DNA of 64,000 bases from Cyanobacteria bacterium P01_F01_bin.150. Its GTDB lineage: Bacteria; Cyanobacteriota; Cyanobacteriia; CAKZMO01. A program made the translations under genes and the position numbers. Location: contig JBCCYL010000008.1 of assembly GCA_039189765.1 (NCBI GenBank), positions 73,697 to 137,696 of the forward strand. Reading direction: 5' to 3'. The notes below the pieces were generated by a model that saw only the letters and a list, made by a program, of their open reading frames with translations, did no database searches and was not told the origin of the DNA. Shown one piece after another: positions 1-64,000 of this stretch; position 1 is the first letter of the stretch, and every line of letters starts with the position of its first letter.

Positions 1-753
1 CGTAGAGACCTTTTCATTCGGTTGCTCCAATCTATCGTTGGCAGTGGATTTTTGACCTAGCGTTTTTTCAACATCGCCCTTGGGTAACTGAACATCGGGG
101 GGAAGCGCACTGACATTGGGGGCCATCAAATTAGCTCCAACAATTCCTCCCGAAATCAACACTTTGAAGGCATCCTCAATGGGAATCGACAGATTAATCA
201 CATCTGATTCTGGCACGATCGCATACCAGCCGCTGGTAGGATTGGGCGTCGTCGGAATAATTACGCTCAGCATGGGACCTGTCACTTGGCCACTCAAGGT
301 CGCATTAACCGTGCCCGTGACAAATGCCATAGCCCAAATTCCCCGCCGTGGATATTCCACCAACACAACTCGGCTAAATTTTGTATTGGAATCCCCCAGG
401 ATTGTCTCTAAAATTTGCTTCAGCGTTTTATAGACTGAACCCGCTAGTGGAATAGCTTGTAGCAGCCGTTCACCGACGTCTAATAGCCAACGTCCCGCAA
501 TATTACGAGCCATTAGCCCAATAAATAGAATGAAAGCAAGGGGTACAGCAAAACCAACAATTAAATTACTTATAGAAATGAGGAAGGGATTTAAATCATT
601 AAATGGATTCAGTTGCTTGGGAATCCGGGTCAAAAAGTCAATCACCCAACTGGCAATAGTGAACGTCAACCAGATCGTTGTCGCCAGAGGAATAATGACC
701 AGTAACCCTGCAATCAGATCATTCTTTAGATCCTGCTTAAGCCTTTGAAGCAC
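1..753 (-). CDS. DUF502 family membrane protein (3' end runs off the window)
   Basis: Not in the ORF track. Reverse strand from GTG at 753 reads MLQRLKQDLKNDLIAGLLVIIPLATTIWLT, later PTTPNPTSGWY; AGGAG RBS at 766-770; no stop seen in the parts translated, including positions 1-60. Confidence 0.85.
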   Translation of the reverse strand, partial: MLQRLKQDLKNDLIAGLLVIIPLATTIWLTFTIASWVIDFLTRIPKQLNPFNDLNPFLISISNLIVGFAVPLAFILFIGLMARNIAGRWLLDVGERLLQAIPLAGSVYKTLKQILETILGDSNTKFSRVVLVEYPRRGIWAMAFVTGTVNATLSGQVTGPMLSVIIPTTPNPTSGWYAIVPESDVINLSIPIEDAFKVLISGGIVGANLMAPNVSALPPDVQLPKGDVEKTLGQKSTANDRLEQPNEKVST

Positions 754-948
754 AGATAGCTTAATCTCCTTTAGATTGACCATGTCCACTCGCATTAAAC
801 AACTGACGCCTGCCGTGGACCAAAACTAGAGCCCATGTCAATACACTGCTCATGCCTGGTGCCCAAGCCTTATGATGGCACTCTTCGTTTTATTCTAATG
901 ACTTATGGGGTGCAAAGGCAGGTTTCTATGATATTTCCTCGATTAGAC

Positions 949-1002
949 GGGTATCAATTTTAGGCGTTAGTGGGGGTGCGTCGCGCCCCCACTAACGTTA
1001 AT
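949..1002 (+). repeat. Truncated copy of the ~80-bp MITE-like element
   Basis: GGGTATCAATTTTAGGCG end plus hairpin CGTTAGTGGGGGTGCG-T-CGCGCCCCCACTAACG; the other end is missing. Confidence 0.7.
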
Positions 1003-1384
1003 TTAGACAGCCATCATAGCTTTATAGAAAAATGAGGCATCAATGTTAGGTGACGAACATGGACACATTGCACTCACACCACCGTTCATCTTGGTTCGCC
1101 TTACAACAATCCCCGAGAAATTGTTCTTTGAAAAAAGACAAAAGTGGTAATATTGAACTATAACAGTCGTAGATAGCGGTAGAATAGGCATGCTCAACAA
1201 ACTTTCTGGGCAAAGCATCTAGCCCCTTGGCCAGTAAAGATTTCACACAGAAAGTCGAAAGAAAATCTAGTGGAAAGCCGTGAAGATGGCGATAGCCTTG
1301 CAGAATAGAGTTCAAGCCGTCTTATCAGTCTTGTATTCAATACATGTAAACCAACAATCAAACAACAACCAGGAGGCTATAGAG

Positions 1385-1741
1385 ATGGGGATCAATACCG
1401 TACAGCTAGTGGGTCGAGCCGGAACCGATCCGGACGTTCGCTTTTTTGAATCCGGAAGTGTTGTGTGCAATTTTAACCTTGCCGTCAATCGCCGTAAGCG
1501 AGATAGTCCTCCTGATTGGTTCAGGCTAGAGTTCTGGGGTCGTCAAGCAGAAGTGGCCAAAGATTACGTTCGCAAAGGCAGCCTGATTGGCATTACTGGC
1601 TCTCTAAAAATCGACACGTGGCAAGATCGTAATACTGGAGCACAACGATTTTCTCCAGTGATTCGGGTCGATCGTCTTGATTTACTCGGATCCAAGCGAG
1701 ATATCGAGCAGCCAATGGCCAGCAGCTACGAAGAATTCTAG
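1385..1741 (+). CDS. ssb: Single-stranded DNA-binding protein
   Basis: INTVQLVGRAGTDPDVRFFESG, DWFRLEFWG, YVRKGSLIGITGSL; AGGAGG at 1371-1376 favours ATG 1385 over the ORF-track start 1280. Confidence 0.95.
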   Translation: MGINTVQLVGRAGTDPDVRFFESGSVVCNFNLAVNRRKRDSPPDWFRLEFWGRQAEVAKDYVRKGSLIGITGSLKIDTWQDRNTGAQRFSPVIRVDRLDLLGSKRDIEQPMASSYEEF

Positions 1742-1742
1742 A

Positions 1743-2801
1743 TTACTCCTCAGGCAGCATCTGAATTCGAATGGTTTTCGATAGCTCACTGTTAGCTTCA
1801 CCAAGCTGGATCTGAAGAATTTCACCAGACAGCGGCGTTAGCGCATCAAGCATTGATCGGATGTGGGGCGTGCTTGCGCCGCTGTCTAAGTACACTCGTT
1901 CAGATAGCTTGTTAATGCGCTTCCAAGATGTGTAGACTTTGGCGATCGCCTGTTCTAACTGGGATGCTTGATTCACCATTTCCGCCGTAGAATTCAACGC
2001 TCCAATTCGTAAAGCTTCTTCCAGCGCCAACTCCAAATCTAAACTTTTGTCCGCTTGAAGCGCCTGTACTTCTGTCGCTGCTTGCAGGTATTTTGCCAAG
2101 TACTTCGCTTCGGACGTAGCCTGTTTGACGCCATCAATGGAAGGTTCAGCGGCCACTTCCTGACGAATCGTTTCTTGATGGACTTCTGGTAGCTTCTCTA
2201 GCTCTTTTACTAGAGGAGCCACATACTTCGTTGGAATGGTATTATCCGCCGCCTTTTCTTTTACTTCCTCAGGCAGAAGATCGGATGACATGGCGGTCCA
2301 CTCATCCGATAGCTGACGCACTTCGCGACGCGTAATGCGATCGCCCTGGTGGGCTGCATCACTCACTAATTGTTGGACCTCAGGCGGCGACTGGGCCGTT
2401 TCGACAAATGCTTTTTTGCTAAAACGGTTGACGTCATCGGGTTCTAACATTCCTTCCTGGAGCAAAACATCAGCACTGTCTGCCAGCTCCATTAGTTGAT
2501 AGGCCTGACTTTTACTAATTTCTCGCTCACTCAGCCAGTTGAGGAATCCACCGCCTCGACTATCACCCTGGGCTTTCTCGCGATCGCGCACCGCCTTTAA
2601 AATTCGCCCACGCCAAATATCCGTTTGTAAGTCAAAGCGATCGCACACTTGCCATGCTTGATTGACCTGAGTCTGAAAATCGATCTCCGTAATCTGATCA
2701 TCTTCAGGATCTGGAAGTTGAAACTGTAAATCTCCAGTCGAAGAAATTTCATGAATCGCCGAGTTATGGGGGTCTCGTAGAGTATCAGCGGCTTGAACCA
2801 T
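1743..2801 (-). CDS. Conserved cyanobacterial hypothetical protein (helical)
   Basis: 352-aa ORF; WQVCDRFDLQTDIWRGRIL motif recognised from cyanobacterial proteins; function unknown. Confidence 0.8.
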   Translation of the reverse strand: MVQAADTLRDPHNSAIHEISSTGDLQFQLPDPEDDQITEIDFQTQVNQAWQVCDRFDLQTDIWRGRILKAVRDREKAQGDSRGGGFLNWLSEREISKSQAYQLMELADSADVLLQEGMLEPDDVNRFSKKAFVETAQSPPEVQQLVSDAAHQGDRITRREVRQLSDEWTAMSSDLLPEEVKEKAADNTIPTKYVAPLVKELEKLPEVHQETIRQEVAAEPSIDGVKQATSEAKYLAKYLQAATEVQALQADKSLDLELALEEALRIGALNSTAEMVNQASQLEQAIAKVYTSWKRINKLSERVYLDSGASTPHIRSMLDALTPLSGEILQIQLGEANSELSKTIRIQMLPEE

Positions 2802-2965
2802 ATTTTTGTTATCCGGTGGCCAAAATAATGGGCAGAGTATTAAATACTAATGTTCTGAGAACTATCAGCCGCCATATTATGCCATGCCTCTCTTCACTTT
2901 AAGAGATTGTTAGGGATTATCTCAATTTGGAGGGCGATCGCCTTCAGGGCTGAATCATTAACGTC

Positions 2966-3766
2966 TTACCAGCCTTCCCTCGTTAAGTCTTTGAGATGCT
3001 CTAAACGTTCAATTGTTAGTCGCGTCTGACATCTTAATTCCAAGGCATCTCTGCGAGCCATGCCTTCATAGGTACGCCCATCGTCCAGTTCATCAATGTC
3101 GGGAAAATAGGGATTAGCCATTACCTGTGTAGCTTCAAACTCACAGTGAGCTTCTCTATAAGAGAGCCACAGCAATTGAGCAGTATTGTAGCGTGGTGCG
3201 TTGTCTCGATCCCCCCAACGACTATATTCACGCCAATGAGCATCTCTTTTATTCCAATCAGTATCAGGGTCCGGCTGTAATTCCATATCTAGCTCCTGTA
3301 AGCGTTGAAACGCTACGTCAGGGTCTAGCGTCACGTCCCCCCAAAACTGTAGTGCAGCGATTCGTTCATTAGTTAACGATGCCCGACAGTTGCCCCAGAG
3401 CATAGGGTAAGCTGAACCACCTAGGACTTGCTGAGCAACCAAATCACAATGTTCATCCCGAAACCTATTCCATACTTGATGGATACTCTCTAGCTCTGAT
3501 TGTTGAGTCTCTAGAAGAGAAACGTTTATCTCGTCATACACTAACTCATGAAGATGCTCAGATACCTGCAACCAGCGACCGATACAGCGATTTAAGGGCT
3601 GTTGGGCAAAATCGCCACAGTAAGGCTGAGCAACGCCCGGAATCGAATCGTTTGTCAACCCTGAAGCAGGTACGCCCAGCGCAGGCAACGCCCAACCAGC
3701 AACACTGATAAGGCTTAAAATAGGCATTGACATCATCAAACATCGAAGCATCATCGTTGACATCAC
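2966..3766 (-). CDS. Secreted LprI/DUF1311 family protein with two repeat units
   Basis: Signal-peptide-like N-terminus; two units, QVWNRFRDEHC...CRASLTNERI and QLLWLSYREAHC...CQTRLTIERL. Confidence 0.7.
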   Translation of the reverse strand: MMSTMMLRCLMMSMPILSLISVAGWALPALGVPASGLTNDSIPGVAQPYCGDFAQQPLNRCIGRWLQVSEHLHELVYDEINVSLLETQQSELESIHQVWNRFRDEHCDLVAQQVLGGSAYPMLWGNCRASLTNERIAALQFWGDVTLDPDVAFQRLQELDMELQPDPDTDWNKRDAHWREYSRWGDRDNAPRYNTAQLLWLSYREAHCEFEATQVMANPYFPDIDELDDGRTYEGMARRDALELRCQTRLTIERLEHLKDLTREGW

Positions 3767-3807
3767 CTTTTATTTAGCTCAAGTGGGTCTCTAATGGATT
3801 CAGACCT

Positions 3808-4968
3808 TCATAGCACGTATCCCTGAGGTTTCATGGACCAGTGATCAAGAAGGAGGTATAGCTGCTCACGGGGGGTTGGATTAGCAGGACGCCCCTGAGT
3901 CTCATCTGGAAAACGGTCTAATTGACCATCTAGATACAAGTCAGTGGCAGCCACTAACAATCTGCGAAATTGGGGACGAGCATCATCAATTGCACGGAGA
4001 TTATATCGAGATGAAGCAGAGGGCGATTGACCCAGCTTCTGCATAAGTTTGTCGTTTAACGGAAATTGCAGTCGTAAATAATTGGATTGTGAGGTCGACC
4101 CGGTATTGGCAAAACGCGGGGAACGGGACATCAATTGTTCAGTAATATAGCGATGAATATCGTTGGGCGCATCCATCAAAACATCCGCAATTCTGGGTGC
4201 CCACTGACTCAGTCCCCAACCCCTGACTTGTTGCCAAAGCAGCGGCTGAGCTGGGTCGCCTGTACCAATAGATAATACTTTAATCTGACTTAAGCACGCC
4301 GACACCAACTTAGACGGTAGCCGTTTTGACAAAAGCTTAGCTCCTGCTACCACTGCACAAGAGGTCGGATTATTTGCGCATACGCCTCCATCCACTAAGG
4401 AATATTCCTGGTTAAGACCATAGGATTTCGGATCAATACGGTGAGCGGGAAAATAAGTGGGTGCAGACGCAGAGCTAATACACGCATCTGCTAACGACAA
4501 CGTCTTATACCATTTATGACGGTACCAACTTTTAAAGATGACAGGTCTGCGCCGAACCGTATCGTAGCTAGTAATCAAAACATGCAATCCGTAGGGAGAA
4601 GTAGGCGTGATATCGCCCAGTGTCAAATTCCCTAAATGTCCTGAGATAACCTTTACCAGCCCCTGATCGGAAAATTTTGGAGCTGAAATGCCATGTTTCA
4701 ACATAAGCGGAATGCGCCCAAGCGCCCAATAGTTCCGATAGGGAAAAATATCTTTGCCCTCTTTCTCATAGATATTAAAGATTTCTGAAGCGGACAAACC
4801 AGCAGCGATCGCTCCTGCAATTATCGCCCCTGTTGATGTTCCCGCGATTAAATCGAAGTGGTCTCTCAGAGGACCGCCCCCTAAGCGTTCCTCGACCTGC
4901 TTCAAAATATGGGCAGAGACGATCCCCCGCATTCCGCCACCATCTAAACTCAGAATGCGAAATACCAT
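3808..4968 (-). CDS. Patatin-like phospholipase
   Basis: LSLDGGGMRG, GTSTG nucleophile, SASAPTYF, DGGVCANNP. Confidence 0.92.
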   Translation of the reverse strand: MVFRILSLDGGGMRGIVSAHILKQVEERLGGGPLRDHFDLIAGTSTGAIIAGAIAAGLSASEIFNIYEKEGKDIFPYRNYWALGRIPLMLKHGISAPKFSDQGLVKVISGHLGNLTLGDITPTSPYGLHVLITSYDTVRRRPVIFKSWYRHKWYKTLSLADACISSASAPTYFPAHRIDPKSYGLNQEYSLVDGGVCANNPTSCAVVAGAKLLSKRLPSKLVSACLSQIKVLSIGTGDPAQPLLWQQVRGWGLSQWAPRIADVLMDAPNDIHRYITEQLMSRSPRFANTGSTSQSNYLRLQFPLNDKLMQKLGQSPSASSRYNLRAIDDARPQFRRLLVAATDLYLDGQLDRFPDETQGRPANPTPREQLYLLLDHWSMKPQGYVL

Positions 4969-5004
4969 GATGTACCCCCTAATCGATAGCCGTCGTTGAT
5001 ATCC

Positions 5005-6975
5005 CTATCGAATTCCTAACAAAATCATTAACTGATAGGGTTCTAGGACCAACTTTTGCATTGCAGTAATGGTTTTACCCGACACAATATCGGTAAAGGT
5101 TTTACGCAAACCCAACAGCCGTAATCGTTTGGCCACCACTTCCTGTGGTTTCTCCGTAAAGTTGGCTAGCACGAGGACATTTTGATTCCAATCGTGCCGA
5201 AAATAGCCAAATACATGATTATTACCTGGGTCCATAATATCGGTTTCACCATTTGTAAACGCGCGATTCTGCTGACGAATTTGAATCAATCGCAGCAGCC
5301 CTTGGTAAATACGACCGGGGATAGTGTCAATGTCCGAGCGTTCTTCAGCCCGTTCCCAGTCAAACCCAAGTCGATGCAGCCAGCGACTGTCGCCCTCTTT
5401 ATCAGGGTCATTGCTGTAGTCATAGTCATTTACCATGCCCAACTCATCCCCCAAATAAATTAGCGGAATACCACCAATTGTTAAAAGAATACCGTGGAGC
5501 AAAAGAATACGACGAATGGCAAGATCAATTTCAATTTCATTCCCCTCAAACAATCCCTTTTCCAATCCACACAAAGACGCCGTTGTTCCTGACACTCTGG
5601 CATCCCCAGTCTTGGGGTTTTCCTGAAATGGTTGACCACGCCCAAATGAGCCGGGAAATTGGCCGGTATAGAAAGACGTTAGAAATTTACGATGGTCATT
5701 AAAGTTTAAATTAATTTCCACCGCATCTTCATCGGAAAAGGCCCAACCAATATCGTCATGACAGCGAATATAGTTGACCCAGGCACAGCCTGATGGAATC
5801 GACAGCCGCTTTTCCATCGCATGGCGCAGCAGGCTGACTTCCCGCGTAGCCAAGGCATTCCATAGCAGGGCCATTAGCTGAGGATTATATGAAAGCTGGC
5901 ACTCATCTTTGCCGATGTACTTATTGACTTCATCGGGATGGACAATTGCCTCAGACTTAAACACCAAAGCAGGTGCTGCGATTTGAACTAAGGCATTAAA
6001 CGCTTGAATAATAAGATGGGCTTCTGGCAAATTCTCACAGCGGGTACCCACCTGTTTCCAGAGAAAAGCCACCGCATCCAGCCGCAATACCTCTACTCCA
6101 ACGTTAGCTAAAAAGAGCATTTCACCAGCCATACGGCTAAAGACGGTGGGATTTTCGTAGTTCAAATCCCACTGAAAGTTATGAAAAGTAGTCCACACCC
6201 ATTTACGGATACGGTTGCGATAGGTAAAACAGCCCGGGTGTTCATCAGGAAAAACCGCCACAATACTCTCTTCAAAAGCATCGGGCAGATCACGGCTGGA
6301 ATACATGCGGTAGTATTCCTGGTAATCCTCATGACCCGCTAGCGCTTTCGTCGCCCAGTCATGCTCATCAGAGGTGTGATTGAAGACAAAATCCAGAGCC
6401 AAACTAATGCCATGACGCCGCAGTTCGGACGCCAACTCTTGCATTTGTTCAATGGTCCCTAACTGCGGATCGACGTCCCGATAGCTACTAACAGCGTAGC
6501 CGCCATCGTTGTCCCCCTCGGGACTCTTAAAGATGGGCATGAGGTGTAGGTAGGTAATCCCCATTTCAGTGAGGTAAGGAATGCGATCGCTAATTCCTTG
6601 TAAATCCCCCGCAAACAAATCTACGTAACACATTGTGCCCACCATGCGGTTGGCTTGATACCAATGAGGATCTGCCTCCCGCATAACATCAAGGGCTTTT
6701 AAATCATCAGGACGCTCCACCCACATTTGAGTCGCCGTAGCCATAATGTCTTCTAAATGATAGAAAAAATCATATTGCTGGCCATAGAGTTGAAAAAGCA
6801 GCTTAAACAAACGAGGAAAATGGGTGTGAATGCGCTGCACGTAGCCATGCCAATCACCTTGGTCCACCTGATCGGCAAACCGAGCTTTCAGACGAGGCAT
6901 TAACCGTGATAAAGATGTTTGAATCTCCTTTGAAAAAGAAATGGGTTCACCCATGACCGTTCTTGATTGCCGCAT
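5005..6975 (-). CDS. Amylosucrase-like GH13 glycoside hydrolase
   Basis: DGGYAVS, DFVFNHTS, LRLDAVAFLWK, FKSEAIV, NYIRCHDDIGW. Confidence 0.9.
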   Translation of the reverse strand: MRQSRTVMGEPISFSKEIQTSLSRLMPRLKARFADQVDQGDWHGYVQRIHTHFPRLFKLLFQLYGQQYDFFYHLEDIMATATQMWVERPDDLKALDVMREADPHWYQANRMVGTMCYVDLFAGDLQGISDRIPYLTEMGITYLHLMPIFKSPEGDNDGGYAVSSYRDVDPQLGTIEQMQELASELRRHGISLALDFVFNHTSDEHDWATKALAGHEDYQEYYRMYSSRDLPDAFEESIVAVFPDEHPGCFTYRNRIRKWVWTTFHNFQWDLNYENPTVFSRMAGEMLFLANVGVEVLRLDAVAFLWKQVGTRCENLPEAHLIIQAFNALVQIAAPALVFKSEAIVHPDEVNKYIGKDECQLSYNPQLMALLWNALATREVSLLRHAMEKRLSIPSGCAWVNYIRCHDDIGWAFSDEDAVEINLNFNDHRKFLTSFYTGQFPGSFGRGQPFQENPKTGDARVSGTTASLCGLEKGLFEGNEIEIDLAIRRILLLHGILLTIGGIPLIYLGDELGMVNDYDYSNDPDKEGDSRWLHRLGFDWERAEERSDIDTIPGRIYQGLLRLIQIRQQNRAFTNGETDIMDPGNNHVFGYFRHDWNQNVLVLANFTEKPQEVVAKRLRLLGLRKTFTDIVSGKTITAMQKLVLEPYQLMILLGIR

Positions 6976-7372
6976 AGTGAAGAGTAATGAAGAGTAGGGC
7001 TAGACCAATATAGCAAGAACACCGATATCAAAAACCCGATTCATGTTCTCTTGACACAAAATTTGGATATTTATTGCACTCTAGAGTAAAAATTAGGTAG
7101 AAATGAGGGTGTCTCCATTCACATGGAAGAACTTGTTTATTGATTTCGGATTGTATTTTAAGCTGGAATGCTAAAGTTTGCATCCTAGTCTTTCGTTAAA
7201 TTCTTGCAAGCTTCAAATACAATCCTTGCTCTTTGCACTTCAATTTAGCGTCGTCTTTAAAAAACAACGCTGTATCTCCTAAAAAATGTAAAGAAACAAG
7301 AGATTTTCTAAGGGATCTACACTGGGTTGAATATGATGTTTCCATCAAAATCTGAGTTTTCACAGAGGGTAA

Positions 7373-7400
7373 AACTGCTCACCATCAACTGCTCACCATC
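7373..7400 (+). repeat. 14-bp tandem direct repeat upstream of the SLOG gene
   Basis: AACTGCTCACCATC twice, perfect. Confidence 0.6.
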
Positions 7401-7530
7401 GTTGGCCAAGAATAGTTGCAGGCTCAAACTGCTTATCCTTTTCTAGCTAAAGATGGTTTCAAGCTCATAGGTCTCAATTTTAAGACTGTTTTCTAACAAT
7501 CAAACCGTTGCTCTCTGGAGCCATAGTCCG

Positions 7531-8259
7531 TTGAACCCGATTAACCTGAGTCAATCCACAACCCAAATTATGCCGGTAAATCACCCTAATGATCTACCAG
7601 CAGTGCTCACTGCCTTATCATTGGAAAAAAGGCGACCAACCTTGGTGTTGGTGGGAGGTGCCAGCAAACTCAGTCCAGGGGACTTTGAGAAAGTGGAGAC
7701 CTTATTTTTAAAAGTACTAGCCCCCTTAGCCCAGGAATTAGGGCTAGCAGTTGTGGACGGGGGGACCGATGCAGGCATTATGAGGCTTATCGGGCAGGCT
7801 CGAAAGACCATCGGTGGGACCTTTCCGCTCATAGGAGTAGCTCCCTTGGGACTAGTTAATTTACCAAATCAGCCTGCGCTGAGTGGAGACTCTGCACCGC
7901 TAGAAGAACATCACACCCATTGCCTGTTGATTCCTGGTGATCAATGGGGTGACGAAAGTCCCTGGATTGCAACAGTAGCAAGTACTTTGGCGTCTGGTTT
8001 ACCCTCCACAGCAATTCTCATTAACGGAGGAGAAGTCACCTGGAAAGATGCACAGTCAAATGTGGAGGTGAAGCGAAAAGTGGTAGTGGTTGATGGCAGT
8101 GGACGTACGGCCGATATTCTAGCAGATGCGATCGCAGGGTATGAGGTGTCTGATCAACGGGCTCGCCCTTTGGTTGATTCAGGTTTTTTGAATAGTTTAG
8201 ACCTCAATCAATCAGTCGAGCATTTAACAGCTCAAATTCGTCAATTCTTTACGACCTAA
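7531..8259 (+). CDS. SLOG domain protein (TRPM-like, LSDAT prokaryotic clade)
   Basis: LVLVGGA, VVDGGTDAGIMRLIG, LEEHHTHCLLIPGDQWGDESPW, INGG, GSGRTAD; true start may be ATG 7570. Confidence 0.8.
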   Translation: MNPINLSQSTTQIMPVNHPNDLPAVLTALSLEKRRPTLVLVGGASKLSPGDFEKVETLFLKVLAPLAQELGLAVVDGGTDAGIMRLIGQARKTIGGTFPLIGVAPLGLVNLPNQPALSGDSAPLEEHHTHCLLIPGDQWGDESPWIATVASTLASGLPSTAILINGGEVTWKDAQSNVEVKRKVVVVDGSGRTADILADAIAGYEVSDQRARPLVDSGFLNSLDLNQSVEHLTAQIRQFFTT

Positions 8260-8356
8260 GTTTAAGCCTTTTCAAGAAATACGCGATCGCCCTGCTCTAC
8301 ATTGAGAGATTGAGAGATACTAAAATATTTTCCTTGGAATCATCCAATCGCATGGG

Positions 8357-10399
8357 TTATCGTATCAGCTGGAGCTGAATTTTTTGGGAAAGCCACACCT
8401 GGACCCATCCTCTTGGTTTGCGGATGTAGGTCTCGGGATTGAGCCATTTGGGATACGGTGAAACGTATAAATCTGTCGGCTCAGGATCCTTGGCCCGGCC
8501 TCTTTTCTCAGCAGGTTGAAAGCCGGCTCCATGGATTAATTTAGCCAATATTTCCAGGGTAATATTCCAATCTTCAAACAGCTTTTGCCCCTGTTTAATA
8601 TCGCTTTGAGCCTTGGCGATCGCATCAGGCATTACCCGTTCTAACAAAATTTGGATATTGTAGGCGGGAGTTTTCACGTCTTCCGCACGGCAAACAGCAT
8701 CCAGCATCAAGTAGATAACTAAACGTATGGTCAATTCATGACCATACGCATCAAGTTGCAACAGATGCAGAGCAATTGTTCCAAATTGATTTAGGCTTTG
8801 GTTACTATCATCAGTAAATGCCACATCCATAGAGGGTACTGGCGGATTGTACCCGCCATCTAACAGCTCTACCCATAATCCCGGGCGCACCGTTAGCAAG
8901 ACAGTGCCGGTCGTTTCAATCTCCCCACTTTGACGATCAAATAGTCCTTGAGGAGTAATCATCACATCCCACAGCTTGCCAACGGGCGATCGCCCCATGG
9001 CTTGAGTATTTAATTTCCCCATCAAAGGCCCTATTGACTGTGATGGCGGTTCTGCATCGTCACTGATGGACTCTTGAGGCGGAATATTCGCCGCACTTTT
9101 CAGCTCAGAACTATCTTGGCCTTTGTAATCTACCCAAACTAGCTTTACCAACACACAAGACAGGGCATAGAGTAAATTGATAGCTTTCGTCTCTACATCC
9201 TGATCATTTGTGAAATTGCCCATTTTAGCGGCATGGCCGCTAATAGTACGAGACGACGACCAGCCCAATGCTTCCACCAAATTTGCGGACGTTAACGTAA
9301 AAGGCTGATCCCAACGGGGATATTGAGTGGCATAGGCAGCCAAAAGAAACTGTAATTTAGCTGCGCTCAAGCCAAATTTTAGACGAATTTGTTCCACTAA
9401 TTCCCACGGTAGCGCTTTAATATCGCGTGAACTGGTGATGTAGTGTTCTAAATATTGATGGCGATTTTGTTTAGCGTGGTAGCGTAAATAAGCAACTTCA
9501 CGGGCATCAGATGACCATAAATCAGATTGAAATTGATCTGAAAATGATATAGTCCCGTCTTCGCCTTCCTGAACCGACAGCGGCAACTCACTGGCTAACT
9601 CCGCAATCGGACTGACATTTGACAGGGATTGCTCCACTTGAGGAGTTGCTTGGGACTCCTGTTGTTCGGTCAGACCTAATCGACGTCTCAATAAAGAGAG
9701 AGATTGGTTTGCCAAATCCATTTCTTGGATAATACGCTGAGCCAATCGCTGGGCATAGGACTCTTCCATGGGCTTTAACCGCTCGCGAAGATTCATCGTC
9801 GGAGCTTCAAACATATATTGAAAGAGAATTTGGTTAAATTCTTCCCAGTCAAGGGATTCCAAAACGCGATCGCCCAAATCACGCTGCATCGCTTGTAACG
9901 CTTGGGAGACTAGCGTAGATCGAATATCTTCAGCAGTATCAGTCCAAAGGTTATAGCGATCGCACTGTTCTGCGGCCCAATTTTTAAGAGTTGTCAAAAT
10001 GGTATCACTCGTCATCTCTTGATCCAACTCGGCACCATATGCCTCAATCAAGTGCTGATAGATGGCGATGGCAATTAAATCCAGTAGGGTCGATTCATGG
10101 GCCAAATAATGGGTAACGGCAGACATCTCTGGCCGAATCACACTAATGGCAGCGTCTTGAGACACTCGCAGAGGGGAATCAGAGCTAGATGATGCTTTAG
10201 GAGCTTTAGGGGAGTTCAGAGTTTTTGGATGCTTGGATGGCTTGGATGCTTGATTGGGCGCAGACAAATTCGATGACAAAGAATCATCATTCCCCATGTA
10301 ATCAGCCTGGTCAGCAGAGCTATGCTGAGAGCTGTAGTGGGATGTAGGATTTGATTTAGGCTGGTTCACAGCACATTTTCTCCACTTGCGATCGCCCAA
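8357..10399 (-). CDS. Large hypothetical protein, start uncertain
   Basis: 680-aa ORF with a low-complexity Ser/Pro-rich N-terminus; C-terminal half loosely resembles cyanobacterial DNA-binding or regulator-like proteins; not confidently assignable. Confidence 0.6.
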   Translation of the reverse strand: MGDRKWRKCAVNQPKSNPTSHYSSQHSSADQADYMGNDDSLSSNLSAPNQASKPSKHPKTLNSPKAPKASSSSDSPLRVSQDAAISVIRPEMSAVTHYLAHESTLLDLIAIAIYQHLIEAYGAELDQEMTSDTILTTLKNWAAEQCDRYNLWTDTAEDIRSTLVSQALQAMQRDLGDRVLESLDWEEFNQILFQYMFEAPTMNLRERLKPMEESYAQRLAQRIIQEMDLANQSLSLLRRRLGLTEQQESQATPQVEQSLSNVSPIAELASELPLSVQEGEDGTISFSDQFQSDLWSSDAREVAYLRYHAKQNRHQYLEHYITSSRDIKALPWELVEQIRLKFGLSAAKLQFLLAAYATQYPRWDQPFTLTSANLVEALGWSSSRTISGHAAKMGNFTNDQDVETKAINLLYALSCVLVKLVWVDYKGQDSSELKSAANIPPQESISDDAEPPSQSIGPLMGKLNTQAMGRSPVGKLWDVMITPQGLFDRQSGEIETTGTVLLTVRPGLWVELLDGGYNPPVPSMDVAFTDDSNQSLNQFGTIALHLLQLDAYGHELTIRLVIYLMLDAVCRAEDVKTPAYNIQILLERVMPDAIAKAQSDIKQGQKLFEDWNITLEILAKLIHGAGFQPAEKRGRAKDPEPTDLYVSPYPKWLNPETYIRKPRGWVQVWLSQKIQLQLIR

Positions 10400-10582
10400 C
10401 GCATCTCCAGCGTAGCTTAGGATAAACCTTTCAGAGAATGATTTTCGCTCAGTGTAAGAATTGGAGATGGAGGGTTAGGGTGTTGAAGAGTTGAGATGTT
10501 GAAGAGTTGGAGCGTTGGGCGTTGAAGAATGGGACAGGTCTAACTGCTTTATTCCTTAGCTCCTCTGCTCCCCCTCTCCTTT

Positions 10583-10623
10583 TGCCTTCTGCCTTCTGCC
10601 TTCTGCCTTCTACCTTCTGCCTT
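10583..10623 (+). repeat. Heptamer short tandem repeat (TGCCTTC)n, STRR-type
   Basis: About 6 tandem units abutting the stop codon of the kinase gene. Confidence 0.85.
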
Positions 10624-12032
10624 TAATTGAGGCGTTGATGGGCGATCGCTAGGCTATTGGCATCTCCTACGTTGCCAGGAAAGAGAAGTACGGGCAAGCG
10701 GGGAAACTTTGAATGGGAGGTATCTGTACAGACTAAACAGCATCCTGGCAAAATTTGTCCCAGAAGCTGTACCGACTGCAACCCTAAGCCGTGACTTAAG
10801 GTGTTGTTGGATGTAATTCCTCCCTTGCTAATCAAAAAACTAATCGTACTCGGTAAGTCTTTGACAATATCGATCAACAGATCAGCCACCGTTTGACTAA
10901 ATTGAAGACGTTGTTCAGATTTTTCAAATGTAATTTCATCTCGACTGGTGTACACAACGACACTTTGACCCAGACGGTGGGCCGTATGAATTTTGGCCAG
11001 GGTGTCATTGAGCAATTGTTGATAAATTGGTTGTACATCAGCCAAGATTGAGTTGGGTGATGTCACATTTGCATTCACTTGTTGTAAAGTCTGGGGATGA
11101 GGCGATGCCTGAGGCATAACAAAGGCCCAAATATTTACTTCAATCCCGCACACCCGTGGCTCTTGGAGCAATACCTGGAGTTGTTTTGTGGTTTTGCTCA
11201 CATAGGACCCCACAAGCACAACACCGGGTCGAGAGTTACGCATATCTTGGCCAAACAATTCAGACAAGATCGGCTGGGGTGGAAGCTGGGCTAAAGATGT
11301 GAGCAGGCTGGCGGCACTGCGAAACAGAAAACGTTTGCCCTGATCGGCAGCAGTAAGACAGTCTGTAGCAAAATTATCTAAGTCAGTTTGAGCTTCAGCG
11401 TCAACGACTACACATTGATTCTGCTCAAAAGTTAGTAGCTGATCGACACATCCCTTCTGGAGATCCGCAGAAAGCATTCGATAAACAGACGATGCAGCGA
11501 TCGCCCCTCCTGTTTTTTCTTCGACATAATCCGGTAAGAAACTATGACTAAATGGGAAAATAGCATCTTGAGCAAACTCTGTTTTATGCACAGGCATATC
11601 AATCACGTTGCCCTGATCATCTTCGCTCTTAACATAATGAATGCTATTGCGGGTGAAACGTCCCCCTTCAAAAAAGGCTGGCACTAGAAAATGAGCATCA
11701 AAGGGTCCCAGTTCATCCGCAATGGTGTCCGTTTCTAATGGATAGTGGCCCCGCAGGGTGGAATCGGAACGGCTAACGATTAGACACTTATCAAGACATT
11801 CGTGGGCGATCGCGTCTTTTAGATTACGGCAAACATCACGGGTCACCTGTTCTGCCTGGGCTGGAGAAAGTGATCGGGTGTTGGTGAGAATAAATACGAT
11901 GGGGCTGGGGTCCCGAAGACCCATACATAAGGTGTCTACATCCCACTGCATCAGCAATAAACAACTATGGACAGTTTGCGACCCTGTCGGATCGTCATCA
12001 AGAACAATAATTTTCGGACGTTGGTTTGACAT
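10623..12032 (-). CDS. Four-carbon acid sugar kinase family protein (DUF1537)
   Basis: IIVLDDDPTGSQTVH, SRSDSTLRGH, ISKGGITS, FPGNVG. Confidence 0.9.
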   Translation of the reverse strand: MSNQRPKIIVLDDDPTGSQTVHSCLLLMQWDVDTLCMGLRDPSPIVFILTNTRSLSPAQAEQVTRDVCRNLKDAIAHECLDKCLIVSRSDSTLRGHYPLETDTIADELGPFDAHFLVPAFFEGGRFTRNSIHYVKSEDDQGNVIDMPVHKTEFAQDAIFPFSHSFLPDYVEEKTGGAIAASSVYRMLSADLQKGCVDQLLTFEQNQCVVVDAEAQTDLDNFATDCLTAADQGKRFLFRSAASLLTSLAQLPPQPILSELFGQDMRNSRPGVVLVGSYVSKTTKQLQVLLQEPRVCGIEVNIWAFVMPQASPHPQTLQQVNANVTSPNSILADVQPIYQQLLNDTLAKIHTAHRLGQSVVVYTSRDEITFEKSEQRLQFSQTVADLLIDIVKDLPSTISFLISKGGITSNNTLSHGLGLQSVQLLGQILPGCCLVCTDTSHSKFPRLPVLLFPGNVGDANSLAIAHQRLN

Positions 12033-12898
12033 TAGGGATTCAGGTGACGGTGAGGAATCAAAGAGTGAGGCTTCTCTAGACCATGAGCCAGCATTAGTTC
12101 CTCATTGCCCATAATCACTTGGGGAATCCCGTCTGCAATAATCTGGCCTTCGTCGAGTAAAAGGACGCGATCGCACACTTCCAACAAAAACTCCAGGTCA
12201 TGGGACGATATCAGCATGGTTTCCTGGGACGTTTGCAAAAACTGAATTAGGCGACGACGAGCGCGTAAATCTAGGTTAGCCGACGGTTCATCATAAATAA
12301 TCAGCTCCGGCAACATCGAGAGCACAGAAGCGATCGCCACCATCCGCTTCTCGCCACCCGAAAGATGATGGGGCGCATGCTGTTTATGGTCTATCATCCC
12401 CGTTAGTTCCAAGGCCATTTGAGTCCGGGTCTGCACTTCATCGGGAGCCAACCCCATATTTTCTGGGCCAAAAGCGACATCGGCTTCAACTGTTGCGGAA
12501 AAAAGCTGATCGTCTGGATTCTGAAAGACCAAGCCGAGTTCAGGGCGAAATTCTCCTTGAACGACAGGTTGACCAAATAAAGAAATTGCCCCTGATTTAA
12601 GGGGTAAAATTCCACAAATTGTCATAAATAACGATGTTTTACCCGCACCATTAGGACCAATAATGCCAAGCTTTTCCCCTGCACTCACCATAAACGATAG
12701 TCCGTCTAATGTTGGCGGATATCCTGGATAAGCAAACGTGAGAGTTTGAACGTCAAGAATCACCGACCCCAGATCACCAGCCACAGAAACATCGGAGAAA
12801 TGGGACGTAATGAACCGATCAACAGGGCCATTTTGCTCATTAGCCTTGAATGGATCGTTATTTTGAGGAGATGAAGGAGAAGATTTAAGTTGTGTCAT
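12032..12898 (-). CDS. cbiO: Co/Ni ECF transporter ATPase
   Basis: GPNGAGKT, VFQNPDDQLF, LSGGEKR, DEP; operonic with cbiQ and cbiM; start uncertain (12898-12958). Confidence 0.9.
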   Translation of the reverse strand: MTQLKSSPSSPQNNDPFKANEQNGPVDRFITSHFSDVSVAGDLGSVILDVQTLTFAYPGYPPTLDGLSFMVSAGEKLGIIGPNGAGKTSLFMTICGILPLKSGAISLFGQPVVQGEFRPELGLVFQNPDDQLFSATVEADVAFGPENMGLAPDEVQTRTQMALELTGMIDHKQHAPHHLSGGEKRMVAIASVLSMLPELIIYDEPSANLDLRARRRLIQFLQTSQETMLISSHDLEFLLEVCDRVLLLDEGQIIADGIPQVIMGNEELMLAHGLEKPHSLIPHRHLNP

Positions 12899-12996
12899 AG
12901 GAGGATAGTCTGAAATCGCCTTTAGGCGTGGGTACCAGTGAAATGAAGAAAAAGTCAATCCTTACACGATTGACAGTATTGGCAAGAAGCCTGACA

Positions 12997-13893
12997 CTAC
13001 GTCATTGCAGTGCTTCCATGACTGAGCCAATAGTTTGCAGCCAGAAGGCTAATAGCAACCAACAGTGAACAAAAAAGCGCGATCGCATCCCAGGTATACG
13101 TCGACAGTAGAATATGAGGTTTTAAATTTTGGCCATTGGATTTTGGCGTAAAGCTGTGGGGCCGATATCCATATCCTCGAAGTCGCATGGCTTGATAAAC
13201 ACGCTCTGATTGCTCATAACTGCGAATAAAAAGTGTTCCTGCCAACGTTGCCAGGATCATGGTCTGATTGGTCAGCGATCGAATATGAATGGGAAGACTG
13301 GAGGATTCTGTCGAAGAAAGTTGAGGCGATCGCTGAGGGACTTGCTGAGGCGATGAAAGAACCCGAAATCCTCTTAATGTCATGGCCCGTCGCATGCGAT
13401 CTAAATTTGCCAAAATCTCAAACAGATATCGATAGGACAACAGCATCATATCGGTCAGCAGAGCGGGAACTCCCAGTGCTCTAAATGCTTTCACAAGCTT
13501 TAGAAAAGGCGTTGTCCCCAACACAATAAAACCAAGAGTGACACTACATAAAAACCGTCCAGCAATTAATAAAGACGAAAGTAGTCCTTCTCTCCATAGA
13601 GTGAGGGGTCCCCACTGCCATAGAGGAGTCTCACCAGAGAGCCACGGAATAAATAAGACAATGCCCACAAGGAAAAACCCCGGATAGCGGAGACGGGATT
13701 GGAGAAATGACATGGGTAAACATGCAAGTCTGTAGACTAATCCAACAATCAGCACCATCCATGGCAACAGCCACAAGGATTTCACCGCAGCAAATGCCAT
13801 CATCAGCCCCACTAAACCAATCACCTTAAAGCGAGCATCCCACTGGTGGACCCACGAATCTAAATTAGTACAATCATCAAACTGAATCTTCAT
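12997..13893 (-). CDS. cbiQ: Co/Ni ECF transporter T component
   Basis: Hydrophobic; YRYL...MRRAMTLRGF and LFIRSYEQSERVYQAMRLRGY motifs. Confidence 0.9.
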   Translation of the reverse strand: MKIQFDDCTNLDSWVHQWDARFKVIGLVGLMMAFAAVKSLWLLPWMVLIVGLVYRLACLPMSFLQSRLRYPGFFLVGIVLFIPWLSGETPLWQWGPLTLWREGLLSSLLIAGRFLCSVTLGFIVLGTTPFLKLVKAFRALGVPALLTDMMLLSYRYLFEILANLDRMRRAMTLRGFRVLSSPQQVPQRSPQLSSTESSSLPIHIRSLTNQTMILATLAGTLFIRSYEQSERVYQAMRLRGYGYRPHSFTPKSNGQNLKPHILLSTYTWDAIALFCSLLVAISLLAANYWLSHGSTAMT

Positions 13894-14073
13894 GTAGTCC
13901 TGTCCACATATCAACTTTAAAGGGTATCTAAGAAGGCTCCCAGCCCCTTTGACTGGCAAGTCTGACTGACAAGAATTTCAGTCGAAAGAGCTAAAGTCCC
14001 TGTAGCTCCTGTCCAGTGAGGATTATAATCGACTTCGCGGTCACCCTCTTATGAAGCCAAGCCCGCCTCCGGA

Positions 14074-14826
14074 CTATCCTGTCCGTTGCTCGGTCTGCTG
14101 ATGGGCTTGCGGATGAGACGACTGCCCCCTCGTTCGGTCACCTGGCGAATCCAGCAGCTCTGGCTTTGTACGCAAAATAAACACGACAAACGATCCAGTA
14201 AATAGACCTTCTATGATCGCGAGCGGCAAATTAACCAAGGTCATCAAAGAAATAGCAGCCTGCTCGGTCGCAGCGTTTATATCCGCAGGAATCGTCGAAA
14301 TAACCAGAGCAAAAAACAGTAGGGCCGCCCCCATCACCCCCACAAATCCAGCTACCCCTCCAAACAAACCGTGCAGCATTCGAGTCGGAACTCTACCCCC
14401 AGCCGTCATCTTGGGAATTAACCAATGTCGCGATTCAAATAAATGATGAGCTAAGAGAGCAGGTACTCCTAGCAATAAAGTATTCAGTCCTAATGTGGTT
14501 AATCCACCATGACCCAGCAACAATGCTTGAAACAGTAAGCCACTGACAATTGCTGGAATTGCATAATATCCCAGGACAACTCCCAACAGACCATTCATTA
14601 AAAAGTGAATCGTTCCCAAGGGAGGAGGCCCTGGCAAGTAAAGTGATGAAGCCACAAAAAATGTTGCTGTTAATAGGGCCGCTTTAGGAATGGTTCGAGA
14701 CACACCAGCCGGATGGCGACGGGACTGAAGCTCAATACGGCGGAGTGAATACCCGATGAGGGGTACGGCGATCGCATACCCAACGACACTGACTTGAGCA
14801 GGTAGAATTCCATCGGGGATATGCAT
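14074..14826 (-). CDS. cbiM: Co/Ni ECF transporter S component
   Basis: Diagnostic N-terminus MHIPDG; FQALLLGHGGLTTLGLN. Confidence 0.92.
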   Translation of the reverse strand: MHIPDGILPAQVSVVGYAIAVPLIGYSLRRIELQSRRHPAGVSRTIPKAALLTATFFVASSLYLPGPPPLGTIHFLMNGLLGVVLGYYAIPAIVSGLLFQALLLGHGGLTTLGLNTLLLGVPALLAHHLFESRHWLIPKMTAGGRVPTRMLHGLFGGVAGFVGVMGAALLFFALVISTIPADINAATEQAAISLMTLVNLPLAIIEGLFTGSFVVFILRTKPELLDSPGDRTRGQSSHPQAHQQTEQRTG

Positions 14827-15088
14827 TAGGTCTGATTCCTCTGATTAGTCTCACTTATATTTAGTGTTAGGGCTATTGGGGTTTCTACACAGGTTATTTG
14901 GGATTTATTAATGGTTTTGTTAAAGCTGAGTAATGTTTTTCAAAAACATCACCTGAACTACCCATTGAGTCTCCCAGTCATTAACCGACAAATTATAGAT
15001 TTATTTAAAATTTCATTTTAAGGTGTCACAATGCCGTTTTAAAGTAATGACTCCAGAGCATCATTTAGGCTTTATACGTAGAATTTAA

Positions 15089-15168
15089 AGGTATCAACTT
15101 TAGGTGGGGAGTGTGGACACAGCATGCCCACACTAACGCTGATTGTGTTTCACCTTAAAACAAAACCC
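15089..15168 (+). repeat. ~80-bp MITE-like element
   Basis: AGGTATCAACTTTAGG...CACCTTAAAACAAAACCC, flanked by GAATTTAA / GAATTTAG. Confidence 0.75.
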
Positions 15169-15172
15169 GAAT

Positions 15173-15658
15173 TTAGAAATGAGAATGCTCTGGAGTGGCT
15201 GTAGTTTGGAGTGGCTGTTGCCGTCTAGAAAAGAATAGGGCGGTTCCCACAAAACCCCATACAACTGCTGCAATTGTCAACCACTTTTGCAGAGGAGTGT
15301 TGTCTGAACGAGATAGCTGTCGAATAGCACCATCTTCTTGGACATTAATTCGCAGTAATTCTCCATGACCTGCTAAACGCGCCTGAATATCCCAAGTACC
15401 GGGTATATTTGGATCTGGCGTAAATAAAAAGTAGCCATTTTCATTCGTAAGCGTCTGTAGCCAAACGTTTTGCGGATCCGTGGGAGCATAAACATTGATT
15501 TGAGCATTGGCCATTGGCTCGCCGGATTCATATGTGACTTGAACCTGAAACGAGGGAATTGGCGTTGCCTCCATTAATACTCCATGGGCCAATGTTCTAG
15601 AAGACCAATTGATGCCAGTCACGAGTATTAGCAAGGAAAGAACAAATTGCAGTTTCAT
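15173..15658 (-). CDS. Periplasmic accessory protein of the Co/Ni ECF transporter (CbiL/NikL-like)
   Basis: Signal peptide ending LA-HG, transthyretin-like YESGEPM...GHG domain, C-terminal helix WGFVGTALFF; upstream of cbiM. Confidence 0.75.
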   Translation of the reverse strand: MKLQFVLSLLILVTGINWSSRTLAHGVLMEATPIPSFQVQVTYESGEPMANAQINVYAPTDPQNVWLQTLTNENGYFLFTPDPNIPGTWDIQARLAGHGELLRINVQEDGAIRQLSRSDNTPLQKWLTIAAVVWGFVGTALFFSRRQQPLQTTATPEHSHF

Positions 15659-16067
15659 CAGTATTTATTCCTTGAGGGTTGTCGTCGTACAGTGTCCTTC
15701 TCCAACATGTCCCATCCCAAGTCATGCATTTGACAATTGAGCACAATCATTAAGAGCTAGCGAGGATTTATGCCCATCTCAATCCATTTCTGATGCGGAT
15801 TAATTTGAAAATATTGTCCCCTAACTTTATGGCTTATGGAGAGAACCTTAGGGAGAACTTCAGACTGTTACTCTATCACCCATGACCACGCTAGCATTGA
15901 ACCTTGACTACAACCGTGCCAAACCCGCATAAATAGCGTCAAAGTTCTACAAATCTCTATTATGGACGCTATACTTAGATATATAATATATCAAGAGTCA
16001 TGTCATCTACATCAAGCTCAAGGTTTTATTCTTCACCATTGAGAATTTCTACTTTATGTTGCAATTA

Positions 16068-16147
16068 GAGTGCCAACGCAAGGCGAAATATAAACAAACG
16101 GTAGTGGGAGCGCGACGTGCCTTCACTGACCGCCTAAAGTTGATCAA
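16068..16147 (-). repeat. ~80-bp MITE-like element
   Basis: Central hairpin plus CGCCTAAAGTTGAT end; flanked by a perfect ATGTTGCAATTA direct repeat (16056-16067, 16148-16159). Confidence 0.75.
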
Positions 16148-16241
16148 ATGTTGCAATTAACGGTGATTCTTAGACGAATAACATGGAACAAAGCTATAAC
16201 TCTGTCATGTTTTCAGCGCTTCTATATCTGATGAATTGCAT

Positions 16242-16817
16242 ATGGTTTCCCAACTCCCTCGCACAGACCATCGAACAGATCATCGAATATCTCCCTCTGC
16301 TAAACAACGCTTTCCACATTTAGTCGAAGGGCTGATTCAAGTCTTCACTGGACCCCGCCGTCGTTTTTTCGCTAACGTAATGGCCCAAGCCTTACAGCAA
16401 GCGGGCCAGGGAACGTCTGTGCTGATCGTTCAATTCCTCAAAGGGGGGATTAATCAAGGCCCTGACAATCCAACTCAACTCGCTCAAAATCTTATCTGGC
16501 TACGCTGTAATGTGGCCCGATGCATTACCACTGCTGAGCTGGAGCCTGATGAAATATCAGCCCTTCAAGAGTTGTGGCACTATACGAAAATGCTTGTTAA
16601 GCAAGGAAAATATTCATTGGTTATCTTGGATGAACTCAGTGTAGCCATCGAACTCGGGTTAATTCCGTTGGATGAAGTCTTGCACTTGCTAAACGACAGA
16701 CCCAGCCATGTTGATGTCACATTGTGTGGTCCCCATATGCCCACTGTAATTATGGATATGGCGGATCAAGTCACCGAGCTACGCCAAAGTCCCCGTTTAG
16801 CAGAGATGATATCTTAG
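16242..16817 (+). CDS. CobO/BtuR-like corrinoid adenosyltransferase family protein with degenerate P-loop
   Basis: GLIQVFT, IVQFLKGG, LVILDEL, RPSHVDV, ADQVTEL. Confidence 0.8.
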   Translation: MVSQLPRTDHRTDHRISPSAKQRFPHLVEGLIQVFTGPRRRFFANVMAQALQQAGQGTSVLIVQFLKGGINQGPDNPTQLAQNLIWLRCNVARCITTAELEPDEISALQELWHYTKMLVKQGKYSLVILDELSVAIELGLIPLDEVLHLLNDRPSHVDVTLCGPHMPTVIMDMADQVTELRQSPRLAEMIS

Positions 16818-16936
16818 CCCATCCCAATTGGGATTAAAGACTTAAGCCGAAAGCAATTAACGTGATACCGGGTTATAAAGTACACCAGTATCGTCTATTA
16901 AACGATAAAGCCCAAAATTATTTAGGACACTGGTTT

Positions 16937-17545
16937 ATGATCAAGAACGATAAATGGATCGCCCACATGGCAGATCAAGGGATGATTGCACCGTTTGAAC
17001 CCCAGCTTGTTCGTCAAGTTAAATCCTCTGATATAGATGCTTCAGCTCATTTACGGCCCGTAATTAGTTATGGACTATCGTCCTATGGCTACGATATTCG
17101 CTTGTCTCCATCTGAATTCCGGCTTTTTCAACATGTGCCTGGGACCGTGGTCGATCCAAAGCAGTTTAATGCAAACAATTTGCGCCCAGCTACCCTTCAC
17201 GCAGATGAGTCGGGTGATTTTTTTATATTGCCCGCCCATTCTTACGGATTGGGGGTCGCCATGGAAAAGCTAAGCGTGCCCGATTACATTACGGTCATCT
17301 GCATTGGCAAATCTACCTATGCTCGTTGCGGAATTATTGCCAACCTGACCCCTGCGGAAGCTGAATGGCGGGGACATTTGACCTTAGAGTTCTCCAACTC
17401 CTCTAGTGCAGACTGCCGCATTTATGCCAATGAGGGAATCGTACAGTTATTGTTTTTGGAGGGAGAGCCTTGCGAAGTCAGCTACAACACTCGCCAAGGC
17501 AAGTATCAAGATCAGCCTGAGGCAGTCACGTTAGCCAGAGTGTAG
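16937..17545 (+). CDS. dcd: dCTP deaminase
   Basis: ISYGLSSYGYDIRL, GKSTYARCG, TPAEAEWRGHLTLE, YANEG, GKYQDQ. Confidence 0.95.
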   Translation: MIKNDKWIAHMADQGMIAPFEPQLVRQVKSSDIDASAHLRPVISYGLSSYGYDIRLSPSEFRLFQHVPGTVVDPKQFNANNLRPATLHADESGDFFILPAHSYGLGVAMEKLSVPDYITVICIGKSTYARCGIIANLTPAEAEWRGHLTLEFSNSSSADCRIYANEGIVQLLFLEGEPCEVSYNTRQGKYQDQPEAVTLARV

Positions 17546-17716
17546 GTGCGTATCTCTCCGTGTTACGCCCGCCTGTTGGCGCTCGAATCTTTAGCGTAAT
17601 TCTAGAAATCACGCAGATTTTGCACGTTATGCTGCTTTGCATATGAGCATTAGAGTCACGCAGCGTAATTGTGAAGATTGCGATGTCAATAGAAAAAATA
17701 TAGAGGATGTGGGATT

Positions 17717-18439
17717 GTGGATCGATTTCGGATTGATGTGATTGCGGCAACGGAAAATCCGCAGCAAGTCATTTGGGCTGCTATGCACCAAGATTATTCT
17801 GAGGAATTTGTGGTGAATGAGCGCGATCGCTGGCCCGATGAGACCCAGGCTGGAGAGCTGGTCGTTAAGCATCTCCTAGCGGGCAATCGAGGGCATTATG
17901 GTCCTCTCGAACATCCTCAAATCACCTTTAACGTGGGCTATTTTCCCCATTCGATGATGCAGCAAGTTCGTACTCATCGGGTCGGAATTTCTTTTGACTG
18001 TCAGTCATTTAGGTACACAGGAACTAGAATCGTTGATGTCGTCAAGGGCGATCGCGACGTGGAGGACGTCTTTTACCTCCGCCCCGTCGGGAAGTATTAC
18101 AACCGCAAGGGTAAGCACTATGAATACACGACAGACCAGCGCGAATCAGATTTGCAGTGGTGTCGTGAAGCCTGTCAACGATACCATCAGCGGGTGCAAG
18201 AAGGAGTAGTGGAAGAACATGCCCGGGGCTTAATTCCCTTTGATGCCCGCCAGCACTTTGTCGTGAGTTGTAATACGCGATCGCTGATGCATCTGCTAGA
18301 CCTGCGCTGGAAAAAAGATGCTCAGCTAGAAGCTCAAAAATTTTGTGAATTGCTGTTTGATCATTTTGAACAGTGGAGTCCAGCGATCGCCCAGTGGTAC
18401 CAGGAAAATCGGGCTAAAAAAGCCCGTTTATCGCCCTAA
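17717..18439 (+). CDS. thyX: FAD-dependent thymidylate synthase
   Basis: GHYGPLEH, QVRTHRVGISFDCQSFRY, EEHAR, HLLDLR. Confidence 0.95.
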   Translation: MDRFRIDVIAATENPQQVIWAAMHQDYSEEFVVNERDRWPDETQAGELVVKHLLAGNRGHYGPLEHPQITFNVGYFPHSMMQQVRTHRVGISFDCQSFRYTGTRIVDVVKGDRDVEDVFYLRPVGKYYNRKGKHYEYTTDQRESDLQWCREACQRYHQRVQEGVVEEHARGLIPFDARQHFVVSCNTRSLMHLLDLRWKKDAQLEAQKFCELLFDHFEQWSPAIAQWYQENRAKKARLSP

Positions 18440-18450
18440 GCAAATTTTAT

Positions 18451-18493
18451 GAAAGGCAGAAGGCAGAAGGCAGAAGGGTGAAAGGCAGAAGGC
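18451..18493 (+). repeat. Heptamer STRR (GAAGGCA)n
   Basis: Reverse complement of the 10583 repeat unit; lies between convergent genes. Confidence 0.8.
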
Positions 18494-18522
18494 GCGTTTT
18501 TGATTAAATTACCAACCAGCAA

Positions 18523-19773
18523 TTAGAGGTTGAAGCCCATGCTTTTGAGTGCCTGGCTTAAGCGATGGGCTTCCTGGGGGTTGTTGTTTTGATGGAGGGC
18601 GATCGCCTGCTTAAATGCAGCCAGTGCTTGGGACAATTGGCCTAGCTTGAGAGAAGCAACACCTAAATTTTGGTGGGCTTCAGCATAGTCTGGAGCAAGC
18701 TGAATCGCCTTTTGATAATGGGCAATCGCCTCGACAAACTGGCCTATTGCTTTATAGGTCATGCCTAAATTGTAGTGAGCGATGACGAATTCTGGATCGA
18801 TGGCGATAGCCTGTTTGTAAATTTGCCGAGCAGAGGATAAATCACCTGTGAGTTGTTTAAGGGAACCAAGATTGATGTAAGCACCTAATTTCAGGGATTC
18901 CAGCAGAGGTTGCTCTAGGGCTTGTTCGTAATGATATTGAGCGTTGTCTAATTGCTGTTGTCTACGATAGGCAATTCCCAAATGGTAATGCAGCTCATAG
19001 GCAATAGCGACATTATCACTGCGTTTATCGTGAGAGCGATTATTCCTCTCCACCTTATCTTGCTGTTGATTTGCGTTGATTGCCATCAAACCCTGCATCA
19101 ACAACCGCTGCCCCTTGGCCACTTCCCCCATTTGCACATATAGCGCTCCTAACTTACTACATACATAGGCATCTTTGGAATGTTTGGCTAAGAATTTTTC
19201 CATCGCAACCCTGGCCCGCTTTTGTTTATTGTGGTGGGCGATCGCCGCTGATTGATAGCCTTGGTGGTAGATCATCACCGTAGGAATTTCAGCGATTTGC
19301 CAATGGGGTTCATCACAGAGTAAATCAGCAACACTATCGTCAATCATGGCGTGGTAAGGACGACTGAAGCGTACTTTAGGATGCTTACGAAATAACCGTG
19401 ATACAGACGAATAAGGCGACTGTGCTGCGCCGACCTCCTGCCGAAGCAAATTCACGACCAAGCAATCCTCAGCTTGAATGGCCTGTTGAATCATTGCTTT
19501 TGCTCCGGGCACAAGCTGCTCATCAGCATCCAGTACCAAAATCCAATCCCCACTGGCATGCTCCAAAGAGACATTACGAGCAGCCGCAAAATCATCGATC
19601 CAGTCAAAATGATAAACTTGAGCATTAAACTGATGGGCGATCGCTACTGTTCCATCCGTCGAGCCAGTATCCAGGACAATAACTTCATCTACAATGTCTA
19701 CAACGCTCTCTAGACAGCTAGGAAGTTGAGTTTCTTCGTCTTTGGCAATTAGACACAAACTAAGGGTGGGCAT
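18523..19773 (-). CDS. GT2 glycosyltransferase with TPR repeats
   Basis: LSLCLIAKDEE, LDTGSTDGT, DFAAARN, LDADE; C-terminal TPRs (AHYNLG, AHQNLG). Confidence 0.9.
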   Translation of the reverse strand: MPTLSLCLIAKDEETQLPSCLESVVDIVDEVIVLDTGSTDGTVAIAHQFNAQVYHFDWIDDFAAARNVSLEHASGDWILVLDADEQLVPGAKAMIQQAIQAEDCLVVNLLRQEVGAAQSPYSSVSRLFRKHPKVRFSRPYHAMIDDSVADLLCDEPHWQIAEIPTVMIYHQGYQSAAIAHHNKQKRARVAMEKFLAKHSKDAYVCSKLGALYVQMGEVAKGQRLLMQGLMAINANQQQDKVERNNRSHDKRSDNVAIAYELHYHLGIAYRRQQQLDNAQYHYEQALEQPLLESLKLGAYINLGSLKQLTGDLSSARQIYKQAIAIDPEFVIAHYNLGMTYKAIGQFVEAIAHYQKAIQLAPDYAEAHQNLGVASLKLGQLSQALAAFKQAIALHQNNNPQEAHRLSQALKSMGFNL

Positions 19774-19897
19774 AGGGTTAAATCTAGATGATCCCGACAA
19801 CGGAGAGGTACACATTTGGATAGTATTAAGGTAAGCCCATGAATGAATTTTTGCTACCACAATAGGAACATCAGGTCCACGGCAACGGAAATCCACA

Positions 19898-22690
19898 GTG
19901 CAACATTTATATTGGCTTAATCAGCTTCAAACCCAACATCGCTCGCTTGTGGGTGAAACTGCTTATACCTTAGGAGTTGCCTCCCAAGCACAGTATCCTG
20001 TACTACCGGGAATAGTGGTTAGTTCCTCTTCGTTTTGGCAGTTTCTAGAATCTATCAACTGGAGCGATCCGCTACTCGCAGATTTTCCCCATTCTCCGCT
20101 CCATTTGGATATGGAAAATCCATCTCAACTGCAAGCGATCGCCCAGCGAATTCAATACCTCATTCATGCCCACTCTCTTCCGGAGCAACAGCAAGATACT
20201 ATTTATAAAGCCGTTCAGTCCCTGCACTCTCCTCTAATTCAGCTCCAACCATCCTTAAGTCTGGCCTCCACCCAGCAGACCCGTTCTAGAAAGTCAGCAG
20301 ACAAATCGAAGGACACGATCGCCCCCCTGCTGAATTCGGCCCTGCCGTTACTCGATACCCATATTTGTTATGCAAAACGTAGCGCACTCATAAACGCTAT
20401 CCGGCAAATTTGGAGCAGCTTTTTTCGAGCTAGTCATCTGTTCTACTGGCAACAACTTGGTGTTCCCTTTCAGCAATTGCAATTAGCGATCTTAATTTGT
20501 CCTACCACTTCTGCTTTGGCCTCAGGAACACTCAGCGTCAGTCATCAAAAAACAATTATTAAGGCCGTTTGGGGAATGGGATCTGGAGTAAAAACTGGTG
20601 ATATCCAGCCAGATATTTATTACCATCAAAGACATGATTATCTAGAAAATCATAACCCACCAACCCCTGATCCTCAGCCTGATATTGAATCCCCCAAAAT
20701 AAGAATCAAACGCTACGCCCATCTCCTTGCTGCGGAGAAACCCTCAGACGCTAAAGCTGAAGCTACAAGTATTGAAAGCGTTTATCATCTGCTATCCCAC
20801 CAACGAGCACACCAACCTGTTTTATCAGACCCATTAATCCAATACCTGACTCATCTGACTCAAGGCTTGACCCATGAAAGTGCCATGGCCAACCCAAAAG
20901 ATTGGGTCATAGATTGGGTCATTTATCCTAGCTGGTCTGTGCCGTCAAAGGAGCATCAAGAGCCTTCACCTGACAATCAGCCATTTAATGGATGGCAGCA
21001 TTCAGAGTCAATTTTTACGCGAATAGACGATTCAGCCTTAGACCTGACATCCCTGGTGCTTGAACAGAAACAGTATGCCGTCTACATCACTCAAATCTTG
21101 GCGAATCCCCGTGAGATGATGCCTTCTGTAGCCACAAAAAATAGCTTAGCCCCCAATCCATCACGCTCACAGACGTCTTTCAAAGTTGCCTCTGCCGTTG
21201 ATATTGCTCTGGAGCACCAGCGCTCTAGGGCTAGGCACTGGCCTGTAGAAGAAGGCCAAAACACCACAGCTATTAACAGTTTCTCCACAGACAATTTGAC
21301 TAGCACTGAAAAGCTAAATTCTTATTCTGACTTAGCGGGCATTGGCACATCCTCGGGACAAGTCACTGCCCCATTGTGGGTCATGCCAGACACAAAGTCA
21401 GCCGACCAAGACATTCCCGATAATCATATTTTGTTGACGAATTCAATTTCTCCCGTATGGTTAAATGCAATGCGGGGCGCTAAAGGAGTAATCAGCACTA
21501 AAGGCGGAATGACTTGCCATGCTGCAATTTTAGCCCGGGAATTGGGCATTCCATCCGTGATGGGCGTCACCGATGCCATGACTCGTTTTCAAACCGGGGA
21601 CTGGATTTATTTAGATGGAGATCGCGGTATTGTGACCCTATTGGCTCCAGCCAATAGCCCTGATGCTCTGGATTATCCTCCTGAAAACAGCACGAGCCAT
21701 CAGGACAACGACAGTAGTGAACGTAGTGTTGAGGCTGCTCAGCTCTCACCACTGTATCAACCTGAGCAGCATGGCCTACGCAAAATCGGTACCGCAACTC
21801 AACTAATGCTGAGTCTCAGTCAAATTCATCAGGTAGATGTTTTAGCTCAGCGTCCCGTAGATGGCATCGGTCTGATTCGATCCGAAATTATGTTGGCATC
21901 TCTCTTGCATCATCAGTCGCTTCAATCTTGGTTAACGCAAGATAACCGTTCACTGTTAGTTCAGACAATTTGCTATCACATTAAACAATTCGCTCAAGCC
22001 TTCTCTCCTCGCCCTGTATGGTATCGAACGTTAGATATGCGCAGCCATGAGCAGGGGCATCCTCCAGGACATGCCACAGTCATTAACAATCTGCTAGGCG
22101 TTCATGGCACCATGAGCTATCAGCAAAATCCAGGATTTTTTATCGCAGAATTAGAAGCATTGCGCCAACTACAGCAAGAAGGCATCAAGAACATCAATAT
22201 TATTTTGCCGTTTGTACGTACGGTGGAAGAATTTCAATTTTGCTACCAAACGATTCGAGAGATGGACGTAGATACGTCAGCCTGCGACGTTTGGATTATG
22301 GCAGAAGTGCCCTCCGTTCTCATGCTGCTACCAGATTATATTGAAGTCGGAATCCAAGGTATTGCAATTGGTAGCAACGACTTAACTCAAATGATGTTAG
22401 CGACCGATCGCACCAATCCCATGATGCATAATGCTTTTCATGCTCCTCATCAATCTGTATTACGAGCGATTAAGCAACTGATTGTCACGGCACGTCAGGC
22501 AAATATCCCTTGCTCTCTCTGTGGTGAATTAGCCAGTCAGCATCCAGAAGTGATTGAAGATTTAATTCGGTGGGGGATTACGACTTTGTCCGTCAGTCCT
22601 GATGCACTTGAGCAAACCCATCGTGAAGTTCTACGCGCTGAAAAACGCTTGTTTCTAGAGTGGGGTAGAAATGCTCACCGTAATAGTTAA
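19898..22690 (+). CDS. PEP synthase/PPDK-like PEP-utilizing protein
   Basis: GGMTCHAAILARELGIP phospho-His domain; DGIGLIRSE, MAEVPS, IGSNDLTQ, CGE; N-terminal domain divergent. Confidence 0.85.
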   Translation: MQHLYWLNQLQTQHRSLVGETAYTLGVASQAQYPVLPGIVVSSSSFWQFLESINWSDPLLADFPHSPLHLDMENPSQLQAIAQRIQYLIHAHSLPEQQQDTIYKAVQSLHSPLIQLQPSLSLASTQQTRSRKSADKSKDTIAPLLNSALPLLDTHICYAKRSALINAIRQIWSSFFRASHLFYWQQLGVPFQQLQLAILICPTTSALASGTLSVSHQKTIIKAVWGMGSGVKTGDIQPDIYYHQRHDYLENHNPPTPDPQPDIESPKIRIKRYAHLLAAEKPSDAKAEATSIESVYHLLSHQRAHQPVLSDPLIQYLTHLTQGLTHESAMANPKDWVIDWVIYPSWSVPSKEHQEPSPDNQPFNGWQHSESIFTRIDDSALDLTSLVLEQKQYAVYITQILANPREMMPSVATKNSLAPNPSRSQTSFKVASAVDIALEHQRSRARHWPVEEGQNTTAINSFSTDNLTSTEKLNSYSDLAGIGTSSGQVTAPLWVMPDTKSADQDIPDNHILLTNSISPVWLNAMRGAKGVISTKGGMTCHAAILARELGIPSVMGVTDAMTRFQTGDWIYLDGDRGIVTLLAPANSPDALDYPPENSTSHQDNDSSERSVEAAQLSPLYQPEQHGLRKIGTATQLMLSLSQIHQVDVLAQRPVDGIGLIRSEIMLASLLHHQSLQSWLTQDNRSLLVQTICYHIKQFAQAFSPRPVWYRTLDMRSHEQGHPPGHATVINNLLGVHGTMSYQQNPGFFIAELEALRQLQQEGIKNINIILPFVRTVEEFQFCYQTIREMDVDTSACDVWIMAEVPSVLMLLPDYIEVGIQGIAIGSNDLTQMMLATDRTNPMMHNAFHAPHQSVLRAIKQLIVTARQANIPCSLCGELASQHPEVIEDLIRWGITTLSVSPDALEQTHREVLRAEKRLFLEWGRNAHRNS

Positions 22691-22767
22691 AGTAGCCCAC
22701 AAGACTTACATTGTAAGCTGATGTTATGAGGTGCTTCGCACTTACAGAACCTCCGCCCCATTCCCAA

Positions 22768-24573
22768 TTAAGCTGTCGCATGGTTTATGGAATTCAAATA
22801 ATACGACTCAGTGACCTTCAATGACGGTGAAGATGAAGCGATCGCACTCACTCCAGAGAATTCACTAACGACAGTTGGTTGGTTGTGCGGGGACACATTT
22901 CCAAGCGTTTCATTCAGCTGCATGGGCAAGATTACGGTAAACGTAGTGCCTTGCCCTAATTGTGACGCACACAGAAGTTTGCCTTGATGCTGTTCCTCAA
23001 TAATCTGTTGACTAATCGATAAGCCTAAACCAGTCCCTACACCAGAGGGTTTTGTTGTAAACAAAGCATCAAAAATCCGAGGTAAATGTTCAGGGTCAAT
23101 TCCAGGGCCGTTATCTTTAATATGAACCGACACTGCTGAACTATTGGGTTGAAGCTGAGTTGTAATCGTAATTTTTGGATGTCGCTGTTGAGAGGCTAAC
23201 AGAGCATCAATCCCATTGTTAATCAAATTGGTAAATACCTGATATAGCGGACCAGAATAGCCTGGAATTAGAGGTAAATCACTATAATCTTGCACAACCA
23301 TAATTCCTCGTTTGAGGCGATTACTAAGAATAATCAAAGTATCCTGTAAACACGCCTGAAGATTGACGAGGGTTGGCTTAGAATCATCTAAGCGAGAAAA
23401 ATTCCGCAAGCTTAGGGCAATTTGCTTGGCTCGTTCTGAACCTACTGACATAGACTGAATCAATTTGGGCAAATCTTCTTCAATAAAGTCTCGATCAATC
23501 TCTTCTATTTTGGCAAGAATCTCTTCTGGCACTTGGGCTAACGTTTCATCATAAACATGCAGCAGACTAAATAAATCATTAATGTAATTATTGGCGTGCT
23601 TCAGATTGCCATGAATACAATTCACCGGATTATTAATCTCGTGGGCGACTTCAGACACCATACGACCCAGCATCGCCATTTTTTCATTTTGAAATAGTTC
23701 TTGCATGGAGGCCGATTGGCGCTGTTGCTCCAGCAATGCCCCCACTCGATAGATCAACTGGTTAATCGCAATCGCTAAGCTTCCCACCTCGTCATCAGTA
23801 TTGACCATCACCCTCAAGTCAAAATTTTCGTCCTGCGTCACCTGCTGAGCCGTTTGAGTTACAGCAGCTAAAGGATGGGCGATCGCTCGACTCAAGTGCC
23901 ATGACAGAATCGTCGAAATAATGATAGATAACGCCAGGCTAGAGAGAATCATTTTCATCCTCAGCACCTCGGCTTCATGGAGGGCAGCACCAGCCAATAC
24001 CTCATAGTTATGGGCCACTTGATTCAGCGGAAAAAGCTGGTTAGGAAATTCAATAAAAGCAATAAATTCTTGACTTTTTAATAGTTCCAACAGTAATCCA
24101 CGAACAGTCTTAGCATGCTCTGGTGAGCCAATCAGCGGATCCACCATGTCGAGCACAGTTCGAGTTTTTTTAATCAACCGATCAATGGTCTGCTCATAAT
24201 CCTGTAGCAAAGCAGGTAAATCCGTCAGCACAGGTGAATAACCATGACGATTGTAAGCCACTATATCCGATTGAATCGCTTCCATCCGCCACAGTAAGGC
24301 TTGGCTTTCTCTCTGAAAATCTTCCGACGAATGAATGTGGGGGAGAAGCTGTTTAGCCGGACGATTGTAAAGGATATCAATTTGTAACTGGTTTAGAAAT
24401 TTCTGTTCTTGAGCGGCTTGATTACGAAGGGTTAACGCTCGCTGTTGGTAATGATTGCCGAGCCATACTCCATTTAGAGTGCCCAAAGTCGCTACGCCTA
24501 GGGCGATCGCATACCCTCCAATCAATTTATGTTTTAGTTTCACCGCATTTTCTCTCCACTGCCATCGCTGCAT
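22768..24573 (-). CDS. Membrane HAMP-domain sensor histidine kinase
   Basis: Two TM helices, DEVGSLA HAMP, VAHEINNP H-box, QVFTNLINN, DNGPGI, GTGLGL. Confidence 0.92.
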   Translation of the reverse strand: MQRWQWRENAVKLKHKLIGGYAIALGVATLGTLNGVWLGNHYQQRALTLRNQAAQEQKFLNQLQIDILYNRPAKQLLPHIHSSEDFQRESQALLWRMEAIQSDIVAYNRHGYSPVLTDLPALLQDYEQTIDRLIKKTRTVLDMVDPLIGSPEHAKTVRGLLLELLKSQEFIAFIEFPNQLFPLNQVAHNYEVLAGAALHEAEVLRMKMILSSLALSIIISTILSWHLSRAIAHPLAAVTQTAQQVTQDENFDLRVMVNTDDEVGSLAIAINQLIYRVGALLEQQRQSASMQELFQNEKMAMLGRMVSEVAHEINNPVNCIHGNLKHANNYINDLFSLLHVYDETLAQVPEEILAKIEEIDRDFIEEDLPKLIQSMSVGSERAKQIALSLRNFSRLDDSKPTLVNLQACLQDTLIILSNRLKRGIMVVQDYSDLPLIPGYSGPLYQVFTNLINNGIDALLASQQRHPKITITTQLQPNSSAVSVHIKDNGPGIDPEHLPRIFDALFTTKPSGVGTGLGLSISQQIIEEQHQGKLLCASQLGQGTTFTVILPMQLNETLGNVSPHNQPTVVSEFSGVSAIASSSPSLKVTESYYLNSINHATA

Positions 24574-24621
24574 CTAACACTGAACGAGGGCACACACCCA
24601 GATCATCTCAAGTCCCACGCC

Positions 24622-24718
24622 AATATGGTGATCGCCACTCTGATTAGGACGTTTTTGGTCCCCCGCTGCGCGGAGGAGCAAAAACGTCTATGTCCTAACT
24701 AAAGTGACCACGCCAATA
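24622..24718. repeat. Nested-palindrome dispersed repeat with CCGCTGCGCGG core
   Basis: Outer CACTCTGATTAGGAC...GTCCTAACTAAAGTG; inner ACGTTTTTG...CAAAAACGT. Confidence 0.6.
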
Positions 24719-24855
24719 ACTACTGTAGCCATGACACTATGAGAGTGATTTACTTTAATGTTCCCAAATTCAGATAGTGGATTGCGATGAGCAGCCCGTA
24801 TTTTAAGGCGAGATCCCGATTCCCCATACACCCTAGCTTCAATTAAAACGTCCGT

Positions 24856-26529
24856 TTAACCATGGATAACAGAAACAGTAAGCCCAGTAGACGTAGAGGC
24901 AGAATCTAAACGGGTGCGTTCGTGACAAGAAAGGCGATCGCATCGTTGATCAATCATTATGAGACAAGCATAGGGAGTCTCTGGAGTTTCTGATAAATTA
25001 GCAGACAAAGAAACAGGGTCTTCTGCCTCTTGATTAATAGAGTGTTCAAGCCGGGATAAGCCCAATTCTAAGGGTTCCGGATTGCCCTCACTCCACACGA
25101 TCACCTGGACCAAAAGGACCAAAGACTGGCTGGGCGTTACCATCTGCAGAGTCAAGCTCATTGAGTGGTCTTGAAAACGATAGGCAGCATTGAGAACACC
25201 GTGGGGAGCAGTTAGACGATGGCAAAATGCCATAACCGCCATGTAAGGCGCAATGGACTCATAAATGACTGTTTGCATTAAAGCATCGCCTTGAGATTGC
25301 CACAGCGTGACAAACGCATCCCAAACTTGCTGGACGTTCACCGTACCGTCCAAAGTTATCCAAGTTGATTTTATTGACCCCAGAGAGGCGATCGCAGGCA
25401 TAGCTAATTGACGCAGAATCACGTCACGGTATAGAGGATTCGAAATCACTAATCCCCCTGCGGCGTCAAACCGACAGATTCCTGTTGCCACCACCATCTG
25501 AATCTGCTGATTCGTGGGCCGCCGCAACACTTTCTCCGTCAACACAGGCTCTAAAATAGCTTGAAATTGTTGTAATCTCGCAGGTAAATGATCTAATGGA
25601 AAAGGATAGTTGATGGAGGATTGACACAGAATGTGGGCAGCAGCAGATTCGATGTGGTGAGGTTCAATGGGGTCCTCAGTTTGAGCAACCGCGTACTGGG
25701 CAATCGCATTCACTAACCACGGCTGTCCCTGGGTCACTTCAAAAGCACGATCCACAGCTTCTAGCGTAAATAACTGTCCTGTGGCATTGGTATGCTTTTG
25801 ATACACATTAGCCACCTCCTCTAAGGAAAAGAATTGAAGCTCTAGGGTAGCAGTGCGCATGCCATGAAAAACACCACCAGGGGTTGGGAGAAACAAGTCT
25901 CCTGCCAGATTTTTATCGGGATTCTTGACATCTAATTCATCGCCAGACCAGTAATTGAGATCTTGAAGAGCCATGAGGGCAATAGATTGGGGAAAAGGCT
26001 GAGGACGTTGGTTTAAGCCACTCGCCAATTGCCTCAACAGAAAAAGGAGTGAGCGCCCCCGTAAAGTATCCACATCATCAATAAACAACACCAGTGGCCG
26101 TGGACAAACATTGGCCCAAGCCGCCAGCGCTGCACGAATCCGCTGTCCGGCTACCTGATAGCCCCAATCTGGTGGTTGACAGTCTTCTGGTAGACGATGA
26201 GCCGCTGCTCGCAGCTCATACAAAAATGCGTCTTCAACGATCGCACTCCTGCCCGACCACTCATTAGGCGCTTTATAAGGCCATTTATCTGATTCCAAGC
26301 CAGCCAAACTCGCTGCAGAGACTAAAAGTGCAGCATATTTTCCCCGTTTAGTGAGTTCCATTGCCCACAGTTGCATAACCGTTGTCTTACCGGTCTGACT
26401 CGGCCCATACAGCCAAAAGCAGCCCGATTGATCAACCAAGGCCTTCACTTGAGATAACCGTTCCTTTGCATCTAAAACATAGTGCTCTTTTGGGTTACAA
26501 GCTCCAACTGTGTTAAATCGACGTGTCAT
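24856..26529 (-). CDS. AAA-like (AAA_35-type) P-loop ATPase with degenerate C-terminal nuclease-like domain
   Basis: FNTVGAC, GPSQTGKTT, LFIDDVD, TQGQPWLVNAI. Confidence 0.8.
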   Translation of the reverse strand: MTRRFNTVGACNPKEHYVLDAKERLSQVKALVDQSGCFWLYGPSQTGKTTVMQLWAMELTKRGKYAALLVSAASLAGLESDKWPYKAPNEWSGRSAIVEDAFLYELRAAAHRLPEDCQPPDWGYQVAGQRIRAALAAWANVCPRPLVLFIDDVDTLRGRSLLFLLRQLASGLNQRPQPFPQSIALMALQDLNYWSGDELDVKNPDKNLAGDLFLPTPGGVFHGMRTATLELQFFSLEEVANVYQKHTNATGQLFTLEAVDRAFEVTQGQPWLVNAIAQYAVAQTEDPIEPHHIESAAAHILCQSSINYPFPLDHLPARLQQFQAILEPVLTEKVLRRPTNQQIQMVVATGICRFDAAGGLVISNPLYRDVILRQLAMPAIASLGSIKSTWITLDGTVNVQQVWDAFVTLWQSQGDALMQTVIYESIAPYMAVMAFCHRLTAPHGVLNAAYRFQDHSMSLTLQMVTPSQSLVLLVQVIVWSEGNPEPLELGLSRLEHSINQEAEDPVSLSANLSETPETPYACLIMIDQRCDRLSCHERTRLDSASTSTGLTVSVIHG

Positions 26530-26752
26530 GAAAAATGCCAAAGGGAGTTGTTTACAGATAGCCTACACGTTTTGTGCGTGGGTCAGTAACAAGCTCAAAT
26601 ATACATGCGGTGTTTTATGAATCAGCAGGGCAAACAGGATCAATTCACGTTTCTTATATTCAGTAAGACCCTTAAGTCATGAAGATACCTGTCAAAACTC
26701 GTGATTCAGTGCGTTATTCTGCTAATTTTCTTAAATACCTTTTGGACGCGCT

Positions 26753-27202
26753 ATGACCCTTTTCAAATTTGAAGATGACTTTGTTCAGTCCCTGCGCTGT
26801 ATTCCAATGAAAGTTAGACTCAAGTTAGACACCTGTGGAGTCAAGCTCAAGCTGGATCATTGGAATGAACTCTCCCTAGATGAGCGATCAGCCTTACTAG
26901 AAATGCCCTGTGCAAGTACACTAGACGCTAAAAATTATCGTATTCACTTACAAGAACTGATAGTGCGATACACAGGAGAACCGGCAAAAGAGTTGGACGT
27001 TAATCCTAATCCTCCATGGTTAGACTCAACCTTTATTCCCCAAGCAGTTCAAGATAAATCACAATCGCTGAATATATCCATTACGCAAAAACAATGGGCA
27101 AAACTGACTCCTCTTCAGCGTTTTGCCTTAATTAAGCTGAGTCGTCCCAGCCATGAGAATCGCAATTTTTTACCTGCAATGCAAGAATTCCATTTAACCT
27201 AA
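26753..27202 (+). CDS. narM: Nitrate reductase associated protein
   Basis: FEDDFVQSLRCIPMKVRLKLDTCG; LTPLQRFALIKLSRPSHENRN. Confidence 0.85.
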   Translation: MTLFKFEDDFVQSLRCIPMKVRLKLDTCGVKLKLDHWNELSLDERSALLEMPCASTLDAKNYRIHLQELIVRYTGEPAKELDVNPNPPWLDSTFIPQAVQDKSQSLNISITQKQWAKLTPLQRFALIKLSRPSHENRNFLPAMQEFHLT

Positions 27203-27228
27203 TCCATACCTGTCACGACTTGGCAACG

Positions 27229-27305
27229 TAGTGCTCTTTCAACCTTAAGAATTGGGGTAAATCCCCCTGGGCTTTACCCCAAAATTAAAACTTGCAAAAT
27301 CAGTA
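27229..27305. repeat. Palindromic dispersed repeat, second family
   Basis: TTGGGGTAAA-TCCCCCTGGGC-TTTACCCCAA hairpin; homologous to 46551-46625. Confidence 0.7.
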
Positions 27306-27316
27306 GCTCCGATGTG

Positions 27317-28027
27317 TTATTTACGGATAGAAACAGAGGGCCGATATTGGGTCAAAAATGGAACAGCAGACAAAAGTGCCAATAGCCCCAGGGATAGCAT
27401 CAATGGGAGCATTCCTTTGCCATTCCAGGCATCCCACCCAGTCACTCCCAACCAAGTGTATGCAAGAGTACCAGGAATAATGCCAACAAATGTGCCGACA
27501 GTGTAGGTCTTAAAACGCACACGGGTAAGACCAAATAGAAAATTAACGACTGAAAACGGAGAAATGGGCGCAAAGCGAATCGCCAGAACGCAGCTTAAAT
27601 CATTATGTTTAACAAGCCGATTTATTTTCTTCAAAGCAGTATGGTGGCTAAATCGTTGCTCTACCCAGTGACGCAAACAATACCGGGCAAGACAAAAGGC
27701 AGCGATCGCCCCTAACGTTGCCCCCACCACAGACCATACGGTTCCCCAAAATAGACCAAATACAAGCCCACCGATAAAGACTAAAAAGGTACCTGGAACG
27801 CCTACCAAAGCAGCAACGGTATGAGCGACAAGAAAAATAGCGACGCTCCAATCACCATGCTGGTTCAAATATTGCACCCAGGCCGCTTGGTCAAAGACGA
27901 TTCCAAACCGAGCCATCACCGCAGTATTTCTCAGCGATCCAATGCAAACAGCCAATATTGTCCCCAGGATGACAAAACCCAGGAACGTACGCCAGCGATG
28001 CCAAAGACATTTCGAAAACAGTGACAT
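27317..28027 (-). CDS. TVP38/TMEM64 (VTT/DedA) membrane protein
   Basis: GLVFGLFWG...GATLGA; IRFAPISPFSVVNFLFG; GIIPG. Confidence 0.9.
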   Translation of the reverse strand: MSLFSKCLWHRWRTFLGFVILGTILAVCIGSLRNTAVMARFGIVFDQAAWVQYLNQHGDWSVAIFLVAHTVAALVGVPGTFLVFIGGLVFGLFWGTVWSVVGATLGAIAAFCLARYCLRHWVEQRFSHHTALKKINRLVKHNDLSCVLAIRFAPISPFSVVNFLFGLTRVRFKTYTVGTFVGIIPGTLAYTWLGVTGWDAWNGKGMLPLMLSLGLLALLSAVPFLTQYRPSVSIRK

Positions 28028-28199
28028 AATCCAATCGCGAATACCAGTGAGGACTGAAGTCTATAAGCTGAATTATGTATGAAAATGGTTACCAATACCT
28101 GAAAGCATCCTTAAAAACCACGGAAAAATCCTAGTTTATGCGTGAGTTTAATATTGGCGCACACTAAACCCAAACTTTACAATATTGGCAAATGCTCCA

Positions 28200-29921
28200 T
28201 TAAAAGCGATCGCCAATATTAAACAGCAGCCCCGTATCGCCATTGTCTGCAATCCCAAACTCCAGCCGTACCGGGCCAATGGGAGTCCGTGCCCGTAGAC
28301 CCAAGCCATACCCTAAGCCTGCCCCTGGTTTATCGCGAATTTCAGCAGGTTCGCCCAAAATAGTGTCTCCGGATCCGAGATCATTGGCGTAATCCACAAA
28401 CAACAACCCACCAATATCGATATCTTCCTTGAAGGCTGTAAAGTCGAAAATCGGGAAGCGATATTCAGCAGTTGCCTGTAAAAAGCTGCGGCCACTGCCC
28501 ACATCGCCTGAATCATAACCACGTACAGAACTACTGCCTCCCAAGCTAAAGGCTTCATAGGGAGGTAAATCGCCAATAAACGTTCCCCCTTGAAGATTTA
28601 ACACCAGAGTTTGGGGACCATCGTCAAACCCAAAAATCGGCATGGGGATAAAGCGTGTATAGTTAGCCGCCAGACGATTGGCAAATACGTCTGCATCACC
28701 CACTGGAATAAACTGATCGGTGCGGAAAAGGAGGCGATCGCCCTCCGTCGGGTACTGATTATCATCGCGACGGTCCCAGGCTGAGGCGAAGGACAAGGAC
28801 AACAGGTCATCCCTTCCATCGCCACTAATACTTAGGTCGTTACCCAGTTCATCATCGGTAAAAATATCGTCGGTAAACGCATCATCTCTGATAGAAACGC
28901 TCTGGTAGGACAGCCCTGTGGCGACAGCAAAATCCGAGGAATAGGAGCGAAAAACCTCCACGCCTCCCCCTAAGCGATGTACCCATGGATCGCGATCGTT
29001 GGCTAGCTCAACCTCGCGATCGCCCCCATTAAATACGGTTTGTACTTCTCGACGATTAAAGAAATTAACGGCCACACCAGTACGATGCTGACCATCCAAG
29101 AGCCACGGATTTGTATAGTTAATATCAAAGCTGGCAACGCTTTCGCCGCCCTCAACCCCTAAAGCAAGGGTCTGGTTATAGCCCAGTAAATTAGTGAGTT
29201 GAAATTGAAGCCCGTTAGAAATACCGCCGCTTCGACTGGTTCCTGGCAATACCGTTGCCGGTTCGGTCGGTCCCATTAAAGCAGTAGGATGGGGCAAGGT
29301 TAACCCAAAGGCAACCGGAAAAGGACGCTTTTCATCGACCGTAATCAGCATTACTGCTTCTCCTGATGCTCCGGGCTGGAGAGATACAGTGGCTGTTCGC
29401 ACAATATCCAAGTTTAGAACACGCTGTAAACCAGCCTTAGCTAACTCAGCATCATAGGCATCGCCGATAGTCAGATCAAACTCACGGGTAATGATAAACG
29501 GACGGGTGTGGCCATCTACCGGTTGTCCATCATCCACATACTGGACTTGAATATCTGTTAATCGCTCTCCACTGCCCTCAGGCACTTCTGCGTCGTTAGC
29601 ATCACTACCAAACTCAGACATGCGATCCTGGGCAAATAGCGATGGAGTATTATAGGTTGGTTGCACTAGCTGACCCGGCTGACCCAGCGATTGACGATCT
29701 TCCGTATTAAGTCTCTGCCAGGAAGGAACCGGAAGCATATTCGAGTTAGCTGATGGTGCCCTGTCCTCCGGGGCTACCATCGTCAATGATGCTGCAAGGG
29801 GAGCCTCCGCCCAGCTAGGAAAAGCGATAGCAACATTTGCCACACTCACCATCGCGGCTCCTGCTATCGGTCTAACAATTTTGTGAATCGTCCATCCCAA
29901 ACACTGATGTCCCAAAACCAT
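28200..29921 (-). CDS. Omp85 (BamA/TamA family) outer-membrane protein
   Basis: One POTRA-like domain; YTNPW; LGGSSSVRGY; TPIGPVRLEFG; C-terminal IGDRF. Confidence 0.88.
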   Translation of the reverse strand: MVLGHQCLGWTIHKIVRPIAGAAMVSVANVAIAFPSWAEAPLAASLTMVAPEDRAPSANSNMLPVPSWQRLNTEDRQSLGQPGQLVQPTYNTPSLFAQDRMSEFGSDANDAEVPEGSGERLTDIQVQYVDDGQPVDGHTRPFIITREFDLTIGDAYDAELAKAGLQRVLNLDIVRTATVSLQPGASGEAVMLITVDEKRPFPVAFGLTLPHPTALMGPTEPATVLPGTSRSGGISNGLQFQLTNLLGYNQTLALGVEGGESVASFDINYTNPWLLDGQHRTGVAVNFFNRREVQTVFNGGDREVELANDRDPWVHRLGGGVEVFRSYSSDFAVATGLSYQSVSIRDDAFTDDIFTDDELGNDLSISGDGRDDLLSLSFASAWDRRDDNQYPTEGDRLLFRTDQFIPVGDADVFANRLAANYTRFIPMPIFGFDDGPQTLVLNLQGGTFIGDLPPYEAFSLGGSSSVRGYDSGDVGSGRSFLQATAEYRFPIFDFTAFKEDIDIGGLLFVDYANDLGSGDTILGEPAEIRDKPGAGLGYGLGLRARTPIGPVRLEFGIADNGDTGLLFNIGDRF

Positions 29922-30121
29922 ACTTATTCCTCACATCGCTACAGGGGTATCAACTAGAAATTCAGTTCCTCATACCCAAATTGTGCCTGGAGTCCTCTAA
30001 ATTTTCCACAGATATTACGTTCCATAATCTCTGGGAACATTATGATCATGCACTACGTCAGAAATATTTAATATCTTTTTCTAAACGCAAAAGTTAGAAA
30101 AACTAATGAGAGATCCGCTGC

Positions 30122-30140
30122 TTTCTCAGGAATTTCTCAT
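30122..30140 (+). promoter_or_regulatory. 11-bp-period direct repeat, candidate OmpR/PhoB-family box
   Basis: TTTCTCA-GGAA-TTTCTCA-T about 65 bp upstream of the Cys-repeat lipoprotein gene. Confidence 0.45.
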
Positions 30141-30204
30141 AAACAGGCAGTTTACTGAGAGAGACTCATAGCTATCGTCTTAAAAAATGTTTTAGAGGGA
30201 ATCC

Positions 30205-30513
30205 ATGAAAGTTAAACTAGCCAGCCTTGCCATTACTTCTTCCATCCTTTTAGGAACGGTTGCTTGCGGTGCTAATCCCTGCGCAGGTGCCACGAAGCAG
30301 GAGAACGTTGATCCTTGTGCAGCGGCAGACCCCTGTGCGGCAGACCCCTGCGCAGCAAAGAGCGCCGATCCTTGTGCAGCAGACCCCTGCGCAGCAAAGA
30401 GCGCCGATCCTTGTGCGGCAGACCCCTGTGCAGCGGCTGATCCTTGTGCGGCTGATCCTTGTGCGGCAAAGAGTGCGGATCCCTGTGCGGCTGATCCCTG
30501 TGCTGGAAGCTAA
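30205..30513 (+). CDS. Cys-rich low-complexity lipoprotein with 12 (D/N)PC repeats
   Basis: Lipobox-like LGTVA-C21; then NPCAG plus 11 DPC units; synonymous variation between units; GAGGGA RBS. Confidence 0.85.
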   Translation: MKVKLASLAITSSILLGTVACGANPCAGATKQENVDPCAAADPCAADPCAAKSADPCAADPCAAKSADPCAADPCAAADPCAADPCAAKSADPCAADPCAGS

Positions 30514-30610
30514 GCTTGAACGTCAATCCAATTCTTCCCGTTTAGCGTTTCATTGTTCTTAAGACTTATCCTAAGCAGCTATGACATGGGCAAAAACTGG
30601 AAGGATATCC

Positions 30611-30655
30611 CTGAAGCCCCCGCTAAAGGGGGACTTCAGTTTCTAGCTTTTTTGA
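30611..30655 (+). terminator. GC-rich hairpin followed by T-rich tract between the two lipoprotein genes
   Basis: CTGAAGCCCCC-GCTAAA-GGGGGACTTCAG then TTTCTAGCTTTTTTG. Confidence 0.55.
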
Positions 30656-30822
30656 ATGAAGACGAACATCAGCCCCACACCTTGACAAACGGTGAATGGA
30701 GAGAATAATTCAGAGTTTTGAATCTCAAATATGTACCAGTAGCCTGAGTTAAAGACGTTAGCCTGGGCATAAAAGGCTTTCGCACCGATCACTGAATTGC
30801 ACACTAGCAAAGGGAAATCAAT

Positions 30823-31371
30823 ATGATTGTAAAAAAAATGTGGGTGGGTATGGCGATCGCGTCCACCCTTCTTCTCGGGACAGTCGCTTGTTCCGATAAA
30901 TCTACTTCAAGCGCAGAAAATGCCACCACATCGACTCAAGTCTCTGATGCTGGTGCTCCTAATGCCGATACCGTTACTCCTGATGCCGAAGTTGCGCTGC
31001 AGGTTAACGTGGAAGAGGGTGTTGCGATTGATGGAGCCGACCCAGTGGCCTACTTCACTGAAAGCAAAGCTTTAATTGGCGATGCTGCTTTTGCCCATGA
31101 ATGGCAAGGGGCGACCTGGCATTTTGCTAGCGCTGAAAATCGTGATCTCTTTGCGGAAAATCCCGAGCAGTATGCACCTCAGTATCTAGGCTATTGTGCT
31201 TGGGCCGTGAGCCAAGGATATACCGCTCCCATCGATCCAGAAGCCTGGAAGATTGTCGATGGGAAACTATACCTGAATTACGACAAGCGAGTTCAGGACC
31301 GCTGGTCTAAGGATATTCCTGGCAATATTGCTAAGGCTGATGCTAATTGGCCTGGTGTGCTAGCAAACTGA
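30823..31371 (+). CDS. YHS domain-containing lipoprotein, Cys form
   Basis: LGTVA-C lipobox; AIDGADPVAYF, WHFASAENRDLF, PEQYAPQYLGYCAW, WKIVDGKLYLNY, KADANWP. Confidence 0.88.
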   Translation: MIVKKMWVGMAIASTLLLGTVACSDKSTSSAENATTSTQVSDAGAPNADTVTPDAEVALQVNVEEGVAIDGADPVAYFTESKALIGDAAFAHEWQGATWHFASAENRDLFAENPEQYAPQYLGYCAWAVSQGYTAPIDPEAWKIVDGKLYLNYDKRVQDRWSKDIPGNIAKADANWPGVLAN

Positions 31372-31502
31372 AGAACCGCATCTTAGATTGCTTAGCTAAT
31401 GTCAGACGTGAACACTTAAGGTAAGCTTACGGAAGGCAGAATGCCTCATAACTTTGCATTAAAATGCAACTTAATTATTTTTTAGAAGAGTATTTAATGC
31501 TC

Positions 31503-31540
31503 AGAGAGGTAGGTAATGCCAGTGCAAACCTGCCTCTTTC
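31503..31540 (+). terminator. Hairpin downstream of the YHS gene
   Basis: AGAGAGGTAGGT...ACCTGCCTCTTT. Confidence 0.45.
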
Positions 31541-31715
31541 ATTATGAGTTTAAATAAAAGTCTTTTGAATTTTTATCGATCAGCTCTGAGTGTTTTAGGG
31601 CAGCCTTTGCTAGGCTGCTTTCTTAAAAGCCTGAATATCGGTAGCATCGATAACCCAAAACTGCCACCACGCAAACCAAATCTACCTGAATAGAGTGAAG
31701 TCACAAGATATCGAA

Positions 31716-31750
31716 CGGGATACTGAGGCACTCTGTGCCTCAGTATCCCG
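31716..31750. repeat. Perfect inverted repeat with 16-bp arms
   Basis: CGGGATACTGAGGCAC-TCT-GTGCCTCAGTATCCCG. Confidence 0.85.
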
Positions 31751-31928
31751 CATAAAAGACAAGCCGAGTGAGTTGAAATTTTATTCGTTCGCATAGGCGC
31801 AGTTTGAACTACAAAAAACTGCTCTAAATATGTTCTTAGATTACATAGAAATAAAGGATTAAGTGTTAGACAATAAGAAGTATTATCATCATCAGCATTT
31901 TTTACCAGTTCTTTAAGGAGTTTTAGAA

Positions 31929-34352
31929 ATGGCCCTCTCGTTCGCTACTCTCAATATTACTGACCTGCCTGCTGAAATATTAATTGCTAATCCAGGGCTT
32001 ACGAACGCTATAGCTAACGATAACCAAGATGATGCAAATACGATCCAAACGGTCGTTGATTGGTTGACTGGCCAGCGAGCAATGGGAGTTATGGATGAAA
32101 CAACCATCTATATTCCAGCAGGAACATTTGACCTAGCAACAAGTATTGAAGTCGACACTCCCAATATCATCTTTGAAGGGGCTGGTCCCGGATTAACCGT
32201 ACTCCAGAATGCAAACACGTTCCAAGTCGATACAGCAGAATTGGTTGATGTAGGTGTTAACATTAATTCCGTTAATCGCGATGCATATCTATTCGACCTA
32301 GATAAAAATGCCGATAATGTCATATTTAGAGACCTGACTGTCACAGGAGCAGAGGTTCATGGCGCAATTTTCGGCGTTAGGCTGGACGACCTAGAGATCA
32401 GTGAAGTTGAGTTCAATGATTTTGCATGGAGTTCTATCCGACTCTTTAATTCGAGTAATGCAAAAATCCATAACAACGTTTTCCTCGATGCTGGTGGACA
32501 GGCGAAAAATGGAGCTACAGGCGGTTCTATTTACGGAACATTCCTAGCAGATTCTGAAATATACAATAACGTTATCTCTCGGAGTGAAAATCGAGAAATC
32601 AATGTCTTCGGAATTAAAGGTCGTCAATTCAGAAATACTCGTATTCACCACAACACTATCAATGCTGGTTTTGCAATAGAGCTGCCATTCGAAAACGATC
32701 ATTTTGTAGAAATTGATCACAATTTTCTTAACGGCGCAGTTTCTATTCCAAAGTTCGGTGGAGGAAGTGTACCTGATAACGGTTTCACGTTTCATATTCA
32801 CCATAACTACTTCCAACGGTCTTACTCTCTAGAGTGGGCACGAAATGGTGCTGAAATTGACCACAACGTTTTTGCTCTTGATATTGAGCAAGATAGAGGC
32901 AATCTCATTTCAAACTTTGGAGATGAAGCAGCAGAAGGCCCTACAAAATTTCATAACAACCTCATCATTAATCCTGGGCGAGGAATTTTTTGGAGCGCTG
33001 GCGTTTATAACAACTTTTCCTTCTATAATAATGAAATCATTGCAAATGAAACTGTAACTCCCAGATCTGAAGGACTATTTAGCTTCAACGATAATACAGA
33101 CTTTAGTACCATTGAAATTAAAGACAACATCATTTCAGTAAACGGCATCCCTCGTCCACTCATCCGACGGGAAGCCAGTTACGCAGCAACAATTGAGAAT
33201 AATACCCTCATCAACGTTTCTGATGCTGACCAATTTGATAACCTCAACACTGGTGCCCCCCGTGGTCTGCTTGCCCCTCTGCTCTTTACCGTTGGTGCAA
33301 GGGATGAATTCACTGTTGATGGTGCTAATTTAAGTCCGACAGAGAACGGAGGGTTGCCTACCCTAAGTATTACAATCGACCCCGTCAGCATCTCGGAAAA
33401 TGGCGGCCTAGCAACAGCAACCGTTATCCGTGAGACAGCAACCAATGGAGACTTAACGGTTACTCTCTTCAGCAGTGATACTAACGCTGCCACTGTTCCT
33501 GCTGCTGTCACAATTGCTGATGGCGAAACGTCTGCTAGCTTTACAATTACGGCTGTTGATGACCCGGTGTTCGACCATACCCAAATTCCCACTATCCGAG
33601 CATCTGCGACAGGTTTTTTCCCTGGATTTAACACCATTAGTGTTACTAATGACGAGATGCCAACACGTATCACTAATCAGTTGCTAGCGCTTTACACCTT
33701 TGATGAAGGGACTGGTAACATAGTGGGCGATACCTCTGGAGTGGGTACAGCTCTGGATTTGACCATTGAGGACCCTAGTGATGTCACTTGGGGAACTGGA
33801 ACCCTAACCCTCAATGACCCTACGATAATTACATCTCCTGGCTTAGCCACTAAGCTAACGGATGGGTTAAAAACCACCAATGAACTCACCATTGAGGCCT
33901 GGATAGCACCTGAAAACACTACTCAGAAAGGTCCCGCTCGTATTGCCACGCTGTCGAGAGGTTCGCATAAACGGAACGTTACTCTGGGTCAGAATGGTGA
34001 TAAATATGACGTTCGCCTACGCACAACTGCAACGAATAAAAATGGGACCCCCTCAGTCTCTTCCCCTAACGGCTCTGTTACTACCGATCTAACACACGTG
34101 GTATATACTCGGGAGGCTGATGGTGATGTCTCTGTTTATCTCAACGGTGAGCTAGTCACCACTGGTAATCGAAGCGGTGATTTCTCTAACTGGGCCAATG
34201 ACTATCAGTTTATCTTGGGCAACGAATTAGGCTCTAACCGAGGTTGGTTAGGCACCTATGACCTGATAGCCTTGTACAATAAAGCCTTTGACCTCAATGA
34301 TGTGAGCCAAAATTTTCAGGCAGGTCCGAACGATATTGTTTCCGGTCTATAA
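31929..34352 (+). CDS. Right-handed parallel beta-helix protein with Ig/Calx-beta-like and LamG domains
   Basis: IYIPAGTF, repeated IHNN/IYNN/IDHN strands; ISENGG...VTIADGETSASFTITAVDD; LYTFDEGTG...LTIEAWI...VYLNG; AGGAG RBS. Confidence 0.82.
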   Translation: MALSFATLNITDLPAEILIANPGLTNAIANDNQDDANTIQTVVDWLTGQRAMGVMDETTIYIPAGTFDLATSIEVDTPNIIFEGAGPGLTVLQNANTFQVDTAELVDVGVNINSVNRDAYLFDLDKNADNVIFRDLTVTGAEVHGAIFGVRLDDLEISEVEFNDFAWSSIRLFNSSNAKIHNNVFLDAGGQAKNGATGGSIYGTFLADSEIYNNVISRSENREINVFGIKGRQFRNTRIHHNTINAGFAIELPFENDHFVEIDHNFLNGAVSIPKFGGGSVPDNGFTFHIHHNYFQRSYSLEWARNGAEIDHNVFALDIEQDRGNLISNFGDEAAEGPTKFHNNLIINPGRGIFWSAGVYNNFSFYNNEIIANETVTPRSEGLFSFNDNTDFSTIEIKDNIISVNGIPRPLIRREASYAATIENNTLINVSDADQFDNLNTGAPRGLLAPLLFTVGARDEFTVDGANLSPTENGGLPTLSITIDPVSISENGGLATATVIRETATNGDLTVTLFSSDTNAATVPAAVTIADGETSASFTITAVDDPVFDHTQIPTIRASATGFFPGFNTISVTNDEMPTRITNQLLALYTFDEGTGNIVGDTSGVGTALDLTIEDPSDVTWGTGTLTLNDPTIITSPGLATKLTDGLKTTNELTIEAWIAPENTTQKGPARIATLSRGSHKRNVTLGQNGDKYDVRLRTTATNKNGTPSVSSPNGSVTTDLTHVVYTREADGDVSVYLNGELVTTGNRSGDFSNWANDYQFILGNELGSNRGWLGTYDLIALYNKAFDLNDVSQNFQAGPNDIVSGL

Positions 34353-34381
34353 GTAAATCTCACGGGTTTGTATTTTAAGGC

Positions 34382-34412
34382 GGAAATTGCGACGCGTCGC
34401 GTCGCAATTTCC
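34382..34412. repeat. Perfect inverted repeat with 15-bp arms
   Basis: GGAAATTGCGACGCG-T-CGCGTCGCAATTTCC, preceded by a MITE-like end GGGTTTGTATTTTAAGGCG at 34364. Confidence 0.85.
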
Positions 34413-34589
34413 CTTTAGATTCTTCCCGGATTACGTTTTAAGTGTTTAAGGTTATATCTGATGACATTTAGGATAGGCAGTTACCTGAAAATCGTGGACT
34501 TAGGCAGGAGAGAGATTAAAAAAAAACTAAGAATCTTATGAGCCAGCTTTTATCCAGAACCTAAGCCCCATTCAGGGACAACATCCAAG

Positions 34590-35117
34590 CTACTTGAGTC
34601 GTTCGGCTTTTTGCCGACGGTTTATCTGATATTGATCATAGGCAACGCAGATCCAAGCACCAAATAGCATAAATGTATTTTTGTCCCAGCTCGCCTGATT
34701 ATTTGGAAGCAAGCCATTGGGGCCAATTAACCCAAACGCTAGCAAAAAGCTAAACAGCATCAGCATCATTACGATACCTGCCCAGCGTACAAAGCGGTTA
34801 ATCATCATCAACACGCCAACCAATATCTGCGTTGGCGGCAACAAATATGCATAGGGTAACGAAATAATAGGCGGCAACGGACCAATGCCTTCAAAACCCA
34901 TCCCCCACAAAAGCAGTTTGCCCTGGGTAACGGTTTCAAAAAAGCCGCCGGGTGAATAAAAATGTATAAGGTTTGAAGTGGCTGAAAGAACAAAGAAAAG
35001 CCCCAACATAATACGCATGACAGCAATAGAGAGTCTGAGCATACTGCGTTCAGATTGGAGACCGTTAGAGAGATCAGAGTCCATTAGCATAGTATTTGTC
35101 CTAAGTAGAGAGAGCAC
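34590..35117 (-). CDS. DoxX family membrane protein
   Basis: RIMLGLFFVLSA; about four TM helices; start uncertain (35090 possible). Confidence 0.7.
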   Translation of the reverse strand: MLSLLRTNTMLMDSDLSNGLQSERSMLRLSIAVMRIMLGLFFVLSATSNLIHFYSPGGFFETVTQGKLLLWGMGFEGIGPLPPIISLPYAYLLPPTQILVGVLMMINRFVRWAGIVMMLMLFSFLLAFGLIGPNGLLPNNQASWDKNTFMLFGAWICVAYDQYQINRRQKAERLK

Positions 35118-35139
35118 ATCGTCTTACCAACCGTGCAAA

Positions 35140-36582
35140 TTAGTCTTGTTGGTCCTCGGAGTCTGGACCGTACTGTAAATAATCGAGGAGGGTTGGAATA
35201 CCTGTTGGCTCAAGGGCTTTAGTAAACGTTGCGGGTCCAACCGTGCGCCATACTAGCAGGAAAGTAGCAGCAACAGTTGTAATCAATATGCCATCGCCGA
35301 CCCATTTAAATGGACCATGAGGAACAGGCTTTGGCCGCACTGAGGGGCTGTGGGCCTGAAACACTTCTTCGGTAATCCACTCGACTGTGGCTTTAAAGTT
35401 GTGAACCGGATTGGGTAAAAGCCTTACATAGGTGCCTTGACGCATCAAATGGCCTGCTCGCCCTGGAATCAAAACTTTGTCAAACAGATACGCCGCACCT
35501 TCTCTGAGTCCCAACTTCATTAGGGTGCCACGCAGGCTAACTTTTACTGGCTTGAGCGACTGTCCCTGGGCAAGCGCCATCAAGTTTGCAGCAATTCCAG
35601 CGCCCTGCTGATAGGCCACCTGGGCGGTCGGCGGTAGGGGAGAATCAAGGATTGAAACATCCCCACCCACAAACACATCTTGGAAAGAGGGAAGTTGCAA
35701 CGTTGGAAGAGCCTTTAAGCGACCAGCGCGATCGCGTTCCTCCACGGTCAGCGACTTCACCAAGGGATGAACATCGTTGCCCGCCGCCCAGACGATAGTG
35801 GCAGCCGGTAGCTCATGAACAGCATCGGCTTGCTTGTATTCAACTTTATCCTGGAAGATTTCCTGGACAGCAGCTTTGGACAGAATTTGCGGACGAACCA
35901 GGCGATTGTCTAGCGCATTTAGGGTCGTCTCTCGCAGAGTACCGTTCAGATCGCCTTTGAGGATTTTCTCGGCGCGATTCAAAACAACAATTTGAATCTC
36001 ATCGATATTCCCCCCCAGTTTGCGATACCACTGGGGCAGCAGGTCTCCTAAAGTAGCAGCCATTTCAATACCAGCGGGACCAGCCCCCACGATTGCGACC
36101 GTTAATAACGCCCGCCGCAACTGCGGATCTTTCGTTTGGCTGGCCTGCTGAAGCTGGGTGCGTAGGTGCTGACTAAGGGCGATCGCATCCGAGCCATCCC
36201 GTAAGGAAAACGTATGCTCTTTTGCACCCTGAATTCCAAAATAGTTAGAAGTACTACCCAGGCATAGGACAAGCTTTCCGTAGGCATAACATAGCCCTGT
36301 AGCCAGCTTAATTTCTTTTTTCGATAAATCGATAGCTGATACACTGTCTTGGACAAAGGTGATGGCATCGCAATTTAAAAGTTCCGCAAATCGGGGCCAC
36401 ACCTGATTAGTAGTCATCTCACCACTCAACAACTCATAGAGCAATGGCTTAAACACAAATCGTTCAGCCTGATCAATCAGGATAATGCGCTCTGGATAGC
36501 TTTTGTTACACAGGTGGAGGGCTGTAAATAATCCTGTAAAACCCCCACCCAAGATTACGGTGGGGAGTGTGGGTACATCCAT
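35140..36582 (-). CDS. Type II NADH dehydrogenase-like FAD/NAD(P) oxidoreductase with C-terminal membrane extension
   Basis: GGGFTGL, FKPLLYE, VGAGPAGIEMA, GGD...PPTAQVAYQQG. Confidence 0.88.
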   Translation of the reverse strand: MDVPTLPTVILGGGFTGLFTALHLCNKSYPERIILIDQAERFVFKPLLYELLSGEMTTNQVWPRFAELLNCDAITFVQDSVSAIDLSKKEIKLATGLCYAYGKLVLCLGSTSNYFGIQGAKEHTFSLRDGSDAIALSQHLRTQLQQASQTKDPQLRRALLTVAIVGAGPAGIEMAATLGDLLPQWYRKLGGNIDEIQIVVLNRAEKILKGDLNGTLRETTLNALDNRLVRPQILSKAAVQEIFQDKVEYKQADAVHELPAATIVWAAGNDVHPLVKSLTVEERDRAGRLKALPTLQLPSFQDVFVGGDVSILDSPLPPTAQVAYQQGAGIAANLMALAQGQSLKPVKVSLRGTLMKLGLREGAAYLFDKVLIPGRAGHLMRQGTYVRLLPNPVHNFKATVEWITEEVFQAHSPSVRPKPVPHGPFKWVGDGILITTVAATFLLVWRTVGPATFTKALEPTGIPTLLDYLQYGPDSEDQQD

Positions 36583-36718
36583 AGGGTCAATCGATGGCAG
36601 GGTTTAGATGAATCGTAGTAAAGTCGTGCTTTTATGAACTTAATCATCCTACACCCACTTCCAGAACGCATTAGCCAGACCCCAATCATAGATTAAGAAT
36701 CAATTAAAAATTTTATGA

Positions 36719-36798
36719 GGATATCAACTGTAGGTGAGCGGTGTGGGCGCGTCGCGTCCACACCGCCGTCAATTTTGTTTTGCCTTAGAACGAAACCC
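36719..36798 (+). repeat. ~80-bp MITE-like element
   Basis: GGATATCAACTGTAGG...GCGGTGTGGGCGCG-T-CGCGTCCACACCGC...GCCTTAGAACGAAACCC. Confidence 0.8.
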
Positions 36799-36813
36799 CA
36801 AATTGTATTGCTT

Positions 36814-39800
36814 TTACTGTTTGGGAAACGCTTTTATTTCTTCTGGAATAGACATGTCCTGGGATTCCAAAGATAAGTGGGGTAAACTACGGCGCTCAGG
36901 AGTCATTCGATCGACCAACGACTTAATAATGATGTAAATGACAGGAACCACAAACAGACTCAGAATTGTTGCTACTAACATGCCTCCAAACACAGCCGTG
37001 CCAAGCGATTGCCGACTGCCAGAGCCTGCACCAGTGGCAATAACCAGGGGAAAAATACTGCTCAAGGTGGAAATCGCCGTCATCAAAATAGGTCGGAGTC
37101 GCTGCTTTGACGCTTCAAGCGCTGACTTGACGATAGAATAGCCTTCTTCCCTCAGTTGGTTGGCAAACTCCACAATCAAAATCGCGTTTTTACTGGCCAG
37201 ACCAATCAGCATTACCAATCCAATCTGGCAGTACACATCATTGGGCAATCCCCTGAGGCTCTGGGCAACCAGCGCCCCCATAATTGCCAAGGGAACCACC
37301 AACATAATGATGAGCGGATCAGCAAAGCTTTCATAGAGAGCAGCTAAAACAAGGAAAACCAGAACTAGGCCAAGGGTAAAGATAATTGGGGCTTGACCAC
37401 CGGATTCCACCTCTTCTAGGGACGTTCCAGCCCATTCATATCCCAGACCAGGGGACAAAACTGCAGCAGAGACTTCTTCCATAGCAGCGATCGCCCTGCC
37501 TGAACTCGATCCGGGTGCTGGACCACCGTTGACTTGAATCGAGCGTAGGCCATTGTAATGGTTAATCGTTTGGGCTCCCGTGGTTTCAGTGAGCTTTACT
37601 AGATTACCCAGAGCAATCATCTCACCGCGCTGCGATCGCACATGGAGTAAATCAATATCACCAGGGTTATCTCTAAATGCCTGGTCCGCTTGCACATAGA
37701 CCCGATAGGTGCGTCGATCAAGGGTGAAATCATTGACGTATTGCGAACCAAGATAAGCCTGTAGGGTTTTAAACACATCTTCCACCTTTACCTGGAGGGC
37801 ATTGGCGCGATCGCGGTCCACCTCAATTTCAATCTGGGGCGTATTGGCAGCATAGGTACTAAACACCCCTTGCAACTCAGGATGTTCGTTGGCTGCACCT
37901 AAAAGCGGCCCTAAGGATTCAACAAACTGATCTAAGCTTAAATTGCCTCGCTGGTCCTGGAGCTGGTATTGAAAGCCCCCAAAATTGCCCAAACCACGCA
38001 GTGGTGGAGGATTAACCGCAAAGGCTCGCACTTCAGTCAGTTGAGACAGCGGCCCCTGGACTCGATCAATCACATTTCGAGCCGACTCAGCAGCAGAGCG
38101 TTGCGACCAAGGAATCAGTGGCGTAAAGATTACGGCACTATTGGCCACGTTACCGCTAAAGCCAAAGCCACCCACCGCAAATACAGCCCGAATTTCTGGA
38201 ATATCCGCATAGATAGCCTCGATCTTCTTCATGGCCTCATCGGTGTAGTTCAAAGACGATCCTTCTGGTCCCTGAACAATGGTAATAAAATAGCCTTGGT
38301 CTTCTTCCGGTAAAAAAGCTGAGGGAACGGCGTTATAAATCCAGACGGTGGAGGCCAGCAGAATCGCAAAAATCGCCAATACTAGATACTTGAGTCGATT
38401 GAGCCGACTCAAAATTGACTCGTACCAGCGCTGAAGATGCGCTTGCGCAGCGTTAACCGTGGAGAAAAGCGGTCGTAGCCAAGGAGCTGTAGGCGGATTA
38501 GGGCGCAGCAGAAAGGCGGAGATTGCTGGGGTCAAGGTGAGGGCATTAAAGGTGGAAACGGCGATCGCAAAGGCAATGGTCAACGCAAATTGCCGATACA
38601 GTGACCCAGTCGTACCGGGAAAAAACGCCACCGGAATAAACACCGCCATTAGCACCAGCGATGTGGCAATCACCGCCCCCGATAGTTCCTGCATCGCCTC
38701 AATGGTGGCCTGCATCGCAGATAAACCCCGCCGCTGAATCTTGGCGGCAATATCTTCCACCACCACAATGGCATCATCCACCACCATGCCCGTCGCCAGG
38801 GTTAACCCAAACAGCGTCAGACTATTAATAGAGAAATCAAACAGTTTGACAAAGGCAAACGTGCCAATCAACGAAATCGGGATAGTAATGGCGGGAATCA
38901 CCGTGGTGCGCCAGTCCTGTAAAAAGATAAAAATCACCAGGACCACCAGACCTACGGACTGAACCAAGGTCAGGGCCACTTTTGACAGCGATTGCTCCAC
39001 AAAATCGGTCGTATCAAAGCCAATGTCATAGGCCATATCCTCGGGAAACGCTTCAGATAGGTGGGCCATTTCGGCCTTTACGCCTCGGGCCACCGAGAGG
39101 GCATTGCTGCCAGGAATCTGATAGATTCCTAGTCCCACCGAGTTGTAGCCTTGAAAGCGCAGAAACGAATTATAGTTTTCTGCCCCTAGCTCAGCTCGAC
39201 CCACATCCTTCAATTTCACTAGGGTGCCATCGTCTCCGGTTTTTACCACCAACTCTTCAAAATCCTGGGTATCCTGAAACCGACTGACCGCTCTTAAATC
39301 AAGCTGATACTGCTGGTCCGCAGGCGCTGGCTGCTGGCCAATACGCCCCACTCCCACTTGGAGATTTTGTTCCTCTAATGCATCTACGACGTCCTGAGTC
39401 GTTAGGTCCCGACTGGCTAATCGAATGGGGTCGAGCCACACCCGCATAGCGTATTTTCGTTCACCAAAAATCCGGACATTGCCAACGCCTTTAACTCGCT
39501 TAAGCGCATTGACGATATACAGGTCGGCGTAGTTACTCAGAAAAATATTGTCAAATTCTCCCGTATCGGAATAAAGCCCAAAGCCCATCAAAATACTGCT
39601 GGATTCCTTTGTGACGGAGACTCCCGTGCGGGTCACGGGCGTCGGCAACTGCGGTTCTGCCACGGACACCCGATTCTGAATATCCACCGCTGCAATATCC
39701 TGGTCCCGATCAGGGTTGAGTGTCACGGTAATCGAACTCGTTCCACTGTTACTACTGCTGGAGGTCATGGAGCGCATTCCCTCCACCCCATTAATTTCCC

Positions 39801-40002
39801 GCTCTAAAATAGTAGTCACCGTGTCCTCGACCGTCCGCGCATCCGCCCCCACATAGTTCGCCCGCACCCGCACCTGCTTGGGCGTAATATCCGGATATTG
39901 GGCAATGGGCAACAGCGGAATACAGACACCTCCAATCAGCAAAGTGATCAGAGCACAGACGATGGTGAAGACGGGGCGTTTGATGAAGTATTGAATAAAC
40001 AT
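36814..40002 (-). CDS. RND efflux permease (HAE1/AcrB family)
   Basis: FIKRPVF, LPIAQYP, GMVVDDAIVVVE, LPEEDQG, KNAILIVEFA, RLRPILMT. Confidence 0.95.
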   Translation of the reverse strand: MFIQYFIKRPVFTIVCALITLLIGGVCIPLLPIAQYPDITPKQVRVRANYVGADARTVEDTVTTILEREINGVEGMRSMTSSSSNSGTSSITVTLNPDRDQDIAAVDIQNRVSVAEPQLPTPVTRTGVSVTKESSSILMGFGLYSDTGEFDNIFLSNYADLYIVNALKRVKGVGNVRIFGERKYAMRVWLDPIRLASRDLTTQDVVDALEEQNLQVGVGRIGQQPAPADQQYQLDLRAVSRFQDTQDFEELVVKTGDDGTLVKLKDVGRAELGAENYNSFLRFQGYNSVGLGIYQIPGSNALSVARGVKAEMAHLSEAFPEDMAYDIGFDTTDFVEQSLSKVALTLVQSVGLVVLVIFIFLQDWRTTVIPAITIPISLIGTFAFVKLFDFSINSLTLFGLTLATGMVVDDAIVVVEDIAAKIQRRGLSAMQATIEAMQELSGAVIATSLVLMAVFIPVAFFPGTTGSLYRQFALTIAFAIAVSTFNALTLTPAISAFLLRPNPPTAPWLRPLFSTVNAAQAHLQRWYESILSRLNRLKYLVLAIFAILLASTVWIYNAVPSAFLPEEDQGYFITIVQGPEGSSLNYTDEAMKKIEAIYADIPEIRAVFAVGGFGFSGNVANSAVIFTPLIPWSQRSAAESARNVIDRVQGPLSQLTEVRAFAVNPPPLRGLGNFGGFQYQLQDQRGNLSLDQFVESLGPLLGAANEHPELQGVFSTYAANTPQIEIEVDRDRANALQVKVEDVFKTLQAYLGSQYVNDFTLDRRTYRVYVQADQAFRDNPGDIDLLHVRSQRGEMIALGNLVKLTETTGAQTINHYNGLRSIQVNGGPAPGSSSGRAIAAMEEVSAAVLSPGLGYEWAGTSLEEVESGGQAPIIFTLGLVLVFLVLAALYESFADPLIIMLVVPLAIMGALVAQSLRGLPNDVYCQIGLVMLIGLASKNAILIVEFANQLREEGYSIVKSALEASKQRLRPILMTAISTLSSIFPLVIATGAGSGSRQSLGTAVFGGMLVATILSLFVVPVIYIIIKSLVDRMTPERRSLPHLSLESQDMSIPEEIKAFPKQ

Positions 40003-40008
40003 TGATTC

Positions 40009-41346
40009 CTAACTCCCCTGCTCCTCTAATTCTTCCTGCCCAACAATCGCCATTCCATTCGATAATTTCAAAATCCCGGACACGACGATCGCATCTCCCG
40101 CTTCAAGCCCCTCTAGAACTTGGTATTGATTGCCTTGAATATCGCCTAATGTGACCGAACGCTGCTGAGCAATCAGCTTTGATTCGCCCGTTTCTTCATT
40201 GGTGGCATCGGTGACAACAAAAATAAATGGCTGTCCAGCCAATCGAGAAATGGCCGTGGCGGGCACCAGAACGCCAGAGCGCTGCTGCCAAATAATTGCG
40301 GCTTCTACCCGTTGATCATCGAAGAGAATATTCGTAGCATTTTCAAAAGAGGCTTCCACGGTCAGGGTTTGGGTCGCCGGGTTGACCTGAGGAGCAATAA
40401 AGCTGACCCGTCCAGTCACGCCTTGGTCATCCTCTGGAGAGCGTCTGATTTCTACAGGCAATCCTAAGCTGAGCCGATCACGATATTCAATGGGCACCGC
40501 AAGGGAAAGATCCAATGTTTGATTTTGAGTAATAGATGTCAACGCATCCCCTGTTTCCACATAGTCTCCCTGCTTTGTCACCATATCGCCAATCACGCCA
40601 TTGATAGGGGCCGTCACCAGGGTGTCTTGGAGATCGGCTTGCACAATGTTGACTTGAGATTGGGACTGGGATAACGCTGCCTCCGCCTCTTTGACCGACG
40701 CTTGGGATTCTTGAACTCTCTCGGTAGCAACATCAAGGGACGCGATCGCCCGTTCCCAATTGCGCGTCACCACATCTAGCTGCTGCTGAGACTCTGCCCC
40801 TTCCTCCACTAAATACTGAATCCGTTGAATTTCTTCCTCTTGGAGGGCGACTTCCGCTTCAGCCCTAACTTTTTCGGCCTCAGCGGTACGCACCTGTGCT
40901 TCAGCATTGGTCACAGCAGCCCGAGCAATACGAGTGTTGGCGATCGCCGTATTCACCTCTGCCTGACTACGATCGGGACTAAGACGCAGAATTGGATCCC
41001 CCACCGATACCGTATCACCAGAATCAACAAAGATATTCACGATCTGACCATCCATTTCAGGCTTGAGGACAACCCCTTGTTGAGCGTCTAAAGTACCGAT
41101 AAAGCTGGAGCGATCCTCTAAAGTACTTGTCTCTAGCGCCAAAATATCTACGGGAACGGGGCCAGTTTCCATCGTGGGCTGGGGCCGCGATCGCCCAAAC
41201 ACCCACCAAAGAGCCGCTAAGCTCCCTAGCAACACAGCAATCAGAATGGTCCATACCCAGTTAGCAGTTTGAGAGGTTCGGTGCAAAGCTGATGATGAAG
41301 ATACGTCCACCTGAAGGTGGCTAGATTGGGCATGTGATAGTTTCAT
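40009..41346 (-). CDS. RND efflux periplasmic adaptor (MFP)
   Basis: N-terminal TM helix, lipoyl-like halves, coiled coil, VTAPINGVI, VLEGLEAGD; ATG 41346 chosen as start. Confidence 0.92.
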   Translation of the reverse strand: MKLSHAQSSHLQVDVSSSSALHRTSQTANWVWTILIAVLLGSLAALWWVFGRSRPQPTMETGPVPVDILALETSTLEDRSSFIGTLDAQQGVVLKPEMDGQIVNIFVDSGDTVSVGDPILRLSPDRSQAEVNTAIANTRIARAAVTNAEAQVRTAEAEKVRAEAEVALQEEEIQRIQYLVEEGAESQQQLDVVTRNWERAIASLDVATERVQESQASVKEAEAALSQSQSQVNIVQADLQDTLVTAPINGVIGDMVTKQGDYVETGDALTSITQNQTLDLSLAVPIEYRDRLSLGLPVEIRRSPEDDQGVTGRVSFIAPQVNPATQTLTVEASFENATNILFDDQRVEAAIIWQQRSGVLVPATAISRLAGQPFIFVVTDATNEETGESKLIAQQRSVTLGDIQGNQYQVLEGLEAGDAIVVSGILKLSNGMAIVGQEELEEQGS

Positions 41347-41476
41347 TATTGAGATGGTTTGAGTGGGAATGAAGAGATACTGCCCCCATAGTTGCCATGA
41401 AGCTGGGCAGTAAACATCCCCCAAAAGGCTTAAGTTTCATATCAATGTTACAGAACTCCAACCCAAATTTACCAAA

Positions 41477-41556
41477 GAGTATCAGCTCTAAGCAGGTAAT
41501 GGGGGCACTTCACGTCCCCACCGCCGTTAAATTTGTTTCGCCTTAAAATGAAACCC
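41477..41556 (+). repeat. ~80-bp MITE-like element, with a degenerate inverted copy at ~41589-41659
   Basis: GAGTATCAGCTCTAAGC...CCGTTAAATTTGTTTCGCCTTAAAATGAAACCC. Confidence 0.7.
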
Positions 41557-41745
41557 CGACAAAAAAAGTAGAATAGATAAAAATACTTAGTGGCCCCTAA
41601 GCGAACGTTAACAAACAGCGTTTTCTATAAATCCAAACGTTGCCTACATTCTGATACCCTTTCCAGAATCGTCACAAAGAAGAACTTTTAGTTGTTATGC
41701 ATCAACAAAATTGCCCTTGCCCTCCTTTCAATATAGTCAAGTAAT

Positions 41746-43242
41746 ATGAGTGCAGCTTATACTCGTCTCAACCAAGCAGTAGCGAAGTGCAAAGAGACTC
41801 TTTTAGGACCTGACGGTTGGTATGATGCCTGCATGCGAGTCAGCAATATTTTGACAAGCATGGGGCGCTTTAATGAAGCGTCTCAATGGCATTCAATGGC
41901 CGTTGAGACAGAACCTAATCCTACCCAGTTTCATGCCAAAGTCGCTGTACTTTACGTCATTCAGGAAGAATGGGACGAAGCAATCAATTGGTACAGTCAA
42001 CTCTTAGAAATCAATCCGCAATATGCAGAAGCCCATCGTAATTTGGCACAGATTTATTCCCGTTTAGGAGATACTGATAACGAGGTCATTCACTGGTATG
42101 AGTTTTTGTCTCATAAACCGGAATTAGGAACTCCCGAAGGCCATGTCAAACTGGGTGACTCGCTTCAAGAACAAGGCAAATTTGAGCAGGCAGCCATTTG
42201 TTATGAGCGAGCAATCGTTGCCAAGGATCAGTATTGGCAAGCGTATGATGCGTTAGCTGAACTACGAAGCAAACAAAAGCGATGGAATGATGTTGCTGAT
42301 TGCTACCAGCGCATGCTGGAACAAGACCCCAGCAAAGTAGAAGTTCACTACAATCTTGGCAAGGTATGGCTCCAGCAAAAGCACTATGACAGAGCGATCG
42401 CCAAATTTAGAGAAATCAATACACTAGACCCAACGTTTTCCCAAGCATATCAAAGCTTAGTCCAATGCTTGGTGGAAAGGGAGCAATGGGATGACGTTGT
42501 TTCCACCTGTCGTTCTGCCACTAATTCGATCGAAGATTTGCCCTGGGCATATCGTCAAATGGGTCGAGCATTGGCGCAGAAAGGTGAAGAAAAGGAGGCG
42601 ATCGCAGCCTACCAGCAAGTCTTTCAACTCCATGGATGGGAGGAGTGCTCCAAAAACGACTATCAGGTTATTGACGACTACTTTAGTGACCAAATTCCCC
42701 TATGGCAGAAACATTTACAGCCCTTGATCAAGCAAGAAGGAGGGGCAGCGCTAGTGATAGGTAGCCAGCAAGGCATTATCCCTTGTTGGTTATTGGATAA
42801 AGTTTTGACCCATATGTCTGATGAATTATTTTGTGTTGATCAGGCTTTTTCTAAAGCCTTTGACCAAAACATTAATCAAACGAGCGGGCTAGAGAAAATT
42901 GTTTGCCTTGAAGGACAGCCACTTTCCCTACTGCCAGAGTTACCCAGTGACTGCTTTGACCTCATTGTTGTTCAGGAGCGACGACGAAAAGCAGACTATA
43001 CTCAGCAGGAAATGGACTTATGCTGGCCTTTACTGAAAACAGGAGGAGTAGTAATCGTCCAGGAATATAGCTGGGAGCATCCAGGGGGTCCACAGCATTC
43101 TCCCAAAGCAGGAGTAGATAGTTTTTTAAAAACCATCAAGGGTCAGTTTGACATCTTATCCCAGGAACATCAGCTTATTTTTAAGAAAAAAGCCCTGAGT
43201 GTTGTTTTCTCGCCGCTGCGCGGGGGAAAAGCCCTGTTCTAG
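41746..43242 (+). CDS. TPR repeat protein with C-terminal class I SAM methyltransferase-like domain
   Basis: Multiple TPRs; ALVIGSQQG, FDLIVV, WPLLKTGG, PKAGVDSFL. Confidence 0.8.
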   Translation: MSAAYTRLNQAVAKCKETLLGPDGWYDACMRVSNILTSMGRFNEASQWHSMAVETEPNPTQFHAKVAVLYVIQEEWDEAINWYSQLLEINPQYAEAHRNLAQIYSRLGDTDNEVIHWYEFLSHKPELGTPEGHVKLGDSLQEQGKFEQAAICYERAIVAKDQYWQAYDALAELRSKQKRWNDVADCYQRMLEQDPSKVEVHYNLGKVWLQQKHYDRAIAKFREINTLDPTFSQAYQSLVQCLVEREQWDDVVSTCRSATNSIEDLPWAYRQMGRALAQKGEEKEAIAAYQQVFQLHGWEECSKNDYQVIDDYFSDQIPLWQKHLQPLIKQEGGAALVIGSQQGIIPCWLLDKVLTHMSDELFCVDQAFSKAFDQNINQTSGLEKIVCLEGQPLSLLPELPSDCFDLIVVQERRRKADYTQQEMDLCWPLLKTGGVVIVQEYSWEHPGGPQHSPKAGVDSFLKTIKGQFDILSQEHQLIFKKKALSVVFSPLRGGKALF

Positions 43243-43287
43243 AATCTGACTTAAAACCGATCAACTGATTAAATACTGGCAATACTG

Positions 43288-43656
43288 ATGAAAACAGAAT
43301 ATCGAGTTTTACAGCGACTCTCACTTCTAGGTGCCTGTGTCATATTTGGTTCGGTACAGGGCTGTCGGATTGGCTCTCGTTCTATTGAGTCACTCCAAGA
43401 AATACATCAGTATCCCACTACGGTTACTGTAGAGGGAATAGTGGGCGATCGCGTCCCCCTCGTTAATCAATATCTGTATGAGCTAGAGGATGCATCGGGT
43501 ACGATTTGGGTGCAAAGCGCTGGCGATATCTCGAATATGGCGGCCCAACAGCGCATCCAGGTCAAAGGTAAGCTTCAACACTACTCAATGCCAGAATTTG
43601 GCAGCGGCTATGGTGAACTTTTGATTAAAGAGTTAAGCCATCAGGTAATAGAGTAA
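43288..43656 (+). CDS. Putative OB-fold lipoprotein
   Basis: VQGC lipobox-like; VTVEGIVG...YELEDASGTIWV...IQVKGKL. Confidence 0.65.
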   Translation: MKTEYRVLQRLSLLGACVIFGSVQGCRIGSRSIESLQEIHQYPTTVTVEGIVGDRVPLVNQYLYELEDASGTIWVQSAGDISNMAAQQRIQVKGKLQHYSMPEFGSGYGELLIKELSHQVIE

Positions 43657-43689
43657 TAGCCTATGATAGGCTAAAGTGCCTATTTTTTA

Positions 43690-43768
43690 GGAGTTCGCTT
43701 TAAGGCGAGGCAAGATCAGCGGTAGCGTAGGTGTTCGTTCTCACGCTACCCGCTTTAGTTTAATGCCC
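43690..43768 (-). repeat. ~80-bp MITE-like element
   Basis: GGAGTTCGCTTTAAGGCG...GGTAGCGT/ACGCTACC hairpin...TTTAGTTTAATGCCC. Confidence 0.7.
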
Positions 43769-43796
43769 ATTTTGGGGAATGTTCTGGGGGGAAAGC

Positions 43797-45641
43797 ATGG
43801 CGTTAGTAGTTCAGAAATATGGTGGCACATCCGTTGGTTCAGTGGAGCGGATTCAAGCCGTTGCTGAGCGAGTGGTCAACACTGCTAAAGCTGGTCAATC
43901 AGTGGTCGTTGTAGTGTCGGCGATGGGTAAGAGCACGGATACTCTGGTGGACCTAGCCAATCAAATTTCCTCCAATCCCAGCCACCGGGAAATGGATATG
44001 CTGCTGTCCACTGGTGAGCAAGTCTCCATCGCCCTGCTGAGTATGGCCATCCAAGAACTAGGTCATCCGGCTGTTTCCCTCACTGGAGCACAGGTCGGCA
44101 TTGTTACCGAAACAGCCCACACCCGCGCTCGAATTCTCAAAATCAAAACCGATCGGCTCCAGCGCTATTTAGGCGAGGGAAAAGTAGTTGTAGTTGCCGG
44201 ATTTCAGGGAATTGCCCAAAGTGACGATCTGGAAATTACCACCCTCGGTCGCGGCGGTTCCGATACCTCAGCAGTGGCGTTGGCCGCTTCTCTAGCTGCT
44301 GATGCTTGCGAAATTTACACGGATGTTCCCGGCATCCTGACCACTGACCCCCGGATTGTCCCCGATGCTCAACTGATGCCAGAAATCACCTCCGATGAAA
44401 TGCTAGAGTTAGCCAGCTTGGGGGCCAGCGTCCTTCATCCCCGCGCGGTGGAAATTGCCCGTAATTATGGGGTGACTCTAGTGGTGCGATCAAGCTGGAG
44501 TGATGAGCCAGGGACAAAAGTCATTTCCCCTGCGGCCCAGGAGCGATCATTGGAAGGACTGGAATTATCCCAGGCGGTAGATGCAGTGGAATTAGATCGA
44601 AGCCAAGCTAAAGTTGCCTTGCTCCATGTTCCTGATCGCCCTGGTATTGCCGCTCAGCTATTTGGAGATGTGGCAGAAAAGGGTTTGGATGTGGATTTAA
44701 TTATTCAGTCCATCCATGACGGCAACACCAATGATATTGCGTTTACGATCAACCGAGACTGCCTAGAAAAAGCAGAAGCGTTAACAAAGGCTATTGCTCC
44801 TACGTTGCATCAAACGCCCACGACTCCCAATAAAGCAGACGTGTTGTCTGAACCTCAAATCACCAAGGTCAGCATCGTTGGTGCCGGGATGATTGGCCGA
44901 CCTGGGGTGGCCGCTAAGATGTTTTCGGCCTTGGCCCATGCTGAAGTTAATATTCAAATGATTTCCACCTCTGAGGTCAAGGTTAGCTGTACCATTGACG
45001 CACAGGACTGCGATCGCGCTGTTACAATCCTCTGCGACACTTTTAATATTGCCCATTCTCCCATTCCCGCCGCATCTGCAATTTATGCTAAATCCGGCCA
45101 GCCATTGGCACCGACGTCGAGAAATTCAACTCCAGTGGTGCGAGGTGCTGCCTTAGATCGGAAACAGGCCCGAGTCGCGATTCGCCATATTCCCAATCGT
45201 CCTGGCATGGCCGCTCGAATTTTCGAACTATTGGCAGAGCATCACATTAGCGTAGACACCATTATCCAGTCCCAGCGTTGCCAGATGGACAGCGATCAGC
45301 CCGCCGATATCGCCTTTACTGTGGCCCAGGGAGATTCAGAAAAAGCCAAAGAGCTATTGAGCAGCATTGCCCCTGATTTAGGCTGTGCCCCTGATGATAT
45401 TGCTGTGGATGAGGCGATCGCCAAGGTCAGCGTTGTCGGCATCGGCATGATTAGCCAGCCAGGGGTTGCTGCGAAGATGTTTGAAGCCCTATCCCAAGAA
45501 AATATCAATATTCAGATGATTACCACTTCTGAAATCAAAATAAGCTGCGTGGTATCGGAGGATCAGGGCGTGGATGCACTGAAGTTAGTGCATGCAGCCT
45601 TTGGCCTGTCGGGGTCTTCCGTTGTGACGGTCCCTGCATAA
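43797..45641 (+). CDS. lysC: Aspartate kinase (cyanobacterial type with multiple ACT domains)
   Basis: [27 protein letters not shown], repeated [16 protein letters not shown] motifs. Confidence 0.95.
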
Positions 45642-45672
45642 TCTAACAATCAAACCTGGCAGATGGCCTGCT

Positions 45673-46407
45673 CTATCGCGCCAGCTCCCTATTTACCTTG
45701 TTAATACACTTCCATTCCGTGAGCTTACTCTTAATCTCTTGAGGAGGATTATCCAACTCCTCAGGCGATCGCATTCGTAACTTCCCCGTCAATTTGTAAT
45801 CAGCCATTCCAACATATTCCCGCAATAGCCGCCGCCACCGCTCTCGTTTTCCCAGTGATTCCAAGTCAGGGGGAATAATATGAGGCACTACTTCAAACCC
45901 CATACTTTGAAACACGGAGCGCGATCGCAACATATGCCTGGCATCCGTCACCAATAAAATATTTTTTGTGCCTTTGTCGCGCAATACGGCTGAGGTAAAC
46001 AAGGCATTTTCTTCCGTAGTCTGGGAACATTCTTCACCAGCTAGGGCTGCGGGAGGAATGCCATATTCCTCCTTCAGGACCTTGGCCATGGCTTGAGCGT
46101 CGAGCATACCACTGAGAAAAATATTGGATGCTCGCTCCTCTTGCCACAAGCTCCAGGCCACAGCCATTCTCTCGGGGCGAGCCTGTTCTCCTCGCCCCAA
46201 AACAACAATGGTATCAACGCGATCGCCCGAGTCTGTGGGCAACGTTGCCGTTAACCCAGAAGTCAACAAATTAATAAACACGTCTGAGGTAAATAATAGG
46301 AGGCTAATCACAACCACAGCCAAGGGTTGAATAAGCCATCGTCTTCGACGCTTGGGGCTGACCAACCACAGGACCCATAAAACGGCCATACAAATCAGGA
46401 TACCCAT
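45673..46407 (-). CDS. YdcF/DUF218 family protein
   Basis: DTIVVLGRG, EECSQTTEENA, LLVTDARHMLRS, LREY. Confidence 0.88.
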   Translation of the reverse strand: MGILICMAVLWVLWLVSPKRRRRWLIQPLAVVVISLLLFTSDVFINLLTSGLTATLPTDSGDRVDTIVVLGRGEQARPERMAVAWSLWQEERASNIFLSGMLDAQAMAKVLKEEYGIPPAALAGEECSQTTEENALFTSAVLRDKGTKNILLVTDARHMLRSRSVFQSMGFEVVPHIIPPDLESLGKRERWRRLLREYVGMADYKLTGKLRMRSPEELDNPPQEIKSKLTEWKCINKVNRELAR

Positions 46408-46550
46408 GGCGATTGACTAAATCTGATTAAAGGTTACAACTTAAAAATCTACTCGAAAAAAGCAGTAGCAACTACCCAGATTCACTACAGTATCGCTGTC
46501 GTCTCCTCTAAAGGGTAGCATTCAATCGATGGAACCCACCAATGGTTCAC

Positions 46551-46625
46551 TAGTGCAGCGTCAAACCTAAAAATTAGGGTAAATCCCTGTGGGATTTACC
46601 CTAAAACTAAGACCTAATAGAACTA
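46551..46625. repeat. Palindromic dispersed repeat, second family
   Basis: TTAGGGTAAATCCC-TGT-GGGATTTACCCTAA; homologous to 27229-27305. Confidence 0.7.
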
Positions 46626-46761
46626 ATATTCTAAGACAGAGACGTTTGAGGGCGATCGCACCTCTCACACGAACGTCCTAACCAATGCGACTATGATCAT
46701 CAATAGCCATAAATAGACTTTCAAGGGATAATCTATCTGCCAACCATTTGTTCTAATACCC

Positions 46762-47421
46762 ATGGCAAATGCTAAACCGATCAAAGTTGGCGATTCCGTT
46801 GCCGTGCGCACCGGAGTCAATAATCCTGATTTTGGCACCGATATTGGCGGATGGCAGGGAAGAGTGTCAGAGATCAACTCAGAGTCTCAGATCGCACTGA
46901 TTGACCTTGACAGCATCACGTTAAAAAACATGCCAGATGCCTACATTACCAAATGTGAAGAGGATGGCCTGGGCTGGAATTAAATCTACCTGGAGATGAC
47001 AGAGCTTAGATTAACCATCGAGCGCGATACACAGGAAGATGTTGAACAAGCCCTTGACGATTTAGACAATCAGCATGCCTATGACTACTTGGGAGAAGAC
47101 ATTCGTGAGATTCTCAAAGGAGTAGATCTGAGTGATGAAATGGAGGTGATAGACGCCTGGAATGACTATTTGGAGGACAATCTTAAATTTCCGTTTGATG
47201 CTTTTATTGCTGAACCCCAAGATAGAGGTCCCCTCAAAGGAGGGCAGACAGTTCGCGTCAAGGCTATTTTTGATGTGGATGATTTGTATGGCATCTTGGG
47301 TGCGATAACCCATCAACGGAAGACGTTTCATTTTCCTCTGTGTGATCTGGAGGCAAAGGATAAGAAATCCAGCAACTATCAGGTTTTAAAAAATTATGTA
47401 GTCTGGTTTGCCAATCGCTAA
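46762..47421 (+). pseudogene. CcbP-like calcium-binding domain gene split by an in-frame TAA
   Basis: ORFs 46762-46983 and 46996-47421 share one frame; single TAA at 46981; C-terminal half LKFPF...DDLYGI...FPLCDLE...WFANR. Confidence 0.7.
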
Positions 47422-47495
47422 CTCCAAAATCCCTCCTTCCCAACGGGACACTGAAAAGTCCGCCTGAGCCAGACTCCGACTGGGCACCAGGAGCC

Positions 47496-48717
47496 AAAAA
47501 AGCCAATATCGGCATCGACCAGATCCAAGCCGCCATTCACCAAGAAACCGATCGCCTCGAACACCTGCGTACCCCATTTCCCAGTAGCTGGTCCGCCATT
47601 AAAGACCGACTAGCCGATATGGATGAAAACTATATCCCCTTTGAAAAATACCGAGATATCTGTAACCAAGATGGTGAAACCGACTCCAGCCATCAAGACT
47701 CCCTGGCCGTCCATCTCCACAGCCTTGGCATCGCCCTCAACGACAAAGACGACCCCCGCCTCCGCGATACCCACGTCCTAAATCCTCACTGGGTCAACAA
47801 CGGCATCTATACCCTGCTTAACGTCCACGAGCTGGCCGACACCAACGGCGAACTAGAATCTGCATGCCTCTCCCGCACCCTAGACACCACGAACTATCCC
47901 CCTGAACGCCACGGCTTTTTGCTGGACCTGATGCGAAAATTTGAGCTATGCTTTCGCTTCCAGGAAGACGATCACCGCTACCTGATTCCCGACCTACTGG
48001 ATAAACAGCAGCCCGCTGTCACTGCCGACAGTAATCCAGCCGAATGCCTCAACTTCCGCTACGAATATCCCATCCTGCCAGCAGGATTACTGCCCCGCTT
48101 TATCGTCCGTACCCATATTCTTAGTGCCCCCACCCTGCGCTGGCGCACCGGAGTGATTCTGGAGTTTGAGGGCAATCGCGCTCTAGTAAGGGGCGATCGC
48201 CAACAGCGCTCCGTCTCCATCAATATCCAAGGCCCCGCCCATAGCCGTCGTCGCCTCCTAGCAATTATTTGCTCCGACTTCGATCGTATCCACAGCAGCT
48301 TTAAATTTACCCCCACCAAACGGGTACCCATCCCCGGCAATTCCACCGTTACCGTCAGCTATGAAGAACTGCTGGCCAGAGAAAAGCAAGGACGTAAATC
48401 TTTCGACGTATTATCTCGGCAACGACGAACTGCTGGCACTCAACGTTCAGGATCTGCTCAACGGCGTGGATTTAGAGGGCAGCCGAGACCGGGCATCTCG
48501 TCGCGATCGCGACACCTGGGACGACCGTCATCGGCGGGGCATGATTTGGGTCATTCCGATTATTGTGCGGCCCTTGGACTGGCAAGGCACTCCCTTTGGC
48601 GACCTCAAATCTGTGCCATCGAATGGGAAGGCGGTAACGACGTGGGGCAATCGCGATGCTGCTTGGTTCGATGTAGAAACGGGGATCAAACGGGCGATCG
48701 AATCTCTTCACGCCTAA
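47496..48717 (+). pseudogene. Remnant of a Roc-COR-TIR (Roco) protein gene
   Basis: Frame of 47619 extends upstream as NIGIDQIQAAIHQETDRLEHLRTPFPSSW; COR motifs LHSLG, VLNPHWV, LMRKFELCF, GLLPRFIVR; frameshift near 48405; TIR tail VIPIIVRPLDW...GKAVTTWGNRDAAW. Confidence 0.8.
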
Positions 48718-49709
48718 ACATGAGGATGATGCACCACCGTAGTAGGCAACACAGATAGACTTTGGGCAGAAGGGGGATGGACTTGATTTAAAGCCCATTC
48801 GGCCGTAGCGCGAACCTCTGGGTCTTCATCGGCAATCGCCTGGGCCAAAATTTGGTTGATATGTTCCATCGCTCGGTAGAGACGGGTAATATCCCGAATC
48901 GCATTTTTCCGCACGTCCGCATTTTTATCCTGCAAAGACAGCATCAATGCCTGATTCATCGGAGTCAGCGTGCGAACCCCAATCTCCGACAGTGCCGCCA
49001 AAATCAGACTTCGCTGCTGGGAATCTGAGTTAACCATGCTATCGACTAATGGCTGAACCGCAATAGGAGCGCCTAGCTGGCCTAACTCCCAAATGGCCTG
49101 TCGTCGGATCGCGCGATCGCGACTCTCTAGATTATTGAGAAGATATTCAATCGAACGATTCACCTGCAAACTGTGACCAGAACTAGCAGCCTTAGCCAGG
49201 ATAGAAGAACGAGTTAATGTATCACAAGACACATTACGAACAGATATACCTTTAGAAGGCTGATGCCGAACCGCCAGGGAGGAAACGGTTACCACTGAAG
49301 ATAAAGCAGCAGTGCGTTGGGAAGAAGTGACCGCAGACGCTCTGCTAGGTAAACCCACAACATTCCGATGGCTGTGTTCCGTCTGCCCAGCATCATGGCT
49401 CTTCAATACATAAGCACTAATTCCTGTACCAACTACAGCCGCTGATGCTAGCCAAATCCAGGGTAAAACTGATGGCCGTTGCTGCTGAGGTTCCACAACA
49501 GCCAAGGGCAAGACATCAGTTGCCGTTTGGTTGAGATCAGACAGCAACGGTTCAAAGGTCTGTACGATAAAATCTGATGCTCGCTTCTCCTCAAACAAAG
49601 AAATAGATAAAAGAGGAAAATGAATAGAGGCGGAGTCCTGGAGCGAAACTCCCATCCAATGGCTACACACCAGCAAGAGTGATAGAACGATACGATCCAA
49701 CATGGCCAT
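48714..49709 (-). CDS. HEAT repeat membrane-associated protein
   Basis: IRRQAIWELG, DVRKNAIRDI, DEDPEVRATAEWAL. Confidence 0.8.
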   Translation of the reverse strand: MAMLDRIVLSLLLVCSHWMGVSLQDSASIHFPLLSISLFEEKRASDFIVQTFEPLLSDLNQTATDVLPLAVVEPQQQRPSVLPWIWLASAAVVGTGISAYVLKSHDAGQTEHSHRNVVGLPSRASAVTSSQRTAALSSVVTVSSLAVRHQPSKGISVRNVSCDTLTRSSILAKAASSGHSLQVNRSIEYLLNNLESRDRAIRRQAIWELGQLGAPIAVQPLVDSMVNSDSQQRSLILAALSEIGVRTLTPMNQALMLSLQDKNADVRKNAIRDITRLYRAMEHINQILAQAIADEDPEVRATAEWALNQVHPPSAQSLSVLPTTVVHHPHV

Positions 49710-49884
49710 GACTTATCCAAAACGACTTTCCGCATCGGCCCTATTGTTCCCATTTCCAAAAGGAATGCACTAAAAAGCCAAAAGGGTCTTCAGTAACGTT
49801 ACGGAACCTAGCACTCCCCAAAGCCTGGATTCCACTTCCTATAGCCTTTTCAATCAATATCGGTCACATACAAACTCCATCACG

Positions 49885-49926
49885 GCTCAACGCTCAACGC
49901 TCAATGCCCAACGCCCAACGCTCAAC
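49885..49926 (+). repeat. Heptamer STRR (GCYCAAY) x6
   Basis: GCTCAAC GCTCAAC GCTCAAT GCCCAAC GCCCAAC GCTCAAC. Confidence 0.85.
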
Positions 49927-50232
49927 ATGCGCCCCACGCCCCCCCCACGCCTAACTCTAACTTTCAGTAATGTTACGTATTACATCGCTGAAAATAAAGC
50001 ACTTTGCTTCATCGTAAAATCAGATCTGAATCCCTACGTGCACTACCATTATGAAATTCCCCCAGTCCTTCCTAATTCTTGGTTGCGGTGTAGCCTTGGG
50101 CATGGAAATTGCATTCCACGCAACTGAATGGATTTGGCAAGTCCTCAATTCCATTGATTCAGTATCTGAAAAAACTGGCAACGTTGTCTTTGTTATGCCT
50201 CCGCCTGCGGAATCTCAAACGATGAGAAATTT

Positions 50233-51261
50233 TTAATGGACTTGATCAATGGGTTTACCATGGCGGCTACCATACAGGTGGGTATATGCATAGGTTAAAG
50301 CATTACCCATAAAAAAGATTTGGCAAGTGAGGTAGATCCAAAACATCAGCACCATGACACCACCAATGACACCATAGGACTTAAATCGACTACCAATACT
50401 AATAATGCTGTTACTCACCAAATGCTGAAATATGATAAACAGAGCAACAGTCAGAATAGAACCTGGAAGAACATCCCGCCAAGTAATATTGGTGGAAGGG
50501 AGGACTTTGAATAAGATCATCACAACCACCATAAACATCAAAATGGTGACTCCAAACTGAAGACCGCTAATTAAACCCAGATCATCAATTTGAATAAAGC
50601 TGATTCTATTATCAACATTCTGAAGCAGCTTATCCAGAACGCCAACAACAATCTTAGATAGAAACGAAATAATAATTAGAACTACAGTGCCTAAAACTAG
50701 GGCAAAAGCCAGAATCTTATTGAACACAAACTGCAAAATAGCAGACACAAAATTCTGTTTGCCTTGGCGTTGCTTATGCAGTTGCCAAATCTTTTGAACG
50801 GCTCGATCTAATGCAGCAAAGACGTTACTTGCCGAGAAAAAGAGAATAATAAAACCGATGATGCTAGCACTAGTACTGTCGTCCTGAAGCTGATTCAACG
50901 TACCAGCAACGATATTATAAGCCTCATCGGAAGGAAGATATTGCCCAACAATATCTAAAAGTGACGACAGATTTAGGCTAGAGGTACAGTATGTCTCCAA
51001 AGACTGATCCACCTGTGCAAATGAAAACGCAAGCAGATTCTGTAGAGGCTCGTAACAGATAATTCTTGGGGCAACCTTAGCAAGCAAACTCCAAATCACC
51101 AGAAAAATCGGGAATAAAGAGAATAGAGCATAGTATGAGAGAGAAGCTCCCATTTCTAAACACTCAGCCTGTTGCCATCGCATGAATGTATGCACGAAAA
51201 GCTGGATAAAGCGCGATCGCAGCAAATCGTGCAAGAGCGGTGGAATTTTTCGGGGTTTCAT
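50233..51261 (-). CDS. YihY/virulence factor BrkB family membrane protein
   Basis: GASLSYYALFSLFP; FKVLP...WRDVLPG; YGVIGGVMVLMFWIY. Confidence 0.9.
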   Translation of the reverse strand: MKPRKIPPLLHDLLRSRFIQLFVHTFMRWQQAECLEMGASLSYYALFSLFPIFLVIWSLLAKVAPRIICYEPLQNLLAFSFAQVDQSLETYCTSSLNLSSLLDIVGQYLPSDEAYNIVAGTLNQLQDDSTSASIIGFIILFFSASNVFAALDRAVQKIWQLHKQRQGKQNFVSAILQFVFNKILAFALVLGTVVLIIISFLSKIVVGVLDKLLQNVDNRISFIQIDDLGLISGLQFGVTILMFMVVVMILFKVLPSTNITWRDVLPGSILTVALFIIFQHLVSNSIISIGSRFKSYGVIGGVMVLMFWIYLTCQIFFMGNALTYAYTHLYGSRHGKPIDQVH

Positions 51262-51456
51262 GACAAGGGAAACAGGAATGCATAAATAGATTGAAACGCA
51301 AGAAATTGTAACATAACGCTTTCCCCGAATACCCACCGAACGTTAACTGCTCTGCGGCAGATGCTACCGCATTAATTTCAGCTTGAGAAACGCCAGCTTC
51401 TCCCATTTGAGAGGCTACGCTGCATACACGTTTCTGGTTTGGATACACATCCTCCG

Positions 51457-52233
51457 TTATGAAACAGCAATAGACATGTTGATGGCATCACAGCACTGAT
51501 TCACAGGTGGTTGAACCACTTGAGTATCGAGATTATGCCGAGCCAAGGTAGCACGAAATTCCTCGACACTGCCTTCCTGGCTCAGTAAAGAATCTAAAAA
51601 ACCGCTGTAGGATACATCCCCTCCAACTGCCGTAGGCAGAAAAAGCTGGGGCGTTAGCTGCTTTGCCAACTTTAAAGCCGTTTCATTACCTTTAATAATG
51701 GCTCCCGCTAGGGGCAAGGCCAAATTTACCACAGGGCTAATCACCGTATTGACGGCATCAATCTTGTCAAGGTTAGCGGGAGGAAACCCATGGGGTTCAT
51801 AATAGACGCGATATTGAGTCTTGATATCGGTGATCAAATAACCATTTTCAACCTGTAGACCAATAGGAGCACCGGAAAGAGCCTGAATCATCAAAGAGTC
51901 AACAATAGTAATAAACTCGCCAGGCGCTAAGGATGTGACATTGAAGTAGCCCAAGGATTTCACCACCTTTACGGCAGCAGGAGACGCCACAACTGGAATG
52001 GTTTTATCGAGTTTTTCAAGAGTAGGCTGATGGGCGTGATCTTCTAAGCCTTGAGATAGAACAATTAAGTCAATATTCTCAGGCAGTGACTCCAAAGGTT
52101 GGGCGCGATCGCCTTTAAATAACCAAGGGCTATTAGCAAAGACTAAAGACTCGACAAGCCAGGGATCAATTAAAATACGCTGTCCGCCCAATTCCAGTAA
52201 CCAACTGTTGGCTCCATAGTAGGTATAGTGCAT
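51457..52233 (-). CDS. MBL-fold metallo-hydrolase
   Basis: ILIDPWL, SQGLEDHAH, YYEPHG. Confidence 0.85.
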   Translation of the reverse strand: MHYTYYGANSWLLELGGQRILIDPWLVESLVFANSPWLFKGDRAQPLESLPENIDLIVLSQGLEDHAHQPTLEKLDKTIPVVASPAAVKVVKSLGYFNVTSLAPGEFITIVDSLMIQALSGAPIGLQVENGYLITDIKTQYRVYYEPHGFPPANLDKIDAVNTVISPVVNLALPLAGAIIKGNETALKLAKQLTPQLFLPTAVGGDVSYSGFLDSLLSQEGSVEEFRATLARHNLDTQVVQPPVNQCCDAINMSIAVS

Positions 52234-52321
52234 GCTGGTTTCTTCCCTTCCAATCCAATAATGAACAGTTAAAGTAACTTCAACAAATAATCAAACATAT
52301 TTATTTATCTTAACGAAAAAT

Positions 52322-52400
52322 AGTTGCCATTTTAATGCAGAACAGATTCAACAGTGTTGTGGGTGCTCGCGCCCACAACACCCGTCTAAAGTTAGTCCCT
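52322..52400 (-). repeat. ~80-bp MITE-like element
   Basis: GTGTTGTGGG/CCCACAACAC hairpin, CGTCTAAAGTTAGTCCC end; flanks CGAAAAAT / CAAAAAAT. Confidence 0.7.
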
Positions 52401-52664
52401 CAAAAAATGACAAACGATTCAATCCTCATTCTTGAACGGGCAGAGGAACTACAGGGCTTGTGTATCGACAAATCCATCGAAAATGACTTACCCTAACTCT
52501 TATCTAGACAATTTTGGATTCAATTAATCCTTTGAGAGATTTCACGGTTTACTAACCGTAAAGTTTGGGTTCTTTATAATCTTTCTGGGTACCATAGGGG
52601 TGAAAATTGAAGCAACTGTTATTCCTCCCACAGCACTCATTATCTTTAGTCAAAGTTAATCTTC

Positions 52665-53348
52665 ATGCAAACTGAAGCATTTAAAGAGCTTTTTCCTCTA
52701 TTTAACTCTGCCAGTCCCGACACTTTGGCAGCTCTCAACAATGTTGTTGTTGAACATGAATATCCCACGAATCGAGCCGTCCTAATGGAAGACTCTTGGG
52801 GAAATGCTGTTTACTTTATTGCTTCAGGCTGGGTTAAAGTGCGTCGCCATTCCGGTGATAATGTCTTCACCCTTGCAATTCTAGGCAAAGGGGATTTCTT
52901 TGGCGAAATGGCCATCCTAGACGAGTCACCCCGCTCTACTGATGTGATTGCCCTATCCCCAGTCAAGCTGTTCAGTATTTCAGCCCAACAGTTTATCCAA
53001 ACGCTCTTTCAAGACTCTCAGCTCCACCATCGCATGCTACAACTTATGGTGAAACGTCTACGCCAGACAAATCTACGATTTCAGCTAACCCGTCAACCAT
53101 CAGCGATTAAGTTAGCTCACACCTTAGTAGCACTGGCGCAGCAATATGGTGAACCCAGTGAAACAGGCCGAAAGCTCCTGAATATTCCTGAAGAGGATTT
53201 AGCTAATATCGCCGATATCAGCGCCGATGATACCCACAAAATCATGGAGAAGCTGGTCAGTAAAGAGTGGATTCAAATCGATGAAACAACCCAAATCCTC
53301 CATTTAAAAAACGAACGTCAACTGATTCAGCTATCGCAAAGACGCTAG
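52665..53348 (+). CDS. Crp/Fnr family transcriptional regulator
   Basis: GDFFGEMAILDESPRSTDV cNMP domain plus C-terminal HTH. Confidence 0.9.
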   Translation: MQTEAFKELFPLFNSASPDTLAALNNVVVEHEYPTNRAVLMEDSWGNAVYFIASGWVKVRRHSGDNVFTLAILGKGDFFGEMAILDESPRSTDVIALSPVKLFSISAQQFIQTLFQDSQLHHRMLQLMVKRLRQTNLRFQLTRQPSAIKLAHTLVALAQQYGEPSETGRKLLNIPEEDLANIADISADDTHKIMEKLVSKEWIQIDETTQILHLKNERQLIQLSQRR

Positions 53349-53490
53349 ATATCAATAAACGTAATGCATTCCGAAGAATAAGCTTAAGGATCTTTAGGTT
53401 TTTCTAAAGTCCGTGCTAGGCTCCAAATTAACCAGAGGTCTAAAGCAAACATTATGCTTCAGATCCATACTTTTCATCGGGAGGATTTTC

Positions 53491-53976
53491 ATGGTTTTAA
53501 AGACTCCACCACCTCCATCTATCTCACCTCGGCAAATGAATGTTCTCCGCATTGCCACATCCATGGCTTGGTGTGATGGTGAACTATCAGCCGAAGAATC
53601 AGATGTCATGCTGGAGCGACTGAGCAGAATATTTGAATCGGATCAAGTTCAACAAGCGAATTTACAAGCAGAACTCCAATCCTATCTCACCCAAAATATT
53701 CCGATTACAGAATTAGTGCCAAAGCTCCAAACCCAAGCAGAGAAAGAGCTGGTGTTAAGGCTAGGTTATGAAGTGATTCGAGCCAGTGCACGATCCCCAG
53801 AGGAAGATGTTGTCAATAATGACGAGACGGTTGCATATAGCCACCTTAAACGTCTTTTAGATTTACCCCATGGCGATATTCAGCGAATCGAAGCAGAAGT
53901 AGAAGCTAATCAACCCCCCTCTGAGGCAATTCTTGATACGTTAATGCGTGAGTTAAGGACATTTGCTTCCAAATAG
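53491..53976 (+). CDS. TerB family protein
   Basis: LRIATSMAWCDGELSAEE. Confidence 0.8.
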   Translation: MVLKTPPPPSISPRQMNVLRIATSMAWCDGELSAEESDVMLERLSRIFESDQVQQANLQAELQSYLTQNIPITELVPKLQTQAEKELVLRLGYEVIRASARSPEEDVVNNDETVAYSHLKRLLDLPHGDIQRIEAEVEANQPPSEAILDTLMRELRTFASK

Positions 53977-54024
53977 CACGTCTTAGCCTCAACAAGTGCG
54001 GTGATAGGGCTAAGAAGCGTAACT

Positions 54025-54813
54025 TTACGTGCACTCAAGGACAGCAGCCATAATCGCGATCGCTCCCAATGGAGCCGTCACGGCTCTCAAAACCCTGGGT
54101 CCCAAGGAAATAGGCTGATATCCCAGGGCGATTGCCGCTTGCACCTCTGATGGCGTCCATCCCCCTTCTGGTCCCACAGCAACGGTAATAGTTTTATGGG
54201 ACTCTTGTAACATAGAGTCCATTTTTTTTGGGGTACTCGTTGTAGCCATCAACTCAAGCATTGCCGCTAGTAAATGCGGCGGCGCATCCATATTTTCATC
54301 CGATCGGGCCACACAAATCCACTTACAGGTCTGACTATCCGCTTCATTTTTATTGGCCGATCTCAATGCATCCCCAACCCTCATTGGCTCAGCAATCGTT
54401 GGTACCCACTGCCGCTCACATTGTTCCATCGATTCTTGGGCAATTCGTCGCCAACGATCCACCTTTTTAGGACTCGGTTTAAGAATGGTGCGATCGCTCA
54501 ACACTGGCCACAGGGCCGAAAGCCCTAACTCTGTAGACTGGCGAACGATTTCATCCATTCCCGTTTTGGGCATTGCCATTATCAATTGAATCGGAATCGA
54601 TAGTTCGGTATGACATTGCCACGGTTCCAAAATATCGGCATACGCCCTTTCTTTCGATAAAACAGCTACCCATCCCTGACCCTGGCCATTTAAGGAAATA
54701 AAGCGATCGCCTTCCCCCAACCGCAGAACTCTCCTCAAATAATGAATTTGCGATTCATTAAGTTGAATAACGTTTTGTTGAATCTGTATGGGATCAATAG
54801 TCACCCGTTGCAT
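54025..54813 (-). CDS. rsmE: 16S rRNA m3U1498 methyltransferase
   Basis: HYLRRVLRL, STELG, EQCER, VGPEGGWT, SLGPRVLRAVTA. Confidence 0.93.
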   Translation of the reverse strand: MQRVTIDPIQIQQNVIQLNESQIHYLRRVLRLGEGDRFISLNGQGQGWVAVLSKERAYADILEPWQCHTELSIPIQLIMAMPKTGMDEIVRQSTELGLSALWPVLSDRTILKPSPKKVDRWRRIAQESMEQCERQWVPTIAEPMRVGDALRSANKNEADSQTCKWICVARSDENMDAPPHLLAAMLELMATTSTPKKMDSMLQESHKTITVAVGPEGGWTPSEVQAAIALGYQPISLGPRVLRAVTAPLGAIAIMAAVLECT

Positions 54814-55089
54814 CGCATTTGATTTCATCCTAATCAGAGATATCAATCCTTATTACTTATATCGATCATCCTTATGCCCAATAAGCAACACTTGCAATTG
54901 GTGGGGCAGTGTTCTACGGTCTAGTATGGTTTGATAAAGCGTAAACTTAATTTTTGTTTACAGCTATTGACTTTTTTGATCTCTCACACCCTTCAATCTT
55001 TCCTAGTAGTGGACATCCACTACTGAATGTACGGGGTTTGAGGTACGGCCCATTCAGTAATTCTATTTAATAGGCTTTCAGGTGTCACT

Positions 55090-55542
55090 ATGGAATCCAA
55101 AACAACGCAGGACTTTAGCTCTACTTCCACCCCTAACTCTGGTGTGATTACAAAAATGTCTTCCTCTGAAGAAGAGAGTACGACCTTTGAAGATTTGCAA
55201 AAAACCAGCCAACAAATTCAGACTTTCATTGCCGATTTCTCTGGATTTGCTGGCACATTTTGGACTGAAAACAAGGCTCTCATTACTGCCATCGGATTTT
55301 CCGTAGGGCTGATCGTTTTACTTAAGATTTTGCTTGCTGTTTTGGGAGCTATCAACGATCTTCCCTTACTCGCTCCAACCTTCGAGTTTATTGGAATACT
55401 TTATGTTGGCTGGTTTACCTTCCGCTATCTGCTGAACAGTAAGAGCCGTCAAGAGCTGGGAGACAATATTAACGCAGTCAAGAGTCAAGTTTTGGGCAGC
55501 AGCGAAACCGTATTAGAGCGTCTATCTTCTGACGATGACTAA
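55090..55542 (+). CDS. CAAD domain (CurT-like) membrane protein
   Basis: AVLGAINDLPLLAPTFEFIGILYVGWFTFRYLL...RQEL. Confidence 0.88.
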   Translation: MESKTTQDFSSTSTPNSGVITKMSSSEEESTTFEDLQKTSQQIQTFIADFSGFAGTFWTENKALITAIGFSVGLIVLLKILLAVLGAINDLPLLAPTFEFIGILYVGWFTFRYLLNSKSRQELGDNINAVKSQVLGSSETVLERLSSDDD

Positions 55543-55710
55543 TATGGAATAGCATACTACTAGTCTATTAGCATGCGTCACAGGATATAGACTAGTTGAT
55601 GGGTCCTTCATAATTTAAGCAGAATCCTAATCATTATTTGCCTTCATTGGACAAGACAAAGATGACCAAGATTCTATCAAGTGAGGTGTTGTGGTAATTC
55701 CACAGCACCA

Positions 55711-57912
55711 TTATTTTTGTGAGGAACGACCCAAATCAGGAAAATCACAAGGCAAAGCAATCGGACGAGGTTTTGGAACAATGCCTGTTCCCGTTTCGCG
55801 CACGCTGTTCATAAAACATCCGTATTGATACTTCACATCATCTAACTGCGAGAAGATGGTGTGAGGGTCCGCTAGACCATCGCCTTCATATTGCACGACT
55901 ACACCAGTGTAGGCCTGGCCTTTCTGATTTTTAAGATTTTGACTCACGGGGTACGAAATCACGCCATCGAGTCCATCAAGGGCAAGGGATTCCTGCATAC
56001 TAGACCATAGTGCAGGCCCTGCCTGCTGCACTCCAGTGGCAAGGGCCATTGCGTCAAAAATAGCTTCCGGAAAAGCCGTGTCTCCCTGACCAACGGGTTG
56101 ATAAACCGATCGCACAGGGTGATTCGGTAACGGATTCTTGGCAATACGAGGCGCATAAACCATTGCCTCTGCGGCCTCCCAAGAACTCTGCATCAAGCGC
56201 AAAGGCGGATAGAGATGATCAATGCGATCGCGTTTTTTAATCGTATTCACCAACAGATCGGCAATAGACGTAAATTCCGAATCATTGGAATTAGCCAGTT
56301 CCTCAAATAGCAACGACCACATTCCTCCAGATCCGGTAGGAACCACCGCTTTAACCTTGGGTTCTACCGCTCCCATCATCACCGCATATTGAGCCCCTTG
56401 GGATTGTCCCAGCGCCACGGTAAAGTCCGTGTTAATTCGAAAGAAAGTCTCGCCCTCGGGTAATTTGGGTCCGGTACAATCTCCCAACTGATCAGGGCGA
56501 ATCAGCAGATTCTGTAAGCTTTCCAGAATCAATCGCTGCTCTATCACGCCCTGGCGAAACGTGTCGCGATACGCGGACGGGTTAGTGGGGTTTAGATAAG
56601 CCCGACCGTTCAACAGATCAGACACAGACTCCAATACTCGCTCAGGATTGACCGGAAGGGCACTACCCACCGCCGCAAATCCCAGCCGACCCACAACATC
56701 AGCAGGACCGCGCCCAGGAATTCGCTTGCCCCCTTTTTCCCGCACTGGCCCACGACTGACCACCTGATCGCTCAATCCTCCAGAGCCATGATAGTACTGC
56801 ACCAAAGGATATCCACCTGGGGGCATCTTAGCTTTAGGCAAAGTCACCACAATAGGAATCGTCTCATTACCCTGGGACTTCAAAGCGCCGACTGAATCAA
56901 ATTCAAACAATCCTTCGCGGCGCTCAAATGCCAGGAAAGGCGCTGGTCCTTTTTGGAAGTCCGGCAGCTTAATAGTTGCCTCAAATTTGCAGTACTTCAA
57001 GTCACTGACACGGGTTTCAGGCACATATTTCACATTGATGATGGGGCGATCGTACTTGGCCACAACCTCATCGGAAAGACGAGCCATATCCGCCACCACA
57101 TCCCCCGTCGTAAAGACAGTGGCAACAACGACGCCTCCACGATTAATGCCTAACTGGTCCAGCGTTTCCCATAGTGGTTTATACAGTAAATAGGCTTTAA
57201 ACTTATGCCTTAGCTCACCTTGGGGCACGCGCCCCTTTTTCAATTGCCGAAATGGGGTGGAACTTTGGAGGGGACGATCATTAGCATCCCGCAGCGATCG
57301 CCTCACCACATAGGCGTACTGATGATTTGGCTTCAGCACAATGCCTGGATAGGGGGCCACCGCTAACAGATAAGACGGCACATAATAGGGATCAGGGGCG
57401 GGCGTGGACGCCACAATCGGAATAATTTCGCCCCGGTCAGGAGAATCAGGGTCAATATCCAACAGCAGGATGGGAGCATCGGCGTCTCTATCAATCAACC
57501 GATCGGGATCTTGGGGTGATAGGGGTTGACTAAAACGAAAATAGGCCGCTGCGGTGGTTGGAAACGCAGGGCGATCGCTCGCGATCGTCTTAAAGCGCTT
57601 AAAAAAGCCAATCAGCTTTGGAAAGACCGGAAATCCTGACAGGTTGGGCTTACCATCCACCAATCGAATATCGGAGGGATAGGGAAAGTTGTAAAACTGA
57701 TCCGAATCATAGAAATTAGCATTGAGGTCAAAGGAGGCGATTGCCCTCTCTTCTACTACATCATCAGCACTCTCTTGCGCCCAAGCTGCTGTCTTGTGAC
57801 CGATTACATCTCCAAAGACAAAACCAATCATCAGGAGAAAGACAGTAGCAATCCTCCGTATGATGTTTAGCCATCGCTTCAATCTTGGGGTTCTGATGAC
57901 GACCATATTCAA
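55711..57912 (-). CDS. Secreted alpha/beta-hydrolase-fold protein
   Basis: Signal peptide ending AWA-Q; FPYPSD; YYHGSGG; GQSQG nucleophile; candidate Asp/His in GQGD and DPH. Confidence 0.7.
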   Translation of the reverse strand: MNMVVIRTPRLKRWLNIIRRIATVFLLMIGFVFGDVIGHKTAAWAQESADDVVEERAIASFDLNANFYDSDQFYNFPYPSDIRLVDGKPNLSGFPVFPKLIGFFKRFKTIASDRPAFPTTAAAYFRFSQPLSPQDPDRLIDRDADAPILLLDIDPDSPDRGEIIPIVASTPAPDPYYVPSYLLAVAPYPGIVLKPNHQYAYVVRRSLRDANDRPLQSSTPFRQLKKGRVPQGELRHKFKAYLLYKPLWETLDQLGINRGGVVVATVFTTGDVVADMARLSDEVVAKYDRPIINVKYVPETRVSDLKYCKFEATIKLPDFQKGPAPFLAFERREGLFEFDSVGALKSQGNETIPIVVTLPKAKMPPGGYPLVQYYHGSGGLSDQVVSRGPVREKGGKRIPGRGPADVVGRLGFAAVGSALPVNPERVLESVSDLLNGRAYLNPTNPSAYRDTFRQGVIEQRLILESLQNLLIRPDQLGDCTGPKLPEGETFFRINTDFTVALGQSQGAQYAVMMGAVEPKVKAVVPTGSGGMWSLLFEELANSNDSEFTSIADLLVNTIKKRDRIDHLYPPLRLMQSSWEAAEAMVYAPRIAKNPLPNHPVRSVYQPVGQGDTAFPEAIFDAMALATGVQQAGPALWSSMQESLALDGLDGVISYPVSQNLKNQKGQAYTGVVVQYEGDGLADPHTIFSQLDDVKYQYGCFMNSVRETGTGIVPKPRPIALPCDFPDLGRSSQK

Positions 57913-57931
57913 ATACCAATCCTTGCTGAAT

Positions 57932-58013
57932 CGATTTCGTTTGAAGGCAAAGCATTATTAACGTTAGTCTTGGACATGAAACGCCCAAGACTAACCACTC
58001 AAAGTTAATACCC
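57932..58013 (-). repeat. ~80-bp MITE-like element
   Basis: GTTAGTCTTGG/CCAAGACTAAC hairpin, AAAGTTAATACCC end; flanks TGCTGAAT / TGCTAAAT. Confidence 0.78.
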
Positions 58014-58103
58014 TGCTAAATGAAAGCGGCGATCGCTTTCCGATATTCTATGATCAGATCAGCGCTTACAAGAGGATCGCTAACATCAACAAATATTACA
58101 AAT

Positions 58104-58321
58104 ATGGCTGTAGAACAGTATCGACGTTGGATTCAAGACCTGTTGTTAGAGAGGGCAAACCGTATTTGGATATCAAAAATGGCAAAATTTGGATTCAGCA
58201 CGACGAGACTGAAATTGGCATTGCCACCCAGCTACTTGAATTAGGGGTACCAGCGGACGATATTGTCTTGGGCTTTCATTCACCTAATATGCGTCAGTAT
58301 ACGGAATTTGCGACCCATTAG
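58104..58321 (+). pseudogene. xisI: XisI family gene remnant (internal deletion plus frameshift)
   Basis: MAVEQYRRWIQDLL in one frame joined to LDIKNGKIWIQHDETEIGIATQLLELGVPADDIVLGFHSP in another; middle part absent. Confidence 0.75.
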
Positions 58322-58698
58322 TTTTTAAGCACCGTCTATCGCCACCTCCCACCTTGTAGAGTAAACTAACCATCACAGTTTTTTAGCCTCATCTAACGAT
58401 TCAAATGTCCGTAGTGTGGCACACCCTTCACTCAGACGATCAACACGAAGATTTGCCAACGCCCAACTGGAGATGGCAACACTCTCGGTTGCATAATACA
58501 GCGGCTCAACGAGCTGGATTAGATACTCAGCCTTGCCTTAGACTGCGACCTATCCCCTGTTTCTATGCAGCACGACCGTCTGCACACCGCTATAGAAACT
58601 GTAATGAAACGTAAACACCTTGAGATGTGCGGTTCGGAGCTTAGTGTACAATTCCTCTCGTTATCGAACATCCCATTACTTTAGGGGAGAATATTGGT

Positions 58699-60306
58699 AT
58701 GTCTCGCTCTAGCTTACTAGATTTCTTCAGACGTGCTGCTGCTATGAGTCGAATGTCCCGAAAATCCGGCATTCGTCTGGATGAACTAGTTGGTGAATTG
58801 GAAGATCGTCGTAGGCAGCAGCAGTTCAACATCTCTCGACGAAGCTTGTTAAAAGGAGGTCTAGCAGCTACAGGTTTTGCGAGTGCAACCCTGCTACACA
58901 AAGGACAAATGCCTGCAATTGCCCAAGAGGTTGACGCTAGCCCCGTTTTAGTGGTGGGGGCAGGTATTGCTGGTTTGACTGCCGCCTATCGGCTCCAGCA
59001 AGCAGGCGTTGCAGCAGACGTGGTTGAGGCGCGCAATCGGGTGGGTGGTCGGATACATAGCCGTGAAAATGCTCTGGGAACGGGGTATACCATCGAACTA
59101 GGGGGGGAGTGGATTGATACGGGCCATACTGCGATTCGTGGGCTGATTGAAGAGTTAGAATTTGAATTGACCGATCTGAAGCCACTGGAAGCGAACTTAA
59201 TTCCGAAGACATTTTTCTTTGAAGGTCGCCATATCTCAAGTCAAGAAATTTTGAGGGACTTTGGTTCAGTGGCGCAGAAAGTAGACGCTGACTATGCCTC
59301 AATTGAAGATTACGAAGACTACACGCAAGAGCATCCAGCCGCCACCGCCCTCGATCGCCTTTCAATTTCTGAGTATCTTGAGCAAATCCCGACCAGTTCC
59401 GCAGTTCGCAAACTACTCGAAACGTCTTACACCACCTTCTATGGTTTAGATGCGGAAGAGCAGCCGTCGTTGCACCTGATTTACACGCTCGGCACAACTA
59501 CGGATGAGTTATCCTTGTACGGCGAGTCTGACGAACGGTTCTATCTTCGGGGTGGCAATGCTCAAATTCCTCGTAGACTAGCCAACCGTTTGAAGCGCCC
59601 GGTTGAGTTAGAAACGATCCTGGAAGCTGTTTCCGAAACGGGAGATGGTCGTTATCGCGTGAGTTTGCGTTCCGGGCAATGTTCGCAAGAGCGAGTTTAT
59701 GATCACGTTTTGATTACATTGCCAATGCCCGTTCTTCGCAATGTTGACTTCAAGCTTGAGATGCCGCCCGTCAAGCGTTTGGGGATTGAAACAATGGGTT
59801 GGGGGACAAACAACAAGATGATTACAGCGTATCAGGAAAAAGTCTGGCGTAATCGCCATAACTCAACCGGAGAATCATACAGTGACCTCGGCTATCAAGA
59901 AACGCGTGAGTGCAGTGTGACCCGTGGGCAGGAAGGGACAAGTCTTTTCCTGAATTACCTGGGGGGTAAGCACGGTCTTGAGTTTGAGTTTACGCCGTCT
60001 AAGCAAGCGGTTGAACAGACAACAGAACAAGTCGATCGCGTTTACCCAGGATTTAAGCAAGCACAAATTTCACAGCAAGTGGTGCGAAGTGGGTGGAGAG
60101 GCGATCGCTTTAGCCGTGGTTCTTATTCCTGTTACAAAGTTGGACAATTCACCCAGCTCTATGGTTCAGAAGGTGAGCGGGTTGGCAACATTTTCTTTGC
60201 TGGAGAACACACGTCTGCCGAATACCAAGGCTATATGAATGGAGGCTGTGAAACGGGTGAGCGAGCAGCCCAAGAAATTCTGCAAACGATGAAGTTGTTT
60301 AGTTGA
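58699..60306 (+). CDS. Flavin monoamine oxidase family protein with internal Tat-like motif
   Basis: SRRSLLK; VVGAGIAGL, EARNRVGGR, ELGGEWI, GSYS, FAGEHT, GYMNGG. Confidence 0.9.
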   Translation: MSRSSLLDFFRRAAAMSRMSRKSGIRLDELVGELEDRRRQQQFNISRRSLLKGGLAATGFASATLLHKGQMPAIAQEVDASPVLVVGAGIAGLTAAYRLQQAGVAADVVEARNRVGGRIHSRENALGTGYTIELGGEWIDTGHTAIRGLIEELEFELTDLKPLEANLIPKTFFFEGRHISSQEILRDFGSVAQKVDADYASIEDYEDYTQEHPAATALDRLSISEYLEQIPTSSAVRKLLETSYTTFYGLDAEEQPSLHLIYTLGTTTDELSLYGESDERFYLRGGNAQIPRRLANRLKRPVELETILEAVSETGDGRYRVSLRSGQCSQERVYDHVLITLPMPVLRNVDFKLEMPPVKRLGIETMGWGTNNKMITAYQEKVWRNRHNSTGESYSDLGYQETRECSVTRGQEGTSLFLNYLGGKHGLEFEFTPSKQAVEQTTEQVDRVYPGFKQAQISQQVVRSGWRGDRFSRGSYSCYKVGQFTQLYGSEGERVGNIFFAGEHTSAEYQGYMNGGCETGERAAQEILQTMKLFS

Positions 60307-60319
60307 TAGATTTTGTCGC

Positions 60320-60685
60320 TTTTTTTCCGGCTCTGAATTTAACGTTGATGCAGCATTAGACCTCAACGGATACTGTGACTTTATTTTGACCGCATCACCA
60401 GACCTCTATGAAATTCGGCGTCCGGTCATGACCCTAGTGGAAGCTAAAAATGAAAATATTAAAGGCGGTCTGCCCCAGTGTATGGCTGAAATGATTTCAG
60501 CTCAACGCTTTAACCAGCAGGCAAATATCTATCAACCCATCTACGGTTCGGTGACCACCGATATGATTTGGCAGTTATTGCGTCTAGAAGGCGATCGCAT
60601 TTCCCTAGATCTCAGAGAATACTATATTCGCGATACGGCAAAGCTTTTGGGAATTCTAGCCCATCCATTCAACACAGAATCATAA
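60320..60685 (+). pseudogene. 5'-truncated PD-(D/E)XK nuclease-like cyanobacterial gene
   Basis: Frame extends upstream of the TTG as FFSGSEFNVDAALDLNGYCDFIL...VEAKNENIKGGLPQC; no room for an N-terminus after the oxidase stop. Confidence 0.6.
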
Positions 60686-60692
60686 CGGTTAC

Positions 60693-60726
60693 GTAGGGTG
60701 CGTGCAGGCGACAGCCGTAACGCACC
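60693..60726 (+). repeat. REP-like GTAG palindrome
   Basis: GTAGGGTGCGT...ACGCACC; weaker similar copy at 17542. Confidence 0.55.
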
Positions 60727-60735
60727 AGATAGCTA

Positions 60736-62526
60736 CTACCACAAATTTAATTGTTCCACTCCATCGTGGACTTTTACAGAACGGAAGCGATCACGTCCCA
60801 CCCCAGCCTGAGAACGCGCTCTAGAACGATGGAGTTTGATATCAACATGGGCCACAAACCAAGTGCGGAGGGCGATCGCCTCTTCTTCTACTAAATTATC
60901 CAAATCCAGCGCAGCCGGAAACAATTCAGGCGACAACGTACTGTACCACTGGATATCTGAAGGGTAGCGTTGGTTTACCTGTGCCATGCACGTATCGGTC
61001 CCAAATGGCTCCACTGACTCAGGCAATCGCGCCAGAAACGGCAGCACATTTTCTACCGTTAAAACGTTCTTACGTTGGCTCTCCAATTGCTCAACCCTAT
61101 GCTGCCGAGCTTCTCGATAATCCAACATCGGCGGCGGATAGTCTTTTAGGCGGGGTGGTGCCCCAAGCGTCTCAATGGGCACATTGGCTAGTTCAGGAAG
61201 CCAGCGTCGAATAAAGACCCCGTTGGGATCGCATCGATTTACCGCCGCTTGTCCAGGATTGTAAATTCGAGTCCAGGTTTTATCTAAACAATGGGTCACC
61301 CCCGACTGCATCGCCCACTGGTAGTGATCGATGGGACAATCGCCATCAATCAAATGCTGCATAAAGTGCAGCGCCCCATAGCGCCAGTCCATCCCCATTA
61401 AATTGCTTAAAAAGCTAGAGTAAATTGCCCGTACCCGGAAATTCAATTCTTTCCAACCCCCCGTTGCTTCCAAACACCGGGCCGCTGCATCAATAATGGG
61501 AAACCCCGTCTGTCCAATTTGCCATGCTTCATAAAGGCGATCGTTAAAGTCCCAGCCATCGTCATCAAAAATCGTGTAGAGCGATCGCACCTCTAGCTGA
61601 GGTAAATAGCGAAATCGTTGGGTAAAACCACTCCCCCACCGCAGTCGAGAAATAAACTGTCGGCAACTACGCTTAACCTTTTGGTTTCTTCCCTGACTCG
61701 CAGTACTATCAGCCCATGGGGAATTTAACGGGGCTAGAGTCGATAGAAATGCCTGAGTCGTTTGGTAACACTCCCGCACGGAAATTACTCCAAACTTGAT
61801 ATGAGGACTTAAGCCAGACGTCGCCGTTGCCCCAGGATAAGACAACTGCCAGTAGTAAGATTTTGTTTTCCTCGTTAGAAATTCTTGAAGCATTTTCCGG
61901 GCGGAATGAATACCACCGGGCGGAATCACCTTATCATCTGCTGTAAAGCCAAGGTCTTCAACAGTGGGAATGGGATCAGAGATATTAGCAGATAGATGCG
62001 ATCGCCCTTCCTCCAGCCAAGCAGATCGTATCGAGTCCGGAACTGCAACTCTTATAGGCGCAGGAATAATAGGCTCCTGCATTTGGGAATACCACAGGTC
62101 TCTATAGTTGGGATAGGCCACTAGGTCTGGGGTCGTGCCTGGGGGTTCAAACCAGCGAATCTTCATACCCTGATCTGCTAAAGCTCGATTCAGCCGAGCA
62201 TCCCGCACCCGGCCATAGATCCGCTCAAAATCAACGTGGGCATAGATACCCTCAGCCTGGGTCTCTCGAACTAGCTTGGGCAATATATCCACTGGATCGC
62301 CGTAGCGGATAATTAAGCGACCGCCGCGATTGCGCAGGTCTTTGTGGAGCGATCGCAGACACTCCAGCATAAACGCCACCCGTGCCACCCCAATTTCAGG
62401 ATGCTCCAGTAACGCCCGATCCAAGATAAACACGGGTACCACCAATCCACGCCGAGCAGCCCGATGCAGCGGCCCATGATCAAAGATTCGTAAATCTCGC
62501 CGAAACCAAACGATGGTGCACTTCAT
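60736..62526 (-). CDS. Photolyase/cryptochrome family FAD-binding protein
   Basis: VWFRRDLRIFDH, SGLSPHIKFG, GQTGFPIIDAA, LIDGD, FIRRWLPEL. Confidence 0.9.
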   Translation of the reverse strand: MKCTIVWFRRDLRIFDHGPLHRAARRGLVVPVFILDRALLEHPEIGVARVAFMLECLRSLHKDLRNRGGRLIIRYGDPVDILPKLVRETQAEGIYAHVDFERIYGRVRDARLNRALADQGMKIRWFEPPGTTPDLVAYPNYRDLWYSQMQEPIIPAPIRVAVPDSIRSAWLEEGRSHLSANISDPIPTVEDLGFTADDKVIPPGGIHSARKMLQEFLTRKTKSYYWQLSYPGATATSGLSPHIKFGVISVRECYQTTQAFLSTLAPLNSPWADSTASQGRNQKVKRSCRQFISRLRWGSGFTQRFRYLPQLEVRSLYTIFDDDGWDFNDRLYEAWQIGQTGFPIIDAAARCLEATGGWKELNFRVRAIYSSFLSNLMGMDWRYGALHFMQHLIDGDCPIDHYQWAMQSGVTHCLDKTWTRIYNPGQAAVNRCDPNGVFIRRWLPELANVPIETLGAPPRLKDYPPPMLDYREARQHRVEQLESQRKNVLTVENVLPFLARLPESVEPFGTDTCMAQVNQRYPSDIQWYSTLSPELFPAALDLDNLVEEEAIALRTWFVAHVDIKLHRSRARSQAGVGRDRFRSVKVHDGVEQLNLW

Positions 62527-62754
62527 CGGAGGATGTTTAATACCGATCCCGAACAATCACTGCTTTAAATGTAACGGAAGATTGCGATCGCTGTTTGGTC
62601 AGCGTTAGGGGGCCATTCTCAAAAAGCGCGAGAATCCTCTGAAAATGGTCTAAAAGCCATCTCTAAATAAAGGAATGGCGATCGCCTGAGGTGGTCCCCA
62701 AAAACTGGACAGGTAGCTAAGCTCTGAACACCCAAGCTGTGATAGGAGTAGTTC

Positions 62755-63072
62755 ATGACTAACAAACGCAAACAATACAGTGCCCAATTCAAGGCCAAAG
62801 TCGCTCTGGAAGCGGCCAGGGAAGCAAAAACGACGTCACAACTGTCCAGTCAGTATGACATTCATCCAACTGTTATCAATAATTGGAAGCGGCAACTACT
62901 CAGTGAGGCAAGTAGCCTATTTGAAGCTGACAAAAAGAATGACAAAAAGTCGAAAGACCAACAAGCACAAATTGATGAGCTATATCGACAAATTGGGAAA
63001 TTAACAGTGGAACGAGATTTTTTAGAGAGCAGGTCAGAGCAGTTGGGATTGAGGATAGAAAAGCCTTGGTGA
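62755..63072 (+). CDS. IS3 transposase OrfA (HTH)
   Basis: RKQYSAQFKAKVALEA...WKRQL...LYRQIGKLTVERDFL. Confidence 0.9.
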   Translation: MTNKRKQYSAQFKAKVALEAAREAKTTSQLSSQYDIHPTVINNWKRQLLSEASSLFEADKKNDKKSKDQQAQIDELYRQIGKLTVERDFLESRSEQLGLRIEKPW

Positions 63073-63893
63073 TGCCTGACCATGAGCAGCTAAGTATTGT
63101 GGAACAGTGTGACTTATTAAATATAGCACGTTCTAGTCTTTATTATCGATCTAAAGGTCCATCAGAGGAGGATTTAATATTAGCAAGATTGATTGATGAA
63201 CAATATATGAGAACCCCCTTTTATGGGAGTCGAAGGATGACAGTTATTTTGCAAAAGTTAGGATATCGGGTGAATCGAAAACGAGTTCAACGGTTGATGC
63301 GAGAGTTAGGCATTGAGGCGATTTACCCTAAGCCTAGATTGAGCAATATGAATTCAGAGCATACGGTGTATCCATATCTTTTGAAGGGTTTGGCGATTAA
63401 TCATTCTAATCAGGTGTGGTGTACTGACATTACATATTTGCCAGTTTTAAAGGGCCATTTCTATTTAGTGGCGATTATGGATTGGTTTAGCAGAAGGGTT
63501 TTAAGTTGGAGGATTTCTAACACTTTAGATGTGACATTTTGTGTAGATTCTTTAGAAGGGGCGATCGCATTATATGGGACACCAGAGATCTTTAATTCAG
63601 ATCAAGGAAGTCAATTTACATCGAGTCAATTCACGGATATTTTGAAAGCTAAAGATGTTAAAATCAGCATGGATGGGAAAGGTCGGTGTTATGATAATAT
63701 CTTTATTGAGCGGTTATGGCGATCGGTCAAATATGAGCTGATATATATCAAGTCATTTGATGATGGAGTTCATTTGATAAAAGAGGTAGATGAGTGGTTT
63801 AGGTGGTATAATAATGAAAGGCCACATCAATCACTAGATTATCGAACACCTGGTATTGTCTATCAGGAAAAGCTTGAAAAAAGTATCTCTTAA
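63066..63893 (+). CDS. IS3 transposase OrfB (DDE integrase core)
   Basis: WCTDITY, NSDQGSQFTS, DNIFIERLWRSVKYE, YNNERPHQSL. Confidence 0.93.
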   Translation: MVMPDHEQLSIVEQCDLLNIARSSLYYRSKGPSEEDLILARLIDEQYMRTPFYGSRRMTVILQKLGYRVNRKRVQRLMRELGIEAIYPKPRLSNMNSEHTVYPYLLKGLAINHSNQVWCTDITYLPVLKGHFYLVAIMDWFSRRVLSWRISNTLDVTFCVDSLEGAIALYGTPEIFNSDQGSQFTSSQFTDILKAKDVKISMDGKGRCYDNIFIERLWRSVKYELIYIKSFDDGVHLIKEVDEWFRWYNNERPHQSLDYRTPGIVYQEKLEKSIS

Positions 63894-64000
63894 GGGCAAT
63901 TTGAACAGGATAGTAGAGAATTAGGTGATAATACAGGAGATCTATCCTTCTCAGAGCTTAGAGATCTCCAAAAGTTGTCCCAATACTTGGGTCCACTTCA

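Follow-up and report, generated by a model that had tools for sequence, protein, structure and literature searches.

A predicted lipid-anchored cysteine-repeat protein

The gene at 30205..30513 (+ strand, stop codon included) of the window, the whole 64,000-nucleotide stretch analysed here, encodes a cysteine-repeat lipoprotein of 102 aa (REP, P0001), and its sequence supports the conclusion that REP is a real poly-cysteine chain under selection, exported and, by its lipobox, predicted to be lipid-anchored. REP is not a singleton: it is a member of an unannotated cyanobacterial lipoprotein family (56-104 aa) with hundreds of members, and its [DN]PCA[AG] array is a reusable module present in at least three phyla. 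Because the array is joined to many exported redox proteins, its probable role is to carry sulfur, electrons or soft metals on the extracytoplasmic side. REP is tentatively read here, with somewhat less than even confidence, as a tethered multi-cysteine carrier or relay arm whose thiol, disulfide or persulfide chemistry involves periplasmic redox domains with a single Cys.

The gene was identified from the ORF list and its translation; the following signals were read from the sequence. A Shine-Dalgarno-like GAGG (30195..30198, +) lies 6 nt 5' of the ATG. The N-terminus, MKVKLASLAITSSILLGTVAC, opens with basic residues, continues into a hydrophobic core and ends in a lipobox-like TVAC, and in translation it reads MKVK-LASLAITSSILLG-TVAC; the signal peptide extends over 30205..30267 (+), with the Cys21 codon at 30265-30267. 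The basic N-terminus, the hydrophobic core and a lipobox Cys that is invariant among relatives are the features expected of a signal peptidase II substrate, the call being made with the established lipobox consensus. The array (30274..30510, +) has 12 units, one NPCAG followed by an acidic spacer and 11 DPC units, and the 13 cysteines are the lipobox Cys, that of NPCAG and those of the 11 DPCA units. NPC is at residue 24 and DPC at residues 36, 42, 47, 55, 60, 68, 73, 79, 84, 92 and 97. The first unit is NPCAGATKQENV; the others are DPCAA (five), DPCAAA (two), DPCAAKSA (three) and a terminal DPCAGS. Mature REP, from Cys21, has 82 residues (29 A, 13 C, 12 P, 11 D, 4 K, 4 S, 3 G, 2 N and one each of T, Q, E and V) and is free of F, W, Y, H, M, R, L and I. 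A first-pass annotation had described a 102-aa lipoprotein with 13 Cys, DPC repeats in three spacings and a mature part without aromatic or His residues; translation, unit positions and composition agree with it on each point. Its proposal of a membrane-tethered, extracytoplasmic poly-thiol chain is likewise supported.

Disorder is predicted for the array. The Atlas model had a pLDDT of 0.36, AF2 with 49 sequences reached 48.2, and zero secondary structure was found, which left no fold to compare. When REP was searched against Pfam and NCBIfam no model reached its cut-off, the sole match being a 13-bit chance match to an adhesin model. No description of the [DN]PCA[AG] repeat was found in Pfam, NCBIfam or the literature searched, and that literature gave nothing relevant on Cys-rich cyanobacterial lipoproteins, in line with the earlier view that this repeat type has no known characterised function.

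Selection on the repeat peptide

The codons of the repeat vary (7 GAT and 4 GAC, 7 CCC and 5 CCT, 9 TGT and 4 TGC). Pairwise comparison of the 11 DPCA units gave 111 DNA differences, every one at a third codon position and none at positions 1-2; only 8 of the 36 single-base changes possible in a DPCA unit are synonymous. The REP peptide is under purifying selection, as had been proposed from the synonymous codon variation. A functionless chance ORF in a slippage-prone DNA repeat would be in keeping with the three further ORFs of 41-100 aa that overlap REP in other frames and with a G+C content of 59.5% in the gene against 46.8% in the window. It does not account for differences between units that are exclusively synonymous, for the signal peptide, lipobox and end motifs kept by 49 aligned relatives, or for relatives by the hundreds across phyla. 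The synonymous-only differences and the motifs conserved in the 49 relatives refute it for practical purposes, and we leave it next to no probability.

Over the 64 kb of the window there are 12 occurrences of the DNA pattern RAYCCNTGYGCNGS, always inside 30274-30506, against an expectation of 0.10, and 12 occurrences were reached in 0 of 100 shuffles. Tandem Repeats Finder reported a 39-nt higher-order unit (4.5 copies, 83% match) in REP. The ORFs at 30260..30562 (+) and 30272..30526 (-), in other frames over REP, are by-products of the repeat.

The family and the array unit

Searches for REP relatives returned 91 short and 110 long proteins. The alignment of 49 sequences gave a common architecture of signal peptide, lipobox, NPCAG, acidic spacer, DPCAA array and DPCAGS end, with Cys21 in every sequence, and 78 of 84 short relatives had a Cys at about residue 21-22 behind a hydrophobic stretch. 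A logo of the array unit, built on 1625 array Cys from 202 proteins, had D or N in 94% of cases at position -2 (D 57%, N 37%), A in 96% at +1 and A or G in 93% at +2. The number of array Cys per protein ranged from 4 to 25, and CX4C was the dominant spacing (779 of 1464 intervals). An NPCAAK-array query retrieved 948 proteins at E<=0.01. A constraint to even numbers of array Cys, of the kind tied to intramolecular disulfide pairing, was rejected with 49 even and 35 odd counts among 84 short relatives; since even counts are not preferred, strict intramolecular pairing is not required.

The array as a module on exported proteins

The array spans Cyanobacteria, Proteobacteria and Myxococcota. Its cyanobacterial partners are YHS (seleno)protein domains, DM13 and thioredoxin, and its proteobacterial partners SoxA/TsdA-like and P460-like c-type cytochromes; a further partner is a Cys-free CusF/DUF5666-like beta domain. 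In a first census, a hand tally of the precomputed Pfam column for the 110 long relatives of P0001, the array was joined to YHS in 43 proteins (and 3 weak matches), thioredoxin in 30, DM13 in 18, SoxA/TsdA-type cytochrome c in 5, P460 in 1 (and 4 weak) and DUF6789 in 1; among the short relatives, P0080 carries a Rieske domain. In a second census, a hand tally of the best 120 of the 948 NPCAAK-array matches, the partners were SoxA/TsdA- or CCP-like cytochrome c (52), P460 (10), YHS (12) and DM13 (1). Proteins of Halomonas, Zobellella and Oceanisphaera are among the proteobacterial SoxA/TsdA-like fusions. About 27 of 109 second-census proteins, a proteobacterial group, were laid out as signal peptide, array, Cys-free beta domain of ~75 aa and array, the beta domain showing a weak likeness to CusF_Ec or DUF5666 that was below the Pfam cut-offs in all cases.

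A single conserved reactive Cys or a CxxC is present in most of the partner domains. Outside the array, DM13 fusions have exactly one Cys (AVIWCR, 20/20), as do the YHS fusions inspected (YGGYCA, 15/15), and the thioredoxin fusions inspected all have WCxxC (19/19). A lone extra Cys ~38 residues past CxxCH was found in 51 of 71 array haem proteins (27 scripted, 24 by eye); PF21342 proteins in the second census also number 51, totals and not individual proteins having been compared. The literature search gave nothing on DM13 domains in bacteria. Three functions had been offered for REP in the first-pass annotation, a metal sponge, a redox or electrophile buffer and a modified-peptide precursor; the partner domains slightly favour thiol/sulfur redox chemistry over metal binding, and the last of the three has lost ground (see below). 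Against the carrier reading, some partners are not thiol or redox domains, such as the Cys-free beta domain of the ~27 proteins above, and the chemistry of the P460 and Rieske partners is one-electron.

In fused relatives the array occupies the site of the ordinary Cys-free linker of array-less relatives, and for this reason part of its role may be that of a mere tether. The same position would suit a disulfide-stapled spacer or cross-linker, in which CX4C loops or inter-chain disulfides would give a stiff stalk and REP would be an anchoring hub or envelope cross-linker. In Chlamydia such a role belongs to OmcA, a small Cys-rich lipoprotein. A lipobox is present in 78 of 84 stand-alone proteins but in 0 of 18 DM13 fusions, and is absent from 29 of 44 YHS fusions; with the lipobox mostly on the stand-alone proteins, a lipid-anchored array could dock soluble array proteins. 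Several array proteins can occur in one genome (L005 and L006 in one MAG, L018 and L069 in another), and one fusion, P0131, has a peptidoglycan-binding domain. The spacer is nonetheless judged improbable: arrays are also found as C-terminal tails, flanking a domain on either side and within a loop of a membrane protein, even Cys numbers are not preferred, the whole [DN]PCA[AG] unit is conserved more strictly than a spacer would need, and the YHS lipoprotein of the window needs no hub because it has its own lipobox and no array.

The YHS gene downstream of REP

A YHS (seleno)protein-family lipoprotein gene (182 aa) was assigned by Pfam and NCBIfam matches at 30823..31371 (+). Its product scored 35.8 bits against Pfam YHS (cut-off 30.3) and 172.1 bits against NCBIfam NF041384 (cut-off 70), and is thus a member of the latter; the YHS (seleno)protein family comprises 6085 representative clusters at E<=0.001. 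The product has the lipobox LLGTVAC, as in REP, a Cys-free linker, no array and a single conserved Cys125 (codon 31195-31197), the sole Cys in the mature domain. Cys125 is invariant across 82 sequences and lies in GYC, in agreement with a GxU/GxC motif. Cys/Sec interchange at one site is typical of a redox nucleophile. Selenoprotein members of NF041384 have the motif GxU according to the available part of PMC13188914, and Cys125 aligns with their selenocysteine. In the AF2 model residues 66-182 were confident (mean pLDDT 83.5); a sequence search against solved structures gave 0 matches at E<=1, and a Foldseek comparison with the PDB likewise found 0 at E<=0.001, with only a 28-residue YHS sub-motif of toluene monooxygenases.

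YHS is the commonest cyanobacterial partner of the array and is separately encoded in the window. The YHS protein of the window lacks the array that is fused to 16 of the 17 YHS ORFs in the related loci fetched; across the family, the array is present in only 2 of the best 150 representatives. It is therefore optional, which fits an add-on that could also be supplied in trans. One further locus, L027, repeats the tandem of REP and then YHS, with a 52-bp gap and the YHS protein closest to that of the window (64% identity), and in both loci the REP and YHS signal peptides are near-identical to each other. The link between REP and YHS made in the first-pass annotation is strengthened by this tandem and by the YHS fusions of the first census.

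Two other observations on the pair count against the carrier reading. Only 5 of 51 stand-alone loci, one of them the window, have a YHS gene at a distance of up to about 4 kb, and it is directly downstream of REP only in L027 and the window. Consensus scans placed between the two genes a G+C-rich hairpin with a T-rich tail, a possible REP terminator (30617..30632, +; 1 site against 1.7 expected, not significant alone), and a promoter-like TTGACA-16-AATAAT (11 of 12) upstream of YHS (30682..30709, +). The two sites suggest separate transcripts, and REP and YHS may be transcribed separately. Complex prediction with REP residues 22-102 and YHS residues 62-182 gave a score of 0.00 against a mark of 0.32, which weighs neither for nor against the pairing. 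Around fused YHS genes the neighbours were housekeeping genes.

Genomic neighbourhood, metal binding and modification

The 51 loci of stand-alone REP genes have no conserved operon and belong to at least four unrelated synteny groups, with a cupin/FGE-like gene upstream, with DUF2227 upstream and HIBADH/nitroreductase downstream, with NUDIX/deacetylase upstream and S16/KhpA downstream, or with an MtnA-like gene downstream. Neither CcdA/DsbD-type nor thioredoxin genes recur as neighbours, a further point against the carrier reading; thiol-related neighbours are single cases (DsbA-like in L040, GST/Grx-like in L039, and DoxX in L025, 43 bp downstream of REP in this 1 of 50 loci). A MauE/DoxX-like ORF of the window (34590-35117, other strand) is 4 kb from REP. 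Searches with the window proteins against the loci gave one ortholog each only of the Pyr_redox_2 gene (L034) and the VTT gene (L025). Rfam found 0 families over the whole window, and a plasmid megablast with the window gave no match.

By analogy with bufferins and oxazolins, the thiolates of REP could instead bind a soft metal, most likely Cu(I) (or Cd, Hg or Zn), and buffer it or pass it to partners; this is nearly as likely as the carrier arm and, taken by itself, rather unlikely. A thiolate-rich composition with small residues and no aromatics would suit such a sponge or chaperone, and YHS is a metal-associated domain family. A CusF_Ec/DUF5666-like beta domain stands between two arrays in the large proteobacterial group, but none of these matches reaches its Pfam cut-off. 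The enzyme FGE proper uses copper, and an FGE-sulfatase-domain lipoprotein gene lies directly upstream of the stand-alone gene in 17 of the 51 loci, with CutA1 in 7 of these 17 neighbourhoods. The nearest described kinds of protein are the Sec-exported, repeat-Cys, Cu(I)-binding bufferins and oxazolins, as far as the available parts of PMC12452194 and PMC11252979 describe them, and Buf1, cytochrome c and FGE-sulfatase fusions are reported in the former. On the other side, CopA, CusCBA, CopC, multicopper oxidase and HMA genes do not recur beside the gene in the 51 loci, and there are no copper or metal resistance or transport domains among the fusion partners of the 110 long relatives. No MNIO or DUF2063 is near to protect the Cys as heterocycles, and the YHS subfamily of the window retains one Cys only. 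Asp and Asn interchange freely at -2, so that a carboxylate there is not a ligand.

The FGE-sulfatase-domain lipoprotein gene, ~150 bp upstream on the same strand and followed by at least five downstream contexts, also speaks for a reading of REP as the substrate of a Cys-modifying enzyme, either this neighbour or an unlinked MNIO, the modified form being a metallophore or bearing aldehydes. Signal-peptide- or lipobox-bearing modified precursors offer a precedent in the parts of PMC12452194 and PMC13056109 that were available. Many of the 17 loci are not independent, because their synteny is common to them, and the FGE-like neighbour scores far below every NCBIfam cut-off (e.g. 71 bits against 500 for PvdO). 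Formylglycine enzymes act on a CxPxR motif, which the array unit does not fit. In 50 loci, the 4 kb around the stand-alone gene contained no MNIO, DUF2063 or radical SAM (24 cluster representatives and 109 further representative ORFs searched), nor was any of these, or an FGE-like protein, found among the 48 ORFs of 120 aa or more in the window. The probability of a modified substrate is accordingly low. With no maturase found in the 50 loci or the window, the RiPP reading of REP was rejected; the multi-core modified-peptide precursor suggested in the first-pass annotation is weakened both by this and by the presence of the array on folded exported domains.

Comparison with known cysteine-rich proteins

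Bufferins, oxazolin and CxxxxC precursors are MNIO-modified, Sec-exported and Cu(I)-binding, as stated in the available parts of PMC12452194, PMC11252979 and PMC11626156. As described there, bufferins (BufA1/BufA2) and oxazolin (HvfA, with EGKCG repeats) share with REP a Sec signal and a Cys-bearing core; about 16% of Buf2 have a lipoprotein signal, comparable to the REP lipobox, and bufferin-type proteins, periplasmic like REP, have repeated short Cys motifs with up to 58 Cys and fusions or neighbourhoods with cytochrome c and FGE-sulfatase, as are seen around the array family, and with DoxX, for which the array family offers the isolated neighbours given above. The differences are several. 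The adjacent MNIO (DUF692/PF05114) and DUF2063 of bufferin and oxazolin systems are absent beside REP and in 50 related loci. Searches of Pfam (0 families) and NCBIfam matched REP to neither DUF2282 nor BufA2, and BufA2 appears in 1 of 49 relatives at E 0.15, a weak point in favour of the sponge. The oxazolin unit EGKCG differs from [DN]PCA[AG], and unlike bufferins the REP-type array occurs mostly in cyanobacteria and is attached to folded redox domains.

The 'Cys-every-fifth RiPP peptide CefA' model NF038108, which like the array has Cys every fifth residue, weakly matched 24 of 49 family members as well as the fusions P0115 and P0116, matches that could be counted towards either a sponge or a modified substrate. 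The two bit scores available, 25.1 for P0115 and 19.5 for P0116, were under the 30-bit cut-off (best relative E 4e-4 among the 24 of 49), and P0001 itself had no match at E<=1. REP has a lipoprotein signal, not a leader, and no radical SAM or MNIO nearby, unlike the RiPP context of CefA; 'Cys-every-fifth' was not mentioned in the literature searched.

SmtA is cytoplasmic, folded round a Zn4 cluster and uses His, and Csp is a four-helix bundle. REP resembles SmtA/BmtA and Csp1 in its high Cys content and possible soft-metal thiolate clusters. It differs from SmtA/BmtA in being, by prediction, exported, lipidated and disordered, with no His, a Cys spacing of 5-8 and no Pfam match; the earlier remark that REP does not resemble SmtA was right.

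The single Cys of SoxY is in a GGCGG at the C-terminus of a folded domain that pairs with SoxZ, whereas the array is a disordered repeat with 4-25. MsrA has a C-terminal Cys pair and Ero1 a CX4C shuttle loop, flexible segments that resolve the mixed disulfide or sulfenate of a catalytic Cys and pass it on; CX4C is also the dominant spacing of the array, but MsrA and Ero1 have one pair within one polypeptide, and the array is a long tandem that occurs also as a separate lipoprotein. This shuttle analogy draws on general background, which lessens its weight for the carrier reading. In SoxA/TsdA enzymes a lone Cys ligates the active-site haem and forms an S-thiosulfonate, and the SoxAX adduct is resolved by thiol-disulfide exchange with the carrier-arm cysteine of SoxY (available part of PMC4423706). 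REP may be likened to this SoxY arm, a flexible peptide whose reactive Cys accepts sulfur from a Cys-ligated haem domain (same source), and in proteobacteria the array is most often joined to a SoxA/TsdA-like haem domain that has a lone conserved Cys. REP resembles SoxY in function only, having no Pfam SoxY match and the window no sox genes.

A possible carrier arm

The gene and its family, the selection on the encoded peptide, the fusions and the one conserved Cys of the partner domains are observations; to these the carrier reading adds, by inference, a chemistry, a direction and a resetting system. REP would be the stand-alone form of a module joined repeatedly to small periplasmic redox domains, a Sec-exported, lipid-anchored and disordered chain of 12 exposed Cys, each in a [DN]-P-C-A-[AG] turn. 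The reactive Cys, Sec or Cys-ligated haem of a partner would form a mixed disulfide, persulfide or thiosulfonate with an array Cys, and the adjoining array Cys, five residues off in a CX4C pair, would resolve it. Oxidising or sulfur equivalents could then be stored on the chain or moved along it until a membrane-linked system reset the array. For the YHS lipoprotein REP would serve as a tethered thiol/disulfide or sulfane-sulfur pool, acting in trans since both proteins are predicted to be tethered to the same membrane face.

A broader version, which we consider possible but doubtful, is that the [DN]PCA[AG] array is a portable and hitherto unrecognised multi-Cys 'swinging arm' that covalently carries sulfur or electrons for five or more unrelated families of periplasmic domains (YHS-Cys/Sec, DM13, thioredoxin, and SoxA/TsdA-like and P460-like cytochromes). 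The array would be the repeated counterpart of the SoxY carrier cysteine, and REP a membrane-tethered pool of such arms.

Unpaired Cys are normally avoided in exported proteins. Here a one-Cys unit is strictly conserved, in 4-25 copies per protein and in about a thousand proteins or more (one search alone gave 948), and is joined repeatedly to periplasmic domains centred on a single Cys, selenocysteine or Cys-ligated haem. A sulfur or electron carrier, an unmodified Cu(I) sponge and a new Cys-chemistry substrate would each be undescribed for a [DN]PCA[AG] repeat. Mature REP, with its 82 residues, is of a size that suits direct tests of metal binding and redox behaviour and mass spectrometry. 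A testable partner would also be attached to two large families of unknown function, the YHS (seleno)proteins and bacterial DM13. If the swinging-arm reading is true, the array would represent a new mode of extracytoplasmic thiol/sulfur redox handling and would give the first functional handle on both families.

The repeat gene and its product

The repeat gene (REP) was located at 30205..30513 of the forward strand as an open reading frame of 102 codons, both in the ORF list and on translation, and a Shine-Dalgarno-like GAGG lies 6 nt 5' of its ATG. The product, P0001, starts with MKVKLASLAITSSILLGTVAC and continues with GANPCAG-ATKQENV and eleven DPC units (DPCAA five times, DPCAAA twice, DPCAAKSA three times and DPCAGS last). 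The first-pass annotation had described a lipoprotein of DPC units with 13 Cys in 102 residues and a mature part free of aromatic residues and His. Translation and unit count bore this out: P0001 holds 13 cysteines in 102 residues, and its mature part (82 residues) is made solely of A, C, P, D, K, S, G, N, T, Q, E and V.

The gene carries a higher-order DNA repeat (unit 39 nt, 4.5 copies, match 83%). All 111 of the 111 pairwise differences among the 11 DPCA units fall at third codon positions, whereas only 8 of the 36 single changes possible in a DPCA unit are silent; the REP peptide is therefore under selection, as had been proposed from its synonymous codon variation. The DNA pattern RAYCCNTGYGCNGS was found 12 times in the window, every time within REP (expected, 0.10), and none of 100 shuffles attained 12. 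Long ORFs in other frames over REP are side effects of the repeat. A chance ORF was ruled out for practical purposes, the differences between units being third-position only. Disorder was predicted for REP by both structure predictors (Atlas pLDDT 0.36; AF2 with 49 sequences, 48.2). No Pfam family matched P0001, and the sole NCBIfam match was a 13-bit chance hit.

The stand-alone family

Relatives of P0001 were searched among proteins of 56-179 aa, and 91 were recovered at E<=0.01; REP is a family member and not a singleton. In the subset retained (length <=115 aa, M start, P0001 included; n=84), 78 proteins have a Cys at about position 21-22 behind a hydrophobic stretch, and the number of PC units ranges from 3 to 12, the largest count being that of the window's REP. 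In an alignment of 49, the family plan runs from a signal peptide (MK.KYL...) and an invariant lipobox Cys, in many cases followed at once by NPCAG, through an acidic T-EEV spacer to the DPCAA array, and closes with DPCAG[SG]. Where named, the sources were filamentous cyanobacteria, mostly marine or mat-forming, including Leptolyngbya, Nodosilinea, Oscillatoria and Synechococcus PCC 7335 among the short relatives and Halomicronema, Phormidesmis, Spirulina, Leptothoe and others among the loci with array genes.

Closely similar signal peptide starts, of the form MK[VIL][KTQ]Y[LF]..[LA]A.[AS]S, are found in the stand-alone, YHS-, DM13- and thioredoxin-linked array proteins of cyanobacteria. Signal peptide and array therefore look like a single inherited N-terminal cassette in these proteins, judging by this resemblance. 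The lipobox was found in 30/30 thioredoxin forms and 0/18 DM13 forms, and is absent from most YHS forms.

The array as a module

In a first census, relatives of P0001 were collected among proteins of 180-2000 aa and their precomputed Pfam column was tallied by hand. The 110 long relatives carried YHS (43), thioredoxin (30), DM13 (18), a SoxA/TsdA-type cytochrome c (5), cytochrome P460 with a PG-binding domain (1), DUF6789 (1) or no family (12); a separate Pfam scan of these 12 gave three weak YHS and four weak P460 matches. A Rieske fusion (P0080) was found among the short relatives. The second census, for which residues 36-131 of the Halomonas cytochrome P0108, an NPCAAK array, served as query, returned 948 proteins at E<=0.01. 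Partners were tallied by hand in the best 120 of the 948: SoxA/TsdA- or CCP-like cytochrome c (52), no Pfam (44), YHS (12), P460 (10), DM13 (1) and a low-complexity match only (1).

In most cases the array comes after the signal peptide; some DM13 proteins carry it at the C-terminus, some cytochromes on both sides of the domain, and a membrane protein in a loop. The unit logo, from 1625 array cysteines in 202 proteins, was [D 57% / N 37%]-P-C-[A 96%]-[A 83% / G 10%], P and C being fixed by site choice. Of 1464 Cys-to-Cys intervals, 779 have a spacing of 5, and most of the others one of 6-8. The array is a reusable module on exported domains.

Among the unclassified second-census sequences, about 27 of 32 consist of a signal peptide, an array, a Cys-free beta domain of ~75 aa and another array, NPCAA in type on both sides. 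This sizeable group includes P0355, P0361, P0362, P0371, P0373, P0374, P0382, P0386, P0387, P0391, P0398, P0400, P0402, P0407 and others. Matches of the beta domain were below cut-off, to CusF_Ec (E 0.013-0.1) in 3/8 and to DUF5666 (E 6e-4 to 0.22) in 3/8, and the Atlas leads were DUF5666-like at 0.85.

Chemistry of the partner domains

The sole non-array Cys of the DM13 fusions lies within AVIWCR (20/20), the sole non-array, non-lipobox Cys of the YHS fusions inspected lies within YGGYCA (15/15), and WCxxC was present in 19/19 thioredoxin fusions inspected. CxxCH was found in 71 of the 109 second-census sequences (those of the best 120 of 948 not already in the first set). One further conserved Cys, M[IV][QN]xC, follows CxxCH by ~38 residues in 51 of these 71 haem proteins (27 by script and 24 by eye); the hand tally of PF21342 proteins in the second census was also 51, the two sets not being matched individually. 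Such a Cys in SoxA and TsdA ligates the active-site haem and bears an S-thiosulfonate intermediate, which in SoxAX is resolved via thiol-disulfide exchange with the SoxY carrier-arm cysteine (PMC4423706). P460, Rieske and the CusF/DUF5666-like domain are exceptions to the pattern of one reactive Cys. Array partners are small periplasmic redox domains, most with one reactive Cys, Sec or Cys-ligated haem.

The comparison shows the array to be a chain of conserved cysteines, exported, tethered and predicted to be disordered, which evolution has attached to such domains. The best reading, which we hold tentatively, is that the chain acts as a multi-copy carrier or relay arm. The reactive Cys of the partner would be joined to an array Cys through a mixed disulfide, a persulfide or a thiosulfonate; the Cys that follows in the array would resolve the adduct as a CX4C disulfide, and equivalents would be stored on or handed along the chain until a membrane system resets it. 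In the window, the arm (REP) and the YHS protein would be separate lipoproteins on the same membrane face. That the chain is instead a disulfide-stapled stalk or anchoring hub is improbable.

The YHS neighbour

The YHS neighbour (30823..31371, forward strand; 182-aa product) has an LLGTVAC lipobox identical to that of REP and a low-complexity linker devoid of Cys. The C-terminal domain scored 35.8 bits against Pfam YHS (cut-off 30.3), and the protein 172.1 bits against NCBIfam NF041384, 'YHS domain-containing (seleno)protein' (cut-off 70). Selenoprotein members of NF041384 are listed with the motif GxU in PMC13188914, and YHS-family selenoproteins were first reported from a worm symbiont (PMC1976440; see also PMC2398784 and PMC9312934). 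All 82 aligned sequences have Cys125 (GYC). AF2 modelled residues 66-182 with confidence (mean pLDDT 83.5); no relative was found among solved structures by sequence or fold. At E<=0.001 the family comprises 6085 representative clusters, and at 1e-10 it comprises 3496. The array is present in just 2 of the 150 best YHS-family representatives, which makes it an addition of particular lineages and not a property of the family. Between REP and YHS lie, as consensus matches only, a hairpin at 30617-30632 and, at 30682-30709, a promoter-like site.

Gene neighbourhoods of the stand-alone gene

A scan of 185,579 species genomes gave >598 matching stretches; tblastn confirmed 109, and 80 loci were kept. 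By record title, 69 are cyanobacterial, 8 belong to other named groups (Rhodobacteraceae, Ectothiorhodospiraceae, Myxococcales, an actinomycete) and 3 are 'uncultured bacterium'. A stand-alone gene, defined as an ORF of <=135 aa with >=4 [DN]PC[AG] units ending inside the locus, was present in 50 loci plus the window.

In 5/51 loci (L007, L027, L039, L053 and the window), the stand-alone gene has a YHS gene within ~4 kb; L061, a would-be sixth, was omitted because its ORF runs off the locus end. Sixteen of the 17 YHS ORFs in the loci are fused to the array, and fused YHS genes have housekeeping genes beside them. The arrangement of the window recurs in L027 alone, where a 52-bp gap separates REP from a YHS lipoprotein gene downstream of it; the L027 YHS protein is the closest to the window's (64% identity) and its linker keeps a few PC units. 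The near-identical signal peptides of REP and YHS, in L027 as in the window, suggest that the stand-alone gene arose through duplication of a 5' module.

Other neighbours in the 51 loci were an FGE-sulfatase-domain lipoprotein gene ~150 bp upstream on the same strand (17), a divergent cupin-like gene, mostly beside it (17), a HIBADH-like dehydrogenase (15), nitroreductase (15), DUF2227 (9), NUDIX (7), deacetylase (6), MtnA-like (4) and S16/KhpA (3). No MNIO, DUF2063 or radical SAM gene was found in 109 representative ORFs of further neighbour clusters of at least 130 aa.

The FGE-sulfatase-domain (PF03781) protein, of ~325 aa with its own lipobox, is encoded directly 5' of the stand-alone repeat gene in L007, L015, L030, L038, L039, L043, L047, L048, L053, L054, L055, L060, L064, L068, L069, L070 and L075, and its gene is absent from the window. 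It scores well under the cut-offs for PvdO, EgtB, GldK and SenA. The cupin-like protein (202 aa) matches no Pfam family above cut-off. Elsewhere, a second small lipoprotein just 5' of the repeat gene has a lipobox, acidic Ala-rich repeats (EAVEGAADKAGEAV...), a short C-terminal DPCAA array and no Pfam family (L019 5116-5490, L028 3036-3344, L035 4834-5226, L058 2608-2952 and L067 5248-5547).

The FGE-like neighbour could be a cysteine-modifying or copper-dependent partner. It is doubtful that the array is itself a substrate for cysteine modification. An unmodified sponge for Cu(I) or another soft metal is the nearest rival to the relay arm, and somewhat unlikely. Such a role is suggested by analogy with bufferins and oxazolins (PMC12452194; PMC11252979), by the CusF-like partner group, by the FGE-like and CutA1 neighbours and by weak matches to NCBIfam NF038108 in 24/49 members. 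However, no metal-handling neighbour or fusion recurs, D and N alternate freely at -2, and the MNIO genes that define bufferin/oxazolin systems are missing from the surroundings of the gene.

Surroundings in the window

Upstream of REP and divergent from it is an Omp85-family gene (28200-29921, reverse strand; 573 aa), whose closest model, chloroplast Toc75/IAP75, scored 274 bits, below cut-off; this pairing is absent from the other loci. The gene directly after YHS (31929-34352, forward) encodes an 807-aa right-handed beta-helix protein with a C-terminal LamG/concanavalin-like domain, and a large LamG protein is near the repeat gene in L025 too. A MauE/DoxX-like membrane protein gene (34590-35117, reverse) lies 4 kb downstream of REP and 23 bp from that of a pyridine-nucleotide-disulfide oxidoreductase (35140-36582, reverse; 480 aa). 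An ortholog of the latter (56% identity) is 1.7 kb from the repeat gene in L034, and in L025 a DoxX gene lies 43 bp downstream of the repeat gene. Bufferin clusters have DoxX among their core genes (PMC12452194). The pair may be a resetting system, or a coincidence.

Apart from an AcrB/HlyD efflux pair (36814-41424), the only clear metal-transport genes in the window are a CbiM/CbiQ/ABC ATPase set for cobalt or nickel ECF-type uptake (12032-14826, reverse), ordinary in arrangement, with a corrinoid adenosyltransferase gene nearby (16236-16817, forward). A conserved nitrate-reductase-associated protein (PF09655, 212 bits) is encoded on its own at 26753-27202 (forward); none of the large ORFs of the window is a nitrate reductase gene. 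An IS-type transposase gene (rve integrase core and HTH_21; 63066-63893, forward) is at the window end. No Rfam family was found in the window.

Placement of the array

By membership tests, REP belongs neither to bufferin/oxazolin systems, NF038108 or the metallothioneins nor to SoxY. Its likeness to bufferin/oxazolin systems and to NF038108 is in export and repeat logic, and to SoxY in the proposed mechanism. REP also bears some resemblance to the single-cysteine arm of SoxY, the shuttle cysteines of the MsrA/Ero1 type and chlamydial OmcA. No description of the [DN]PCA[AG] array was found in Pfam, NCBIfam or the literature searched. The array is rated as belonging with exported cysteine-repeat modules, a kind already known, and the possibility that it represents a new type of carrier for sulfur or electrons outside the cytoplasm is a real one.
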